The notes beneath the pieces were generated by a model. That model was not told the origin of the DNA. It saw only the letters and a list, made by a program, of their open reading frames with translations, and did not search any database. The position numbers and the translations under genes were made by a program. 64,000 nt of DNA from an uncultured bacterium (lineage in GTDB: Bacteria > Cyanobacteriota > Vampirovibrionia > Gastranaerophilales > Gastranaerophilaceae). The stretch covers positions 33,337 through 97,336 of the forward strand of contig CACYUI010000002.1 of assembly GCA_902777605.1 (NCBI GenBank), given 5' to 3'. This document shows, piece by piece, positions 1 to 64,000 of this stretch; the stretch's first letter is position 1, and each line of letters opens with the position of its first letter.

Positions 1-724
1 GTTGAAAATCCAATGTATTAAATTGAACTTTTTTAATTTGTGCTATGGTCTTTAGTGCCTGTTTGCTCTTTTTTGAATCTGCAAGAATTCTTGCTTTTAA
101 GCTTAAATAGTTAATATTGGAATTGTTTTCTAAAATAGCATTATTAATGTATTTTAGTGCAAGTGGCAAGTTATTTGATTTATAATAACCTAATGCAATT
201 AAGTAGTTTTTATAATCGCTTTCTTCTAACTTGGTAGAATTAATAAGTTCAGATGTAGTTTCTAGTGCCATATTGTTGTATACAATGTTTGAGTACGCAT
301 CTGCCATATAAAGAATATCTTTTTGATTTATAAGCGCTGAAGGATAATAATACCTTCTCATATCTGAAACATATGAAGCTGTAAAATGATTATTATCTAA
401 TTTGTTAATTAATTCATCTGATAAATCAAACATTCCATACTCAGCCATTTTAATGCCGTACAACAGAAACACATAATCGTCATGTGTTGCTCTTTGAACT
501 AAATCATTAAAATCATCATAAGAGGCTCTTACATTGCTTTGAATAAATCTGTTTTCCGCAGAAGCATACTTTGCTTTAATAAAGTTATCTTTTATAACCA
601 TATCCATATTAGCAACAGTAGTTTCTGTTTTTGCTTTTAGTGGCTTCAATGTAGTTTCTGCATTAACAGACAGAAATGATGATAATATGATACCAATAAC
701 TATAAATTTATTTATTTTATTCAT
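1..724 (-). CDS. Exported helical (TPR-like) protein, partial (runs off left edge)
   Basis: Missing from the ORF track. Manual translation from ATG at 724: MNKINKFIVIGIILSSFLSVNAETTLKPLK... with a Sec-type signal peptide. The frame stays open to position 1 and the start overlaps the end of the upstream gene. Confidence 0.7.
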   Translation of the reverse strand, partial: MNKINKFIVIGIILSSFLSVNAETTLKPLKAKTETTVANMDMVIKDNFIKAKYASAENRFIQSNVRASYDDFNDLVQRATHDDYVFLLYGIKMAEYGMFDLSDELINKLDNNHFTASYVSDMRRYYYPSALINQKDILYMADAYSNIVYNNMALETTSELINSTKLEESDYKNYLIALGYYKSNNLPLALKYINNAILENNSNINYLSLKARILADSKKSKQALKTIAQIKKVQFNTLDFQ

Positions 725-2396
725 GTTCTAAATCCACACCTACATAGTACTTATTGAATACTTGTAATAACCGATTACTACAATTATTTACTATTGAGTA
801 ATAAAGGTCAAGTAAATTATATTTACTTAATGTATCCATATCTAAATTGTCAATGGATAAATGATTTTCTGTACAAAATACTTTAACAATTTCGCTCAAT
901 TTTATTGCTAAAAATTTTTCTACAACAAGTGGATCAAAATGAGATCCTGAGCCATCTTTAATAATGCTTATTACTTTTTCGATTGGCATTTTGTCACGAT
1001 AGTGTCTTTTTGATGTAATTGCATCGAATACATCTGATACTGCTAAAATTCTGCCGCCGAATGGGATATCTTCGCCTTTCAAGTGTCTGTAATAACCTGT
1101 TCCGTCAAATTTTTCATGGTGAGAACAGGCAATTTCCGTTATTTGATGAAAATCTTTTGACATATGAATTTTTTCTAAGATATGGTGAGTAATTTCTACA
1201 TGTTGTTGTATGTGCTTATACTCTTCAGGAGTAAGTTTTCCTTCTTTTTGAAGTACAGCATCTCGAATACCAATTTTACCAATATCATGTAGAGCTGCGG
1301 CTTTTTCCAGTATATTTAAATCATTTTGTTCCATTCCAAATTCATGAGCAATAAGAGATGCGTACATTTTTACTCTCGTAGAATGACCTGATGTAATTTT
1401 ATCTCTTGCATCAATAGATGTTGACAGCGTTTCAATAAAACTATCCAAAACAATTCTTTGCTCATCTAATAGTTTTCTCTGTCTTTCAAATAGCTGTGCG
1501 TTTTCTAATGATATACCTGCGCTTGAAGCAATTGCTACTAACAAATCTTCATCATCAGGTGTAAAATATTCATCAAATTTATTTAGAACTTGAAAAACAC
1601 CTATTATATCCTGATTAAAATTCTTAATTGGCATGCATAGCATATTTTTCGTTCTGTATCCTGTTTCTTTATCAACATCTGCGTTAAACCGTTTATCACT
1701 ATATGCATCTTTTATATTTATTGTTTCACCTGTCTGTACAACATGTCCTGCAAGTCCTTTATCGGCTGGAATTCTAAGTTCTTGAATATCCAATCCTGTA
1801 GCAACTTTAGAATACAGTTCGTTGTTTTCTTTATCATACAAAAATACAGTACATCTATCAGCATTTAGTGCGGTTTTAGTTTCTTCGGCTATTGTTTTTA
1901 TAAGTAAGTCAATATCTTTTTCTGCAGCCACTGCCTGCCCTATTTTTACAAGCGCAATAAGCGGGTCTTTTGTTTGGGTATGATTATTAATATAATGACT
2001 TATTGGCGGACATTTTAGCATGGAATTGAGCTTTTCAAAGAAATCTGTTCTTTGTGCTTTTATAGATAGCTTACGAGCTTTGTTATAATTTATTGAATAT
2101 AGAGTTGTGTTTTTATCTGTAAAATTTACAAAACCTAGTACCATTTCATGAAAAATCTTAGTAATATCGTCATTAGATTGATCTACTAAAAACGAAGCAT
2201 CATTCATAAACTGATAAAAACTATCAAAATCAAGAGTAACAAAAGATCCTAAGCCTAACAAACAAAAACATATTGCAGTATCGTCATGATAAATTTCTTT
2301 ATGTTTTTCTATCTTAGGTTTAACATTTTCATACTTTCCGTCAAGTATCTCGGCGACTGACTCATATATAAAGTTTTCTATAGGCATCCAACTCAC
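717..2396 (-). CDS. GAF + HD-GYP family cyclic di-nucleotide phosphodiesterase
   Basis: GAF domain (ADRCTVFLYD...GLAGHV...MLCMPI), HDIGKIG, HHEKFDGTGY (GYY rather than GYP), VSDVFDAITSKRHYR. Confidence 0.85.
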   Translation of the reverse strand: MSWMPIENFIYESVAEILDGKYENVKPKIEKHKEIYHDDTAICFCLLGLGSFVTLDFDSFYQFMNDASFLVDQSNDDITKIFHEMVLGFVNFTDKNTTLYSINYNKARKLSIKAQRTDFFEKLNSMLKCPPISHYINNHTQTKDPLIALVKIGQAVAAEKDIDLLIKTIAEETKTALNADRCTVFLYDKENNELYSKVATGLDIQELRIPADKGLAGHVVQTGETINIKDAYSDKRFNADVDKETGYRTKNMLCMPIKNFNQDIIGVFQVLNKFDEYFTPDDEDLLVAIASSAGISLENAQLFERQRKLLDEQRIVLDSFIETLSTSIDARDKITSGHSTRVKMYASLIAHEFGMEQNDLNILEKAAALHDIGKIGIRDAVLQKEGKLTPEEYKHIQQHVEITHHILEKIHMSKDFHQITEIACSHHEKFDGTGYYRHLKGEDIPFGGRILAVSDVFDAITSKRHYRDKMPIEKVISIIKDGSGSHFDPLVVEKFLAIKLSEIVKVFCTENHLSIDNLDMDTLSKYNLLDLYYSIVNNCSNRLLQVFNKYYVGVDLEHE

Positions 2397-2455
2397 TCTT
2401 TTCTTTATATATGATATAATAAATCTAATGTTTTGGCAATAATTGTGGAGAGCTT

Positions 2456-3136
2456 ATGATGAGCAAAATTAGTATAATAATTCCTGTTTTTAATGAAAAA
2501 ATCTTTTTGTTAGAACTTCTAAAAAATGTTGAAGCTGTTGACTTTGGCTTAGAAAAAGAAATCATTTTAGTTGATGATTATTCTACTGACGGAACAAAAG
2601 AGTTATACAAAAATTTACCTTATAAAGTTATTTATCATGAAAAGAATATGGGCAAAGGCGCTGCTCTTCGAGACGGAATAAAAGAAGCAACCGGCGATAT
2701 TATAATAATTCAAGATGCTGATTTGGAATACAATCCTACAGACTACATACCCTTAGTAAATCTTATTAAAAACAATGAAGCAGATGTCGTTTATGGTTCA
2801 AGATTCCGTGGCAATAATAAGAACTTTTTATTGCTTAGTTTTTTAGCTAACAAATTTTTGACTATATTAACGCAGATATTATATAAGACTACTTTAACAG
2901 ATATGGAAACTTGTTATAAGGCTTTTAAAAGTGAAGTGATAAAAAATATTGAAATTAAGTCTAACAGATTTGATTTTGAGCCTGAAATAACAGCAAAAGT
3001 TTTGAAACAAGGGGTAAAGTTTAAAGAACTGCCTATTTCATACAATGCCCGAAAAAATAGCGAAGGTAAAAAGGTAAATTGGAAAGACGGAGTACAGGCA
3101 ATATTTACGCTTATTAAATATAAATTTTTTGATTAA
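2456..3136 (+). CDS. Glycosyltransferase family 2 (DPM1-like)
   Basis: [55 protein letters not shown]. Confidence 0.9.
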
Positions 3137-3149
3137 TATTATATAAAAA

Positions 3150-3176
3150 TAGGACGCATAATCATATGCGCCCTAC
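3150..3176 (-). repeat. GTAG-tagged REP-like hairpin
   Basis: Minus strand reads GTAGGGCGCATA-TGAT-TATGCGTCCTA; lies between convergent genes. Confidence 0.6.
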
Positions 3177-3207
3177 TTTTATTTATTTTGTATTTATCAC
3201 TTAATCA

Positions 3208-5874
3208 TTAAGCATTAACTAATGTCTTGCGTGGGCAAGCGATTGCTGCTTGTGCTGCAGCAAGTTTAGCTTGCGGAATACGGAATGGTGAGCAAGATAC
3301 ATAGTTAAGTCCGATTTTGTGAGCGTACTTAACTGAGTCAGGATCTCCGCCGTGTTCGCCGCAGATACCGCCAACCAATGATGAGTTAATAGCTTTACCT
3401 TCGTTAATAGACATTTCGATAAGTCTTCCAACACCTTTTTGGTCTAAAGTGATGAATGGGTTAGAAGGAAGAATCTTTTGTTCTACATAATTCTTCAAGA
3501 ATTTACCTTCTGCATCATCTCTTGAGTAACCGAATGTCATCTGAGTAAGGTCGTTTGTACCATAAGAGAAGAATTCAGCTTCTGTAGCAACTTCATCTGC
3601 AGTTAAAGCTGCACGAGGAATTTCAATCATTGTACCGAATTTGTAATCAACTCTTACACCCTTTTCAGCCATAACTTGTTCAGCAACTGCAACTAATGTT
3701 GCCTTAGCTGTCTTAAGTTCGTTGATATGACCGATAAGAGGAATCATAATCCATGGTTGGATGTGGTGGCCTTCCTTAGTCAAATCACAGCAAGCTTCGA
3801 AGATTGCTCTAACTTGCATTTCATTGATTTCAGGATAAGTTAAACCTAAACGGCAACCTCTCAAGCCCATCATCGGGTTAGATTCTGACAAGTTCTCAAC
3901 GATTTCTAACATTTTTTCGTCTTCTGAGTAATCTTGATTCAAAGCACGCTTTGTAGCAACTTTTTCAATCAATTCTATCTTAGAAGGTAAGAATTCATGT
4001 AACGGCGGGTCTAATAGACGAACTGTCAAAGGTTTGTCGCCTAAAGCCTTGAACATTGAGTAGAAATCGGAGTATTGCATTGGAAGTAAGTGAGAAAGAG
4101 CTTCTTTTCTTGCTTCTGTAGTTGATGCAATAATCATTTTTTGTACCCAAGGAAGTCTGTCAGGATCCATGAACATGTGTTCAGTTCTGCAAAGACCAAC
4201 ACCTTCAGCACCGAATTTCTTAGCATTTTCGATATCTTTTGGAGTATCAGCGTTAGCTTCTACATGAAGTTCTTTTATTTCATCAACCCAAGAGAAGAAT
4301 GTTTCAAAGTCTTCATCAAGACCTGCTTGAACAAGCTCAATAGCGCCTTCCATAACTTCACCTGTACCACCGTCAAGAGAAATAATATCATCTTTGTGGA
4401 ATACAGTTCCGTCTGAACAAGTAATTGTTTCTTTTGCAAGGTCAATAATCAAGTCTTCACAACCTGAAACGCAAGGTTTACCCATACCTTTTGCAACAAC
4501 TGCAGCATGAGATGTAGCACCGCCTCTTAAAGTAAGAACACCTTGAGAAACAGCCATACCGTGAATATCATCAGGACAAGTTTCGATTCTTACTAAGATA
4601 ACTTTTTCGCCTGCTTCACCGCGACGAGCAGCTTCTTCAGTATCAAATACAATTTTACCTACTGCAGCACCCGGAGATGCGTTAACACCCTTAGAAACCT
4701 TGTGAGAGTGTTTAACTTTATCAGGATTAAAGCAAGGTAACAATACTTGGTATACAGAATAAGGATCAACTTGGTTGATAGCTTCTTCTTTTGTTATAAT
4801 ACCTTCTCTAAACATATCAACAGCAATTTTAATAGCAGCCTTAGCCGTTCTCTTACCGTTACGAGTTTGAAGTATCCAAAGTTTACCGCGTTCAACAGTA
4901 AATTCCATATCTTGAACATCGTGATAACCTTTTTCTAATTGTTTAGCTATATCTACATATTGACGATAGATGTCAGGCATATCTGTTTCAAGTTCTGCAA
5001 TTTGTTTAGGAGTTCTGATACCTGCAACAACATCTTCACCTTGAGCATTAACAAGGTATTCACCGTAGAATTTGTTTTCTCCTGTTGCAGGGTTACGAGT
5101 AAATGAAACACCTGTTGCACAATCGTTACCCATGTTACCGAATACCATTGTTTGAACATTAACTGCAGTACCGAAGTTGTGGTCAATTTTGTTCATGTTT
5201 CTGTAAGCAACTGCTCTCGGAATATTCCAAGATCTAAATACTGCTTCAATAGCTTCTTGAAGTTGTACATAAGGATCTTGCGGGAATTCCTTTCCTGTAA
5301 CTTCTTTAATTTTTGCTTTATATATAGGAATCAATGACTTCCATCCTTCAGCAGAAATCTCAGTATCAGAAGTTACGCCTTCTCTAGCTTTAACTTTTTC
5401 AACTTCAGATTCAAAGTATTTTTGTCTGTCCATTTCCCAAGCAACAGAACCAAACATTGTTAAAAATCTTCTGTATGAATCATAGCAGAAGCGCGGGTTG
5501 TTAGTTAATTTAACCATAGCTTCTACAGTTTCATCATTAAGACCTAAGTTTAATATTGTTTCCATCATACCGGGCATAGAAACTCTAGCACCTGATCTAA
5601 CAGAAACTAAAAGTGGATTGTTCAAATCACCAAACTTTTTACCTGCTTGTTCTTCAACTGTCTTAAGAGCGAATTTAACTTCGTCCATAAGCCCTTCTGG
5701 CATTTTGTTACCGTGATTGATGTAATCCATACATGTTTCAGTTGTAATTGTAAGTCCCGGAGGAACAGGAAGACCTAAATTAGTCATTTCTGCAAGGTTA
5801 GCACCTTTACCGCCGAGGAGTGCACGCATATCTGCGTTACCTTCTTTGAATAGCCATACTCTTTTTTCAGCCAT
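3208..5874 (-). CDS. ppdK: Pyruvate, phosphate dikinase
   Basis: LLGGKGANLAEM, PLLVSVRSGA, GGATSHAAVVA (phospho-His), GVGLCRTEHMF, GICGEHGGDP; full length 888 aa. Confidence 0.98.
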   Translation of the reverse strand: MAEKRVWLFKEGNADMRALLGGKGANLAEMTNLGLPVPPGLTITTETCMDYINHGNKMPEGLMDEVKFALKTVEEQAGKKFGDLNNPLLVSVRSGARVSMPGMMETILNLGLNDETVEAMVKLTNNPRFCYDSYRRFLTMFGSVAWEMDRQKYFESEVEKVKAREGVTSDTEISAEGWKSLIPIYKAKIKEVTGKEFPQDPYVQLQEAIEAVFRSWNIPRAVAYRNMNKIDHNFGTAVNVQTMVFGNMGNDCATGVSFTRNPATGENKFYGEYLVNAQGEDVVAGIRTPKQIAELETDMPDIYRQYVDIAKQLEKGYHDVQDMEFTVERGKLWILQTRNGKRTAKAAIKIAVDMFREGIITKEEAINQVDPYSVYQVLLPCFNPDKVKHSHKVSKGVNASPGAAVGKIVFDTEEAARRGEAGEKVILVRIETCPDDIHGMAVSQGVLTLRGGATSHAAVVAKGMGKPCVSGCEDLIIDLAKETITCSDGTVFHKDDIISLDGGTGEVMEGAIELVQAGLDEDFETFFSWVDEIKELHVEANADTPKDIENAKKFGAEGVGLCRTEHMFMDPDRLPWVQKMIIASTTEARKEALSHLLPMQYSDFYSMFKALGDKPLTVRLLDPPLHEFLPSKIELIEKVATKRALNQDYSEDEKMLEIVENLSESNPMMGLRGCRLGLTYPEINEMQVRAIFEACCDLTKEGHHIQPWIMIPLIGHINELKTAKATLVAVAEQVMAEKGVRVDYKFGTMIEIPRAALTADEVATEAEFFSYGTNDLTQMTFGYSRDDAEGKFLKNYVEQKILPSNPFITLDQKGVGRLIEMSINEGKAINSSLVGGICGEHGGDPDSVKYAHKIGLNYVSCSPFRIPQAKLAAAQAAIACPRKTLVNA

Positions 5875-5893
5875 TAGATTTTCTCCTTCTTTA

Positions 5894-5922
5894 TTTGCGG
5901 CGCGTCAAACGACGCACCCTAC
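5894..5922 (-). repeat. GTAG-tagged REP-like hairpin
   Basis: TTTGCGGCGCGTCAAACGACGCACCCTAC; near-identical to 62784-62812. Confidence 0.7.
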
Positions 5923-6047
5923 TTTGTTATTTTATTTTGCTGGGTCTTGCCCAATATACATTATTTTGACTTGTGATTGTGCAAAAATACATCATTACAA
6001 GCAAAAGCATAACATGAAGGTATTTAGATGTAAATCACTAATAAATT

Positions 6048-6076
6048 AAAAGAGACAGATAATTGTTACCTGTCTC
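6048..6076 (-). terminator. Intrinsic terminator
   Basis: GAGACAG/CTGTCTC stem with a short U-tract on the minus strand, downstream of the 6105-6386 gene. Confidence 0.55.
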
Positions 6077-6104
6077 AATATATTAAATTTTATTTAATAA
6101 AAAG

Positions 6105-6386
6105 TTATTTATTAGGTATGTTTAAGTCTTTTTCAGCCATATGTTTATCAATCATTCTTGTTCTTGTTATATTTAATCTGTTTTTTGCATATAAAAGAAA
6201 ATCCTGTTTTGAAAATGGTAGCGCATCCATTACCTTGATATCACCTAATTTTTCACGATTTACATTAACAAAATCATTGATTTCTTTTTCTGTTTCTTTT
6301 GCAAACGGATAGTATTTATTTACTTTGCCTAATTTAACAAGACCGTTAAAATTTGTTCCGTTAGCATTAATTGGTTGAATATTCAT
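6105..6386 (-). CDS. Hypothetical protein (~93 aa)
   Basis: RBS AGGAG 9 nt before ATG at 6386; TGCTATAAT -10 upstream; N-terminus MNIQPINANGTNFNG. Confidence 0.65.
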   Translation of the reverse strand: MNIQPINANGTNFNGLVKLGKVNKYYPFAKETEKEINDFVNVNREKLGDIKVMDALPFSKQDFLLYAKNRLNITRTRMIDKHMAEKDLNIPNK

Positions 6387-6483
6387 AATCACACACTCCT
6401 TTTGCTATATTATAGCATTTTAAATTAAAGTTACAATATATCTTATGAATATTTTAAAACCTGTAAAAAAATAATTTGCTAGC

Positions 6484-6512
6484 AAAAAAAAATACCCCGA
6501 TGGGTATTTTTT
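6484..6512. terminator. Bidirectional intrinsic terminator
   Basis: A-tract-TACCC-cgat-GGGTA-T-tract directly after the stop of 6511-6765. Confidence 0.7.
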
Positions 6513-6765
6513 ATGCAATTAAATGAAAGTTATATTCATTTGGGTTTTTATGCGCTAATCCTACTCCATCCTGACCAAGCGACACTTTCGTTCCTGATTC
6601 ATCTGTTGTATAGGAGTGATTTTGCGGAATAGAAATTCCGTATTCGTTACCTGTAGATACAGGTGCTACTCTGGGCTGGAAAGTTGTTATTCTGCCCAAT
6701 CGTCCAAGCGAACCTTGTCCGTATTGATAATTTTGTTCTAATGATGTTAATGCTGGTATGCCCAT
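6511..6765 (-). CDS. Hypothetical protein (84 aa) under HLR1/class-A promoter
   Basis: ORF with an AGGT RBS, its own promoter motif and a terminator. Confidence 0.65.
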   Translation of the reverse strand: MGIPALTSLEQNYQYGQGSLGRLGRITTFQPRVAPVSTGNEYGISIPQNHSYTTDESGTKVSLGQDGVGLAHKNPNEYNFHLIA

Positions 6766-6790
6766 ATAAATATACCTATTTTTCTCTGTA

Positions 6791-6859
6791 CATATATATA
6801 AAGTATTCTAAAACTAAAAAATTGCATAATTTATAAAATTTGTTACAAAGATTTACAAT
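6791..6859 (-). promoter_or_regulatory. Class-A promoter with HLR1-like direct repeat
   Basis: Coding strand: HLR1 (6842-6859, + strand GTTACAAA-ga-TTTACAAT) - 14 nt - ATGCAA - 16 nt - TACTTTATATATATG. Confidence 0.7.
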
Positions 6860-6912
6860 TATAAATCAATTTATGTATTTTGGCGCAAAAAATCTAAAAA
6901 TGGTAATTATTC

Positions 6913-7266
6913 GGGTATTTCTTTCTCTTTTTGGTTGCGATGCAAAAGGAGAAAGAAATACCCAAAAGAAAGAGAAAAACACGCAATCGTTTTCTATGCC
7001 CTTACGGGCAATTTTTCATGTTCGGCAAAGCCGAATCTTTAACGCGCCCTAAATAACGGGCGCGGTGCTAAATTCACTCGTATTTAAAAATTATGTCCAA
7101 GCCTGTCGTAACGAATAAACAATGTTTGTGAGACAGGAACAAAGCGGGCATTGTTTGAGCGAAGCGAGTTTGCCCGCTTAAGTCGAGCAATTACAATTGT
7201 TTAATGAGTGAAGACCGAGCTTGGAGAGTTTCTTTGGTTCGTTTCTTTGCGGGCAAAGAAATGAAC
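6913..7266. repeat. Cassette of tandem hairpins (MITE-like or structured RNA)
   Basis: At least six stems: GGGTATTTCTTTCTC/GAGAAAGAAATACCC, TGCCC/GGGCA, TTCGGC/GCCGAA, CGCGCCC/GGGCGCG, AAGCGGGCA/TGCCCGCTT, GTTCGTTTCTTTGC/GCAAAGAAATGAAC. Confidence 0.55.
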
Positions 7267-7348
7267 AATAAAAAGTACGATACTTTTTAAACTTTTGCAC
7301 CATTATACATATTTTGGTGCAATTTAATACTTGTGCTAAAATCAGATT

Positions 7349-8314
7349 ATGAATATTAATAAAGGTGACATAATTGGAATAATTGCTTTATCAGGCGATT
7401 GTGACAGAGATAAAATTGAGAAAGCAAAAGCCAATATTGAGGCTTTAGGATATAGAGTTGAATTGTCACAAAACATTTTTGATAAAGACAGGTATCTTGC
7501 AGGCTCTGATGAGGTTAGAATCAAAGAACTTCACAGATTCTTTAAAGATGACAAAATAAAGATTATACTCTGTGCTCGTGGCGGATATGGCGCAATTAGA
7601 CTGATTAATGATATTGATTATGATTTGATTAAGAATAATCCAAAGCCGTTTTGCGGATTTTCTGATGTTACAGCACTTTTATTAATGATATACAAAAAAA
7701 TAGGAATAGTTACTTATCATTCACCTATGGCTCAAACTGATTTTTACTTCCCCACACCCTGCCCTCTCCCTCTAGGGACGAGTGAAACTGAGCAAGAGGC
7801 ACAAACGGATTTTACAAATCTTCCCTCGCACTTCGGGAGAAGGAATGAGGGTGAGGGGGCAAGCTCTGAAACAATAAGAACCTTTTTCGAAGTTATAAAT
7901 AACAAAAAATCTGAATATAAAATTACAAAAACATATCATAATGATGACACTGCAGGCATTCTTTGGGGTGGAAATCTTTCTACTGTTGTTTCACTTTGCG
8001 GTCAAGATTTTATACCAAACGATGATTTTATATTTTTTACAGAAGATTTATGTGAGCCGGTGTATAAGATTGATAAAATGTTTCAGCAGTTAATAAATAT
8101 AAAAGAGTTTAGAGATAGATGCAGGGCAATTATATTGGGTGATTTTTCAGACACAGATAATCAAGAATGGCTTGAAGAGTATTTTATTGAACTTGCTCAA
8201 AGATTGAATATACCAGTTGTACATATTGATGGTATTACACATTCTGAGAATAAAATAACATTACCGATTGGAGTTCGTGCAAGAATTGAGGAAGAAAAAC
8301 TGATTTTTGAATAG
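7349..8314 (+). CDS. LD-carboxypeptidase (peptidase S66) with in-frame palindromic insertion
   Basis: ARGGYGA, GFSDVTA (Ser), WGGNLS, FTED (Glu), THSENKITLPIG (His); extra ~38 aa Pro/Gly/Glu segment. Confidence 0.88.
   Translation: MNINKGDIIGIIALSGDCDRDKIEKAKANIEALGYRVELSQNIFDKDRYLAGSDEVRIKELHRFFKDDKIKIILCARGGYGAIRLINDIDYDLIKNNPKPFCGFSDVTALLLMIYKKIGIVTYHSPMAQTDFYFPTPCPLPLGTSETEQEAQTDFTNLPSHFGRRNEGEGASSETIRTFFEVINNKKSEYKITKTYHNDDTAGILWGGNLSTVVSLCGQDFIPNDDFIFFTEDLCEPVYKIDKMFQQLINIKEFRDRCRAIILGDFSDTDNQEWLEEYFIELAQRLNIPVVHIDGITHSENKITLPIGVRARIEEEKLIFE
7748..7862. repeat. Palindromic repeat inserted in frame in the S66 peptidase
   Basis: GC-rich island with imperfect terminal inverted repeats CCCCACACCCTGCCCTCTCCC ... 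GGGAGAAGGAATGAGGGTGAGGGGG; boundaries approximate. Confidence 0.65.
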
Positions 8315-8401
8315 TTGTTGTTAATTAGTTATGGCGATTCTTCACATTCGTTCAGAATGACTAATAGAATTAAACCTTATTTTTAGGTTAAAAAATAAAA
8401 A

Positions 8402-8661
8402 GCCGTACCACTGTCTATCGAAATAGAGCGAAAAAGATTTTGCTTATACAACCTACTTCTTAAAACTATAACACCCGCAAGGGTTACCTTAGTGCTGCTA
8501 TGTTTCCATCCTGACACGGTTCGATATCTTACGCCATTATATTCTAAGCTATCAACAATCCTATAAACATAGGCTCATTCGCTATACCCCTCACAACAGG
8601 CTCTGCACCTCGCATAAGCGTTCGAGTCGAGAGAACCGCCAATTCCCCGTGGAGTACGGCA
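8402..8661 (-). ncRNA. ffs: Signal recognition particle RNA, long (Alu-containing) bacterial type
   Basis: Helix 8 core GAACCGTGTCAGG-ATG-GAAA-CAT-AGCAGCACTAAG (CAGG...AGCAG at 8495-8513). The 5' TGCCGTACTCCACGGGGAATTGGCGG and 3' GACAGTGGTACGGC resemble the Bacillus scRNA ends and pair with each other. ~260 nt. Confidence 0.85.
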
Positions 8662-8666
8662 GGGGT

Positions 8667-8695
8667 ATAATAACATAAAAAAATTTTTAACTCAA
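8667..8695 (-). promoter_or_regulatory. Sigma70-type promoter of SRP RNA
   Basis: TTGAGT-N17-TATTAT with extended -10 TG, ending 5 nt before the RNA 5' end. Confidence 0.7.
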
Positions 8696-8700
8696 TATAT

Positions 8701-8728
8701 AAAAGGTGACTTATTAAAAGTCACCTTT
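8701..8728 (-). terminator. Intrinsic terminator of 8735-9922
   Basis: AAAGGTGACTT/AAGTCACCTTT stem. Confidence 0.7.
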
Positions 8729-8734
8729 ATTTTA

Positions 8735-9922
8735 TTAACTCCAGTCTTTTGTACCGTATCCATTATGCCAGCTGTATTGCTTAAGTTCATATTTGCCATC
8801 AGTTGTTTTTTGTAATGCGTATAATTGTCCGCCGGTTGCGTTACTTTTGTATATATATTCACCGTCTATTGTGTCTTGGTATGTATAAGTTATAGTCTTT
8901 GTATCATATATTGTTATTGTTTCAGGATGGTTACCTGTTAAAGAACTTACTATTTTTGTAGTTTTACCGGTTTTATTAACTGTATTTCTTGTCTTACCGC
9001 TAGTATCATTGGCAAGAGTTACATCACCGTTATTTAGTTTTGTTTTTCCATCGTAGTTTGTATAATTACCGTAAAGTTTTTGTTTTATAAGTTTTCTTAG
9101 AGCTTCATCTATTTTTGCTAAATCGTCAGCAGTTGGTTTTGGATTAAGTTCTAAATATTTATTAACAAAAGCTTTCTTTTCATCATCTGTGGTTGGAGTC
9201 AATTTTAACAATTCATCCAATGTTTTTGCATCATTAATTTTTGTTGCATTATCAGCTACAGTTGCAGGCGCCGGTGTAGCTGCAACTGTAGGTTTAGCTG
9301 CAACTTTTTTAGGAGATTTATCCGGTTCTGGCGTAGCTTTTGCTTTTCCGTCATTATCAGGAGTGCCTTTTAGTTCATTAATTTTATCTTGTAATCCAAA
9401 TTTTAATTGTTTAATATAATCTTTGTCCTTTTTATCTTCATTACCGTCAAGATTTTTTTCAAGAGCCACTATATCGTTTAATAAAGTTTCTAAATCTTTA
9501 ACTGAAGGCTTTTCTTGACCTAATAATTTATTTTTTCTTTCAAATAATTTATTAAGTTTTTCATAATCTTTGTTTTCTGCACCTTGTGTATTATTAGTGT
9601 TTCTGCTGCTCAATTGGTGACCACCGAGACCAAAATCACCCCAGCCGCCGCCGAATGATGGAAAGCCAAAACCAAATCCGCCGAAGATATTGCCTAAAAT
9701 ACCTGAGAACAGGTTAGCAAATCCCATTCCGAAGCCCATGCCAATTCCACCCCAAAAGCCGCCGCCCCAAGAGCTACTACCGCACCTACAATGTGGTGTA
9801 TTATATACAACATTAAATACACTAGGGATGTCTCCACAACAAGCTTTATGTCCGTGGAACATTTCGTAGTGTTGATATGCTGTGTGACATCCGACGCGTC
9901 TTGATTGTGAGAAGAATGACAT
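8735..9922 (-). CDS. Hypothetical protein with Gly/Phe-rich hydrophobic N-terminal segment
   Basis: 395 aa; GAGG RBS; GGGFWGGIGMGFGMGFANLFSGILGNIFGGFGFG; Pro/Ala/Thr linker; no Sec signal. Confidence 0.75.
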   Translation of the reverse strand: MSFFSQSRRVGCHTAYQHYEMFHGHKACCGDIPSVFNVVYNTPHCRCGSSSWGGGFWGGIGMGFGMGFANLFSGILGNIFGGFGFGFPSFGGGWGDFGLGGHQLSSRNTNNTQGAENKDYEKLNKLFERKNKLLGQEKPSVKDLETLLNDIVALEKNLDGNEDKKDKDYIKQLKFGLQDKINELKGTPDNDGKAKATPEPDKSPKKVAAKPTVAATPAPATVADNATKINDAKTLDELLKLTPTTDDEKKAFVNKYLELNPKPTADDLAKIDEALRKLIKQKLYGNYTNYDGKTKLNNGDVTLANDTSGKTRNTVNKTGKTTKIVSSLTGNHPETITIYDTKTITYTYQDTIDGEYIYKSNATGGQLYALQKTTDGKYELKQYSWHNGYGTKDWS

Positions 9923-9951
9923 ACTCTGTACCTCGTTTTTTACTTACATCT

Positions 9952-10020
9952 TATATATATAAAGTATATAAAATGTACTTAATTTCATAAGGTAATAAAT
10001 TTGTTACAAAACTTTACATT
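9952..10020 (-). promoter_or_regulatory. Class-A promoter with HLR1-like direct repeat
   Basis: HLR1 10003-10020 (GTTACAAA-ac-TTTACATT) - 14 nt - ATGAAA - 16 nt - TACTTTATATATATA. Confidence 0.7.
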
Positions 10021-11588
10021 GCTTGCTTTAGTTTAAAAACAATAAATACAAATCCTTTACCGACTTGTTTGATTGGAGCATAGTTAGTGAGTATATAATC
10101 ATAAATTTGTTGTGCATAATCTTGCCCGAAATATGAATAATAATAGTTTGAAGTGTCATAGTTGCTTATAACTATGTATTTTGGTTTATTATTGTATAGT
10201 CTTTCGATAATATTTTCTTCTCCAAAGGTTTCTATATATAGAGGAATTAATGAATAAAATTTATTATCAGAACTTCTTTTTGTCAAAAAGTTAATTGCTG
10301 TCGTTTCAGGTAGCACTAATATTTTGTCGTTATCACGAGTATTATCATTAATATAAGAAATTAATTCTTTAATTGAGTTTCCATAATAGTCATTAGAATA
10401 AACAATGCCGTTTTCAGTTTCAATTTTAATATTTTTCTCTGATAATGAAATTATATTCTTTGCAGAGAATGTAAAAGACATTATAAATACAATAATCAAT
10501 AAAGATTTTTTGTATCTTCGTGGTATGACAATAAATAATGATAAAACCGCAAGTGGAAGAAAATAAACTCCATAGGATAAGAGAGTTAGTGCAAAAAACA
10601 GCTTCAATGAGATTGCAAGAGTTGAAAATACGAGAAATTTTTTATTTAAATTTAAATTTTTATAGCTAAATATCAATAATATTAGCAAAAGGGGAAATAT
10701 ATAAACAAATATAGCAGGTGAAATTGTAAAGCAAAAATAGACTAAAATTAGGAGCGTTACTAACCAGTGTCTAAAAAAGTATAAAAATGCTAAAGGAATA
10801 AAGCATTTTAGGAAATTTATACCATAAATTGGTATAAGTTCCAGTCGAAAAGTCAATCCGCTAATTGAATAGAACCAATATAGCGTTTTAGTCGATGACA
10901 TAGTTAGTATTGTTTGACAAATATTAGATAAATCATTTACCCTCAGCCCCATAACCAAAAGAGGTAAAAATACAATAAAAATAGTGGCTATAATATTTAG
11001 TATACTTTTTAAAAACTCTTTTTTACCGCTATACCAAAATAAAATAGGAAGAAGAAATATAAATTCATATTTAGAACAAATTGCTAAAGCATAAAAAATA
11101 TAAGCAAGTTTTGATTTACCTTTCAATGCAAAATAAACAGAAAGAAGAACAAATAATATTCCGTATATAATACCGTATGAATATGGAAATATAAAATTAA
11201 ATACATTTGGAGAAAGAACTGAGGCTGCAATCGTTAGCATCACTATTGATAAACTGTATGTTTTGGGTAAAAATTTGTTTGATATTCTATATAACGAATT
11301 TAAAATTCCTAAAGTTGCCAAAAGTCCCGCAAAATATAAAACTCTGAGTTTTGTTCCAAAAATTAGCATTAAAAAAGCATTAATAATATAAGCTAAAGGC
11401 GGATAGACACAGAAAATATCTTTATACAAAACTTGACCTTTAAGCATTTGCACAGGAATATAAGCTTCTCTAAAAGAATCTATTATAATATGACCAAAAT
11501 GACCGTAAAATACTGCAAATATTAGCAATGTAAGAACATTAAATAATATTAATTGCCAGTGTTTTTTTATTATATTATCCCAATTCAT
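10014..11588 (-). CDS. Multi-pass membrane glycosyltransferase-like protein (GT-C/ArnT-PMT-like)
   Basis: Many TM helices; DSFREAY and YKDIFCVYPPLAY in the first loop; C-terminal soluble domain. Confidence 0.6.
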   Translation of the reverse strand: MNWDNIIKKHWQLILFNVLTLLIFAVFYGHFGHIIIDSFREAYIPVQMLKGQVLYKDIFCVYPPLAYIINAFLMLIFGTKLRVLYFAGLLATLGILNSLYRISNKFLPKTYSLSIVMLTIAASVLSPNVFNFIFPYSYGIIYGILFVLLSVYFALKGKSKLAYIFYALAICSKYEFIFLLPILFWYSGKKEFLKSILNIIATIFIVFLPLLVMGLRVNDLSNICQTILTMSSTKTLYWFYSISGLTFRLELIPIYGINFLKCFIPLAFLYFFRHWLVTLLILVYFCFTISPAIFVYIFPLLLILLIFSYKNLNLNKKFLVFSTLAISLKLFFALTLLSYGVYFLPLAVLSLFIVIPRRYKKSLLIIVFIMSFTFSAKNIISLSEKNIKIETENGIVYSNDYYGNSIKELISYINDNTRDNDKILVLPETTAINFLTKRSSDNKFYSLIPLYIETFGEENIIERLYNNKPKYIVISNYDTSNYYYSYFGQDYAQQIYDYILTNYAPIKQVGKGFVFIVFKLKQAM

Positions 11589-11617
11589 AAACTTATCTTA
11601 ACAAAGCTTAACAAATA

Positions 11618-11652
11618 AAGCAATTTTTTTGAATAAAAAAACTTTATATATG
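11618..11652 (+). promoter_or_regulatory. Class-A promoter (variant)
   Basis: AAGCAA-N16-AACTTTATATATG; only a degenerate upstream repeat (CTTAAC x2). Confidence 0.5.
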
Positions 11653-11679
11653 TGTGTAGTAGATAGAAGGTGTTTTAAT

Positions 11680-12339
11680 ATGGCAATCAATCCATATACT
11701 TTAAATGGTTTATACCAAAAAGGCATATTAGATTATGTTGACCCTGAACTTTGTGCCGGTCAGCCGATTGTTTCTCAATATAACGGCATGTCTAATCCTT
11801 ATGCTAAAAACTACATGAATAATGCAATGCAAGGTAATTTATATCAAAATCACGGAATGCAAAATGATAGTTTTACATTTAACGGTGGCGGAATAGGTTC
11901 AAAGTCTAATTCATTTAATAATATGTTTGGACAAAATGGTGTAGGAGTATATTCTTCTTCAGTAAATAACATGTTTGGAGACGATAAAGTAGGTTCCAGA
12001 TATCAAGGTAATGCATTTGGTACCGGCGATACATCTATTGGTTCGTATTATCAAGGTGGCGGAGAAAATTCTTTTGGTGGATTTAGTGATGCAAGAAACA
12101 GTATAAATGGTGGTGTTGCAAAAGCACAAGCAATTTACAATAATACTCCTTCAGTTATAAAAGGCATTGCAGCTGTTGCGATTGGTTTACTGGGAATAAA
12201 AATGTTATTTAAAGGAAAAGGCAGTAAAACTGCTAAAAAAAGTTTTTTAGAAAAGATTCAGTTTTGGAAAAGTCCTAAGCCTGAACCTAAAAAAGCTGAG
12301 AAAAAAAGTTTCTTATCAAAATTAAAGTTTTGGAAATAA
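11680..12339 (+). CDS. Hypothetical Gly/Asn-rich protein with one TM helix and duplicated C-terminal SFLxKxxFWK motif
   Basis: Start moved to ATG 11680 (GAAGG RBS); NNMFG repeats; KKSFLEKIQFWK and KKSFLSKLKFWK. Confidence 0.7.
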   Translation: MAINPYTLNGLYQKGILDYVDPELCAGQPIVSQYNGMSNPYAKNYMNNAMQGNLYQNHGMQNDSFTFNGGGIGSKSNSFNNMFGQNGVGVYSSSVNNMFGDDKVGSRYQGNAFGTGDTSIGSYYQGGGENSFGGFSDARNSINGGVAKAQAIYNNTPSVIKGIAAVAIGLLGIKMLFKGKGSKTAKKSFLEKIQFWKSPKPEPKKAEKKSFLSKLKFWK

Positions 12340-12393
12340 ATAAACTATATTATTAACCTTATTAAAATACCTTATTAATTAACCAATTATCAC

Positions 12394-12415
12394 GCGCCCA
12401 TAGGCGCTTTTTTTT
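12394..12415 (+). terminator. Intrinsic terminator
   Basis: GCGCC-cata-GGCGC-T8. Confidence 0.7.
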
Positions 12416-12500
12416 ATGAAAACTTTTAATTAATCATTCCCTCTCCAGTAGGATGATTAGTGTTGGGGTTGATAAGAAACCATTCAGTCTCCAGCGGGGA

Positions 12501-12546
12501 GTGTACTAAAAAAGAACAGGCGGGAGTCTTTTGAACTCTCGCCTGC
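12501..12546 (-). terminator. Intrinsic terminator of 12571-14787
   Basis: Minus strand GCAGGCGAGAGT-loop-ACTCCCGCCTGT-TCTTTTTT. Confidence 0.7.
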
Positions 12547-12570
12547 ATCTTTTTCATATTCCGGCTATTA

Positions 12571-14787
12571 TTAACCAAATAGGTTATTAAGTTCAGTAAT
12601 AATACCTTCGTTTGGTGAATGTCCGTCACAAGTGCATTTACATTCAACTTTACCTGTAACATCAACAGTAACTTTGACATCGTGGTCTTCAATTTTGACT
12701 TCAATATCTTTTAAGCCTTTTTTAAGCAATTCTATAATTTCATTTATACCTGCAATCATTGTATCAGCTTTAATATTCATGTCGCCAAGCTTAACATTTG
12801 TTTCATTACCGTTCTTTTCTATTTTTGCTAAGAACTCAAGGATTTTATCCATGTTAACCTTGCCACTATTAATGATAACTTTCAGATTTGCTTGTGTATT
12901 GGCATCGAGAGCTTTGATTGCATTCAGTATTTCATCCATCTTGGCAAGACTCAATTTACCTTGTTCTAACAATGCTTTAAATCCTTCAGCGGTTGTTGTT
13001 CCAAGAGTCTTAATAGCTTCAAGTATTTTTTCGCCGATTTCTTTTGCATCTTTACCATTTTGAACAACATTATTGTTGATTGTCTTCAACAGTTCTGTCA
13101 TATCTTTGAGCTCTTGTGTATTACCATTGATTGCTTCAAGGATTGCTTGTAAGTATGCCTCTGTTTTAGAACCATCACCTATGTTCAAGTTCTTGATTGC
13201 TTTAAGAATTTCTTTCATCAATGCAATACCGGTATCACCTTGTGCTAATACTTTAGCAAATCCTGCTGACATATTTACACCAAGTTTGTTAATAGCCTCA
13301 ACTGTTTGTTTACCAATTTCTTTTGCTTCTTTTCTACCGTCGGTAATATTCTTATTGATGGCGTTGAGTAATGCTGTAATATCATCAAGTTTGCCGCCAT
13401 TTTTAACGATTGCATTTAATAGTGCCGTAAATTGAGCTTTGTTTTCGTCACCAAGATTTGCAAGAGCTTTTAATACTGCATTATAGAATGCTTCTGCTTT
13501 ATCACCTTGTTCATTAATTTTGTCTAATATAGCTTGACTAATACCAAGTTGAACTTTTATGTTATTATTCAATTCAGCTAACTGACCACTAATTTGAACT
13601 GTGGTGAAATCAATGTGTTTCAGAAGTTGCAACATTAACAATAATTTTTCACTATCTTTAGTTTGAGTATTTCTAATTTTTTCAAGAAGAGCCTTAATAT
13701 CTTGTTGCGTAGCACCATTAATTGTTACTTGATTTAGTATAGCATCTATTTTACCTGCTAAAGCTTCTAAAGACCCTCTAATAGAAGAAATATCAGCATT
13801 TCCTGATTTAATTAGATTAATAATCATATTTAAATCGCCTTGGAACTCTGATTTAATTGATGCAGGAAGAGCTTTAATAAGTGCTGTTAAGTCTTTGACA
13901 GCATTTTCTACATTATAAACAGCCTCCAACAAGTCATCAAATCCCATATTCATGTCATTTTGAATCTTTTTAAGCAATGCGTTATTATCTACTACTGCAG
14001 TCAAAATTTGTGGTAAATAGTTTCCACATGTATTTTTGATATCTTGCAATGAATCACCATTTTTAATAGATTGTTCAAGCAACTGTATTAGTATTGCATT
14101 ACTTACATCTTGTTTTTCATTAAGTGCATTAATAGCATCGGCCAATGACTTTAACTCAATTCCTACTTCAACGGTCTGCTCAGTACTGCACATACCCATA
14201 ATACCTGTCGCAGCACCTGCATAGCCAAGTAATGTACTAAATGTATTTTCAATACTAAAATTCCCATTAGCATCTGTAAACCCTCTGTAATTGGATTCTT
14301 TCATTTCATCAGGAAATGGAAATTCTACTTTACCTTTAGTCGCATTATATGCAACTAGTCTTGCGGGAGCAATCTTTTCTTTTTGTCTAAAATATTTTTC
14401 TTTTATTTGAGTACCATCTTTTGCATAAAATTTATAAGTTTCTTTACCGGTTTTCGGATCTTTTTGATATACGATATATCTTCCAGATTTCATAGTACAA
14501 AATTTAGGTTCATATTTTTGCGGATTTTTTGCTCTGTCTTTTTTTACTTCTGCTTGATTTAACTGTGCAAAGTTTTTGGAATGTTTAAAATCTAACTTCT
14601 CGCCTACACCCCAATTAGCATTACCATTTATTGTTTCTAAAGCTGCATCATCTGCTTTTGTCCATGCACCATTTTGCTTTGCCATAGCAATAGCGTCTTC
14701 AACAGATTTTGCAATTGTCATAAATGGTTTTAACTTTGATTGTTGTGTCGGTGTTAAATCACTAAAATCAATTTTTCCAAATGCCAT
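12571..14787 (-). CDS. Large coiled-coil repeat protein (~738 aa), function unknown
   Basis: Start moved to ATG 14787 (GAAAGGAG RBS); long heptad region with internal repeats KEAKEIGKQTVEAINKLG / KDAKEIGEKILEAIKTLG. Confidence 0.8.
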   Translation of the reverse strand: MAFGKIDFSDLTPTQQSKLKPFMTIAKSVEDAIAMAKQNGAWTKADDAALETINGNANWGVGEKLDFKHSKNFAQLNQAEVKKDRAKNPQKYEPKFCTMKSGRYIVYQKDPKTGKETYKFYAKDGTQIKEKYFRQKEKIAPARLVAYNATKGKVEFPFPDEMKESNYRGFTDANGNFSIENTFSTLLGYAGAATGIMGMCSTEQTVEVGIELKSLADAINALNEKQDVSNAILIQLLEQSIKNGDSLQDIKNTCGNYLPQILTAVVDNNALLKKIQNDMNMGFDDLLEAVYNVENAVKDLTALIKALPASIKSEFQGDLNMIINLIKSGNADISSIRGSLEALAGKIDAILNQVTINGATQQDIKALLEKIRNTQTKDSEKLLLMLQLLKHIDFTTVQISGQLAELNNNIKVQLGISQAILDKINEQGDKAEAFYNAVLKALANLGDENKAQFTALLNAIVKNGGKLDDITALLNAINKNITDGRKEAKEIGKQTVEAINKLGVNMSAGFAKVLAQGDTGIALMKEILKAIKNLNIGDGSKTEAYLQAILEAINGNTQELKDMTELLKTINNNVVQNGKDAKEIGEKILEAIKTLGTTTAEGFKALLEQGKLSLAKMDEILNAIKALDANTQANLKVIINSGKVNMDKILEFLAKIEKNGNETNVKLGDMNIKADTMIAGINEIIELLKKGLKDIEVKIEDHDVKVTVDVTGKVECKCTCDGHSPNEGIITELNNLFG

Positions 14788-14842
14788 AGTTTGTATTCTC
14801 CTTTCTAAATTTTCATAACAATACAATCCTACTTTGGTATTG

Positions 14843-14904
14843 TTATCGGCATTTTTTTTTAAAACTTTAGAGAATTATGAAAAATCGTTACATAACTTTA
14901 CATA
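14843..14904 (-). promoter_or_regulatory. Sigma28 (FliA/SigD)-type promoter with HLR1-like repeat
   Basis: Coding strand TAAAGTTT-N11-GCCGATAA (exact sigma28 consensus, 14843-14869); HLR1 14887-14904 (GTTACATA-ac-TTTACATA) 17 nt upstream. Confidence 0.8.
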
Positions 14905-14990
14905 AATTTCTGAAAATCAATTATAATTTCATCTAAAAGAGTGATGAAAAAAATAATTAAATAATTTATCCTTCATATAGCGAGGTAAAT

Positions 14991-15227
14991 GTGAATATCA
15001 AACAACAACTAAAGAAAAAAATTCAGCTTAAAGAACTAGAAATTAAGAAACTAAAGCTCCATGAGTCCTCTTCTGAAATCTGTGCACAATTATATAATAC
15101 ACTTATTTTAGAAAAAGCTATTTTAAAAAAGGAGCTAGATGACACTAAGAAAAACCCTATAATTGAAAAAATAAAAAAAGTACTCCCAAAACGCGAAAAG
15201 CTTATTTGCGATTATTTTAAAGAATAA
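14991..15227 (+). CDS. Small hypothetical coiled-coil protein
   Basis: GAGGT RBS, GTG start, 78 aa, Lys/Leu rich. Confidence 0.55.
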   Translation: MNIKQQLKKKIQLKELEIKKLKLHESSSEICAQLYNTLILEKAILKKELDDTKKNPIIEKIKKVLPKREKLICDYFKE

Positions 15228-15241
15228 TACATAATTTTTCT

Positions 15242-15404
15242 GGATTACTTCGTCGCTTCGCTCCTCGTAATGACACCTTCTGTCATTGCGAGAAAATCTT
15301 AATTTCCACATCAATACATTTTATTTTGGATTATTTCATCGCTTCGCTCCTCGTAATGACACTTTCTGTCATTGCGAGAAAATCTTTGATTTTCGCGGCA
15401 ATCT
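15242..15404. repeat. Tandem TGTC-tagged palindromic repeat halves
   Basis: Right halves GGATTACTTCGTCGCTTCGCTCCTCGTAATGACA at 15242-15275 and 15328-15361; left halves TGTCATTGCGAGAAAATC at 15281 and 15367. Confidence 0.85.
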
Positions 15405-15419
15405 ATATACAATTAAAGT

Positions 15420-15719
15420 ATGAACAAAGAAAAACAATATTATGTATATATTTTATTCAGTAAATATAATGGTACATTGTATGTTGGCGTAACTAATAAT
15501 CTTATAAGAAGGGTTTGGGAGCATAAAAATAAGATACTAAAAGGCTTTACTGAAAAATATAATGTTGATAAATTGGGCTATTTTGAAGCATGTGGAGATA
15601 TAAATTCAGCTATTGCAAGAGAAAAGCAATTAAAAGCAGGTAATAGAAAAAATAAGCTACTTTTAATAGAAAAGATGAATCCTTCATGGAAAGATTTGTA
15701 CTATGAAATAATCAAATAA
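15420..15719 (+). CDS. Small GIY-YIG nuclease (YhbQ/UPF0213-like)
   Basis: YYVYIL...LYVGVTNNLIRRVWEHK...FTEKYNVDKLGYFE...AIAREKQLK...NPSWKDL. Confidence 0.9.
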   Translation: MNKEKQYYVYILFSKYNGTLYVGVTNNLIRRVWEHKNKILKGFTEKYNVDKLGYFEACGDINSAIAREKQLKAGNRKNKLLLIEKMNPSWKDLYYEIIK

Positions 15720-15730
15720 TTATTTTTTTG

Positions 15731-15764
15731 GGATTACTTCGTCGCTTCGCTCCTCGTAATGACA
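15731..15764. repeat. Third right-half repeat copy
   Basis: Identical to 15242-15275. Confidence 0.85.
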
Positions 15765-15824
15765 TGGTATTTAATTCTTTGCGTATAGTTTTTGTTTATG
15801 ATATAATTATCTTAGAGGGGAATT

Positions 15825-16772
15825 ATGCATATAGATTACGATACTAAAAAGTCTATTAGAGGGGCATTTGGAGAAGAATTAGCAGAGCTTGGCAGTAAAA
15901 ATAAAGAAATTGTTGCTTTAGATGCTGATTTGTCAGGTTCTACAAAGTCTTCAACTTTCGCAAAAGCATATCCGGAAAGATTTTTTAATGTAGGCATTGC
16001 TGAGCAAGATTTGATTACTACTGCATTAGGTCTTTCTTTAACAGGCAAAATACCATTTGCATCTACTTTTGCAGTTTTTGCAACAGGCAGGGCATATGAC
16101 CAAATCAGAAATTCTATATGTTATCAAAAAGCTAATGTAAAAATAGTGGGTGCTCATGGCGGAATTACTGTTGGTGAAGACGGAGCAAGCCATCAAGCGT
16201 TAGAGGACATCGCTCTTATGCGTGAACTTCCTAACATGACAGTTATTGCTCCTGCAGATTATGAACAGATGAGGCAAGCTGTTAGATTTGCCGCTGAATA
16301 TAACGGACCGGTTTATATACGCTCATCAAGAGTCGATGTTCCTTGCATTTATGGAAATGATTATAAATTTAATCCTAAAAAAGCAGAAATTTTAATTGAA
16401 GGTAATGATATTACAATTTTGTCGTACGGTGATATTTTTGCAGAAGTTATTAAAGCTGCCGAAATATTGAAAGATAAAGGTATAAACGCTGAAGTTATAA
16501 ATGTTCCGGTAGTTAAACCGTTAGATACTGAAACAATCATTAAAAGTGTAAAAAAAACAAAAAGAGTTTTCACAGTAGAAAATCATTCTATTATAGGCGG
16601 CTTAGGCTCTGCCGTTTGTGAAACACTCGCAGAAGAAATGCCTACAAAAGTAACAAGAATTGGTATTAATGATACATTCGGGCAAAGCGGAACTCCAAAA
16701 GAATTGCTTAAGTTTTATGGTTTGGATGCTGATAGTATAGCAAGCAGAATACTTAAAGAAAAAGATATTTAA
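15825..16772 (+). CDS. Transketolase, C-terminal subunit
   Basis: DADLSGST, NVGIAEQ, RAYDQIR, GEDGASHQALED, ENHSIIGGLGS. Confidence 0.92.
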   Translation: MHIDYDTKKSIRGAFGEELAELGSKNKEIVALDADLSGSTKSSTFAKAYPERFFNVGIAEQDLITTALGLSLTGKIPFASTFAVFATGRAYDQIRNSICYQKANVKIVGAHGGITVGEDGASHQALEDIALMRELPNMTVIAPADYEQMRQAVRFAAEYNGPVYIRSSRVDVPCIYGNDYKFNPKKAEILIEGNDITILSYGDIFAEVIKAAEILKDKGINAEVINVPVVKPLDTETIIKSVKKTKRVFTVENHSIIGGLGSAVCETLAEEMPTKVTRIGINDTFGQSGTPKELLKFYGLDADSIASRILKEKDI

Positions 16773-16788
16773 TGGTGACAGAGGGAAA

Positions 16789-17466
16789 ATGATACAATTA
16801 AGGTCAGTTACAAAAAAATATAAAAATAATTATGCTCTAAAAAATATTAATTTAGATATATTGTCAGGCGAATTTGTTTTTATTACAGGCGCTTCAGGTG
16901 CGGGTAAATCTACGCTTATGAAAATGCTTTATAAAGAAGAAACTCCGACAACAGGAACAGTATTAATTGGAGGAATTAATATTGCAAATCTGCCGCCAGA
17001 GAAAGTTCCTAACCTAAGGCGTTGTATGGGAATTGTTTTTCAGGATTACAAATTACTTCAAAATCAATCAGTATATGATAATATAGCATATGTCATAAGA
17101 ACTTTAGGTATAAGTTCATCAGACATTAGAACTCGCGTAAACGGTGCTTTAAGAGTTGTTGGACTTTTAGATAAAGCTAAAGCTAAACCTAGCGAGTTAT
17201 CCGGTGGTGAACAACAAAGAGTAAGCATTGCAAGAGCTCTTGTAAATGGTCCGCCACTTTTAATCGCTGATGAGCCTACTGGGAATTTAGATCCAAAAAA
17301 CTCTTTAGAAGTTATGCAAATTCTTGAACAAATTAATCAAAGAGGTATTACAGTCATAGTATCTACTCATGATTTCACATTAGTTGATAGGTTTAGAAAA
17401 AGAGTTTTAACCCTAGAAAATGGTGAGATAGTGAGAGATATTCAAGCAGGTACTTATGGACAATAG
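16789..17466 (+). CDS. ftsE: Cell division ATP-binding protein FtsE
   Basis: GASGAGKST, GIVFQDYKLL, LSGGEQQRV, ADEPTGNLDP; precedes ftsX. Confidence 0.92.
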   Translation: MIQLRSVTKKYKNNYALKNINLDILSGEFVFITGASGAGKSTLMKMLYKEETPTTGTVLIGGINIANLPPEKVPNLRRCMGIVFQDYKLLQNQSVYDNIAYVIRTLGISSSDIRTRVNGALRVVGLLDKAKAKPSELSGGEQQRVSIARALVNGPPLLIADEPTGNLDPKNSLEVMQILEQINQRGITVIVSTHDFTLVDRFRKRVLTLENGEIVRDIQAGTYGQ

Positions 17467-18364
17467 CAGACAAAATATTAAAAAAACAGTTAAAAAGCAC
17501 ATCCCAAAAGATTGGCTCTGTGAATTGCGTATTGCATATAGAATCGTAATGGAAGCGGTTAATGATGTTAGAAGAACAGGAATCGTAAACCTTATAATTA
17601 TAACAACAATGGCTGCAATTCTTACAATCTTCGGTGTTCTGTTTAGATTTACACTATCATTATCAACTTTTACTCATGAATTAGGTAATGTATTAGAAAT
17701 TTCTGTTTACTTAAAACAAGGCACTGATAACGGTATTATTAAGGATAGAATAAAAGAGATTAAACATGTTGAACGCGTTCATCTTATAACAAAAGAAACA
17801 TCATGGAATAGTTTAAAACAGGAGCTTGGATTACATGACATAACGAATCCTCTCCCTGATACAATAAGAGTTAAAGTTGATAAACCTGATAATATTGAAG
17901 GTGTTTATAATCAAATTAAACCAATGGCCGGAGTTGAGGAGCTTGGATATGCTAAAGAACTTGCAAAAAAAATGCAGGTTCTGACAAATGTTGTTAATAC
18001 ATCTATGATTTTTGTAATAATTATATCGGCAGCATTGACTATAACGATAATAAATAATACAATACAATTAGTAATTCAATCGAGAAAAGATGAGATTGAA
18101 ATTATGCGTTTAATGGGTGTCAGTAACTGGTATATTAAAACACCACTAGTAATTCAGGGTGCATTCTACGGTTTTGTTTCATCTGTGATTGCGGTGTTAC
18201 CATTAAATGGTGTGCAAGGGCTTTTACAAAATGTGCATAAATTTTTCTTAATACCGTCTCCTGCATATGCACAAGATGTTGTTATTACTACTTTATTATT
18301 AATAGGTATAGCATTTGGAGCAAGTGGAAGTTTATTATCAATTAAAAAACACTTACAAGTATAG
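17456..18364 (+). CDS. ftsX: Cell division permease FtsX
   Basis: EISVYL, NPLPDTIRVK, NNTIQLVIQSRKDEIEIMRLMGVSNWYIKTP. Confidence 0.9.
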   Translation: MDNSRQNIKKTVKKHIPKDWLCELRIAYRIVMEAVNDVRRTGIVNLIIITTMAAILTIFGVLFRFTLSLSTFTHELGNVLEISVYLKQGTDNGIIKDRIKEIKHVERVHLITKETSWNSLKQELGLHDITNPLPDTIRVKVDKPDNIEGVYNQIKPMAGVEELGYAKELAKKMQVLTNVVNTSMIFVIIISAALTITIINNTIQLVIQSRKDEIEIMRLMGVSNWYIKTPLVIQGAFYGFVSSVIAVLPLNGVQGLLQNVHKFFLIPSPAYAQDVVITTLLLIGIAFGASGSLLSIKKHLQV

Positions 18365-18378
18365 AAAAGAAGGTAAAA

Positions 18379-19176
18379 ATGGATAAAACAATTGAACTTG
18401 TTAATAATATTAAAGACATACAAGCAATGCCAAGCGTTATTGTAAAAGCTTTAAATATTATGAAAAAACCTACCGCTAATATGAAAGAGCTTGGAGATAT
18501 TGTTATGTTTGACCAATCTCTTACTATAAAATTTTTGGCTCTTGTTAACTCTGCTTATTATGGCTTTTCACAACAAATAAGTTCAATAAACATTGCTTTA
18601 TCACTTCTTGGCATGACCAAAGTAAAAAATATTATTGTTGCTGTTGCAATGAAACCAATGATGTCAAATGCTGGAGACAAAGAGCTTTGGAAACATTCAA
18701 TGAGGGTTGCTTGCGGTTGTGAATATCTTGCAAATTTGACCAAAATTATGGACTCAGATGAAGCTTTTATATCAGGTTTTATTCATGATGTAGGGAAAAT
18801 TGTATTACATAAAACAAATGATAAAATGTATGCAAAAGTAATATCACTAGTTGAAGAAGGCGGTGATATCTTAACATTAGAAAAAAAATACTTTGATTCT
18901 GATCATGTAAGAACAGGTTCATTGCTTGCTAAAAGATGGCAATTGCCTATTTTGCTTTCAAATATTATATCATATCACCATGCTCCATCTTTATCATCTG
19001 TGCCTGTTCCATGTAATTTAGTTTGTTTTGTAGATAAAATTGTACAAACTAATTTTAATTCAAGTGCAATAGACAAAGATTTTGCGAAAACAATGGGCAT
19101 TGATGAAGAAGATTTTGAAGATTTAAGAAAAGCTATTTTACAAAAATCTGAAGTCTTAATTGCTGAATTATCATAA
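18379..19176 (+). CDS. HDOD domain signalling protein
   Basis: AMPSV, DQSLTIKFLALVNSAYYG, AFISGFIHDVGKIVL, DHVRTGSLLAKRWQLP. Confidence 0.88.
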   Translation: MDKTIELVNNIKDIQAMPSVIVKALNIMKKPTANMKELGDIVMFDQSLTIKFLALVNSAYYGFSQQISSINIALSLLGMTKVKNIIVAVAMKPMMSNAGDKELWKHSMRVACGCEYLANLTKIMDSDEAFISGFIHDVGKIVLHKTNDKMYAKVISLVEEGGDILTLEKKYFDSDHVRTGSLLAKRWQLPILLSNIISYHHAPSLSSVPVPCNLVCFVDKIVQTNFNSSAIDKDFAKTMGIDEEDFEDLRKAILQKSEVLIAELS

Positions 19177-19186
19177 AAGGTGAAAA

Positions 19187-20386
19187 ATGTTGAGCCGTAT
19201 AGTACTTATATCAGATGATACTGACTTTTTTGAATATATGGTTCAAAAACTTTCTTTAAGAAAAAGCGATGAATTGTATCGCTTTTGTTTTAATGAAATA
19301 CCAGAAAAATTACCTGAGATAAAAACATCACTATTTATTATAAACGCTGAAAGAGCAAAAGATAAAACTATTGACATATTAAGGTTGCTTAAAACTACCC
19401 CTGTAATAGTATTTACTTATAACTATAATGAATCTTTTGCCCTTCAAGGATATAGATTGGGAATGTTTGATTATATTACAGTAGATTGCACAGATGCAGA
19501 AATCGAAGCTAAAATTATGTCTGCTCTTAATCTTCTTTCATCATTTGAAAAAAATATGAAATATAGAGAATTGCTTGAAAATAATAATATTATTGCTAAG
19601 CATAATGAAGTATACTTAGACTATTGCGGAATAATTGACCAAGAGCTTTTTTCACTAAATAGAAATAAAAAAGAAGCTGTATTAGTTGCAATATCACCAA
19701 ATGAGCAAACAAAATTTTTACTACAGCCAAATCAAATAGAAACTGTTGTTTTAAGCAATATAAGAGCAAATGACATTCTAATGAGTTATGGTATAAATAA
19801 ATATTTTTTACTATTGCAAAATACAAATATTAAAAATGCTGAAAAAATTTGGAAAAAGATATCATCTTCACTCTCTGAAAAAATATATGCAGGTTTCTCT
19901 TCATCTATGGGGAAAAATCGTCAACAACTTATTAATGACTCATTAAATAAGTTGCATGAAGCAATAAATAAGGATAATATAGTTGCTATAAACAGTTCTA
20001 GAGATCCATTGAGTAACAATTTTAAGTTATTTAAAAAAGAATTCATGAAAAAGATTGAAAATACAATTTCTCCTGTATTTTTCTTAATACAACAAAAATA
20101 TAATGATAAATTATACGGAATAAATATTGAGCAGGGTACAGGTGATGGTTATGGAGTGCTATACATAAAAAGTAAATATTCAAGCGGAAAATTTAGGGTT
20201 ACAAGTCCGGGACTCTCAAAAGTAAATATTGATATTTCGTATGAATCAACTGTAAAAAATAACTCCTTGGAATCAAAAAGAATTTGTCTTGAACCGGATG
20301 AGCTAGAATCTGGTCTATTAGAAGATTTATTAGAACAATTTATATCAGAATTTAAAACAGAGGTAGAAAATGAGTATATTAAATGA
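19187..20386 (+). CDS. Receiver-like + degenerate GGDEF-like protein
   Basis: N-terminal REC-like fold (GMFDYIT); DILMSYGINKYFLLLQNT aligns to the GGDEF loop without the catalytic motif. Confidence 0.5.
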   Translation: MLSRIVLISDDTDFFEYMVQKLSLRKSDELYRFCFNEIPEKLPEIKTSLFIINAERAKDKTIDILRLLKTTPVIVFTYNYNESFALQGYRLGMFDYITVDCTDAEIEAKIMSALNLLSSFEKNMKYRELLENNNIIAKHNEVYLDYCGIIDQELFSLNRNKKEAVLVAISPNEQTKFLLQPNQIETVVLSNIRANDILMSYGINKYFLLLQNTNIKNAEKIWKKISSSLSEKIYAGFSSSMGKNRQQLINDSLNKLHEAINKDNIVAINSSRDPLSNNFKLFKKEFMKKIENTISPVFFLIQQKYNDKLYGINIEQGTGDGYGVLYIKSKYSSGKFRVTSPGLSKVNIDISYESTVKNNSLESKRICLEPDELESGLLEDLLEQFISEFKTEVENEYIK

Positions 20387-20918
20387 TAATGAAAGTCTTT
20401 TATTTATAGTTGACATACAAGAGAGATTATTAAAAGCGGTATTTAATAGAAGTACTGTTCAAAGTAAATCAGAGGTCTTAGTTAAAACAGCAAAAATTCT
20501 GAATATTCCTGTTATTATAACAGAACAGTATCCTAAAGGGCTTGGTTCTACAGTTCAAAGTATAACAGAACCATTACAGGATGATATAAAAGTGTTTGAA
20601 AAAAACTTTTTTTCAGCATTAAAAAATGAAGAAATAGAACAAGCTATGAGTGAAGCTGGCAAGAAACAAGTACTCGTTATGGGCATTGAAACACATATTT
20701 GCGTAAACCAAACGGTAGCAGATTTAATAAAAGCAGGCTATGAAGTGTTTGTTGTTACAGATGCTTGCGGTAGTCGTTCTGAATCAGAGTACAATGCTGG
20801 TTTAGAGCGCATGAAAATGCACGGTGCACAGCTAATAACAACGGAAATTGCTCTTTTTGAATGGCTAAAAAGTTCTAAGCATGAACATTTTAAAGAAATT
20901 CAAAGCTTAATTAAATAA
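20370..20918 (+). CDS. Isochorismatase-family hydrolase (YcaC-like)
   Basis: IVDIQERL, TEQYPKGLGST, GIETHICVNQT, VTDACGSR. Confidence 0.9.
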   Translation: MSILNDNESLLFIVDIQERLLKAVFNRSTVQSKSEVLVKTAKILNIPVIITEQYPKGLGSTVQSITEPLQDDIKVFEKNFFSALKNEEIEQAMSEAGKKQVLVMGIETHICVNQTVADLIKAGYEVFVVTDACGSRSESEYNAGLERMKMHGAQLITTEIALFEWLKSSKHEHFKEIQSLIK

Positions 20919-21934
20919 AAAAGTTTCGATAATTTTGATTTAGATGTACCGATGCCAGTGAGCAACATTGTCGATTTTTCGTTTGTTCTTTCATCTTCTA
21001 TATTATATTTATTAAACAATATTTCAGAAAGTTCAAACCCTGACAGACCTTGCTTTTTAATTAAAATTTTTGTAATGTCATCTCCGTAAAATTCTAGATT
21101 TGTAAGATTTTTTCTTATATTTGTTATTTGGGAGATTAAACTTTCAATCTCTTTTCTACCTTTTGAAGAATTTAAGTAGTTTATGTTTGCTTCGACAGTT
21201 GCAAGCATTGGGTAAGAAGGAGATGTTGTATTAATAAGCTTTAAAGCTTTTTCAACATCAAGTTCTGTATTTGTATGTAAAAGCGCTGTCGGATTAATTC
21301 CACCTGCTGTTTTGTGCAGCGATTGCACTGTAAAATCAGCATACTTGACTGCGCTTTGCGGTAGGTCGTCAGAAAACGGATAAAGAGCGCCATGCGCTTC
21401 ATCCACTATTAAATACACGCCATATTGTTTTGCTATTTTTGAAAACGCAGCTACATCTGATACCTTGCCTTCATAGGTCGGAGAAGTTATTATTATTGCC
21501 TTAGGAGCATTATCTTTTATTAAATTTTCAAATTGATTGGTTGAAAGTGGTTCATATATTCCCCAATCGGAATTGTAATTCAGTTCATACTCAATAATAT
21601 TTGCACCGCTAAGTGTTCCAGCATTTTTGTGACAATGATGAGATTTATTCCAAATTAGAAGATTATCTCCTCTATTGCAGCAGGCAAGAACTGATGCCAA
21701 AATTCCGCTTGTTGAGCCATTTGTTAAAAAGAAAGTTTTTTTTGTACCATATATTGATGCAGCATTTTCTTGTGCTTCTTTTAAGGCATCTTCAGGATTA
21801 TAGGCATCAACTTCTGATATATCAGATTTATACCACTGGTAAAACTTGTGAAAAATTGCCTTCTTTCCTGAGTGAGAAGGAGTTGTAAATAGTAACTTTT
21901 TGTTTTTCTTTCTTAATAATGAAATAAGCCCCAT
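20900..21934 (-). CDS. PLP-dependent Orn/Lys/Arg decarboxylase-family protein (short form)
   Basis: FTTPSHSG, FLTNGSTSG, TSPTYEG, VDEAHGA, QSLHKTAG (PLP Lys), TTSPSYPM; lacks the usual C-terminal domain. Confidence 0.8.
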   Translation of the reverse strand: MGLISLLRKKNKKLLFTTPSHSGKKAIFHKFYQWYKSDISEVDAYNPEDALKEAQENAASIYGTKKTFFLTNGSTSGILASVLACCNRGDNLLIWNKSHHCHKNAGTLSGANIIEYELNYNSDWGIYEPLSTNQFENLIKDNAPKAIIITSPTYEGKVSDVAAFSKIAKQYGVYLIVDEAHGALYPFSDDLPQSAVKYADFTVQSLHKTAGGINPTALLHTNTELDVEKALKLINTTSPSYPMLATVEANINYLNSSKGRKEIESLISQITNIRKNLTNLEFYGDDITKILIKKQGLSGFELSEILFNKYNIEDERTNEKSTMLLTGIGTSKSKLSKLFYLIKL

Positions 21935-22030
21935 AGCTTGATTATAACAAAAATATAGTATTTATTCTTTTTTATTTATATACTAGCTTAATATCTTGCA
22001 TTCAGGCTATAATATTGGTAAAATAAGGGT

Positions 22031-23422
22031 ATGAGGGATTATGAACCGTATTATACAGAAGATGGCTCTATAGGGCTTTATTCTTACGCAGACAAGGATG
22101 TATTTCATTCCAAATTCGGCGCTCTTACAGAAGCATGGGAAAAGTTTGTTATACCTTCTAAAATTGATGAACTTTTAAAATATAAACATGAAATAAATGT
22201 TTTGGATATTTGTTATGGAATTGGATACAATACAAAAGCTCTCATGAGTTTTGTAATTAATCAAAATAAAAATAAAATTTTAAAAAAAAATATTTTCCAA
22301 AAATCAAAAATGTTCGTTTCGATATGTATTAATAACACAAAACGAAAAATCAAAGCATTATTAAGACATTACGATACGATATATGATAATAAAAACAAGG
22401 CTGATGATTTACCAAAAATAAATATTGATTGTTTAGATTTAAATGAAGAACTTTTAAAATTATCTCCGCTTTTTAAAAGAGTAAAAACACCGGCAGAAAT
22501 TTTTTATGATATTGTGCCTGATATTTTTGACTGTTTCGAAAGTTATTATAAATTTAAAGACATATTTGTAGCATTTGCTTCAAAATTCTCACCAAAAAAT
22601 AAAAAAGATATAAAAGCCCTCTTAGAATTACGCTTTAAAAATATGCATATTGAAAGAGAGTATAAAATTAATCCAATAGTAAATTATATTCTTATTAATA
22701 AATTTTCTGAGATGTTTGGTAAAGATTATATTGATGAAAACATAGAAAAAATTCTTCATGAAAGATGGACAAAAAGATTTTTTGCAAAATCTTTAATAAA
22801 ATATGCAAAATTTAATCAATATTGGGGGTATAATTTATCATCTAAGCATAATTTATCAGCCTTCTTACATAATATATATTATCATCATTTATCGAAACGA
22901 AATAAGAATATCGATTTTAACCTAGCTGAGAGCTTATTCAACATAAATTTTCATGTAGATGATGCAAGAAAGAGTATTTTAAGAATAAACAAGCTTTATG
23001 ACTGCATATTTTTAGATGCATTTACTTATACAAAAGCTCCTCAACTATGGTCTGTTGAGTTTGTATCTGAGCTTTCAAAAAGGTTGAAAGAAGATGGAGT
23101 TATACTTACTTATTCAAATTCTGCTCAGGTTCGCAATACATTTTTAGAAAACAATTTATATGTAGGAAAAATTTATAATTTAAAAAACAAAGTTTTTAAT
23201 GGAACAATAGCTTCAAAAGATAAAACTAAAATTGACTATCCTCTTAATAATTATGAAATTGGATTATGTAATACAAAAGCAGGAATTCCATATCATGATC
23301 CAAATCTTTCTTTTGACAATAAGGATATAATAGAATTAAGAGAGTATGAGTTTAGAAATAGTGAGCTCATGAGCTCATCAAAGTATATGAAATTGAGGTC
23401 ACTAAAAGATGATAACGAATAA
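22031..23422 (+). CDS. MnmC/MnmD-like SAM-dependent methyltransferase with large insertion
   Basis: FHSKFGALTEA, LDICYGIGYN, DDARK, IFLDAFTYTKAPQLWS, ILTYS. Confidence 0.75.
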   Translation: MRDYEPYYTEDGSIGLYSYADKDVFHSKFGALTEAWEKFVIPSKIDELLKYKHEINVLDICYGIGYNTKALMSFVINQNKNKILKKNIFQKSKMFVSICINNTKRKIKALLRHYDTIYDNKNKADDLPKINIDCLDLNEELLKLSPLFKRVKTPAEIFYDIVPDIFDCFESYYKFKDIFVAFASKFSPKNKKDIKALLELRFKNMHIEREYKINPIVNYILINKFSEMFGKDYIDENIEKILHERWTKRFFAKSLIKYAKFNQYWGYNLSSKHNLSAFLHNIYYHHLSKRNKNIDFNLAESLFNINFHVDDARKSILRINKLYDCIFLDAFTYTKAPQLWSVEFVSELSKRLKEDGVILTYSNSAQVRNTFLENNLYVGKIYNLKNKVFNGTIASKDKTKIDYPLNNYEIGLCNTKAGIPYHDPNLSFDNKDIIELREYEFRNSELMSSSKYMKLRSLKDDNE

Positions 23423-24674
23423 GTACGATGTAATTGTAGTTGGTGGCGGTACTTCAGGATGTGCCTGCGCATATACTGCTGCAAAATTAGGACTTGATAC
23501 ACTTTTAATAGAAAAAAATTCATATCTTGGAGGAACAATAACTTCGTCACTTGTTGTTCCAGCCATGAAAACTTCTGATAATGCTATTAATACAAACTTT
23601 TTTAATATTTTATGTAACGAATTAAAAAATATTGGCGGCTGTATTACCTATTCAGATGGCAATGCAGGTTGGTTTAATCCAGAGCTAACCAAAATAGCTC
23701 TTGATAAAATGATGAAAGATGTTGGAGTTAATATTTTATTTGAATCATATATAGATAAAATAGAAGAAAAATTATTAGGATATATCGTTACGATTGGTAA
23801 TGATAACACTAATGAACACAACAACGAGTTATTGTTATATACCGAAACGAATAACATAGTAGATGCAACAGGTGATGCAAAAATTTTGAAAAAAATTAAT
23901 GGTATAGAATTTTTAAATGATAATGATTTTTCTCAGCCAATTAATTTAAGATTTATAATGTCTGGAGTAAATTATAAAAAATTTAGTCAATGGCTTCTAA
24001 ATTATGATAAAAATAGAGATATTACATCTGCTACTGATATAGATGGTAAAATATATTTATCTACGGCATATACTTGGGATAGTTGTGTAGATTGGGCATT
24101 AAAGCCTTTATTTGTTGATGCTATTAGAAAAGGTATTATTACAGAAGAAGACAGTAATTATTTCCAAATATTTTCTGTTGCAGGTGCACCGGATTCAATA
24201 GCATTCAATTGTCCGCGAATAATTGATACAACTCTTCCAAGAACAGATGCCTATATTAAAGGCAGAGAAAGTATTCTAAGGCTATCTCAATTCTGCAAAG
24301 AGTATTTTAAAGGATTTGAAAATGCTTATATTTCATCTATCGCAAATGTTCTTGGTGTGCGAGTCTCTAACCGTGTAAAAGGTAAATACATTTATACCAA
24401 AGACGATTTAGTTAGCGGTAAAAAATTTGCTCATCCTGTAGTAATATCAAATTACCCGATAGATGTACATTCTGATAAGAAAAATAGTTCAAAGCTGCAA
24501 AAAGTTTACAAAGAATATCAGCTACCAATAGAGTCCTTAATCGTCAAAGACAACCTATTTGTAGTAGGAAGATGTTTGTCTGCCGAATTTGAAGCTCAAG
24601 CAGCGCTAAGAATTATCCCATCTTGTTTTTCAATGGGCGAAGGAGTCGCTAAATATATAGCAAAAACCATTTAA
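23409..24674 (+). CDS. FAD-dependent oxidoreductase
   Basis: DVIVVGGGTSG, YLGGT, VDATGDA, GRCLSAEFEAQAALRIIPSCFSMGE. Confidence 0.85.
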   Translation: MITNKYDVIVVGGGTSGCACAYTAAKLGLDTLLIEKNSYLGGTITSSLVVPAMKTSDNAINTNFFNILCNELKNIGGCITYSDGNAGWFNPELTKIALDKMMKDVGVNILFESYIDKIEEKLLGYIVTIGNDNTNEHNNELLLYTETNNIVDATGDAKILKKINGIEFLNDNDFSQPINLRFIMSGVNYKKFSQWLLNYDKNRDITSATDIDGKIYLSTAYTWDSCVDWALKPLFVDAIRKGIITEEDSNYFQIFSVAGAPDSIAFNCPRIIDTTLPRTDAYIKGRESILRLSQFCKEYFKGFENAYISSIANVLGVRVSNRVKGKYIYTKDDLVSGKKFAHPVVISNYPIDVHSDKKNSSKLQKVYKEYQLPIESLIVKDNLFVVGRCLSAEFEAQAALRIIPSCFSMGEGVAKYIAKTI

Positions 24675-24687
24675 ACAAACTTAATAT

Positions 24688-25965
24688 TTACCCCTGCTTT
24701 TTAACCCAACCTTCTATAACTCGCATAGGTGCTCTTGTTATCGCAAGCGACCATTCTTGTATATTTTTAGTTATAACGGACAATGCGCCAACATTTGCGC
24801 CTTCTTCAACTGTAACAGGAGCGACAAGGACAGAATTAGAACCTATTTTTACATTATCTTTAATAATAGTTTTGCTTTTTTCTTTTGTTAAAGGATTATA
24901 ATTAGCTGTAATTGTACCTGCGCCTATATTTACATTTGAGCCGATTTCAGAATCACCAATATAAGTTAAGTGACAAGCATTTGTGTGAGATTTAATTATA
25001 GCTTTTTTTACTTCAACAAAATTGCCAATTTTAACATAATCTTCCAATATTACATCTCCTCTTAAGTGAGCAAATGGTCCAATTTTACAGTGTTTACCTA
25101 TTATGTTTTTACCTTCAATATATGTTGACGGATAAATTATTGTGTCCGGTTGAATTTCTGTTTCAGGACTTATCCAAGTTGTTGCAGGATCAATAATTGT
25201 AACTCCGTTTATTAAATGTTTATTAATAATTCTTGAATTCAGCATTTTTGTTGCTTCTGCTAAATTAACCTTAGAATTAATACCAAATATTTCGTTATTA
25301 TCTTTTAAAATATATCCATTAACACTTAAATTATTTTCATTTCCCCACTTAATAATATCTGTTAAATAATATTCTCCTTGAGCATTATTTGTTTTTAAAT
25401 CATTAAAAGCCGGCATAACTTTTTGCCAATTTATACAATAAATACCAGCGTTAATTTCATTAATAGCCTTTTGTTCTTGTGTTGCATCTTTTTCTTCGAC
25501 AATAGAAGAAACCATACCATCTGCTGAACGAACTATTCTTCCATAATTTGTCGGATTATTAAATATCGCACTCATAACCGTTAAGTCTGATTTTTTTTCT
25601 CTATGGTACTCAACAAATTCTTTTAGCGTTTCTGATGTAATAAGAGGTGTATCACCGCATAATATAACAACTTCACCATCAAAATCTTTTAAATACGGAA
25701 GTACCATACTTACGGCATGTCCTGTGCCTAACTGAGGTGATTGCAAAACAGTTTTCGCATTATCATAATTTAATTTTATATATTCTTCAACTCTTTCAGC
25801 TTGATGACCAACAATAACAAAATTTTCATCAGCTAAACCTGTATTATTTACTGCATCAATAACATAACTTACAAGCGCTTTATTAAAAATTTCATGCAGC
25901 ACTTTTGGGGTTTCAGATTTCATTCTTGTACCTTTTCCCGCTGCCAAAATAACTGATTTTAACAT
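24688..25965 (-). CDS. glmU: Bifunctional UDP-GlcNAc pyrophosphorylase / GlcN-1-P acetyltransferase
   Basis: ILAAGKGTRMKS, QLGTGHAV, NAQGEYYLTD, GNFVEVK, HLTYIGD; start moved to ATG 25965 (GGAG RBS). Confidence 0.95.
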   Translation of the reverse strand: MLKSVILAAGKGTRMKSETPKVLHEIFNKALVSYVIDAVNNTGLADENFVIVGHQAERVEEYIKLNYDNAKTVLQSPQLGTGHAVSMVLPYLKDFDGEVVILCGDTPLITSETLKEFVEYHREKKSDLTVMSAIFNNPTNYGRIVRSADGMVSSIVEEKDATQEQKAINEINAGIYCINWQKVMPAFNDLKTNNAQGEYYLTDIIKWGNENNLSVNGYILKDNNEIFGINSKVNLAEATKMLNSRIINKHLINGVTIIDPATTWISPETEIQPDTIIYPSTYIEGKNIIGKHCKIGPFAHLRGDVILEDYVKIGNFVEVKKAIIKSHTNACHLTYIGDSEIGSNVNIGAGTITANYNPLTKEKSKTIIKDNVKIGSNSVLVAPVTVEEGANVGALSVITKNIQEWSLAITRAPMRVIEGWVKKQG

Positions 25966-26218
25966 TTTTATTTCTCCATTTTTTATTATCATAGCACAAT
26001 ATATGGCATAATAAAAACTAAATATGATTTTAGTTATTAAAATAGTGTAAAATATTTTTCATAAAGTATTTGCATTTAAAATATGTTTATTTTATTATTT
26101 ACTCATACGCCGAATTTATAGAATGTGAATAAAAACACATTCTATTTTAAATAGGACGGAATTAAGGTTTTTATACCTTATAAAAACGATAAAATACTAC
26201 AATAAAAAGGATAAAACA

Positions 26219-26386
26219 ATGGGTATCAAAGGTAAAAATGACAGAATGGTAGTTTTAGCTTGTGAAGATTGCAAGGAAAGAAACTATACTACAGTAAAAA
26301 ACAAAAAGAATATTAAAGACAGATTAGAGCTTTCTAAATACTGCCCAACTTGTAAGAAACATACAACTCACAAGGAAACAAAATAA
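26219..26386 (+). CDS. rpmG: 50S ribosomal protein L33 (Zn-binding CxxC/CxxC type)
   Basis: Below the ORF track cutoff; manual translation [55 protein letters not shown]. Confidence 0.95.
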
Positions 26387-26454
26387 AAGTTTAGCCGTTT
26401 AGCTGTATTTTAGTGTTAAAATTTAAAACTGAATAGCTGCTAAACTGCTAATAT

Positions 26455-26527
26455 GCGTCCTTAGTTCAGTTGGTAGAACGTCGGTCTCCAAAACCGGATG
26501 TCGAGGGTTCGAGTCCTTCAGGGCGCG
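26455..26527 (+). tRNA. trnW: tRNA-Trp (CCA)
   Basis: GCGTCCT/AGGGCGC acceptor stem, anticodon loop CTCCAAA, GGTTCGAGTCC T-arm; canonical position between rpmG and secE; 3' CCA not encoded. Confidence 0.95.
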
Positions 26528-26566
26528 ATTTTAGGAGTATATCTCCATATAATATAGGTAGTTAAA

Positions 26567-26767
26567 ATGAACGATAATTTTGAAAAGACAAAACAAGATA
26601 TTATTTCATATTTTAAAGGCGTAAGAACAGAATGGGGTAAAATCACTTGGCCTGAAAGACATCAGGTTGTTGTAGAAACTGTATTTGTCTTAGCTATCGT
26701 TTTTATATTTACGGCTTTTATCTATGTCGTAGATAGAATATTTATAGCTTTGTTCGCGAATTTTTAA
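26567..26767 (+). CDS. secE: Preprotein translocase SecE
   Basis: YFKGVRTEWGKITWPERHQV + TM helix; upstream of nusG. Confidence 0.92.
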   Translation: MNDNFEKTKQDIISYFKGVRTEWGKITWPERHQVVVETVFVLAIVFIFTAFIYVVDRIFIALFANF

Positions 26768-26819
26768 TTGCTAAGTGACAACCTTCATTCTATGAGGGCT
26801 TAAATAAAGGGTAAGAATA

Positions 26820-27443
26820 ATGACTGAAAAAGAAGAAAACATCATTAATGAAGAAACCAATGAAACTCCTGATGTAAATGTAAATGAAGCGGAAGTTTCA
26901 CAAAAGTCTTCTGAAAAAAACCAAAAGCGTTGGTACATTGTTCACACATACTCTGGATATGAAAACAAGGTAAAGAGTAATCTTGAAAAGCGTATTGAGT
27001 ATATGAACATGGCTGATAAAATCTTTAGAGTGGAAGTTCCTCAAAAAACTGTTACTCAGATTAAAAGCGGAAGAAAATTAGAAAAAGAAGAAAAAATCTT
27101 CCCTGGTTATGTTTTGGTTGAAATGATAATGGACGAAGACAGTTGGTATGTTGTTCGTCATACAGCAGGTGTTACAAAATTTGTAGGTTCTGCTAAGAAA
27201 CCAATTCCGGCAAAAGATAGTGAAATCAAAAAGATTATTCACCGTTCAACAACACAAACTCAAAAGATTGAAATGGATATTAAAGTTGGCGAAAAGGTTA
27301 GAATCGTATCAGGACCGTTTGCTGAGTTTGTTGGTGATATTACAGAAGTTTATCCAGATAAGGCGAAACTTAGAGCTATGGTTTCAATATTTGGTCGTGA
27401 AACTCCTGTTGAATTGGAATATAAACAAATACAAAAATTATAA
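26820..27443 (+). CDS. nusG: Transcription termination/antitermination factor NusG
   Basis: WYIVHTYSGYENKVK, KIFPGYVLVEM, KOW motif VRIVSGPFAEF, SIFGRETPVEL. Confidence 0.97.
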   Translation: MTEKEENIINEETNETPDVNVNEAEVSQKSSEKNQKRWYIVHTYSGYENKVKSNLEKRIEYMNMADKIFRVEVPQKTVTQIKSGRKLEKEEKIFPGYVLVEMIMDEDSWYVVRHTAGVTKFVGSAKKPIPAKDSEIKKIIHRSTTQTQKIEMDIKVGEKVRIVSGPFAEFVGDITEVYPDKAKLRAMVSIFGRETPVELEYKQIQKL

Positions 27444-27515
27444 TGTAAAAAATTGGGTGTTGGTTAACACCTCACTCTAACCCTCTTTTTAAGAAGGGGG
27501 ATAGTATGAATGAAT

Positions 27516-27545
27516 GTGGAAGGAGTCGCCCTCCGCTGGTACCAC
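27516..27545 (+). promoter_or_regulatory. Putative L1-binding mRNA site upstream of rplK
   Basis: GTGGAAGGAG-tcgcc-CTCCGCTGGTACCAC; GTGG/CCAC stem with asymmetric internal loop next to the SD. Confidence 0.6.
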
Positions 27546-27559
27546 GAAAGGAGAACAAA

Positions 27560-27988
27560 ATGGCAAAAAAAGTAGTAGGAAAAATCAAGCTTCAAATTGA
27601 AGCCGGAAAAGCAAATCCATCACCTCCGGTTGGTCCTGCTTTAGGTCAACATGGTGTAAACATTATGGATTTCTGTAAGCAATTCAATGCTAAGACAGAA
27701 TCTCAAGCAGGTTACATTATACCTGTAATTATTGATGTATATGAAGACAGAAGTTTTACTTTTGTTATAAAATCACCTCCGGCACCAGTTCTTATTAAGA
27801 AAGCTTTGAACATACCTAAAGGTTCAGCTGTTCCTAACAAGACAAAAGTTGCTGAAATTACAAGAGCTCAATTAGAAGAAATTGCAAAAATCAAAATGAA
27901 TGATTTAAATGCAACGACAATGGATGCTGCAGTTAAAATGATTGCTGGTTCTTGCAGAGCAATGGGTGTTACAGTAAAAGAAGATTAG
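27560..27988 (+). CDS. rplK: 50S ribosomal protein L11
   Basis: [40 protein letters not shown]; start at 27560 after the AAGGAG RBS. Confidence 0.98.
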
Positions 27989-28018
27989 CAGCTGGCTAAG
28001 AGGCACAAAATAAAAAGC

Positions 28019-28047
28019 GTGGAAGGGGACACACCCGTTAATACCAC
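28019..28047 (+). promoter_or_regulatory. Putative L1-binding mRNA site upstream of rplA
   Basis: GTGGAAGGGG-acaca-CCCGTTAATACCAC; same architecture as 27516-27545. Confidence 0.6.
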
Positions 28048-28058
28048 ATAAGGAGAAA

Positions 28059-28790
28059 ATGAAAATGTCTAAAATAACTAAAAAACAAAAGAAACTTCAA
28101 GAAATGTTGGAAGGTTTTGAACAACCGACAACAGGTAAAGAAGCACTTACTAAGTTACAGGAAATATCTAAAGAAGTTGCTAAATTCAACGAAACTGTTG
28201 AATGCCACATGAGATTAGGTATTGATGTAAAACACGCAGAGCAACAAATCAGATCAACAGTTGTATTACCTGCAGGATTAGGTAAAGAAGTTAGAGTCTG
28301 TGTTATTGCTAAAGGCCCTAAGGTTAACGAAGCAAAAGATGCAGGTGCAGATTTCTATGGTACAGAAGATATTATAGATAAGATTTCTGACGGTTGGTTT
28401 GAATTTGATACATTAATAGCAACACCTGATTGTATGGGTATGTTAGGTAAATTAGGTCGTGTTTTAGGTCCAAAAGGCTTAATGCCAAACCCTAAAACAG
28501 GAACTGTTACACTTGATATAGCAAAAGCAGTTAAAGATGCTAAGGCAGGTAAAGTTGAATTCCGTGCTGACAAGCAAGGTATGATTCACTGCCCAATCGG
28601 TAAAGTTCAATTCTCAAATGAAGACTTAGTTAAAAACTATGGTACATTTGTAGAAGCTATATTGAAGGCTAAACCATCAGCTGCAAAAGGTACTTATGTT
28701 AAGTCAATCTATTTGACTACAACAATGGGACCAAGCATTAAGATTGATGCAAAGAACCTTCAAGCAGAAATTAAAGAAATTGTTGGTTGA
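28059..28790 (+). CDS. rplA: 50S ribosomal protein L1
   Basis: [41 protein letters not shown]; start may be 28065. Confidence 0.98.
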
Positions 28791-28796
28791 TATTTT

Positions 28797-28824
28797 GCCT
28801 GACTTTCGAGTCAGGCTTTTTTTT
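28797..28824 (+). terminator. Intrinsic terminator after rplA
   Basis: GCCTGACT-TTCG-AGTCAGGC-T8. Confidence 0.85.
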
Positions 28825-28926
28825 ATACAAGAGGGTGTTTTCAAAATATAAACATCCTCTTTTTAGTTTTTAACTAGCAAAAAAAAATATTTTCAGATTT
28901 TATTCCAGTATTATAAGGAGAAAATT

Positions 28927-29511
28927 ATGAATACAAACTTAAACAACATTTCATTTGATGCTAACATCAAAACATTAGTGAAAACTAAAAATCCTAAGGC
29001 TTTTCAAACAGTTTGTCAAGAGTTTGAAAAGATGACTTCAAAATATCCAAATGAAACATTGTATATAACAAGAAATAAAACAGGAGCTTATTCTTGGCAT
29101 ATATCTGACAAAAAAAGTGGAGATTATTTTAAAGGCGAAGAGATTTTTACAAATAGTGTTGATGAACATATAGAAGAATTGGGTGTAAAAAAATTTGCAA
29201 AAGAATTAGTAAATGCATTTAAAGCAATGAAACTGGAAAGACAAATATACAAGCAAGCTAAGCCTATAAAAATGGAACTTGATAAAACAAGTGGTTTGTA
29301 TGAAGCATATAGAAATATTGCATTAACTCATGAAAAAGACGGCAATAATGTAATGGCTAAAAGGTATTTTAGTTTAAGTGAAAGATTTACTCCCAAAATG
29401 GCAAAGCTTAAAATGGAATATGATAAATGTGTAAATAGCTTCAATTCAAAAAAGAAGCAATATTCGAAGGATTTTCCTGAATTAACACAAGTAGAACTAT
29501 ATTTACCATAA
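28927..29511 (+). CDS. Hypothetical protein (194 aa)
   Basis: AAGGAG RBS; N-terminus MNTNLNNISFDA. Confidence 0.7.
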   Translation: MNTNLNNISFDANIKTLVKTKNPKAFQTVCQEFEKMTSKYPNETLYITRNKTGAYSWHISDKKSGDYFKGEEIFTNSVDEHIEELGVKKFAKELVNAFKAMKLERQIYKQAKPIKMELDKTSGLYEAYRNIALTHEKDGNNVMAKRYFSLSERFTPKMAKLKMEYDKCVNSFNSKKKQYSKDFPELTQVELYLP

Positions 29512-29571
29512 TGTAAATTTTTGTGTATTAAGGATGTAAATCTATATTTACATGATATATAATAATAATAT

Positions 29572-29790
29572 ATGTATATCGTCAAGAACTTAAAGGATTA
29601 TCAATTATCCCATAAGCAAAGGATTTTCGCGGGATACTTGAAGGATAATGTAGATTCGTATGTTTGTTATGAGCGCATAACAAATCGTACTGCTTTGCGT
29701 AAATATTTTGCTCCGGATAATGATTTTAATGAATACACAACAGCTTTCGCAGAATCACCGGAACTTATAAGAAGAGCTTTTGCATCATAA
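29572..29790 (+). CDS. Small hypothetical protein
   Basis: 72 aa ORF filling the gap between co-oriented genes; weak RBS. Confidence 0.45.
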   Translation: MYIVKNLKDYQLSHKQRIFAGYLKDNVDSYVCYERITNRTALRKYFAPDNDFNEYTTAFAESPELIRRAFAS

Positions 29791-29837
29791 TTGTACATTT
29801 GATTTGTATATGCTATTCTATTTTTGGGAGAGTATAT

Positions 29838-31016
29838 ATGAAAAAGATTTTAACAATTATTTTAATGTTATTTTTGAGCTTTAATATATCTTATGCTGCA
29901 AATTCTCAGATTAATAAGATAAATTTTAATGGTAATAAATATTACTTACAATATAGTGCCAAAAATCCTGAATTTAACGGTTATTTAAATGAATATTATA
30001 AACGCGGTGAAACTTATAATCTTTGGTCTGAGATGGTAGCAATTCATCATTTCCCGAATGCATATTCACCACTTGATAGAGTAAAACAATTTAGAGCATA
30101 CTTAGCTGGTATTAATTGTCCAAGTGCTTTAACTTTTAATGATAAAAAAAATATTGCAATGATAGACTTTTTACTTATTCATCATGCAAATAGCAGAACT
30201 TTGTTGGAGTTTAATATATTTAAGTATGAAAAATCTAAAAAATGTGGTTCAAATGCTATTCAATATGCAAGAAGGTATGTTGCATCTAATGCTTTTGAAG
30301 TAGAACAAGTAAAACGCGATTTTGAAAAAAATCGTAAAAAATTAATAAATAATGTTAAAAATATGACAGTTCCAGCAATTATAGAAGAACCAATTGATCT
30401 TTGTAAAGTTGATAAAGAGGTCAAGAATGAAAGTGACAAGGCAGAGGAAATAATTGAAGCTAAAAATACAGTTATAGACGACATCAAAACTAAAGAAACT
30501 AATACAATTTCCGATGAAAATCCTCAAGAGGAAAAAGAAATTGCTTCCGAAACTAAAGAAAATGAGCCAAAATCCGAAATGCAATTAGAAGAAAAATCAG
30601 TTGAAGAAAAAACTGACATTGATGATGAAAATAAAATGATTAAGAATGCCACTTCTACAATAGTTGAAAATTCTTCAGAAATTAAGGAAGATATCGATGA
30701 AAATAATGAAAAAATTGAAACTGTTTCTGAGCAGAAAATAATATTAAAAGAAGAAGATAATAAACCTAAAGAGTTGCCTAAAGACAATAAAGAACAAGTT
30801 AAAAATGATAGTAAAATTATCGAAAATAGTGTATCAGATACAAAAAAACAGTCTCAAAAAGTTAAAAAGAAAAAGAAGAATAAAAAGAGTGAAATATATA
30901 AAGTTGTAAATGATAAAAATTTATACTATAAGTCAACAAAACCAAGAAAAGTAACAAAAAAAGATATAAAAAAACGCGCCAAAGAAACATCAAAAAAATT
31001 GAAAGACTCCTTATAA
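29838..31016 (+). CDS. Exported protein with acidic/basic low-complexity C-terminal tail
   Basis: Start moved to 29838 (GGGAG RBS); signal peptide MKKILTIILMLFLSFNISYA; Glu/Lys-rich tail. Confidence 0.75.
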   Translation: MKKILTIILMLFLSFNISYAANSQINKINFNGNKYYLQYSAKNPEFNGYLNEYYKRGETYNLWSEMVAIHHFPNAYSPLDRVKQFRAYLAGINCPSALTFNDKKNIAMIDFLLIHHANSRTLLEFNIFKYEKSKKCGSNAIQYARRYVASNAFEVEQVKRDFEKNRKKLINNVKNMTVPAIIEEPIDLCKVDKEVKNESDKAEEIIEAKNTVIDDIKTKETNTISDENPQEEKEIASETKENEPKSEMQLEEKSVEEKTDIDDENKMIKNATSTIVENSSEIKEDIDENNEKIETVSEQKIILKEEDNKPKELPKDNKEQVKNDSKIIENSVSDTKKQSQKVKKKKKNKKSEIYKVVNDKNLYYKSTKPRKVTKKDIKKRAKETSKKLKDSL

Positions 31017-31116
31017 AAACTTTACAAAAGCATAAAATTTGCCATAGACCTAAAACATTTGTTAGAATATATTTGGGGGAGAGTCTGTGGCTTTCTTATT
31101 ATATAAGGATTAAAGA

Positions 31117-31869
31117 ATGAGTAAAATAAAAACTTTTTTGGGGATAGTTGGTGTAACGCTATTATCAGCACTACCGGTAAATGCTGCAATGACATTTCCT
31201 AATATAAATATAGGTTTACAACAAGCAAATACACCACAAGATTTTACAAACGGATTACAAATTCTTATTTGGTTAACTATATTAACACTTGCACCAAGTA
31301 TTTTAATTATGGCAACAAGTTTTTTAAGAATTGTTGTCGTTTTAGCTATTACAAGACAAGCAATCGGTGCCGGTAATTTACCGCCAAGTCAAGTAATCAC
31401 AAGTTTAGCATTAATTTTAACTTTTTTTATAATGGCGCCTACATTTAATCAAATAAATGAGAATGCACTTCAACCTTATATGAAGAATCAAATAACACAG
31501 CAAGCTGCTCTTGATAGAGGAATTATCCCTATTAGGAACTTTATGTTTAAACAAACTCATGAAAAAGAGCTTGCACTGTTTGTAAGAATGGCTAAAATTG
31601 AAAAACCTAAAACAAAGGATGATGTTCCCACATATATTTTATTACCCTCATTTATTTTAAGTGAGTTAAAAACAGCATTCACAATAGGTTTTGTAGTTTA
31701 TTTGCCGTTTTTGGTCATAGATATAGTTGTATCATCTGTATTGGTATCAATGGGTATGATGTTTCTGCCACCTACAATGATTGCGCTGCCTTTTAAACTG
31801 ATTATGTTTGTTATGGTAGACGGATGGTACTTGGTTGTAAAATCACTTGTAGAAAGTTTTGTTACATAG
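31117..31869 (+). CDS. fliP: Flagellar export gate protein FliP
   Basis: N-terminal signal peptide (flagellar-type), TSFLRIVVVLAITRQAIG, PPSQV, SELKTAF, DIVVSSVLVSMGMMFLPP, PFKLIMFVMVDGW. Confidence 0.93.
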   Translation: MSKIKTFLGIVGVTLLSALPVNAAMTFPNINIGLQQANTPQDFTNGLQILIWLTILTLAPSILIMATSFLRIVVVLAITRQAIGAGNLPPSQVITSLALILTFFIMAPTFNQINENALQPYMKNQITQQAALDRGIIPIRNFMFKQTHEKELALFVRMAKIEKPKTKDDVPTYILLPSFILSELKTAFTIGFVVYLPFLVIDIVVSSVLVSMGMMFLPPTMIALPFKLIMFVMVDGWYLVVKSLVESFVT

Positions 31870-31889
31870 ACATAATAGGATTATAATAA

Positions 31890-32165
31890 ATGAATCAAGA
31901 TATAGTTATTACTCTTTTACAAAAAATGTTTATACTTACATTAGAAATGTCAGTTCCAATACTTCTTGTCGGTGTTGTATTGGGCTTGATGGTAAGTATT
32001 TTTCAAACTGTAACACAAATTCAGGAATCAACACTTACATTCGTACCAAAGATTGTAGGTTGTGTTATTCTGCTTATTTTCTTAATGCCTTGGATGTTCA
32101 GCGTCTTTGTTAGTACTGTTAATGAATTTATGAGTATGATTCCACAATTAATCGGTGGGGCATAA
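31890..32165 (+). CDS. fliQ: Flagellar export gate protein FliQ
   Basis: GLMVSIFQTVTQIQESTLTFVPK. Confidence 0.93.
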   Translation: MNQDIVITLLQKMFILTLEMSVPILLVGVVLGLMVSIFQTVTQIQESTLTFVPKIVGCVILLIFLMPWMFSVFVSTVNEFMSMIPQLIGGA

Positions 32166-32944
32166 TGTTTAATCTTGATGTACTATTCTCCGTTAGTAAT
32201 ATTATTTTATTTATGGCCATAATTACAAGAATAAGCGGGCTGTTTGCATCTGCGCCAATCTTTTCTACTTATCCGATACCACAGATGGCAAAAATTTGGT
32301 TAGCAGCATTGATAGCATTTATATTGTTCCCGATTGTGCAATATAATACACACTTTACAGTACCTAATTCAGTACCTGCGCTAACTTTAATATTATTTAA
32401 AGAATTTTTGATTGGTTTTGCAATGGGATTTTGCGCAAATATTATCTTTGTAGGAATTGAGCTTGGTGCGAATATGTTTGCAGTTCAAATGGGACTTTCT
32501 GCAGATCAAGCATTGAACCCGACATCGGGAGGAAGCTCACCTGTTATTACACAAGTATACACATATCTAGCGGCAATGTTATTCCTTGCCCTCGGTGCAC
32601 ACCAATGGCTTTTTGCTGCAATATACAACAGTTTTAAAACTTTACCTATAGGATACTCTCTAACATTCTCTCCTGAACTTGTTGGACAAATAGTAACTAT
32701 AACAAGTCAAATGTTTGGTATTGGTTTAGGAATTGCACTTCCGATTTTCGGTATATTATTTATTACAGATGTATTATTAGGTTTTACATCAAAAATGATG
32801 CCTCAAATGAACATTTTTATGGTATCAATGCCGTTGAAAATATATTTAGGATTGCTTTTATCATTAATGTTTATGCGACCAATGGCAGAATACATGTCAG
32901 TTTTAATAGAAAGATTTTTAACAAATATTATGTTAATGTTTTAG
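32165..32944 (+). CDS. fliR: Flagellar export gate protein FliR
   Basis: RISGLFASAPIFS, KEFLIG, QMGLS, GFTSKMMPQMNIFMVSMPLK. Confidence 0.92.
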   Translation: MFNLDVLFSVSNIILFMAIITRISGLFASAPIFSTYPIPQMAKIWLAALIAFILFPIVQYNTHFTVPNSVPALTLILFKEFLIGFAMGFCANIIFVGIELGANMFAVQMGLSADQALNPTSGGSSPVITQVYTYLAAMLFLALGAHQWLFAAIYNSFKTLPIGYSLTFSPELVGQIVTITSQMFGIGLGIALPIFGILFITDVLLGFTSKMMPQMNIFMVSMPLKIYLGLLLSLMFMRPMAEYMSVLIERFLTNIMLMF

Positions 32945-32950
32945 GGTAAT

Positions 32951-34033
32951 ATGGGAAACGAAGCAGCAGAAAGAACAGAAGAAGCCACCGAGCGAAGGCG
33001 GCGTAAAGAACGAGATCGGGGTAATGTATCCAAAAGCCGTGATATGGATGCTGCTCTTGTTATGGTTACAGGTATCGGACTTCTTGCGATTTTTGGGAAA
33101 AAAATGTTTCAAACTATACTCACTATGATGAGAGAAACATTCTCAAATTTGAATCCAAACTCAATTGATGCTACTAATATACAAGGTCTATTACTTCCAT
33201 ATTTTAGATATTTAGCAGTAATTGTACTGCCATTTTTTGTTTTACTTATGATTTTTGCAATTATTATTATAAGAATGGATGTAGGCCCTGTTTTTGCACT
33301 TGAAAAAGTTAAATTTAATCCTGAGAATTTATCGCCAAGAAAATGGATACAAAATGCTAAGCGTTTAATTAATCCATTTGAGCCTCGTTCGTTAGTTGAA
33401 CTTGCAAAATCAATTTTAAAAATAGTAGTGGTTGCTGCTTGTGGTTATTCAGCAGTAAATGCAAGGCGTGGCGATTTGATGGGACTAATTGGTTTGGAAC
33501 CTTCGGTTGCATTACATATAATTTTAACTGTATTAATAAATATGATTATAAACATGTGTCTTGCAATGCTTATATTAGGTTATATTGATAAAAAATATCA
33601 GCATTACGAGTACGAAAAATCTATCAAGATGACTAAACAAGAAATTAAGGATGAACAAAAAGATACTGAAGGAGACCCCAAAGTTAAAGCAAGAATAAAG
33701 TCGATACAAATGCAAATGGCTCGTCAACGCATGATGTCTTCTGTACCGGGAGCAGATGTGGTTGTAACAAACCCTACGCACTATGCTGTTGCAATTAAAT
33801 ATGATAAGACAAAAGCTCCTGCACCAATGGTAGTTGCAAAAGGTGTTGATTATTTAGCATTTGAAATTAAACAAATGGCAAAGGAGCACGGTGTTCCTAT
33901 TGTTGAAAACAGACCTGTTGCAAGAGCACTTTATAATACAGTACCTGTTGACGGTGTTATACCTTCTGATTTGTATGTTGCAGTAGCTGAAATACTTGCT
34001 TATGTTTATAAACAGAAGAACGGCGAAGGCTAA
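32951..34033 (+). CDS. flhB: Flagellar export substrate-switch protein FlhB
   Basis: ERTEEATERRR, KMTKQEIKDEQKDTEGDPKVK, NPTH autocleavage site, PIVENRPVARAL. Confidence 0.95.
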   Translation: MGNEAAERTEEATERRRRKERDRGNVSKSRDMDAALVMVTGIGLLAIFGKKMFQTILTMMRETFSNLNPNSIDATNIQGLLLPYFRYLAVIVLPFFVLLMIFAIIIIRMDVGPVFALEKVKFNPENLSPRKWIQNAKRLINPFEPRSLVELAKSILKIVVVAACGYSAVNARRGDLMGLIGLEPSVALHIILTVLINMIINMCLAMLILGYIDKKYQHYEYEKSIKMTKQEIKDEQKDTEGDPKVKARIKSIQMQMARQRMMSSVPGADVVVTNPTHYAVAIKYDKTKAPAPMVVAKGVDYLAFEIKQMAKEHGVPIVENRPVARALYNTVPVDGVIPSDLYVAVAEILAYVYKQKNGEG

Positions 34034-34116
34034 TATATATTAGTACAAATATATGAAAATATTGTTACAAATTGCTAATTTAACGCAAAGAGTGATATTA
34101 TATAGTTGGTGGAGAG

Positions 34117-36210
34117 ATGGAATTAGGTAAACTTGCAAAACTATTGAGCAATAATGATATAGTCCTTGCTATTGGCTTGGTCATTATTGTCGTTATGATG
34201 GTTATTCCGATTCCGGCTCCTTTTTTGGATTTATTACTTACAATTAATATATCCCTCGCTGTTGTAATTCTTTTGGTTTGTTTATATACACAAGAACCGC
34301 TTGATTATTCATCTTTTCCGACAGTATTATTAATAGCAACACTTTTTCGTTTAGGTTTAAATGTAAGCTCCACTCGTTTAATTCTTTTAAATGGAGAAGC
34401 TGGTAATGTTATTAATTCTTTTGGAGAATTTGTTGTCGGTGGTAATTATGTTGTCGGTGCAGTCATATTTTGTATCTTAGTATTAATCAACTTTATGGTT
34501 ATCACCGGTGGTGCAACTCGTGTAGCTGAAGTTTCTGCTCGTTTTACATTGGATAAAATGCCAGGTAAACAATTGAGTATCGATGCTGACTTAAACTCTG
34601 GTTTAATCAACGAAGATCAAGCAAAAGAAAGGCGCAAAAAGCTTGAAAGAGAAACTGATTTCTATGGTACTATGGATGGTGCTTCTAAATTTGTTAAAGG
34701 TGATGCAACAGCAGGTATTGTAATAACTATAATTAACATTGTCGGTGGTTTAGTAATTGGTGTTATACAGCTACACATGAATGTTCAAACAGCATTATCG
34801 ACTTATACTATATTAACAGTTGGTGATGGTCTTGTATCACAAATTCCAGCACTTCTTATTTCTACCGCTACAGGTTTAATTGTATCAAGAGCATCAGGAA
34901 AAGAAGAATCTTTATCACAAGACATAAAAAATGAAATGTTCTCAGATCCGAGGGTGCTTGGTGTTGTATCAGGTTTATTAGGTTTTATGGGAATTGTCCC
35001 CGGTATGCCTACTATACCATTTTTAACTATTGCATTGATAGCAGGCGGACTTGCATTTTATAAATCAAAACAAAAAGTTGTTGCAAAAGAAACTCAAGAA
35101 GCCGAAAAAATTGCACAAGAAAAACAAGAACAGCTTGGCAAGAAAGAAAGTCGTGCTAAAGCTACCAGAGAAAGCGTTATGGAACTTCTTAATGTTGATA
35201 CAATTGAAATTGAAGTCGGGTATCGGCTTGTTCAATTACTTAATGTTGAGATGGGAGGTGACTTATTAGAGCGTATTGCTCAAATAAGAAGACAAACAGC
35301 ACTTGATTTAGGTATAATTTTACCTTCAATAAGAGTCAGAGATAACTTACAGCTTTCACCAAATTCTTATCAAATCAAATTAAAGGGAGTTGCATTAGAA
35401 TCCGGTGAAGTTTATCCGGAAAGATTTTTAGCAATGTCAGCCGGTGATCCGGTAGGGAATTTAGCAATAAACGGCATCCATGCTATAGAACCGGCTTTTG
35501 GTCTTCCTGCTTTGTGGATTGAAGCTAAGGATAAAGATATGGCTGAAATGTCAGGATTTACAGTCGTTTCTGCATCTGCAGTAATTTCTACTCACATAAC
35601 AGAGGTTATCAAAAAATGTGCTTCTGAAATACTTTCAAGATTTGATGTTCAACAACTTATTGATAATCTTAAAAAAGAAGTTTCTGAAGATTATGTTGAA
35701 GATATTATGAAAGATATAACCATTGGTGATGTACAGCTTGTAATGCAGAATTTGCTTAAAGAAGGTGTTGCTGTAAGAGACTTAAAAACAATACTGGAAA
35801 CAATGAGTGTTCAAGCTAAAATTAATAAGAATCCCGGGTATCTTACTGAACATGTTCGTCAAGCATTATCAAGAAATATTTGCAAACAAAATCTTGGTGA
35901 CACAGGTGAGTTATATGTAATAACACTGGCTCCGGATGTAGAAAATACTATTGCAAAAGGTGCAAGTCCTGATGGACAAAGTGTAACCCTTGATCCTTCA
36001 TTCACGCGAAATATGTTTGATAAGATGAATTTAGAGCTTGAGAAAGCTATTACCGCAACAGGAAATCAACCAGTTATATTATGTTCTTCACCAATTCGTC
36101 TGTTATTCAGAAAGCTTGTCGAAAGAACTTATCCACAAATTGCGATTATGTCATATAATGAAATAAGTCCAAATGTAAAAGTAAAATCAGTCGGTATGGT
36201 AAAAGTTTAA
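34117..36210 (+). CDS. flhA: Flagellar export protein FlhA
   Basis: FPTVLLIATLFRLGLNVSSTR, RVAEVSARFTLDKMPGKQLSIDADL, DFYGTMDGASKFVKGDA, LPSIRVRDN. Confidence 0.96.
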   Translation: MELGKLAKLLSNNDIVLAIGLVIIVVMMVIPIPAPFLDLLLTINISLAVVILLVCLYTQEPLDYSSFPTVLLIATLFRLGLNVSSTRLILLNGEAGNVINSFGEFVVGGNYVVGAVIFCILVLINFMVITGGATRVAEVSARFTLDKMPGKQLSIDADLNSGLINEDQAKERRKKLERETDFYGTMDGASKFVKGDATAGIVITIINIVGGLVIGVIQLHMNVQTALSTYTILTVGDGLVSQIPALLISTATGLIVSRASGKEESLSQDIKNEMFSDPRVLGVVSGLLGFMGIVPGMPTIPFLTIALIAGGLAFYKSKQKVVAKETQEAEKIAQEKQEQLGKKESRAKATRESVMELLNVDTIEIEVGYRLVQLLNVEMGGDLLERIAQIRRQTALDLGIILPSIRVRDNLQLSPNSYQIKLKGVALESGEVYPERFLAMSAGDPVGNLAINGIHAIEPAFGLPALWIEAKDKDMAEMSGFTVVSASAVISTHITEVIKKCASEILSRFDVQQLIDNLKKEVSEDYVEDIMKDITIGDVQLVMQNLLKEGVAVRDLKTILETMSVQAKINKNPGYLTEHVRQALSRNICKQNLGDTGELYVITLAPDVENTIAKGASPDGQSVTLDPSFTRNMFDKMNLELEKAITATGNQPVILCSSPIRLLFRKLVERTYPQIAIMSYNEISPNVKVKSVGMVKV

Positions 36211-36224
36211 AAGAAAGGGAATAT

Positions 36225-36818
36225 ATGAGAGAGTTAATAAAAAATGACCAGTTAGTAACAATTGTTCCTCAAGATTTTAAGAATACAAACAAAGGAAAAG
36301 TACTTAATGTTTCAATAGATGGATTTAAAATGGAGTTAAAATATAAACCGGAAGGACTATTTGTTAATCATATTTGTGATTTTTACTCATTTACTGATAA
36401 CGGATATTTATATTTCGAATCATATATTCAATCATTAGAAAATAACATTATAACCATTGCAAATCCGGTAAAACATAGATTCTTACAAAGGCGTAAGTTT
36501 ACTCGTATCAAATTTATTGAAGAATTGGAGCTAACATGTAATAACATTACTCATAAAATTAGAACTCTTGACTTGTCAGCAGGAGGAATGAAAATTCAGA
36601 CACAGGAGAATATTGATATTGAAACTGAGTATAATGTTAGTCTCAAGCTAAGTGATGAACAAGAAATTAAGTGTAAATATCAATTAATAAGAATTGAAAA
36701 AGGTGATAACGGATTATACACAATATCAGGAAGATTTACATCTCTAAGTAACATTGATAAAATGACTTTAGTTCAGTTCTGTATGAAAAAAGACATGGAA
36801 AATATTAATAAGAAATAA
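36225..36818 (+). CDS. PilZ-domain (YcgR-like) c-di-GMP receptor
   Basis: QRRKFTR (RxxxR) and DLSAGGM (DxSxxG). Confidence 0.85.
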   Translation: MRELIKNDQLVTIVPQDFKNTNKGKVLNVSIDGFKMELKYKPEGLFVNHICDFYSFTDNGYLYFESYIQSLENNIITIANPVKHRFLQRRKFTRIKFIEELELTCNNITHKIRTLDLSAGGMKIQTQENIDIETEYNVSLKLSDEQEIKCKYQLIRIEKGDNGLYTISGRFTSLSNIDKMTLVQFCMKKDMENINKK

Positions 36819-36823
36819 GATAA

Positions 36824-37165
36824 ATGAACTATTCAAATGATATTAAAAATTTACTAGTAGCACTTACAATGCTTATAATTGGAGGCATTTGTCTAACACG
36901 CATGGGTGCAGTTAATATGCACACTATAATAGCAACATCTTCAATTTTAATACCTGCAGTAGTTGTAATGGGATATTTAGGTCAAAGAATGGGACAAATT
37001 CTTGATAACCCGAAAAATAGAGCAGATGCCGATTATAAGATTGCTGTTCTAAACGCTTTAAAGAAAATGGATAAGTCTATAACACTGGAAGAATTAAATC
37101 AAAAACTTACGAAGCAAGTAGAAGAACCTGATTTGCCAGATGAAAAAGATGATATTGACGAATAA
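36824..37165 (+). CDS. Hypothetical two-TM membrane protein
   Basis: Two hydrophobic helices and an acidic tail; co-oriented with the flh cluster. Confidence 0.6.
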   Translation: MNYSNDIKNLLVALTMLIIGGICLTRMGAVNMHTIIATSSILIPAVVVMGYLGQRMGQILDNPKNRADADYKIAVLNALKKMDKSITLEELNQKLTKQVEEPDLPDEKDDIDE

Positions 37166-37229
37166 CTAATTCGACTATTATTTTTATGATAAAATTAATA
37201 AAGGGATAAATTTACCCATGGAGGATTAA

Positions 37230-39719
37230 ATGAAAGAGGCTTATTTTCCGCAAGAAATAGAAAAAAAGTGGCAGTCAGAGTGGGAGAAAAACAATGTTTT
37301 TCAAACACCTGACAATAGTGATAAACCAAAATATTTTGCGTTATCAATGTTTCCATACCCATCAGGGAAATTACATATGGGACATGTCAGAAATTATACA
37401 ATTACTGATGTAATTGCAAGGTTTAAAAAGATGCAAGGGTATAATGTATTGCATCCAATGGGATGGGATAGTTTTGGATTACCTGCTGAAAATGCAGCAA
37501 TGAAACATGGTGCAGATCCTGCAAAATGGACTGATGAAAATATTGCATATATGACTAAGCAACTAAAGATGTTAGGGCTTTCTTACGATTGGCAAAGAGA
37601 AGTTACAACTTGCAAACCTGATTATTATAAATGGACACAATGGTTATTTCTTCAATTGTATAAAAAAGGATTAGCATATAAAAAGGAAGCTGCTGTAAAT
37701 TGGTGTGAAACTTGCGGTACAGTTTTAGCTAACGAACAAGTAATTGATGGCAAATGCTGGAGATGTGATTCAGTAGTTGAGAAAAAATATCTTTCGCAAT
37801 GGTTTTTCAAGATTACTGATTATGCAGAACAATTATTAAAAGACCTTGATAAGCTTGATGGTTGGGGCGATAATGTTAAGACAATGCAAGCCAACTGGAT
37901 TGGAAAATCTCAAGGTGCAATATTTAGATTTAAGGTAAAAGAGATTGAAGGTATGGAAGTGCCTGTATATACTACAAGACCTGATACGGTTCACGGCATA
38001 ACTTATCTTGTAGTTGCACCTGAATATAAAGATATTGAAAAACTAACAACACCTGAAAACAAAAATGCAGTAGAAGAATATAGAGCAAACGCTCGGAAAA
38101 TGACTGAAATAGAAAGACTTTCAACAGACAGAGTTAAAACAGGTGTGCCTCTTGGTACACACTGCATAAATCCTTTTAATGGTGAAGAATTTCCTCTGTG
38201 GACTGCAGACTATGCGCTAGTTGAATATGGCACAGGCGCAGTAATGGCCGTACCAACACACGATACAAGGGATTTTGATTTTGCTAAAAAATACAATTTA
38301 CCATTAAAAGTTGTAATACAAGATCCGCAAAATCCTTCAGATTGCAAAGATGTAGCATATACTGAAGAAGGGGTTCTTGTTAACTCAAACGAATTTAACG
38401 GCATGAAAAATACAGAAGCTAAAAAAGCTATTACACAAAAGGCTGTAGATGGTGGTTTCGGTGAATTCAAAACACAATACAGACTTAGAGATTGGTTAAT
38501 TTCAAGACAAAGATATTGGGGTGCTCCAATACCTGTTGTTTACTGTGACAAGTGTGGTATTGTTCCAGAAAAAGAAGAAAACTTACCTGTTATGCTACCT
38601 ACTGATGTGGATTTTTCTGTTGTAGGAAAATCACCAATTACTACATCAAAAACATTTAAAGATACAACTTGTCCTGTATGTGGCGGACCTGCTACAAGAG
38701 AGATGGATACAATGGATACTTTTGTATGTTCAAGTTGGTATTACCTAAGGTATTCAGATGCAAAGAACAGTGAAAAATGTTTTGATAAAGAAAAAGTTAA
38801 TCACTGGCTGCCAGTAGATCAGTATGTAGGCGGAATAGAACATGCAATCTTACACTTACTATATTCAAGATTCTTTACTAAAGCACTTAGAGATTGCGGT
38901 TTATTAGACTTTGATGAGCCGTTTAAAAATCTTTTAACTCAAGGTATGGTATTAAAAGATGGATCAAAAATGTCTAAATCTAAAGGTAATACTGTCGATC
39001 CTGATGAAATATTTGAAAATTTTGGTGCAGATACAGCAAGATTATTCATACTTTCTGACTCTCCGCCAGCAAGAGATTTTGATTGGTCGGATGCCGGTGT
39101 AGAAGGCTGTTACAAATTCTTAAATAGAGTTTGGAGGCTTATAAGTGATGGAGTTAATAAAAGAGAAATTGCTAAAGATTACAAATTAGCATTTCCTCTT
39201 TCAAGAGAAAATGACGACTTAGTAAGAATTGTAAATATTGCAATGAAAGGAATTACAAACGACATATCTAATGATTTTCAGTTCAATACTGTCATTTCTA
39301 AATATCGTGAACTAACTAATGCTATTTACGATTGGAGAGGCAAATGCAAAGGCGAACTAGATAACGAACAAAAGAATGTATTCAGCTTTGCGACAACCTC
39401 TTTAATAAAACTTATGTCACCTGTTACAGTACATATGGCAGAAGAAATTTGGCATGAATTAGGTTACAAAAATTCAATTCACGAAGAAAAATGGTGTGAG
39501 TGGGATGAGAGCTTAGCAAAAGCCAGCAAAATTACACTTGTTATTCAAGTTAACGGAAAAGTGAAAGATAAACTTGAGGTTGATGAAGGAGTGACAGATG
39601 AAGATCTTAAACAAATTGCTCTTTCTACCGAAAAGATAAAAGAAATCACTTCAGGAAAAGAAATTGTCAAAACAATTGTTGTTCCGAAAAAACTTGTTAA
39701 TATTGTTGTTAAAGGATAA
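37230..39719 (+). CDS. leuS: Leucine--tRNA ligase
   Basis: MFPYPSGKLHMGH, TTRPDT, DWLISRQRYWG, GGIEHAILHLLY, KMSKSKGN. Confidence 0.98.
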   Translation: MKEAYFPQEIEKKWQSEWEKNNVFQTPDNSDKPKYFALSMFPYPSGKLHMGHVRNYTITDVIARFKKMQGYNVLHPMGWDSFGLPAENAAMKHGADPAKWTDENIAYMTKQLKMLGLSYDWQREVTTCKPDYYKWTQWLFLQLYKKGLAYKKEAAVNWCETCGTVLANEQVIDGKCWRCDSVVEKKYLSQWFFKITDYAEQLLKDLDKLDGWGDNVKTMQANWIGKSQGAIFRFKVKEIEGMEVPVYTTRPDTVHGITYLVVAPEYKDIEKLTTPENKNAVEEYRANARKMTEIERLSTDRVKTGVPLGTHCINPFNGEEFPLWTADYALVEYGTGAVMAVPTHDTRDFDFAKKYNLPLKVVIQDPQNPSDCKDVAYTEEGVLVNSNEFNGMKNTEAKKAITQKAVDGGFGEFKTQYRLRDWLISRQRYWGAPIPVVYCDKCGIVPEKEENLPVMLPTDVDFSVVGKSPITTSKTFKDTTCPVCGGPATREMDTMDTFVCSSWYYLRYSDAKNSEKCFDKEKVNHWLPVDQYVGGIEHAILHLLYSRFFTKALRDCGLLDFDEPFKNLLTQGMVLKDGSKMSKSKGNTVDPDEIFENFGADTARLFILSDSPPARDFDWSDAGVEGCYKFLNRVWRLISDGVNKREIAKDYKLAFPLSRENDDLVRIVNIAMKGITNDISNDFQFNTVISKYRELTNAIYDWRGKCKGELDNEQKNVFSFATTSLIKLMSPVTVHMAEEIWHELGYKNSIHEEKWCEWDESLAKASKITLVIQVNGKVKDKLEVDEGVTDEDLKQIALSTEKIKEITSGKEIVKTIVVPKKLVNIVVKG

Positions 39720-39727
39720 AATAAATT

Positions 39728-39760
39728 AGCCGTTTTGGTAATATCCAAAACGGCTTTTTT
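39728..39760 (+). terminator. Intrinsic terminator after leuS
   Basis: AGCCGTTTTGG-taatat-CCAAAACGGCT-T5. Confidence 0.8.
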
Positions 39761-39777
39761 GTGTTTTATATAATTAT

Positions 39778-39990
39778 ATGAAAAAGATTATTTGTTTATT
39801 AATTCTGATAGGTTTAAATTTATCTGTATCTGCTATTGCTGATACTGTAGTGTACAATACTAAAACAGGTAAATACCACTCAATAGGCTGCCAATGGGCA
39901 AAAAAATGCACTGTCAACTGTATAAATATTGACCGTAAACAAGCTAAAGCCAGAGGCGGTGTTCCTTGTAAAGTATGCGGCGGGTACTAA
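39778..39990 (-). CDS. Small exported protein with Ada-like Zn-binding motif
   Basis: Signal peptide; VVYNTKTGKYHSIGC...GGVPCKVCGG. Confidence 0.7.
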
Positions 39991-40002
39991 AAATTATTAA
40001 TA

Positions 40003-40124
40003 TGGTGGGCGTTACAAGACTGTCTTGCTCGGTGGCGTTAAACGGGTCTGCGGTTTTTCTTTTCAGAAACTTCGTTTCTCCCAAAGAAAACACCTCCGCC
40101 CTCTGCCACCTCGCGCTCGAACTT
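40003..40124 (-). repeat. tRNA-Val 3'-end duplicate interrupted by a 96-nt hairpin
   Basis: 40003-40021 identical to 40210-40228; 40116-40124 (CTCGAACTT) identical to 40227-40235; nested palindrome in between. Confidence 0.7.
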
Positions 40125-40173
40125 TGGCACAGCTTTGCTATGCAAGTTCTCCTACCTTATAAACTCCGTATAA

Positions 40174-40209
40174 CTAAAGAGACAGTAACAAATGTTACCG
40201 TCTCTTTAG
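40174..40209 (-). terminator. Hairpin directly downstream of tRNA-Val
   Basis: CTAAAGAGAC-A-GTAACA/TGTTAC-C-GTCTCTTTAG. Confidence 0.6.
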
Positions 40210-40285
40210 TGGTGGGCGTTACAAGACTCGAACTTGTGACCCTCTGAATGTCGTTCAGATGCGCTACCAACTGCGCCAAACGCCC
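40210..40285 (-). tRNA. trnV: tRNA-Val (GAC)
   Basis: GGGCGTT/AACGCCC acceptor + ACCA, D-arm GCGC/GCGC, anticodon stem TCTGA/TCAGA with loop ACGACAT, T-loop TTCGAGT; 76 nt. Confidence 0.9.
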
Positions 40286-40523
40286 ATATTTAATTTTCAA
40301 AAAGCTGTAGCGCATCTACGATGCTACCTCTCCTCGGAAGATACTTAATCTTCCTCGTCGGCAGAGTCAACTGCGCTGCGTTTTCCTTGTAGTTTGACTT
40401 TGGTATATTTTGCATTTACCCCCGCCAAACGCCCGTATTTAATTTTCAAAAGCTGTAGCGCATCTACGATGCTACCTCTCCTCGGAAGATACTCAATCTT
40501 CCTCGTTAGCAGAATTAACTACA
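40274..40523. repeat. Imperfect tandem duplication (149-nt offset) containing the tRNA-Val 5' end and a GTAG hairpin
   Basis: CGCCAAACGCCC at 40274 and 40423, each followed by ATTTAATTTTCAAAAGCTGTAGCGCATCTACGATGCTACCTCTCCTCGGAAGATACT. Confidence 0.8.
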
Positions 40524-40749
40524 CCAATATAATAATTTACTTATATCATAAATTATTAAATTTTTAAATATCACTTTAGTTAAGGATTGTAAACTTTAAA
40601 GAAAAAGCTTGCAATAATAAATAAAATGTGTATAATAGGAGACATAAAGGGTTATGATACCTGTTGAGAGAGAGATGCGAGGATATCACAAATCTATATA
40701 ACAGATATTTCAATCCTTGAAGGTAGAAAAAGTGTATAGGAGATTTATC

Positions 40750-41022
40750 ATGAACAAAGAAGAACTAGTTAAAGAAATTTCTAAGAAAACAAAACTTTCT
40801 CAAAAAATGTCATCAGATGTTTTATCTGCAACTTTAGAAATTATCCAAAAAACAGTTGCTAAAGGTAAAAAAGTAACTTTAGTTGGTTTTGGTACTTGGG
40901 AAGCTCGTAAGAGAGCTGCTAGAACAGGCAGAAACCCACAAACTGGTAAAGAATTAAAAATTGCTGCTAAGACTGTTCCAGCATGGTCTGCAGGCAAATC
41001 ATTCAAAGAACTTGTAAAATAG
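40750..41022 (+). CDS. hup: DNA-binding protein HU
   Basis: MNKEELV, VTLVGFGTW, RTGRNPQTG; AGGAG RBS before 40750; TTGCAA-N16-TATAAT at 40609-40636. Confidence 0.96.
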   Translation: MNKEELVKEISKKTKLSQKMSSDVLSATLEIIQKTVAKGKKVTLVGFGTWEARKRAARTGRNPQTGKELKIAAKTVPAWSAGKSFKELVK

Positions 41023-41040
41023 TTTTTGTTAGTAGATTTG

Positions 41041-41077
41041 ATAACGGCGGTGTTTATTAATACCGCCGTTATTTTTT
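41041..41077 (+). terminator. Intrinsic terminator after hup
   Basis: ATAACGGCGGT/ACCGCCGTTAT-T5. Confidence 0.8.
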
Positions 41078-41118
41078 ATTTATGATAAAATTGTATATTA
41101 TCATGTGAGGATTAAAAG

Positions 41119-41871
41119 TTGAGTATAAAAATTGCAATAACAGGTAAAAGTGGCAGCGGTAAAACAACCATTACTAAGTCATTTTTAAAAATTATTCAAG
41201 AAAATTTTCCTGATAAATCGGTATTATTGTTTGATAATGATTTAACAGGGGAACTTGGTCATTCTTTTGGGCTAGATATCAGAAATACGATATATGGTAT
41301 AAGAAGCGGTAAGCATGAGTATAAAACTGGTATCCCCGATGGTATGAATAAACATGAATATGTTGAATGGGCAATTGAGGATATATTAGTACCAATAAAT
41401 GATAATGTCGATATTATTGTTTCTTGGTTTGTTGGAGCAAAGGACTGTAGATGTCCTATAACCGGGCAAATAAATGATGCTTGTCAAAAACTTATTGAAC
41501 GATATGACTATGTTATTTTTGACTGCGAATTTGACCTTAAATATTTAAATCAGTTGGTTGATACAAATATTGATTTAACACTTGTTGTAGCTAATCCGAC
41601 AATTGAGTCTGTTAAGTTGACAAAAAGAATAGCCGAGTTTTCTTCAAAATATGCAGCTGGCGGACAATTCGGTATTATCATGAACAAAGTTGATAACCAA
41701 AATTTAGGTGAAATATACAACATGATAAAAGATGCTGATCTTGAAATACTAGGTTCGGTTCCGCTTGATAATAATTTATCATTAGGAACTGTTAATTGGG
41801 AATCTGATATTGTAAAAAATGCAGTTAAAGAATTCTATTTTAGACTCAACCTTCCACAGGAGAATCAATAA
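41119..41871 (+). CDS. CooC/AcsF-like P-loop ATPase
   Basis: KIAITGKSGSGKTT (deviant Walker A), CRC metal motif, YVIFDCE, IIMNKV. Confidence 0.7.
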   Translation: MSIKIAITGKSGSGKTTITKSFLKIIQENFPDKSVLLFDNDLTGELGHSFGLDIRNTIYGIRSGKHEYKTGIPDGMNKHEYVEWAIEDILVPINDNVDIIVSWFVGAKDCRCPITGQINDACQKLIERYDYVIFDCEFDLKYLNQLVDTNIDLTLVVANPTIESVKLTKRIAEFSSKYAAGGQFGIIMNKVDNQNLGEIYNMIKDADLEILGSVPLDNNLSLGTVNWESDIVKNAVKEFYFRLNLPQENQ

Positions 41872-42707
41872 TGATATTACTAGATGGTAAAAAAACTTCT
41901 GAAAAAATATTAAAAAAGGTTAAATTTAATGTAGAAAAAACTATTAACAATACAGGAAGAGTACCACATCTTGTTGTAATAATTGTAGGAGAAAATCCTG
42001 CCAGTCAAATTTATGTTCGCAATAAAAAAAATACTGCCGAAAAAATTGGAATTAAATCTACAGTTATAGAATTTCCCGAAAATGTATCCGAAAAAAATTT
42101 ACTAAAAAAAATTGCTGAGCTTAACAAAGATAATGATGTAACAGGAATTCTTGTACAATTACCATTGCCTAAGCATATTAATAAAAATAATATTGTTCAA
42201 GCAATTGCACCACAAAAAGATGTTGATGGATTTACGCCGGAAAATGTTGGAAAGTTAGCTATTGGCATAGAGCCTTATTTTTATCCTGCAACACCTCAGG
42301 GAATAATTATGCTGTTGGATGAATATAAAATTAAAATAGAGGGAGCTGACATTCTTGTAATTGGTCGTTCCAATATAGTTGGCAGACCAATGTCACAAAT
42401 GCTGATAAATAGAAATGCAACCGTTACTACTGCGCATTCATACACTAAAGATTTGGATGACAAAATAAAAACCGCCGATATTGTAATATCCGCGGTGGGT
42501 AAAAAAATTGTAAGATGTAAGATGGTTAAGAAAAATTCTGTTATAGTTGATGTTGGCATATTTAAGGATGCCAACGGCAAGCTTACCGGTGATGTAGATT
42601 TTGAATATGTATCTCCGTCCTGCGAGTTTATTTCGCCTGTACCGGGCGGTGTTGGACCTATGACAATAGCCTCTCTTATGTATAACGCTTCGAAAGTCTA
42701 TGTCTAA
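41871..42707 (+). CDS. folD: Methylenetetrahydrofolate dehydrogenase/cyclohydrolase
   Basis: ASQIYVRNK, GILVQLPLP, KDVDGF, GRSNIVGRP, SPVPGGVGPMT. Confidence 0.97.
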   Translation: MILLDGKKTSEKILKKVKFNVEKTINNTGRVPHLVVIIVGENPASQIYVRNKKNTAEKIGIKSTVIEFPENVSEKNLLKKIAELNKDNDVTGILVQLPLPKHINKNNIVQAIAPQKDVDGFTPENVGKLAIGIEPYFYPATPQGIIMLLDEYKIKIEGADILVIGRSNIVGRPMSQMLINRNATVTTAHSYTKDLDDKIKTADIVISAVGKKIVRCKMVKKNSVIVDVGIFKDANGKLTGDVDFEYVSPSCEFISPVPGGVGPMTIASLMYNASKVYV

Positions 42708-42715
42708 ATTAATTA

Positions 42716-43150
42716 TTAGCCTCCTTGAAGTAATCCTGTGTCTTGAGCTGCTGTAGAAGTTGCTGTCTTTGCAGATTCTTTTTGAGCTCTTAATTCTTCA
42801 AGCATTGTATCCATTGTTTGTCTCATTGTATCGTAATCAATATCTAAGTCTTCTAATTCTTCTAACAATTCTTCGTTAAATTGTTTTACTTTTGCGTGTG
42901 CATATGCATCTGCTATCGAAGTATTTTGGTTATCTATTGCAACTGTGATGCTGCCACATCTTTTTTCTTTATCATTGCCAATAGCATCATCGTAAGCTTT
43001 TTCCCATTTTTCTTCGTACTTAACTTGCTCTTCAAGTTTTGCACTTACGCCTTCATATTTACTATTCCAATAAATAGATTGCTGAGTATAATAGTTTATG
43101 TCTGCATTGATTGCTAATAAATTTCCTAATAAAGCTGCTGTGTTTGACAT
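42716..43150 (-). CDS. Lineage-specific helical protein (144 aa), homolog of 57533-58645
   Basis: AAGG RBS; N-terminal LLAINA; C-terminal DIDYD...MDT...ES.K motif shared with 57533-58645. Confidence 0.75.
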   Translation of the reverse strand: MSNTAALLGNLLAINADINYYTQQSIYWNSKYEGVSAKLEEQVKYEEKWEKAYDDAIGNDKEKRCGSITVAIDNQNTSIADAYAHAKVKQFNEELLEELEDLDIDYDTMRQTMDTMLEELRAQKESAKTATSTAAQDTGLLQGG

Positions 43151-43176
43151 TTTCTTATACCTTTTGTTTCATCTTA

Positions 43177-43245
43177 CATATATATAAAGTATTTAAAAAT
43201 TATTGAATTTCAAAAAGGTTTTATTTTGTTACAAAAGTTTACATT
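43177..43245 (-). promoter_or_regulatory. Class-A promoter with HLR1-like direct repeat
   Basis: HLR1 43228-43245 (GTTACAAA-ag-TTTACATT) - 14 nt - TTGAAA - 16 nt - TACTTTATATATATG. Confidence 0.7.
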
Positions 43246-43387
43246 TACCATGAAATAAGTAATAATAGTGATTCTAACATTCATTTAAATAAGAAAATAA
43301 TTTTTAATAAAATTTTTGTATTATTAAATACATATTAACCAATACGGTAATAAGAAAAATTTTTTTAAATGTGTTATCCTTATATTT

Positions 43388-45217
43388 ATGAAAAGAGTTT
43401 TGGGATTAATTTTAATATTTTTATTTGTAGTTTTAGCAGCAAAGTCTTGTTTAAAGGCTGATATTCCTGAAAAGTGCTCATGCATATACTTGCAAGATAA
43501 CAATGAATCAGTAGAGTATCCGGCTCCAAGCAAAAATGTAACAATAAATGGCATAGATTACATACAAACACAAGCTCCAATAGGAAACTTTGGCGGAGAG
43601 CTGATAATATCTACAATAGGAGAAGGTCCGAAAACATTTAATCCTTGTAATACAAAAGATGCAACATCTTCTTCTATGGCAGGACTTATGTATGACGGTT
43701 TATTGTCTACAGAACCAAGAACAGGAGATGTAATCCCACAACTTGCAAAATCTTTTGAAATTAACGGCAATGAATATACAATTCACTTAAGAAAAGGAAT
43801 TAAATGGTCTGATGGAAAACCTATAACGGCAGATGATGTAATGTACACATACAATGATATTGTTTTTAAAGGATTGGGGAATCCATCAACAATGGATGCA
43901 ATGATGATTGATGGTAAGTTGCCTGAACTCGAAAAAATTGATGATTTTACAGTAAAATTTATTGTTACAAAACCGTTTGCACCGTTTTTAAGGCAATTGT
44001 CTTATCCTATTGTGCCAAAACACTATTTTAAACCTTATTCAGATAAAGGTACCTCTGCATTTAACACTTTTTTAAATCCTAACACCAAGCCTGAAACAAT
44101 CGTAACAAATGGAGCATTTAGGCTAAAAGAATATGTTGCTGCTCAAAGAGTTGTATTTGTAAAAAATCCAAATTATTATAAGATAAATCTTCAAAATCAG
44201 AAACTGCCGTATTTAGATAAACTTGTTTATTTAATAGTAGGTGATACAAATAATGAAATATTAAAGTTTGAAGCAAAAGAAACTGACATACTCTCTCTTA
44301 AAGGAGATAATGTTGCAAGATATAAGCAAAAAGAAAAATTTTCAGATTACTCTGTATATAATTTAGGTGCAGATACAGGAACTCTTTTTATAGTTATAAA
44401 TTTAAATAACCGTAAAGATAAAGACGGAAAGTATTATGTCAATCCGATTAAACAAACTTGGTTTTCAAATAGAAGCTTCCGTTCAGCATTAGATTGGGCA
44501 ATCGATAGAAAAGGTATCGTTCAAAACATAGCATTTGGTGTTGCAGAGCCGTTATTTACAGCAGAAAGTCTAAACTCAATATACTTAAATAAATCCATAA
44601 AAGGACACAAAATGGATAAACAGATGGCGCTAATGCGGCTTAAAGAGGGCGGTTTTAAACTAAATAATGGCAATCTTTATGACAATAAAGGTAATCGAGT
44701 TGAATTTGATATATATACAAATGCAGGAAATTTAGAAAGAGAAGCAATTGGAGTCATGGTAAAACAGGATTTAGAGGATTTAGGCATGAAAGTCAACTTT
44801 AAGCCTGTAGAATTTAATTCTCTAGTTAATAAACTTACAAATACACATGATTGGGACATGGCAATAATGGGACTAACGGGTTCGCCTCTTGAACCTCACG
44901 ATGGTAAAAATGTATGGACATCTTCAGGTTCTCTGCACATGTTCAATATGCGTCCGGCCGGATATAAAATAGATGACCGACTAAGTTGGGAAAAAGAATT
45001 AGATGATATTTTCAACGAGGCTTCGTTGAAATTAAATTATAGCGAACGAAAACCGCTATATGACAGATATCAGGAAATTGTATACAACGAAAAACCGCTT
45101 ATTTATTTATATTCTCCAATTAGAATTACAGCAATAAGAAAAAAATTTAAAAATATTTTCCCGACACCATTGAGCGGTCTTTTGTACAATTTAGAAGAAA
45201 TATATATAGGTAAATAA
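43388..45217 (+). CDS. Oligopeptide/nickel ABC transporter substrate-binding protein (family 5)
   Basis: GPKTFNP, LRKGIKWSDGKPITADDV, NGAFRLKEY, FRSALDWAIDR. Confidence 0.9.
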   Translation: MKRVLGLILIFLFVVLAAKSCLKADIPEKCSCIYLQDNNESVEYPAPSKNVTINGIDYIQTQAPIGNFGGELIISTIGEGPKTFNPCNTKDATSSSMAGLMYDGLLSTEPRTGDVIPQLAKSFEINGNEYTIHLRKGIKWSDGKPITADDVMYTYNDIVFKGLGNPSTMDAMMIDGKLPELEKIDDFTVKFIVTKPFAPFLRQLSYPIVPKHYFKPYSDKGTSAFNTFLNPNTKPETIVTNGAFRLKEYVAAQRVVFVKNPNYYKINLQNQKLPYLDKLVYLIVGDTNNEILKFEAKETDILSLKGDNVARYKQKEKFSDYSVYNLGADTGTLFIVINLNNRKDKDGKYYVNPIKQTWFSNRSFRSALDWAIDRKGIVQNIAFGVAEPLFTAESLNSIYLNKSIKGHKMDKQMALMRLKEGGFKLNNGNLYDNKGNRVEFDIYTNAGNLEREAIGVMVKQDLEDLGMKVNFKPVEFNSLVNKLTNTHDWDMAIMGLTGSPLEPHDGKNVWTSSGSLHMFNMRPAGYKIDDRLSWEKELDDIFNEASLKLNYSERKPLYDRYQEIVYNEKPLIYLYSPIRITAIRKKFKNIFPTPLSGLLYNLEEIYIGK

Positions 45218-45218
45218 T

Positions 45219-46202
45219 ATGGAATTTGCAAAATATATACTTAAAAGATGTTTACAAACTATACCATTATTGATAATAGTGTCGATAATAAGTTTCTTTA
45301 TAATAAGGCTTGCTCCAATTGATCCTCTTGCGGAATTGAGATTAAATCCTTCTATTTCGCAAGAAACACTAAATAAAGAAATTAAAAGGTTAAATTTAGA
45401 CAAGCCCATTTATATACAGTATTTTTCATGGGCGAAATCATTTATTAAAGGAGATTTAGGATATACCTCCGCAGGAGAAAAAGTATCAACAAAGCTAAAA
45501 GAACGAATACCAAATACACTGTTACTTACTGTAATTGTTATATTTATGACATGGATAGTAGGAATACCGCTTGGTATTTTTGCTGCAATAAAAAAAGGAA
45601 CTGTTTTTGACAGAATACTTACTGTGATTTCTAGTATAGGAATGGCAATTCCATCATTTTTCTTTGCAATTTTAATGCTAATGTTTGCAGTAAAAACAGG
45701 ATGGTTTCCGGTTGGGGGTCTTACAAGTTACAACTATAATGAAATGAGTTTTATTGGTAAGTTAATTGATCTTTCACGACATTTATGTCTTCCTGTAATA
45801 GTTCTATTTACTATATCTCTTTCCGGATTACAAAGACAAATGAGAGCAAACATGCTAGAAGTATTAGATTCAGATTATATAAAATTTGCGAGAGCAAAAG
45901 GTCTTAGCGAAGCAAAAGTTATATATAAACACGCACTCAGAAATGCAATTAATCCAATGATAACACTTTTAGGATTTGAGTTTGCAGGACTTCTCAGCGG
46001 CGCAGCTTTGACAGAATATGTATTTCAATATCCTGGGCTTGGTAGATTGATTCTTGAGGCAGTTATGAAATCGGACATAAATCTAGTTATGGCTTCTTTG
46101 ATGATGGGTACAATAATGTTAATCTTAGGTAATTTGATTGCAGATATTCTTTTAATGATTACCGATCCTCGCGTGAGAAAAACTTCTGCGGAGGTACAAT
46201 GA
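45219..46202 (+). CDS. Oligopeptide ABC transporter permease (OppB/DppB-like)
   Basis: DYIKFARAKGL (EAA loop), KHALRNA, EYVFQYPGLG. Confidence 0.92.
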   Translation: MEFAKYILKRCLQTIPLLIIVSIISFFIIRLAPIDPLAELRLNPSISQETLNKEIKRLNLDKPIYIQYFSWAKSFIKGDLGYTSAGEKVSTKLKERIPNTLLLTVIVIFMTWIVGIPLGIFAAIKKGTVFDRILTVISSIGMAIPSFFFAILMLMFAVKTGWFPVGGLTSYNYNEMSFIGKLIDLSRHLCLPVIVLFTISLSGLQRQMRANMLEVLDSDYIKFARAKGLSEAKVIYKHALRNAINPMITLLGFEFAGLLSGAALTEYVFQYPGLGRLILEAVMKSDINLVMASLMMGTIMLILGNLIADILLMITDPRVRKTSAEVQ

Positions 46203-47266
46203 TGGAATTTATAAAGAAACTATTTGATGATAAATTTGCAAAAGCAGCATTTTTAATACTTTCAATTTTATATTTATTAATAATTTTTGCAGATTTTATT
46301 GCACCTTATTCAAGCAATTATTCTAACAGGGAAATGTCTTATGCACCACCATCTCAAATATATACAATTAATGAGAAGGGCAAACTCTCTCGACCATATA
46401 CTTATAATTATATTAGAAAATATGATCCTGCTCTTATGCAAACTGTATACAAACAAGACCGATGTAAAAAACACTATCTAAGGCTTTTACCAAAAGGTGA
46501 AGGATATAAATTTTTAGGTATAATACCAACTCACAGGCACTTGTTCGGAACAAACGATGGAGGACAATTATACTTATTAGGAACTGATATAAATGGAAGA
46601 GATGTTTTTTCCAGATTGCTATTTGGGGGTAGAATTTCTATGACAGTAGGATTCTTATCTTTATTAATAGTCTTTCCAATAGGTCTATTGTACGGAGGTA
46701 TTTCAGGATATTTCGGAGGAATTATTGATACATTAATGATGAGATTTGCCGAAGCTATAATGGCGATTCCAAGCTTTTACCTTTTAATTATTCTTGCTGC
46801 AATTTTACCGAGTGGAATGACAAGTGTTCAGAGGTTTGCTCTAATTGTTGTAATTTTAGCTCTTATCGGCTGGGCAGGGTTTGCGAGAGTTGTGAGAGGT
46901 ATGGTTCTTTCTATTAAACAAGAGGATTTTGTTCAGGCTGAAAAAGTTATTGGAGCATCAACACTAAGAATTATTCTAAAACACATTATTCCACAGACAA
47001 CGAGTTATGTTATTATTGCAATGACATTAAGTGTACCTTCATATATATTAGCGGAATCTGGTCTAAGCTTTCTAGGTTTAGGAATACAACAACCTGATGC
47101 GAGTTGGGGAAATATGCTTAAAGAAGCACAAGAATTTACAAATATTCTATACAGGCCCTGGCTTCTAGCTCCAGGGGGATTAATATTTATTGCAGTTTTG
47201 TCATTCAACATACTAGGAGATGCAATTCGAGATATACTTGATCCTAAAGGTGAAGTCAGAAGATAA
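46199..47266 (+). CDS. Oligopeptide ABC transporter permease (OppC/DppC-like)
   Basis: LGTDINGRDVFSRLLFGGRISM, KHIIPQ, ESGLSFLGLGIQQPDASWG. Confidence 0.92.
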   Translation: MMEFIKKLFDDKFAKAAFLILSILYLLIIFADFIAPYSSNYSNREMSYAPPSQIYTINEKGKLSRPYTYNYIRKYDPALMQTVYKQDRCKKHYLRLLPKGEGYKFLGIIPTHRHLFGTNDGGQLYLLGTDINGRDVFSRLLFGGRISMTVGFLSLLIVFPIGLLYGGISGYFGGIIDTLMMRFAEAIMAIPSFYLLIILAAILPSGMTSVQRFALIVVILALIGWAGFARVVRGMVLSIKQEDFVQAEKVIGASTLRIILKHIIPQTTSYVIIAMTLSVPSYILAESGLSFLGLGIQQPDASWGNMLKEAQEFTNILYRPWLLAPGGLIFIAVLSFNILGDAIRDILDPKGEVRR

Positions 47267-47282
47267 GCTGATATTTAGCATA

Positions 47283-48296
47283 TTAAATAATTTCTTTACC
47301 CACAATCGGGGCAATTTGCTTAATTTGTTTATATAAAAGATCATATTGCCATGGATACAAAGATTGAGCACCGTCACAGACAGCTCTGTCAGGATCATAA
47401 TGAACTTCTATTATCAAACCGTCACAACCTGCAGCTACTGCAGCTCTGGACATTGGTTCTACCTTATCACGCAGCCCAGTTGCATGAGATGGGTCTATAA
47501 TGATTGGCAAATGACTCAATTTTTTGATTACAGGAATTGAAGTCAAGTCTAAAGTGTTACGAGTGAATTTTTCAAAAGTTCTTATCCCTCTTTCGCAAAG
47601 TATAACTTGGTTGTTTCCGCCAGCCATAATATATTCTGCTGACATAAGCCATTCTTCATATGTAGAGGACAGCCCTCTTTTTAAAATTACAGGCTTATGG
47701 GCGTGACCAAGTTCTTTTAGCAAATTAAAGTTCTGCATATTTCTTGCGCCTACTTGAAGAATATCAACATATTTTTCAAACATAGTTAATTGAGAGCTTT
47801 CCATAATTTCAGAAGTTACTGCCATACCGTGGTTATCTGCAACACTTCTTATAATTTTGAGCCCTTCTTCTCCCATACCTTGAAATGCATATGGGCTCGT
47901 TCTTGGCTTAAACGCTCCCCCTCTTATGATTTTAACATTTGATTCAGATAGTTCTTGTGCTGTTTCATCCATTTGGTCATAAGATTCAATCGTGCAAGGA
48001 CCTGCGATAAGTCCAGTATACTTGTCACCAAATTTTACTCCATTAACTTCTACAATTGTATCTTTACCCTGACAAGCTCTAGCAGCTAGTTTGTAGTTAG
48101 TAGAAAGTTTTATAACTTCATCAACACCTTGCAGAAGTTCGAAATCTCTTAAGTCGACTTCTTTTGTACCTATTGCATGAACTACCGTTCTTGCTTCCCC
48201 ATGTGATACACGAGCTTCAAAACCTTTTGATTCTATAAATAACGCAACTCTTTGGATATCTTTTTCGGTTGCGTGACTATTCATTACAACGAGCAT
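47283..48296 (-). CDS. aroF: DAHP synthase (type I-beta, N-terminal ferredoxin-like regulatory domain)
   Basis: IAGPCTIES, GGAFKPRTSPYAFQG, QVGARNMQNF, LCERGIRTF, DPSHATG. Confidence 0.93.
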   Translation of the reverse strand: MLVVMNSHATEKDIQRVALFIESKGFEARVSHGEARTVVHAIGTKEVDLRDFELLQGVDEVIKLSTNYKLAARACQGKDTIVEVNGVKFGDKYTGLIAGPCTIESYDQMDETAQELSESNVKIIRGGAFKPRTSPYAFQGMGEEGLKIIRSVADNHGMAVTSEIMESSQLTMFEKYVDILQVGARNMQNFNLLKELGHAHKPVILKRGLSSTYEEWLMSAEYIMAGGNNQVILCERGIRTFEKFTRNTLDLTSIPVIKKLSHLPIIIDPSHATGLRDKVEPMSRAAVAAGCDGLIIEVHYDPDRAVCDGAQSLYPWQYDLLYKQIKQIAPIVGKEII

Positions 48297-48381
48297 TCTT
48301 AAATCCTCCGATTAAGTCAATTATACATCAAAATTTTTTAAATAATTACCAATCAAAAATACATCATGCTATAATTTTGGT

Positions 48382-51204
48382 ATGACAGAAAAGATTACGA
48401 TTAAGGGAGCAAGAGAACATAACCTAAAGAATGTATCATTAGAAATTCCAAAGAATGAACTTGTTGTTTTTACAGGCGTTTCAGGTTCTGGAAAAAGTTC
48501 ACTTGCATTTGATACTATTTTTGCTGAAGGTCAAAGACGCTATATAGAAAGTCTTTCTACTTATGCACGCCAATTCTTAGGACAAATGGATAAGCCTGAT
48601 GTTGACTATATAGACGGGCTTACACCGGCAATTTCAATTGATCAAAAATCGACTAGCAACAACCCTCGTTCCACAGTAGGAACTGTTACAGAAATTTATG
48701 ATTATTTAAGGCTTTTGTATGCAAGAATTGGTACTCCTTATTGTCCTAAATGCGGAAAACCTATAAAACCGCAAACTATTGACGAAATTGTAGACAGCAT
48801 ATTAAAAATGCCTGCAGGCACGAAAATACAAATACTTGCCCCGCTGGCAAAAGGCAAAAAGGGAGAATTTGTTTCTTTGTTCGAAGAGCTCAGACAAGAA
48901 GGTTTTGTTAGAGTAAAAGTTGATGGCGAAATATATAATCTTGATGAGGATGAAGTTAAACTTGCTAAAACAAAGGCACATACAATTTCTGTTGTTGTAG
49001 ATAGAGTTGTTGTAAAACCGGAAGCCCGTTCAAGAATTGCAGATTCTGTTCAAATTGCTCTTAAAAAGGCGGACGGAATTACAAATATTGATAAGCTCGA
49101 CGGAGAAGAAATAATTTACAGTGAAAAGCTGGCATGTCCTGATTGTAATACAAGTTTTGAAGAATTAACACCGAGAATATTCTCATTTAATGCCCCATAT
49201 GGCGCCTGCCCAAAGTGTGGCGGCTTGGGAGTAGATTTTAGAATTGATCCCGATCTTGTAGTACCCGACAGAGCGAAATCTGTTAATGAAGGTGCAATTT
49301 ACCCTTGGAGCAAGTCATCAACTTCTTATTATGATGATGTATTGGCGGCAGTAGAACTTGCTTATAATATCGATTATGATATTCCGTTTGAGGATTTACC
49401 AAAAGAACATCAAGATATTTTATTATATGGTTCAAACGAGAGAATACCGATGAGAATAAGAGAATTTGGTTCTCACAGATACAGAAATGTCTTGCAAAAA
49501 TTTATCGGAGTTATCCCATTTTTGATGAAACATTACAACATAGAAAGCGAATATTGGAAAGCAGAAATAGAAAAATATATGGTTACTACTCCTTGCGAAG
49601 AATGTGGTGGTGCAAGGCTTAAACCATTCCCACTTGCTGTTAGAATCAATGGAGTTAACATTTATGAATTCTGTAAAATGCCTATAGATAAAGCACATGA
49701 ATTTATAACAGATTTGTATTTAACCCTAACAGATTTTCAAATGAAAATTGGTAAACAAATTTTGGATGAACTTCGTGCAAGACTTAAATTTTTGTGTGAT
49801 GTAGGTTTAAATTACTTGGATTTAGCAAGAGCTGCAGGTACCCTTTCAGGCGGAGAAGCCCAGAGAATTAGATTGGCAACACAAATAGGAAGCGGACTCT
49901 CAGGAGTCTTGTATGTTCTCGATGAACCATCTATTGGATTGCATCAAAGAGATAATGACAGGCTTATTAAAACTCTTATGAAGCTCAGAAATATGGGCAA
50001 TTCTTTGATTGTTGTAGAGCACGACGAGGATACAATAAGAAATGCAGATTATGTAGTTGATATTGGACCAAAAGCAGGAGTTAACGGTGGAAATGTAATA
50101 GCACAAGGAAGAGTAGATGATATTATTTCCTGCGAAAAATCCATAACCGGTAAATACCTGAGCGGTGAATGGAATATTCCATTACCTAAAAAAACAAGAG
50201 AAGGAAACGGAAATTTCTTACAAATAAGAAACGCTTTTAGAAATAACCTAAAAAATATTGACCTCGATATTCCTTTAGGTAAGATTGTTGTACTGACAGG
50301 AGTTTCAGGTTCAGGCAAATCAACACTTATGCAGGATTTGATTTATGAGTACGCAATACATAAATTAAGAAAAAATAAACCAAAACCGCAAGGAGTAGGT
50401 GAAATATTAGGGTTTGAAAACCTTGATAAAATTATAGACATTGACCAATCACCAATTGGCAGAACACCTAGGTCTAACCCTGCAACATATACGGATGTTT
50501 TTACTCCTATAAGAGAGCTCTATGCAAAGACTAACGAAGCTAAAATGCGAGGATATAAAGCCGGAAGATTTAGCTTTAATGTAAAGGGCGGAAGATGTGA
50601 AGCTTGCCAAGGTGATGGTGTTTTAAAAATAGAAATGAACTTCTTATCAGATGTTTATGTAAAATGTGATGTTTGTAAAGGGAAACGCTACAATAATGAA
50701 ACACTAGAGGTTAAGTACAAAGGGAAAACAATTTCAGATGTCTTAGAAATGAGTGTAAAAGAAGCATATGAGTTTTTTGAAAACATACCTCAAATCGCAA
50801 ACAAGCTAAAAACTCTTAATGATGTCGGCTTAGATTATATAAAGCTTGGGCAGAGTGCAACTACACTTTCAGGAGGAGAAGCGCAAAGAATTAAACTTGC
50901 ATCAGAACTAAATAAACGCGCAACAGGAAAAACTCTTTATCTTTTGGATGAACCAACAACTGGTTTACATTGGTACGATTTAGATAAGCTCATAAAGATT
51001 ATTCAGCAGCTTGCCGATAACGGAAACACTATTTTGATAATTGAACACAACTTGGATTTGATAAAAGTTGCTGATTACATCATCGATCTTGGGCCTGAAG
51101 GCGGTAATGCGGGCGGAGAAGTCGTTGCCTGCGGGACACCAAAAGAAGTATCAAAAAATCCGAAGTCATATACAGGTCAATATCTAAAACAATATTTTTC
51201 ATAA
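48382..51204 (+). CDS. uvrA: Excinuclease ABC subunit A
   Basis: GAREHNLKN, two GVSGSGKS Walker A motifs, LSGGEAQRI twice, Zn fingers. Confidence 0.98.
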
Positions 51205-51266
51205 TAATTGTTGATTATTACACAATTATCACTGACAAATTGTAATATTTAAAATATAATATTAAT

Positions 51267-52421
51267 ATGAAAAATTATGCACAAAAAGCAATTATATGGT
51301 TATGTTTAGGGCATTTAGTTTGTGATATTTATACAGGTTTTCTTAATCCGATAATGCCGTTTATAGCTGCAAAACTTGGTTTTTCAATGGCAGTAGCGAC
51401 TGTTATTATAAGTATTTCTCATATATGTTCATCTATGTTACAGCCATTATTTGGATTTTTTGCTGATAATATGCTAAAGAGATTTTTCATATTTTGGGGA
51501 CTAATATTAGTTTCAGTTTTTATTCCTATGGCACCATTAACTCCAAATGTTTATTTTCTTTTGATTTTTATGATACTTGGAAGTCTTGGCGGAAGTTTTT
51601 TTCACCCGCAATCAATGGGATTTGTAAATATTTTTTCAGGGAATAAATGCTCCGAATATATGGGAATATTTATTAGCGTTGGCTCGTTAGGTTTTGCTTT
51701 AGGACCTTTACTTGCAGCATACATAACACAAATTATAGGACTTGACCACATTGCATTCACATCTGTTTTAGGTCTGACACTTGCGTTTACAATGTTTGCT
51801 TTTGTACCTAAGCTTTCAGTAACAGAAAAATTACCTAAACATAAAGAATTTATAAAATCTTTTAAAGAAATCCTCAATAATCGCCAGATGGACTATTTAA
51901 TGCTTATTGCAATGATGAAATCACTTGTAACAAATAGTTCTTGCATATTGCTACCATTTTTATGGAAAAATATGGGATACACGCCATTTTATATCGGATT
52001 TGCACTCTTCTTATTTGTATTTGCAGGAGCAGTCGGATCATTTTTAAGTCCTAAAGCAGAAAAAATATTCGGTTCAAAATCTATAATATATTTTTCTATG
52101 TGGGCAACATTCCCGATGTTATTGGCATTTGGATTTTTATATAAAACACACGCAATAATTTCTTTAATAATGTTTGCAACAATTGGGTTTACAACAATGT
52201 TGGCACAACCGGTAACTATGGTATGGGCACAAAGAACCCTACCGCAATATAGAAGCATTGTTGCTGGATTTATTAACGGATTTTGTTGGGGAACAGTAGC
52301 GCTTTGTATGTCGATTTTAGGTGCAGTTGCACAAAAATTTGGAATAATGAATGTACTTATTATTTTGAGTATAATTCCAATACTATCGTCACATTTTGTA
52401 AAATACTTAAAAGAAGATTAA
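51267..52421 (+). CDS. MFS transporter (Fsr/fosmidomycin-resistance-like)
   Basis: ~12 TM; QPLFGFFAD, FHPQS, GSLGFALGP. Confidence 0.8.
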   Translation: MKNYAQKAIIWLCLGHLVCDIYTGFLNPIMPFIAAKLGFSMAVATVIISISHICSSMLQPLFGFFADNMLKRFFIFWGLILVSVFIPMAPLTPNVYFLLIFMILGSLGGSFFHPQSMGFVNIFSGNKCSEYMGIFISVGSLGFALGPLLAAYITQIIGLDHIAFTSVLGLTLAFTMFAFVPKLSVTEKLPKHKEFIKSFKEILNNRQMDYLMLIAMMKSLVTNSSCILLPFLWKNMGYTPFYIGFALFLFVFAGAVGSFLSPKAEKIFGSKSIIYFSMWATFPMLLAFGFLYKTHAIISLIMFATIGFTTMLAQPVTMVWAQRTLPQYRSIVAGFINGFCWGTVALCMSILGAVAQKFGIMNVLIILSIIPILSSHFVKYLKED

Positions 52422-52456
52422 TTTTATAGTATAATACCTTTCAGGGAGCTAATATT

Positions 52457-53584
52457 TTGACAAACCTATTTAATAAGTATTTTGATGATTTTAAAAATCC
52501 AAAACTGCTGGATAAATATATTTTAAAGCAGGTAATTGAAATGTTCATAATGGGCGTTTTAGTATTCACATCTATTATTTTTGCTTCTGATACATTTATT
52601 ACACTAATAAAACAGATTTCCATGTACGGAATTCCTTTTAAAATTGCGTTTCTAATTATTATATTACATCTGCCTGCTGTATTCGTAATGACAATTCCAA
52701 TGGGAGTTCTACTTGCAACGGTAATGACATTAAATGGTTTAAGTCTTAGCTCCGAAATCACTGTTATGAGAGCATGTGGAATCGGATTAAATAGAATTGC
52801 AAAACCAATATTTATATTTGCAATTGTAATGGCATGCATTAGCTTTGTTGTTAATGAAACAATAGTACCAATTATGACAAAACAATCAACAGACTTGGCT
52901 TTATATGCGTTTAGCAAAAAGAATATACCGGAAGGAAAACATAATTTTACATTTAAAGAAGTCAAAGACGGAGGGTCATTAAAGCGTCTTTTTTATGTAG
53001 GTGATTGCACAAATGAAACATTGCATAATATTACAGTTATGGATGCTTCAAAAGACGGAACAATTCAAATTCTACAGGCAAGAGAAGGTACAACAACAGA
53101 AGAAGGTTGGAAATTTCAAAAAGGTGCTATATACACTGTAACTAACAGAGGTAAAGCTTTAGACACTACTATGTTTGAAGATTCTACAATAAATTTCGGT
53201 ATGGATTTATCTGACGAAATAAACAGAAATATGGCAAATGAGCGTAATTTTATTAAATTATTTAAATTTATAAAAACGGCAAAACCGGAGGATAGACAAT
53301 GGCTTGCTGTAAGCATGTATGATAAAATTGCTCTTCCCTTAACAACAGTTGTATTAGTTCTGATAGGAGTTCCACTGGCAATTACTCCTCCAAGAGTTAG
53401 ATATAACAGAGGATTTTTATTCAGCATTTTAATTATTTTTGCGTATTACCTTATTAGAGCCTTATCAATATCATTTGGAGAAGCCGGTTCATTAGCGCCG
53501 TCATTGGCAGCATTTATGCCTAATATAGTACTAGCTATAGCAGGTATTGGTTTGTATTATAGAAAAGTTTATACAATTTGTTAG
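52457..53584 (+). CDS. LPS export permease LptF/LptG family
   Basis: TTG start; LDKYILKQ, SEITVMRACGIGL, PLTTVVLVLIGVPLA, AAFMPN. Confidence 0.88.
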   Translation: MTNLFNKYFDDFKNPKLLDKYILKQVIEMFIMGVLVFTSIIFASDTFITLIKQISMYGIPFKIAFLIIILHLPAVFVMTIPMGVLLATVMTLNGLSLSSEITVMRACGIGLNRIAKPIFIFAIVMACISFVVNETIVPIMTKQSTDLALYAFSKKNIPEGKHNFTFKEVKDGGSLKRLFYVGDCTNETLHNITVMDASKDGTIQILQAREGTTTEEGWKFQKGAIYTVTNRGKALDTTMFEDSTINFGMDLSDEINRNMANERNFIKLFKFIKTAKPEDRQWLAVSMYDKIALPLTTVVLVLIGVPLAITPPRVRYNRGFLFSILIIFAYYLIRALSISFGEAGSLAPSLAAFMPNIVLAIAGIGLYYRKVYTIC

Positions 53585-53593
53585 GCACTGCAT

Positions 53594-54421
53594 ATGGATA
53601 GATATAGGTTAATTGGAAGTATAATTTTTCTATATGTGATGCTTTTAACAGAATATCCGTTACCTACTATTATAACAACGATTGTGATTATTGCAGCATA
53701 CTTGATTATCAGATTTGCACCAAATATCGGTGCAAACAATAAAGGCTTTTACAATATACATTCTAATAGAGGAGCTAGATTAGCTGCATTGGATGTAGCA
53801 GCAATATATCTATCACCTTATACAGACATTTGGCGAAATCTTAAGCTAACCAACAAGAATTGCATTGCAATATTAGGACATAACGGAGAAAGAATTGTAG
53901 TCAGAGAAAAAACGCATAATACTAATGCTCCCTATAGAACATTCCGTATTATACAATCTAAAAGGTATAATATGCAAGAAGTTTGGAATATGTTTTGCTT
54001 AAATTTTGATTACCATACAACTTATGATGATTTAGTATTTAAGTGTAAAGAACTTTTTAAAGTATCAATATTAGAAAGTTATAACGGCAACACATCTGTA
54101 TCAAGCACTGCTTCTAAAATTTATAAGAACAATAAATCCGTAATTGAAAACAACACAAGCAATGATAATATCAAAAAAGTTGATATTAATAATGCATCAG
54201 AGATTGAATTAACGGAGCTTCCGGGAATAAGTATTGTAATATCTAAAAAGATAATAAAAAAACGAGAAGAAATAAACGGTTTTAAAAATATTCATGACTT
54301 CTTCATGTTTATCAAAGTTAAACCTCACATGGAAGAACAATTAAAAGATAAAATATGTGTAAATGAAATGAAAGGTTCACTAAAAATTGAGCGTTTTCAG
54401 GAAAGGCATATTGATTTTTAA
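53594..54421 (+). CDS. Membrane protein with C-terminal ComEA-like helix-hairpin-helix
   Basis: Two N-terminal TM helices; VDINNASEIELTELPGISIVISKKII. Confidence 0.75.
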   Translation: MDRYRLIGSIIFLYVMLLTEYPLPTIITTIVIIAAYLIIRFAPNIGANNKGFYNIHSNRGARLAALDVAAIYLSPYTDIWRNLKLTNKNCIAILGHNGERIVVREKTHNTNAPYRTFRIIQSKRYNMQEVWNMFCLNFDYHTTYDDLVFKCKELFKVSILESYNGNTSVSSTASKIYKNNKSVIENNTSNDNIKKVDINNASEIELTELPGISIVISKKIIKKREEINGFKNIHDFFMFIKVKPHMEEQLKDKICVNEMKGSLKIERFQERHIDF

Positions 54422-55237
54422 ATGGATATAATTAATTTGATTGATATTATAGTTATCATATTTGTTTTATTAGTTATATATATAGCTAGAAGTATAGAAC
54501 GAAAAAATATTCAAAAGCGTTCAGAATTAGAAAGACGCTTGCACATTTTTATGAATCAAGGAAAAATTAAAAACAGACTAATAAACGCCAACTGTGAAAT
54601 ACGACTTATAAACATTGGGTCATTAACTAAAAACAATAATTTAGTATTGTTCTGCAAAGAGCACCCACTACCGGGTAGATTAGGCAAAAAATTTACATTA
54701 TCTGATACAAGAGAGCATGTTGCTACTATATGGGCAATGTTCAACATGGAATTTAATAATGCAACAAATATTAATTCTTTAAAGACATTATACGCTCTGC
54801 TAAACCCAAGATACAAATATTTATTGAATGAAAATAGTAAAACTTATGAAAACCTATTGCCTGAAAATATGGCAGAAAATGAATATTGCAGAATGGAACT
54901 GGTACAACAAAAACTAAACGAATTTGTATTAATTGTATATGATATTTGGGATTGTTCTGAAGAACCAAGAAATTTTATAATAAAAGGAAGTTATGACTAT
55001 CTCAACAGAATATTAACAGAATTTAAATTGAAAAAAAATAAATTTAGAATGTTTTATGAAATAAAAAATGATTATCAATTACAAAATGATAATGAAGTTA
55101 TAGTAAAACCTCAAGATGAAATTGTTAATCCTGAATCAAACGAAAAGACAGTTTACAGTAATGAAAAGGAAAATTTTTATAAAAATACTATTGAACAATA
55201 TATTCAAAAGAATAACGAGAGAAAGCTGGATTTATAG
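54422..55237 (+). CDS. Hypothetical membrane-anchored protein, partial paralog of 53594-54421
   Basis: N-terminal TM; shared WxMFxxxFxxxT motif; C-terminal ERKLDL versus ERHIDF. Confidence 0.65.
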   Translation: MDIINLIDIIVIIFVLLVIYIARSIERKNIQKRSELERRLHIFMNQGKIKNRLINANCEIRLINIGSLTKNNNLVLFCKEHPLPGRLGKKFTLSDTREHVATIWAMFNMEFNNATNINSLKTLYALLNPRYKYLLNENSKTYENLLPENMAENEYCRMELVQQKLNEFVLIVYDIWDCSEEPRNFIIKGSYDYLNRILTEFKLKKNKFRMFYEIKNDYQLQNDNEVIVKPQDEIVNPESNEKTVYSNEKENFYKNTIEQYIQKNNERKLDL

Positions 55238-55834
55238 ATGAAGCTTAGAGTATATAATATTGTAAAAAATACTAAAGTTGAAGGTCCTGAAACGAGATAT
55301 TGCATCTGGGTACAAGGATGCTCCAAACACTGCAAAGGATGTCAAGCTACTCATACTTGGTCACACAATGGCGGTAGATTATATAAAGTAAGTGATATTA
55401 TAGACGATATAAAATTTCACAAAAATAAGGTTGAAGGAGTAACCTTTCTAGGTGGTGAACCTTTTGAACAATCAGAGGCATTGGGAATAATAGCAGAAGA
55501 AGTCCAAAAAATGGGACTTGGAGTTTTATGTTTTACTGGAAATTTATTGGAAGATTTACTTAAAAACAAAAAACATACAAAACTTCTTAAAAATACTGAT
55601 TTACTTATTGACGGCGCATTTGAAAAAGACAAAGTTGATTATTCGCGTCCTTGGTGCGGATCCTCAAATCAAAGATACCATTTTTTATCAAAAAGATATA
55701 ATGAAGAAATTTTTACAAAATACAAAAACAAAGTAGAAGTTAACATAAATCCTAATGGCATAGTTTTTATGAACGGAATGGGAAATTTTGAAAAAATTCT
55801 CAAAAAAATTGATTTGAAAAATATCGAAAAATAA
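55238..55834 (+). CDS. NrdG-like radical SAM / 4Fe-4S single-cluster protein
   Basis: VEGPETR...WVQGCSKHCKGC (CxxxCxxC), GVTFLGGEPFEQ, DLLIDG, WCGSSNQ. Confidence 0.85.
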   Translation: MKLRVYNIVKNTKVEGPETRYCIWVQGCSKHCKGCQATHTWSHNGGRLYKVSDIIDDIKFHKNKVEGVTFLGGEPFEQSEALGIIAEEVQKMGLGVLCFTGNLLEDLLKNKKHTKLLKNTDLLIDGAFEKDKVDYSRPWCGSSNQRYHFLSKRYNEEIFTKYKNKVEVNINPNGIVFMNGMGNFEKILKKIDLKNIEK

Positions 55835-55865
55835 GAGAAGGTACACTATTATGTACCTTCTCTTA
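55832..55865. terminator. Hairpin between convergent genes
   Basis: TAAGAGAAGGTACA-ctatta-TGTACCTTCTCTTA. Confidence 0.7.
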
Positions 55866-55882
55866 CATATATTTCATTAAAA

Positions 55883-57346
55883 TTAAATATTAGCAAGTTT
55901 CTTATAGTAATCATGTGATTGCTCAAACTTATAAGCAAAGTTAAATAATTTAGCTTCTGCCAGTTGAGGTGCCATTATTTGCAGTCCTATCGGCATACCA
56001 TCTTTATCAAACCCAGCCGGTATTGAAATAGCAGGTATTCCTGAAAGATTTGCACCAATAGTGGCAATATCTGTCAAATACATAGCGAGCGGATCCTCTG
56101 TTTTTGAACCTAAGTCAAAAGCTGTATTAGGGCATGTTGGTGCTATTAGTACATCTACTTGTTCAAAAGCCTTCAAAAAGTCTTCGTGAACAACTCTTCT
56201 CATTTGCAAGGCTTTTTTATAATATGCATCATAATATCCTGAGCTTAAAGCATATGTCCCAAGCATTATACGGCGTTTAACTTCAGGCCCAAACCCTTCT
56301 GCACGAGATTTGCAATAAAGTTCGAGCAAATTCTTAGCATCAGGAGTCCTGTGACCGTATCTTACACCATCGAATCTGGCTAAGTTAGAACTACATTCCG
56401 CTGTTGCTAGGATATAATAAATACCAATTGAATGCTTTATATTTGGTAAAGAAATTTCAATAATTTCTGCACCTATTGATTTATATGTATCAATTGCACC
56501 TTGAATTGCTTTTGATACATCTTCTGATAAGCCTTCACCGACAAGTTCTTTAACTACACCGACTTTCAATCCTTTAATATCATTATTTAAACTCTTTCTG
56601 TAATTTTCCACAGGAAGATTAAGTGAAGTAGAGTCATGATAATCATAACCCGATATAACCTCTAAAAGAGCAGCTGCATCTTCTACAGTTCTAGCAAATG
56701 GACCTATTTGGTCAAGAGATGATGCAAACGCAATCAAACCATACCTTGATACCTTACCGTACGTAGGTTTCATACCAACAATCCCACAGAAGCTTGCAGG
56801 TAAACGAATACTTCCACCTGTATCTGATCCTAATGCAAGCGTAGCTTCACAAGAAGCAACGGAAGCTGCAGAACCACCTGAAGAACCTCCCGGGACTTTA
56901 TTTAAATTCCAAGGATTATGAACTTTTTTAAACGCTGAGTTTTCATTAGAAGAACCCATCGCAAACTCATCTAAATTTGCTTTACCAACAATTGGAATTA
57001 AGTTATCCAAAAGTTTTTGTGTTGCAGTTGCGTTATATGGTGAGACAAAGTTCTCTAAAATTTTGCTGGATGCTGTAGTTTTAGAGCCTTTAAGGTTCAT
57101 GTTATCTTTCAGCGCAAGCGGTACCCCTGCAAGAAGCGGTAATTCTTCACCAGCTGCGATTTTTTCATCGACTTTTTTTGCAGTATTGAGTGCAATTTCC
57201 TCCGTTAATGAATTAAAAGCACCTAACTTTTCATCAACTGACTTAATTCTATCTAATGCAGCACTCGTAAGCTCAACTGCTGATACTTCTTTATTTTTAA
57301 GCGCTTCTGATTGTTCTATTGCGCTCTTCTTTAATATCTCTAGCAT
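55883..57346 (-). CDS. gatA: Asp/Glu-tRNA amidotransferase subunit A
   Basis: GKANLDEFAMGSS, PGGSSGGSAA, GSDTGGSIR, VSRYGLIAFASSLD, EVKRRIMLGTY. Confidence 0.97.
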   Translation of the reverse strand: MLEILKKSAIEQSEALKNKEVSAVELTSAALDRIKSVDEKLGAFNSLTEEIALNTAKKVDEKIAAGEELPLLAGVPLALKDNMNLKGSKTTASSKILENFVSPYNATATQKLLDNLIPIVGKANLDEFAMGSSNENSAFKKVHNPWNLNKVPGGSSGGSAASVASCEATLALGSDTGGSIRLPASFCGIVGMKPTYGKVSRYGLIAFASSLDQIGPFARTVEDAAALLEVISGYDYHDSTSLNLPVENYRKSLNNDIKGLKVGVVKELVGEGLSEDVSKAIQGAIDTYKSIGAEIIEISLPNIKHSIGIYYILATAECSSNLARFDGVRYGHRTPDAKNLLELYCKSRAEGFGPEVKRRIMLGTYALSSGYYDAYYKKALQMRRVVHEDFLKAFEQVDVLIAPTCPNTAFDLGSKTEDPLAMYLTDIATIGANLSGIPAISIPAGFDKDGMPIGLQIMAPQLAEAKLFNFAYKFEQSHDYYKKLANI

Positions 57347-57465
57347 ACTTTCTCCTTAGGGGCAAATCATCCCATACCCCACAACATTAATTATATCAAA
57401 AACAAAAATAGAAACAAAATTTTAGTATCTAACCTGCTACTATATTAGCTTATTAGGATTTTAAT

Positions 57466-57493
57466 AAAAAAAAAGCTTGAGTAAAACTCAAGC
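57466..57493 (-). terminator. Intrinsic terminator
   Basis: Minus strand GCTTGAGT-ttt-ACTCAAGC-T9. Confidence 0.8.
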
Positions 57494-57532
57494 GGAAAAA
57501 GGGAAAAGGGATTAAAAAGGGAAATCTTACAT

Positions 57533-58645
57533 CTATGAGAAGATACCGAATGTTCTTTCGATATTATCCTCAATAACTTTTTTGACAGAATCATACTCAG
57601 TTTTGAGAGCTGATCTTTCGGTTTCAAGTTTTGATAAATCCATATCAAATCTTTTATCTTTTTGGTCAATTTGTTTTCTTTTGTGTTCATACTCGGCTTC
57701 GGCTTTTGCATAAGCTGTTTTATCAATTGTTGTAGTTGCAACTTCTTCAAGACCTGAATCCGACGCAACAGTTGTAGCTTTGAACGAAACTTTACCTGTT
57801 TTAGAATCTCTTTCTGATACATCAACAATAATTTTTCCAGAACTAATCATTTGCTTTAACCATTCAGAATCATTTGCAGCATCACCGATTCCATCAATAC
57901 CATCAAATTCAGAAATTGCTACACATCCATTAGCTTGTTGAATTTCTTGGAAAATACGTACATAGTAATCAAATTCAGCGCTATCTTTGTCGGTAGGTTC
58001 ACCACCTATTGCATAATCATATACCTCACTGAAAGTGGAACTAAAGAATCTAAAATTGTATTCGTCTTCTAATGCTTGAAGTTTTTCTAAATCTTCATCA
58101 CTTATATCTTCATTATCACCATCTTCATCATATCCGATGTCTTCTTTGAATTTATCTATTTTACTTTGTATATTATCAAGATAAGATGTATTTTCTAATA
58201 AATCATACACATCCTCTTTTAATCCTATATAGTCATATTCATCTTCTATGTCAAACATAGCAAAAAGAGCAAATGCGTAAGGATCATTCTTATTAGCAGC
58301 AGAGCTATTTATAAAATCTTCATAATCTTCTTTTATCTGATCGGGAACAATAAGTCTACCCTTATCATCAATAAGTGCATATCTACCGTTTTTTGAATGA
58401 GGTACTACAAGTTCAGAACCATCAATTCCGCAAATATTATTAAAGTTAGCTGTAATTAAATTCCCTTGATAATCTTTAGCAACTAAAGTAGTAGCACTTG
58501 TAGCATTTAGGAAATCTTGGTATACCTGGTCTTCTTGTGTAGCCAGGGCAATCTTCGCGTTCTGAATACTTTGTGCTTGGTATTCAACGTCGTGCATTCT
58601 TGCTGTAATTGTTAGCAATCTAGCTTGCGATGCCGCCATTCCCAT
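57533..58645 (-). CDS. Lineage-specific helical protein (MGMAASQARLL family), 370 aa
   Basis: Start moved to ATG 58645 (AAGGA RBS); helical N-terminus MGMAASQARLLTITARM; helical C-terminus ending IERTFGIFS; acidic middle. Confidence 0.8.
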   Translation of the reverse strand: MGMAASQARLLTITARMHDVEYQAQSIQNAKIALATQEDQVYQDFLNATSATTLVAKDYQGNLITANFNNICGIDGSELVVPHSKNGRYALIDDKGRLIVPDQIKEDYEDFINSSAANKNDPYAFALFAMFDIEDEYDYIGLKEDVYDLLENTSYLDNIQSKIDKFKEDIGYDEDGDNEDISDEDLEKLQALEDEYNFRFFSSTFSEVYDYAIGGEPTDKDSAEFDYYVRIFQEIQQANGCVAISEFDGIDGIGDAANDSEWLKQMISSGKIIVDVSERDSKTGKVSFKATTVASDSGLEEVATTTIDKTAYAKAEAEYEHKRKQIDQKDKRFDMDLSKLETERSALKTEYDSVKKVIEDNIERTFGIFS

Positions 58646-58680
58646 AATTCTAATTTCCTTTTGTTGTCCCTTTGACATGT

Positions 58681-58743
58681 ATATCGGCATCTAAGGTTGA
58701 AAACTTTAGGATTTCACAGAATATTGTTACAAATCGTTACAAT
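58681..58743 (-). promoter_or_regulatory. Sigma28-type promoter with HLR1-like repeat
   Basis: TAAAGTTT-N12-GCCGATAT (58681-58708); HLR1 58726-58743 (GTTACAAA-tc-GTTACAAT) 17 nt upstream. Confidence 0.75.
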
Positions 58744-58803
58744 TGCATAAAAATTAAAACATGTTAAAACAAACAAAATGCAGTAATTACGGTATTTTTT
58801 AAT

Positions 58804-58835
58804 AAAAAAAACCGAGATAAAATGTTACCTCGGTT
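58804..58835 (-). terminator. Intrinsic terminator after rpoC2
   Basis: AACCGAG/CTCGGTT stem with a U-tract on the minus strand. Confidence 0.65.
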
Positions 58836-58864
58836 CTCTCTTAATATTATAATGTTACCATTAA

Positions 58865-61800
58865 CTATTCTTCGTTTTTATCACCCGCTGTAAGCTCAGG
58901 AGCACCAAACATACCTTCAATTTCTTCTAATATTGCAGAAGGTTTTCTTGCTTGGTTTCTTTGAGCAGCTCTTCTTTGAGCTTCTTTGTCTCTTTCTTCA
59001 CTTGCAAATGTTAGGTGATGGAAACCTGTACCGGCAGGAATTAATCTACCAATAATTACATTTTCCTTCAAGCCACGAAGCATATCTTTCTTACCATCAA
59101 CAGCAGCCTCGGTAAGAATTCTTGTAGTTTCTTGGAATGATGCTGCTGATATAAAGCTTTCAGTGTTCAATGAAGCTTTTGTTATACCTAACAACATATA
59201 TTCACAAGTTGCTTCTTGACCATCGTGTTCCTTAACAGCTTTATTTTCGTTCTCAAAAGTTTGAACTTCAACAAGCTCACCCGGAAGCAAGTTAGTGTCG
59301 CCAGAATCAACAACACGAACTTTCTTAGTCATTTGTCTTACGATGATTTCTACATGCTTATCAGCAATTTCTACACCTTGTGAACGATAAACCCGCTGTA
59401 CTTCATCTACTAAGTATTGTTGAGCTTCTTCCGGTCCACAGAGCCTTATAATATCATGCGGATTAAGAGGACCGCTTGTTAATGGCTGACCTTTCTTAAT
59501 TTTTTGACCATTTGTAACTACAATACTTGCATCAATTGCAAACTTAATTTCTGTAGAAGAACCTTCATCAGAAACAAGATACAATCTAGGAACATCATCT
59601 TCAATTTCAATTTTTGCAGTACCATCATATTCTGCTAAAATAGCACAATCTTTAGGTTTACGAGCTTCAAGAAGTTCTTCAACTCTCGGAAGACCTTGAA
59701 CGATATCACCTGTTTTTTCTCTTTCAAATACAAGTGATGCTAACATATCACCATGTTGTACCAAAGAGCCTTCTTCAACCTGTAACATAGTACCAGGGCT
59801 AATTAAGTATGGACGACCATTTCTGATGGTTACTGATTTAGCAGAAACATCAACTATCTTACCTGATACAGTAGCAGTTTCACCTGAACTTGCGATTTCT
59901 GTATCAAGTTTGATGAAATCACCCTTCTTAACTGAAGGTTTATCCTTTGTTGTAATTACAGTTTCGTAAGCTGCACTATTCAAAAGCAATCTTCTTGATT
60001 CAGAAACATCACCATTTATAGAAGCTGATCCGTCATTTAAAGCTAGAACATCAGTTTTTGCAACAGGAGTTTTTGCATCAATAACATCACCGTTCTTAAC
60101 TAAAAGTTCTGTTTGTAATGAACTGTTCAGTTTAGAATTACCTTCCAATTCACGACGAACAATTAATGTTTCAAGGACAACTATCTTTAAGCTGCCGGTT
60201 TCATCAAGTTCTACTAAGCCTTTTAAGTGAGATAGATAACCTTGCATTTGAAGAACTAAAGAAGTTCTTGTTAATGTTGCCCCATCAAGATTTCTAACTC
60301 TGGCACCATCTTTGTATTGTAATTGAGTTACAGGAACAATATTGATTAACTCATCAGTAGAATTAAATTTTATGTTAACATTCTTAGGCTCAATATACAT
60401 AGGTTGAACAGGTCTTACTAAAATTTGAATAGGCTTGTCCTCAATTGATTCATCTTCAAGTGAAGTTGTATCGATTTCTTCATCCAAATCATCGATATCT
60501 AAGTCATCAAAATCCATTTCCATTATAGAAACTATTGATGTTTCTTTCGCCTTAATACCCTTAGCAATTTGTGTTCCTGCTTCAAGTACAGCGCCTTCTT
60601 CAACTTTTAGTTCAGACATACTTGAAAGAGTATGCACTTCTCCTGGTCTAACTGTAATTTCATGAATTGCCCCATTGAATTCTTTGAACTCAACAATACC
60701 ATCAATATGGCAATAAACATCTTTTACAACTTCAGTACCAGCTGTTACAAAAGTTCCGTTTTCAACCATTCTTAAAGAAACATCTTTATTAATTTGATGA
60801 ACTTCTTCTGGCACAAAAACGATATTACCAGGTTTTGTAACAATTTGATTATCATCAACTTCAATATCTACATATTTAATTTCACCTGATGAAGATACAG
60901 AACATTCATCGTCGATAAGTTCTGCAATAATCATACCGTTTTCAACAGTTGTATCAACAGGAGCTTTAACAATATATTTCTCATCAGACTTTTTAACAGT
61001 CCAAAGTTGTTCTTTTTTAGTTTGTTCAAATTTAGCATTTGAAGGAGCAAGTGAAGCGATAACAATTGTTATTTCTTTACCTGAAACAATCTTATTGATT
61101 TTATTCTTACCCGATTTAATTTCTTCAACTACTAAATCTTCACCATATCTTACTTCGCCACCGTGTTCAGATATTATAAGAGTTTCAGCAAGTCTATCAC
61201 CGGCTTTAACTTTTTGTTCATCTTTTACAAGAACTTTAGATCCGCCCGGAAGATTATAAACATCACCGCCGATTACCCAAACAATACCATTTTTATTTGC
61301 TGTTCTTGAAATATTACCTTGTCTGTCTTTCTTTTCATCAGCAACAAAATCTTCAAATAATACCATACCTGAAATATCAGCATTAATATCTTTTGTAGCT
61401 TTTTCTGTTAAACGAGATTCATTTGATGATGGCTTAAATTCAGCAAGTTTATAATTCTTATCAATTTTTTGACCATCTTCAAAAAATACTGTTGCACCAG
61501 CAGGAATATGAACTTTTTCAGACTTTTTACCTGAAACAATTTCAATATCTGCTTCATAGATAGAAACTCTAACAACATCGCCGTGACGAGTTCTTAATTC
61601 TCTTGTCTTAATTTTTGATGAAATTGTACCTGCAGAAGCTGCATGAATTTCTTTAGTAGCTTCTTTTACACCAACAGCACCGCCTGTGTGGAATGTTCTC
61701 ATTGTTAACTGAGTACCAGGCTCACCAATTGATTGAGCAGCAATAATACCAATTGCTTCACCAACATCTACAAGTTTTTGAGAAGTTAGTGCCCAACCAT

Positions 61801-62719
61801 AACATTTTTGACAAACACCATATTCAAGTCCGCAAGTTAATCCTGAACGAACTTTTAACTCGGTAAGATTCAAGTGAGAAATTTTCTTAATATCTTTTCT
61901 GTCCATTGTTGTATTTTTAGCAACAAGAAGTGTCTTACCATCTTCATCAAAAATATCTTGAGCAACTGTTCTTCCTAATAATCTGTCTAATAACGGAACG
62001 ATTATTGCATCACCATCCATAATAGGCTTCATATTGATGTATTTTTCACCACCACAATCTTCTGCACGAATAATAACATCTTGTGCTACATCTACAAGTC
62101 TTCTTGTCAAATATCCTGAGTCAGCTGTTTTAAGTGCTGTATCTACAAGACCTTTTCTTGCACCATATGATGAAATAATGTATTCGGTAACTGACAAACC
62201 TTCTTTAAAGTTAGATGTAATAGGTAAGTCGATAATTTGACCTTGCGCATCTGCCATCAAACCTCTCATACCGACTAACTGTGATACCTGAGACAAGTTA
62301 CCTCTTGCACCAGAGAATGCCATCATATATACAGGATTTAATTTATCAAAGTTCTCAACAACTTGTTCTGTTAACTTTGCAGTTGTTTCAGACCAAGTAT
62401 CAATAACCTTTGTATATCTTTCAACTTCGGTAATTTCACCTTTTAAATATCTGTGTGTTGACTTTTCAATTTCTTTTTCAGCTTCTGCTAAAAGTTCTTT
62501 TTTGGTATCAGGAACTGACAAGTCAGAAATAGAAATTGTAACACCTGATTGAGTTGCCATTTTATAACCCAAGTTCTTCAGAGTATCAGCCAAATCAGCT
62601 GTTTTTGCTCCGCCGTATTCCAAATAGATTTGAGCCAGCAACTTATTCAAACCCTTTTTATCCATCTGCTTGTTGATGAATTCTGGAGTATGAGTTTTAT
62701 GTGTGTAAGTATTTTCCAT
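58865..62719 (-). CDS. rpoC2: RNA polymerase beta'' subunit (C-terminal part of split beta')
   Basis: GARKGLVDTALKTADSGYLTRRL, IGEPGTQLTMRTFH, large SI3 insertion, DIVQGLPRVEELLEAR, LKENVIIGRLIPAGTG. Confidence 0.97.
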   Translation of the reverse strand: MENTYTHKTHTPEFINKQMDKKGLNKLLAQIYLEYGGAKTADLADTLKNLGYKMATQSGVTISISDLSVPDTKKELLAEAEKEIEKSTHRYLKGEITEVERYTKVIDTWSETTAKLTEQVVENFDKLNPVYMMAFSGARGNLSQVSQLVGMRGLMADAQGQIIDLPITSNFKEGLSVTEYIISSYGARKGLVDTALKTADSGYLTRRLVDVAQDVIIRAEDCGGEKYINMKPIMDGDAIIVPLLDRLLGRTVAQDIFDEDGKTLLVAKNTTMDRKDIKKISHLNLTELKVRSGLTCGLEYGVCQKCYGWALTSQKLVDVGEAIGIIAAQSIGEPGTQLTMRTFHTGGAVGVKEATKEIHAASAGTISSKIKTRELRTRHGDVVRVSIYEADIEIVSGKKSEKVHIPAGATVFFEDGQKIDKNYKLAEFKPSSNESRLTEKATKDINADISGMVLFEDFVADEKKDRQGNISRTANKNGIVWVIGGDVYNLPGGSKVLVKDEQKVKAGDRLAETLIISEHGGEVRYGEDLVVEEIKSGKNKINKIVSGKEITIVIASLAPSNAKFEQTKKEQLWTVKKSDEKYIVKAPVDTTVENGMIIAELIDDECSVSSSGEIKYVDIEVDDNQIVTKPGNIVFVPEEVHQINKDVSLRMVENGTFVTAGTEVVKDVYCHIDGIVEFKEFNGAIHEITVRPGEVHTLSSMSELKVEEGAVLEAGTQIAKGIKAKETSIVSIMEMDFDDLDIDDLDEEIDTTSLEDESIEDKPIQILVRPVQPMYIEPKNVNIKFNSTDELINIVPVTQLQYKDGARVRNLDGATLTRTSLVLQMQGYLSHLKGLVELDETGSLKIVVLETLIVRRELEGNSKLNSSLQTELLVKNGDVIDAKTPVAKTDVLALNDGSASINGDVSESRRLLLNSAAYETVITTKDKPSVKKGDFIKLDTEIASSGETATVSGKIVDVSAKSVTIRNGRPYLISPGTMLQVEEGSLVQHGDMLASLVFEREKTGDIVQGLPRVEELLEARKPKDCAILAEYDGTAKIEIEDDVPRLYLVSDEGSSTEIKFAIDASIVVTNGQKIKKGQPLTSGPLNPHDIIRLCGPEEAQQYLVDEVQRVYRSQGVEIADKHVEIIVRQMTKKVRVVDSGDTNLLPGELVEVQTFENENKAVKEHDGQEATCEYMLLGITKASLNTESFISAASFQETTRILTEAAVDGKKDMLRGLKENVIIGRLIPAGTGFHHLTFASEERDKEAQRRAAQRNQARKPSAILEEIEGMFGAPELTAGDKNEE

Positions 62720-62752
62720 TTTTATATTTCCTCAATTTCTCTATTTTATTGC

Positions 62753-62812
62753 GTAGAGTGTGGTTTTAACCGCACCGATTATCTTTGCGGCGCATCAAAC
62801 GATGCACCCTAC
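62753..62812. repeat. Inverted pair of GTAG-tagged REPs (REPIN-like)
   Basis: GTAGAGTGTGG-TTTTAA-CCGCACC facing GGCGCATC-AAAC-GATGCACCCTAC between rpoC1 and rpoC2. Confidence 0.65.
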
Positions 62813-62814
62813 AA

Positions 62815-64000
<1,186 letters not shown>

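Follow-up and report, generated by a model that had tools for sequence, protein, structure and literature searches.

Does this locus of a Gastranaerophilales genome encode a filament or sheath protein that has so far escaped recognition? Melainabacteria are non-photosynthetic sisters of the Cyanobacteria, common in the guts of humans and animals, and essentially uncultured, and to our knowledge their flagella have so far been inferred from canonical genes only. The window, i.e. the whole 64-kb stretch of DNA analysed here, derives from a flagellated Gastranaerophilales genome. A preliminary description paired two of its proteins, of 144 and 370 amino acids (aa), as homologues with conserved terminal helices and a variable middle, an architecture resembling that of flagellins and other axial proteins, and regarded an occurrence of the family in genomes lacking the flagellar export gate as evidence against such a role. 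Here, the gate genes fliP, fliR, flhB, and flhA are found within the same window, at 31–36 kb, and this objection does not apply.

Genes and control regions

Both open reading frames are real, conserved genes on the reverse strand, located at positions 42716–43150 (144 aa, MSNTAALLGNLL...DTGLLQGG) and 57533–58645 (370 aa, MGMAASQARLL...ERTFGIFS). The conserved start of the larger protein is at 58645 (MGMAAS); the start of a longer, 385-aa reading frame is not conserved. Both proteins are acidic (pI 4.3–4.4). In agreement with the preliminary description, direct reading of their N-termini reveals no signal-peptide-like features, and the gene geometry indicates that both genes are monocistronic, with an intrinsic terminator-like hairpin and T-run (57475–57493, reverse strand) 40 nt past the stop codon of the 370-aa gene. 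The proposed helical nature of both proteins is borne out by AlphaFold2, which places long N- and C-terminal helices in each: residues 3–49 and 309–369 flank a mixed alpha/beta middle in the 370-aa protein (pLDDT 78), and residues 2–56 and 77–138 flank a beta-hairpin in the 144-aa protein (pLDDT 82). Neither has a match in Pfam, NCBIfam, or the PDB; the sole PDB sequence match, to eL20 (E = 1.4e-4 with a shallow profile), was lost with a deeper profile and is regarded as spurious.

A FliA (sigma-28)-type promoter, TAAAGTTT-N12-GCCGATAT, is predicted at 58681–58708 on the reverse strand, with the end of its -10 element 35 nt ahead of the ATG of the 370-aa gene, consistent with the sigma-28 pattern TAAA(GTTT)-N11-15-GCCGATAA at a suitable distance from the start codon. 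A search of the window for sigma-28-type motifs returned three matches, compared to 0.08 expected. In 64 of 67 loci orthologous or paralogous to the 370-aa gene, the promoter (TAAAGTTT-N11/12-GCCG[AT]AA) occupies the corresponding position, and 65 of the 75 strict motifs in 1.15 Mb of such loci precede genes of this family. The sequence thus identifies a FliA-type promoter as the predicted start site of transcription of the 370-aa gene, as had been proposed for one of the two genes. Another sigma-28-driven reading frame (L042:566–1555) was considered as SLT-like, but Pfam gave no support for this. The strict motif is missing ahead of the canonical flagellins that these genomes encode, indicating that the regulon differs from textbook class 3.

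As had been described, both genes also carry HLR1-like boxes, at 58726–58743 and 43228–43245. The former reads GTTACAAATCGTTACAAT on the forward strand (TTGTAAC-GA-TTTGTAAC toward the 370-aa gene), conforms by sequence to the HLR1/RpaB-type direct repeat (G/T)TTACA(T/A)(T/A) N2 (G/T)TTACA(T/A)(T/A) upstream of a promoter, and stops 17 nt short of the -35 element TAAAG. In 46 of 64 family loci, the box is separated from the -35 element by 17 or 27 nt, which puts a putative OmpR/RpaB-type repeat one or two turns of the helix ahead of the family promoter. The box ahead of the 144-aa gene is likewise conserved in orthologous loci, and its position is kept in loci related to either gene. Exact matches in the window number five, with 1.1 expected. 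As rpoB and rpsJ have it upstream too, the box is a general rather than a motility-specific site, and we rejected the idea that it marks a motility regulon. It is the only upstream element that they share, judging from the predicted promoters: the 144-aa gene is preceded by a conserved non-sigma-28 promoter block (TTGAAAT-N13-AAATACTTTATATATATGTAAGAT, 43171–43213, reverse strand), which is also found ahead of an 84-aa and a 395-aa reading frame of the window and of a 143-aa protein family, here termed c146.

The short 5' leader of the 370-aa gene (58646–58675, reverse strand) contains two GGA motifs, one in AAGGGACAA (58672–58664) and one in the AAGGA Shine-Dalgarno sequence (58660–58656). Of 64 leaders in the family, 45 contain an [AG]GGGA[AC]A motif, and by our own reading an AGGA-type Shine-Dalgarno sequence is visible in every family leader listed. 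We infer that this leader is a candidate site of CsrA-type translational control. A fliW-csrA pair exists in the lineage, where it adjoins a member of the family in locus L072.

The 370-aa family and the axial proteins

A large, uncharacterised multi-paralogue family (2016 clusters, 3358 representatives) includes the 370-aa gene as one of its copies. It is known to date only from gut Melainabacteria; all 79 loci examined stem from Melainabacteria/Gastranaerophilales-type MAGs. The preliminary description had called for a count of paralogues, and there are two to three divergent copies per genome. Their terminal helices are near-invariant and mostly 60–98% identical between paralogues, and the middle is hypervariable in length and sequence, with 26–57% identity in divergent pairs and total lengths from 203 to 689 aa. 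Variation peaks in columns 100–220, even between proteins that are 88% identical overall. The proposed flagellin-like architecture therefore holds for the 370-aa family but not for the 144-aa family, whose members are about 70% identical over their full length and fixed at 143–144 aa. The latter is a separate, uniformly conserved family with a minimal predicted helix/beta-hairpin/helix fold. Two cysteines and one tryptophan are conserved in the 370-aa family, which is unusual among flagellar axial proteins.

Paralogues of the 370-aa gene repeatedly adjoin flagellin, fliD, fliA, and fliW-csrA. Flagellins are direct neighbours in two loci (L002 and L044), a FliA/WhiG-class sigma factor is the divergent neighbour in a third (L018; 228 bits, cutoff 189.6), and two further loci have the gene orders family paralogue-fliD-slt-flgF-flgG-flgA-flgI (L067) and family paralogue-TPR protein-fliW-csrA (L072). 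Overall, a flagellar gene is found within 10 kb in 17 of 79 loci; most family genes, including the copy in the window, are surrounded by housekeeping genes, and no FliA-class sigma factor was found in the 64-kb window.

By sequence and predicted fold, the 370-aa protein is nevertheless not a flagellin, and the suggested kinship with flagellins and other axial proteins finds no support in domain, profile, or structure searches. The Flagellin_N and Flagellin_C domains (PF00669, PF00700) match neither the protein in the window nor 118 family members at E-values up to 10, while the same library scores the canonical flagellin of locus L044 at 94.7 and 69.7 bits. Scanning both proteins and the 118 members against Pfam and NCBIfam yielded only generic coiled-coil noise, including weak matches of 17 members to a SpaM/FliJ-like coiled-coil family (best E = 0.041). 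An hhalign comparison of the family with seven Melainabacterial flagellins and Hag gave a probability of 0.6%. The best hit of the 370-aa model in a Foldseek search of the PDB was the MukB elbow (E = 0.015, TM 0.13), which is no real match, and the FljK filament ranked 41st (E = 4); the 144-aa model had no match in the PDB, and neither model retrieved anything significant from the BFVD. With canonical flagellin and FliD present in these genomes, we also rejected the possibility that the family stands in for a missing flagellin, FliD, or FlgL. Flagellins have been reported in this lineage before (PMC3787301).

Relation between the two proteins

Whether the 144-aa and 370-aa proteins are related is a finer question, since different tests point in different directions. 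The gap-free C-terminal alignment that had been put forward comprises 7 identities over 36 residues (BLOSUM62 score 23, a value reached by 13% of shuffles), and general homology searches do not support it: BLASTP in this register gives E = 11, the HMM of the 370-aa family scores the 144-aa family at about 3 bits, and hhalign assigns a probability of 1.5–4.4% in a register that differs from the claimed one. Tests that fix the alignment at the protein ends give another picture. Among the scanned members of the 370-aa family, 61 give the C-terminal 36-mer of the 144-aa protein its best placement exactly in the claimed register, and the register recurs in three further families. With an end-anchored profile of the 144-aa C-terminus, the median of the 370-aa family is beaten by only 3 of 1266 background reading frames; the reciprocal test ranks first of 1266 (z = 4.2), and composition-matched shuffles of the window pair at fixed register give p = 0.002. 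The anchored tests thus reproduce the register of the alignment, which reaches no significance in unanchored searches. At the N-terminus, the resemblance is weaker (z = 2.15, equalled by 22 of 1086 background reading frames, with a constant M1/M3 offset), and the motif LL-x-I-x-A that had been described there is not conserved in the 144-aa family, most members of which have T in place of I.

Smaller proteins may bridge the two families. A 111-aa reading frame is matched by the N-terminal HMM of the 370-aa family (E = 2.2e-6) and c146 by its C-terminal HMM (E = 2.4e-5; hhalign 47% against the 370-aa family). With the c146 profile, z exceeds 4 for both families, and none of 1266 background reading frames scores as well. 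Compared to the 144-aa family, c146 reaches an anchored z of 5.3 but an hhalign probability of only 4%, in yet another register; PF27255 is precomputed on some c146 proteins. A C-terminal module anchored at the protein end, [DE]xx[YFL]D...[DE]T...[DE]SxK followed by a short hydrophobic-Gly tail, is common to the 144-aa and 370-aa families and to no fewer than three further hairpin families: c146, c50, and the 111-aa mini form. However, FliD C-termini perform nearly as well in the anchored test (z about 3.7), and part of this signal may thus be generic to C-terminal coiled coils.

The two proteins may therefore be unrelated, having converged on a composition of acidic, Thr/Ser-rich amphipathic helices, with the 144-aa protein belonging to a separate box-controlled regulon without a flagellar role. 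The unanchored searches, the conflicting registers, the FliD result, the different promoters, and the generality of the upstream box all fit this explanation, to which we give somewhat less than an even chance; the recurrence of the register, the reciprocal ranks, the shuffling result, and the c146 link speak against it. The alternative is a weak homology that possibly reflects a remote relation, with the 144-aa protein as a remote relative or partner of the 370-aa family and not a demonstrated paralogue.

Proposed role and comparison with known systems

We favour, with a probability of about 45% for the explanation as a whole, that the 370-aa family is a late flagellar-regulon coiled-coil protein that is exported and carries a variable head, with the 144-aa family standing apart. 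The gene would be a late (class-3-like) member of the flagellar regulon, and its mRNA may be gated by CsrA/FliW, as is the case for flagellin. The near-invariant terminal helices would pair into an antiparallel coiled-coil stalk, as suggested by the predicted secondary structure and Foldseek matches to antiparallel coiled coils, and this stalk would dock or assemble the protein. The hypervariable acidic head at the tip of the hairpin would be under diversifying pressure, possibly from phages or the host immune system. Since a Sec signal is lacking, the protein would most likely leave the cell by the flagellar type III gate and serve as a surface protein that is secreted or associated with the flagellum. 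A sigma-28-controlled family that evolves like flagellin and is unrelated to known flagellar proteins would point to an unknown component or cargo of the motility apparatus.

The lack of any recognised secretion signal would also fit a coiled-coil protein that stays in the cytoplasm and serves the late motility programme as an adaptor or regulator rather than being an exported structural component. It might be a partner-switch, chaperone, or titration factor for FliW/CsrA/FliA, or a scaffold associated with the motor or with chemotaxis. The conserved Cys and Trp, the neighbouring fliA and fliW-csrA genes, the weak SpaM/FliJ-like matches, and the extreme conservation of both helices, which suits binding of conserved cytoplasmic partners, argue for this role. 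Still, we consider it unlikely, as a centre that is hypervariable near strain level and divergent paralogues within one genome are typical of exposed proteins and atypical for cytoplasmic regulators; the wide length range also speaks against it. The original proposal, in which both proteins are true homologues that polymerise by their terminal helices, like flagellin, into an unrecognised axial filament or sheath, appears improbable. Conservation pattern, paralogy, and sigma-28 control of the 370-aa family are indeed flagellin-like, one paralogue lies directly upstream of fliD, the end-anchored similarities at both termini follow a single collinear register, and hairpin-only forms occur beside insert-bearing ones, like rod and hook proteins beside flagellin. 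However, no axial protein resembles the family in sequence or fold, canonical flagellins and FliD are already present, the 144-aa family lacks sigma-28 control, the homology is statistically unproven, and the cysteines are conserved. A broader scheme is similarly doubtful: a Melainabacterial superfamily of coiled-coil hairpins, exported by the flagellar type III system and building an unseen extracellular or flagellum-coating structure, would constitute a second axial-like system independent of flagellin. Its possible members range from minimal proteins of 111–144 aa and c50 (about 260 aa) to proteins of 203–689 aa with hypervariable heads.

Compared to known systems, the favoured exported coiled-coil protein shares with flagellin, FlgL, FlgK, and FliD the conserved end helices, the hypervariable middle, several paralogues per genome, the lack of a Sec signal, and, in some genomes, a gene position beside fliD or flagellin. 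The hag gene of B. subtilis has a sigma-28-type promoter and two GGA motifs in its leader, as does the 370-aa gene. In contrast to axial proteins, the family lacks Flagellin_N/C, FliD, and Flg_bb_rod domains, has conserved cysteines, stays below 1% in hhalign against the flagellins of its own lineage, and has no Foldseek match; each end forms a single helix instead of the four-helix D0/D1 arrangement of flagellin, and the C-terminus is FGIFS instead of an LSLLR/G-type end. FlaG, a small protein of late flagellar clusters in other bacteria, is often encoded upstream of fliD, the position of the paralogue in L067, but the 370-aa family has no FlaG Pfam match, is much larger and multi-copy, and has most copies away from fliD.

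The Campylobacter proteins FspA and Fed are sigma-28-dependent non-flagellar proteins secreted via the flagellar type III apparatus. The 370-aa family resembles them in being lineage-specific, lacking a signal peptide, and, according to the mechanism inferred here, being co-expressed with late flagellar genes; the two are unrelated in sequence, and secretion is known for the Campylobacter proteins and only proposed for the 370-aa family. Conserved hairpin termini likewise drive the assembly of type III needles and filaments, in the subunits as well as in their hairpin chaperones, and the minimal helix-turn-helix shape of the 144-aa, c146, and 111-aa forms recalls PrgI/MxiH and EspA with CesA; no similarity is detectable, however, and no injectisome genes were seen. 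Finally, the box resembles that of the cyanobacterial HLR1/RpaB regulon: the consensus (G/T)TTACA(T/A)(T/A)-NN-repeat is exact at five sites of the window, and its position upstream of promoters is kept. The lineage, however, is non-photosynthetic, and the putative targets differ, comprising rpoB, rpsJ, a flagellin gene, and genes for uncharacterised proteins. This promoter grammar, comprising an RpaB-type box, a FliA promoter, and a GGA leader, may offer a first view of a cyanobacterial-type regulator wired into a flagellar regulon.

The 370-aa family and its host genome

The two open reading frames reported in the preliminary description, of 144 aa (42716-43150) and 370 aa (57533-58645), are both present on the minus strand, the latter starting at a conserved MGMAAS within a 385-aa ORF. 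The window genome is that of a ruminant-gut Melainabacteria member (Gastranaerophilales-type) with split rpoC1/rpoC2. It is flagellated, and the window contains a flagellar export-gate operon (fliP, (fliQ), fliR, flhB, flhA, followed by a gene for a PilZ-domain protein; 31117-36818, plus strand), in which Pfam and NCBIfam recognise fliP (31117-31869), flhA (34117-36210), and the intervening fliR and flhB. Immediately 5' of this operon, after nusG-rplK-rplA, are two ORFs that could not be annotated (28927-29511 and 29799-31016). Elsewhere in the window, a 99-aa ORF (15420-15719, plus strand, N-terminus MNKEKQYYVYILFSKYNGTLYVGVTNNL) looks from its sequence like a GIY-YIG nuclease-family protein.

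Searches of the 144-aa and 370-aa proteins against Pfam, NCBIfam, and PDB sequence families returned coiled-coil noise at most. Relatives of the 370-aa protein (the 370 family) form 2016 clusters at 90% identity, with 3358 representatives at 50%, and range from 203 to 689 aa. All 79 recovered loci with 370-family genes come from Melainabacteria-type MAGs, in a scan using two family-specific peptide patterns that distant members in other lineages would escape. Conserved termini around a variable middle, proposed for both proteins, hold for the 370 family, which is near-invariant at both ends (~70 N-terminal and ~80 C-terminal residues) and variable in sequence and length at its centre, but not for relatives of the 144-aa protein (the 144 family; 373 clusters, all 143-145 aa), which are ~70% identical from end to end. 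Among 370-family members with a median identity of 88%, variability peaks at columns 100-220 and the first 40 residues are ~98% fixed. Two to three paralogues occur per genome, with termini that are mostly 60%-98% identical, compared to 26%-57% for the middle of divergent pairs. The AlphaFold2 model of the 370-aa protein (pLDDT 78) consists of a helix (residues 3-49), a mixed alpha/beta middle, and a second helix (309-369), for which Foldseek found no significant match in PDB and BFVD; a Sec-type N-terminus is absent.

Promoters and flagellar neighbourhood

The sigma-28 promoter noted in the preliminary description is borne out by its sequence: a site of the form TAAAGTTT-N12-GCCGATAT lies at 58681-58708, upstream of the 370-aa gene, and the motif TAAAG[ATC]3-N9-14-NCCG[AT][ATC][AT], typically as TAAAGTTT-N11/12-GCCG[AT]AA, precedes 64 of the 67 family genes with enough upstream sequence. 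The element ends 32-46 nt 5' of the ATG in nearly all cases, with three outliers at 64-98 nt. In 46 of the 64 promoters, a TGTAA[AC]-N4-TGTAA[AC] direct repeat is located exactly 17 or 27 nt 5' of the -35 element, two spacings that are one helical turn apart, and 45 of the 64 leaders contain [AG]GGGA[AC]A, 5' of the AAGGA Shine-Dalgarno sequence seen in the listed leaders. The fetched loci, 1.15 Mb in total, contain 75 strict sigma-28 motifs, of which 65 precede 370-family genes and the remainder are found 5' of homologues of a 751-aa window ORF and a few other uncharacterised proteins. This 751-aa helical-repeat protein (12571-14826, minus strand) belongs to no Pfam family, and its C-terminal end (CKCTCDGHSPNEG) is rich in Cys; its sigma-28 promoter (14843-14869) and HLR1/RpaB-like direct repeat (box; 14887-14904) are arranged as in the 370-aa gene, and its homologues in L011 and L062 share this promoter and are located 4-6 kb away from genes of the 370 family. 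Two further sigma-28-preceded genes (L060:9469-10818 and L042:566-1555) encode proteins without a signal peptide and with an EF-hand-like DxDxNG motif near the N-terminus, one of which also has a subtilase (Peptidase_S8) domain.

A recognised flagellar gene lies within 10 kb of the 370-family gene in 17 of the 79 loci. In L018, the divergent neighbour is a sigma factor scoring above the FliA_WhiG and FliA NCBIfam cutoffs; in L067, a 689-aa paralogue with the same promoter is directly followed by fliD, slt, flgF, flgG, flgA, flgI, and a rod-binding gene; in L072, an orthologue that, like the window gene, comes after rpoC2 is followed by a TPR gene and then fliW-csrA; and in L002 and L044, canonical flagellin genes are adjacent. 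Together, the promoter consensus and gene neighbourhood make the 370 family a putative late member of the flagellar regulon. Low-complexity proteins without a Pfam family, with an "NPY" motif and N-termini rich in Gly, Met, Tyr, Asn, and Pro, also recur (window 11629-12339, plus strand; L018:5473-6756; L041:17977-18981 and nine other loci); several of their genes are box-preceded, and they are often found within 10 kb of 370-family genes.

The 144-family promoter is not of the sigma-28 type and instead comprises a block common to orthologues (box, TTGAAAT, N13, AAATACTTTATATATATGTAAGAT), whose AATACT core presumably resembles the cyanobacterial SigJ "J-box". Almost identical blocks (box ... 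ATACTTTATATATAT) precede the window genes for an 84-aa protein (6511-6765, minus strand, box at 6842) and a 395-aa Gly/Phe-rich protein (8735-9922, minus strand, box at 10003). Five copies of the box lie in the window, each 5' of a minus-strand gene without a Pfam match, but outside the window copies are also found in front of rpoB, rpsJ, and a flagellin gene, and thus a common box is no sign of common function.

Hairpin-only proteins and the 144-aa family

Three further types of hairpin protein were found in the related loci. The c146 family (L050:8517-8948, L029:1-396; 597 clusters) comprises 143-aa acidic hairpin proteins, matching the 144 family in size and promoter type; some members carry the precomputed Pfam accession PF27255, and the two families are found on contigs of matching lengths, which suggests that they belong to the same genomes. 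The c50 family (L029:11418-12218, L015:1695-2480, L022:2990-3775, L030:5428-6192; ~260 aa, MALLLAMYQK...APKFGLG) has box-preceded genes, two of the four being immediate convergent neighbours of 370-family genes, and shares an end-anchored C-terminal module with the 144 and 370 families. Finally, a 111-aa mini form (L053:15138-15473, minus strand; MGLIASSFRMMYLTA...SSFTYNFGR) is hit by the N-terminal (E = 2.2e-6) as well as the C-terminal (E = 0.011) HMM of the 370 family and lacks the middle domain, so that it looks like a 370-family protein minus its middle. Such hairpin-only proteins may be minimal relatives of the 370 family. The 144-aa protein is itself predicted to fold into a helical hairpin tipped by a small beta-hairpin (pLDDT 82), and the structure search with this model returned only non-significant resemblances to prefoldin-beta and Vipp1-type hairpins.

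The 144-aa and 370-aa proteins had been proposed to be homologous from an ungapped C-terminal alignment, and the evidence on this point is divided. BLASTP in that register gave E = 11, and comparisons between the families, with low alignment diversity (Neff about 1.5), yielded about 3 bits with HMMER and 1.5%-4.4% with hhalign, the latter in a different and gapped register; the 36-residue alignment contains seven identities, and 13% of shuffles do as well. Nevertheless, when the C-terminal 36-mer of the 144 family is placed without gaps, its best position is exactly the proposed register (leaving only an FGIFS tail) in 61 of the scanned 370-family members, and the equivalent end-anchored position in c146, c50, and the 111-aa mini form. 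In home-made end-anchored profile tests covering the C-termini of 1354 ORFs, these families ranked highest: 3 of 1266 background ORFs exceeded the 370-family median and, reciprocally, 1 of 1266 scored above the window 144-aa ORF, although FliD C-termini came close to the 144 family in one such test. Composition-matched shuffles gave p = 0.002 for the fixed register, which was chosen post hoc. The c146 family matches the 370 C-terminus along 58 columns without a gap (HMMER E = 2.4e-5, hhalign 47%) and in the anchored test does better than every background ORF against both the 144 family (z = 5.3) and the window 370-aa protein (z = 4.3), whereas hhalign gives 4% between c146 and the 144 family. 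Together with the 111-aa mini form, and with c146 as a possible bridge between the two families, these observations keep the idea alive, and we consider it about as likely as not that the C-terminal modules are remotely homologous.

Relation to flagellin and possible roles

Flagellins are known from Melainabacteria genomes (PMC3787301), and canonical flagellins and FliD are readily recognised in the genomes studied here. Given their presence, and since hhalign finds no relationship between the 370 family and canonical flagellins (0.6%), the family neither represents a diverged flagellin nor stands in for an axial protein that these genomes lack. The strict sigma-28 motif is absent 5' of the canonical flagellin genes examined, and those in L029, L034, L035, and L044 instead have an upstream motif, [CG]TGAAA[TC](A)TGTGGAA[TC], and TGTAA-type boxes in common, suggesting that flagellin transcription in this lineage uses a different promoter class.

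We propose that the terminal helices of 370-family proteins pair to form a stalk for docking or assembly, with the head exposed, and that the protein would leave the cell via the type III export gate of the flagellum, its translation possibly being controlled by CsrA/FliW. Caution is warranted because the cysteines are conserved and because most copies sit among housekeeping genes. Alternatively, the family could be a cytoplasmic coiled-coil regulator. It could also be a true polymerising subunit, as the preliminary description envisaged for an axial family built like flagellin: the conserved ends, variable centre, and sigma-28 promoter fit that proposal, while flagellin kinship found no support in either profile or structure comparison. 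What emerges from the data is an uncharacterised, lineage-specific Melainabacteria family, putatively part of the sigma-28 regulon, that is flagellin-like and yet not a flagellin.
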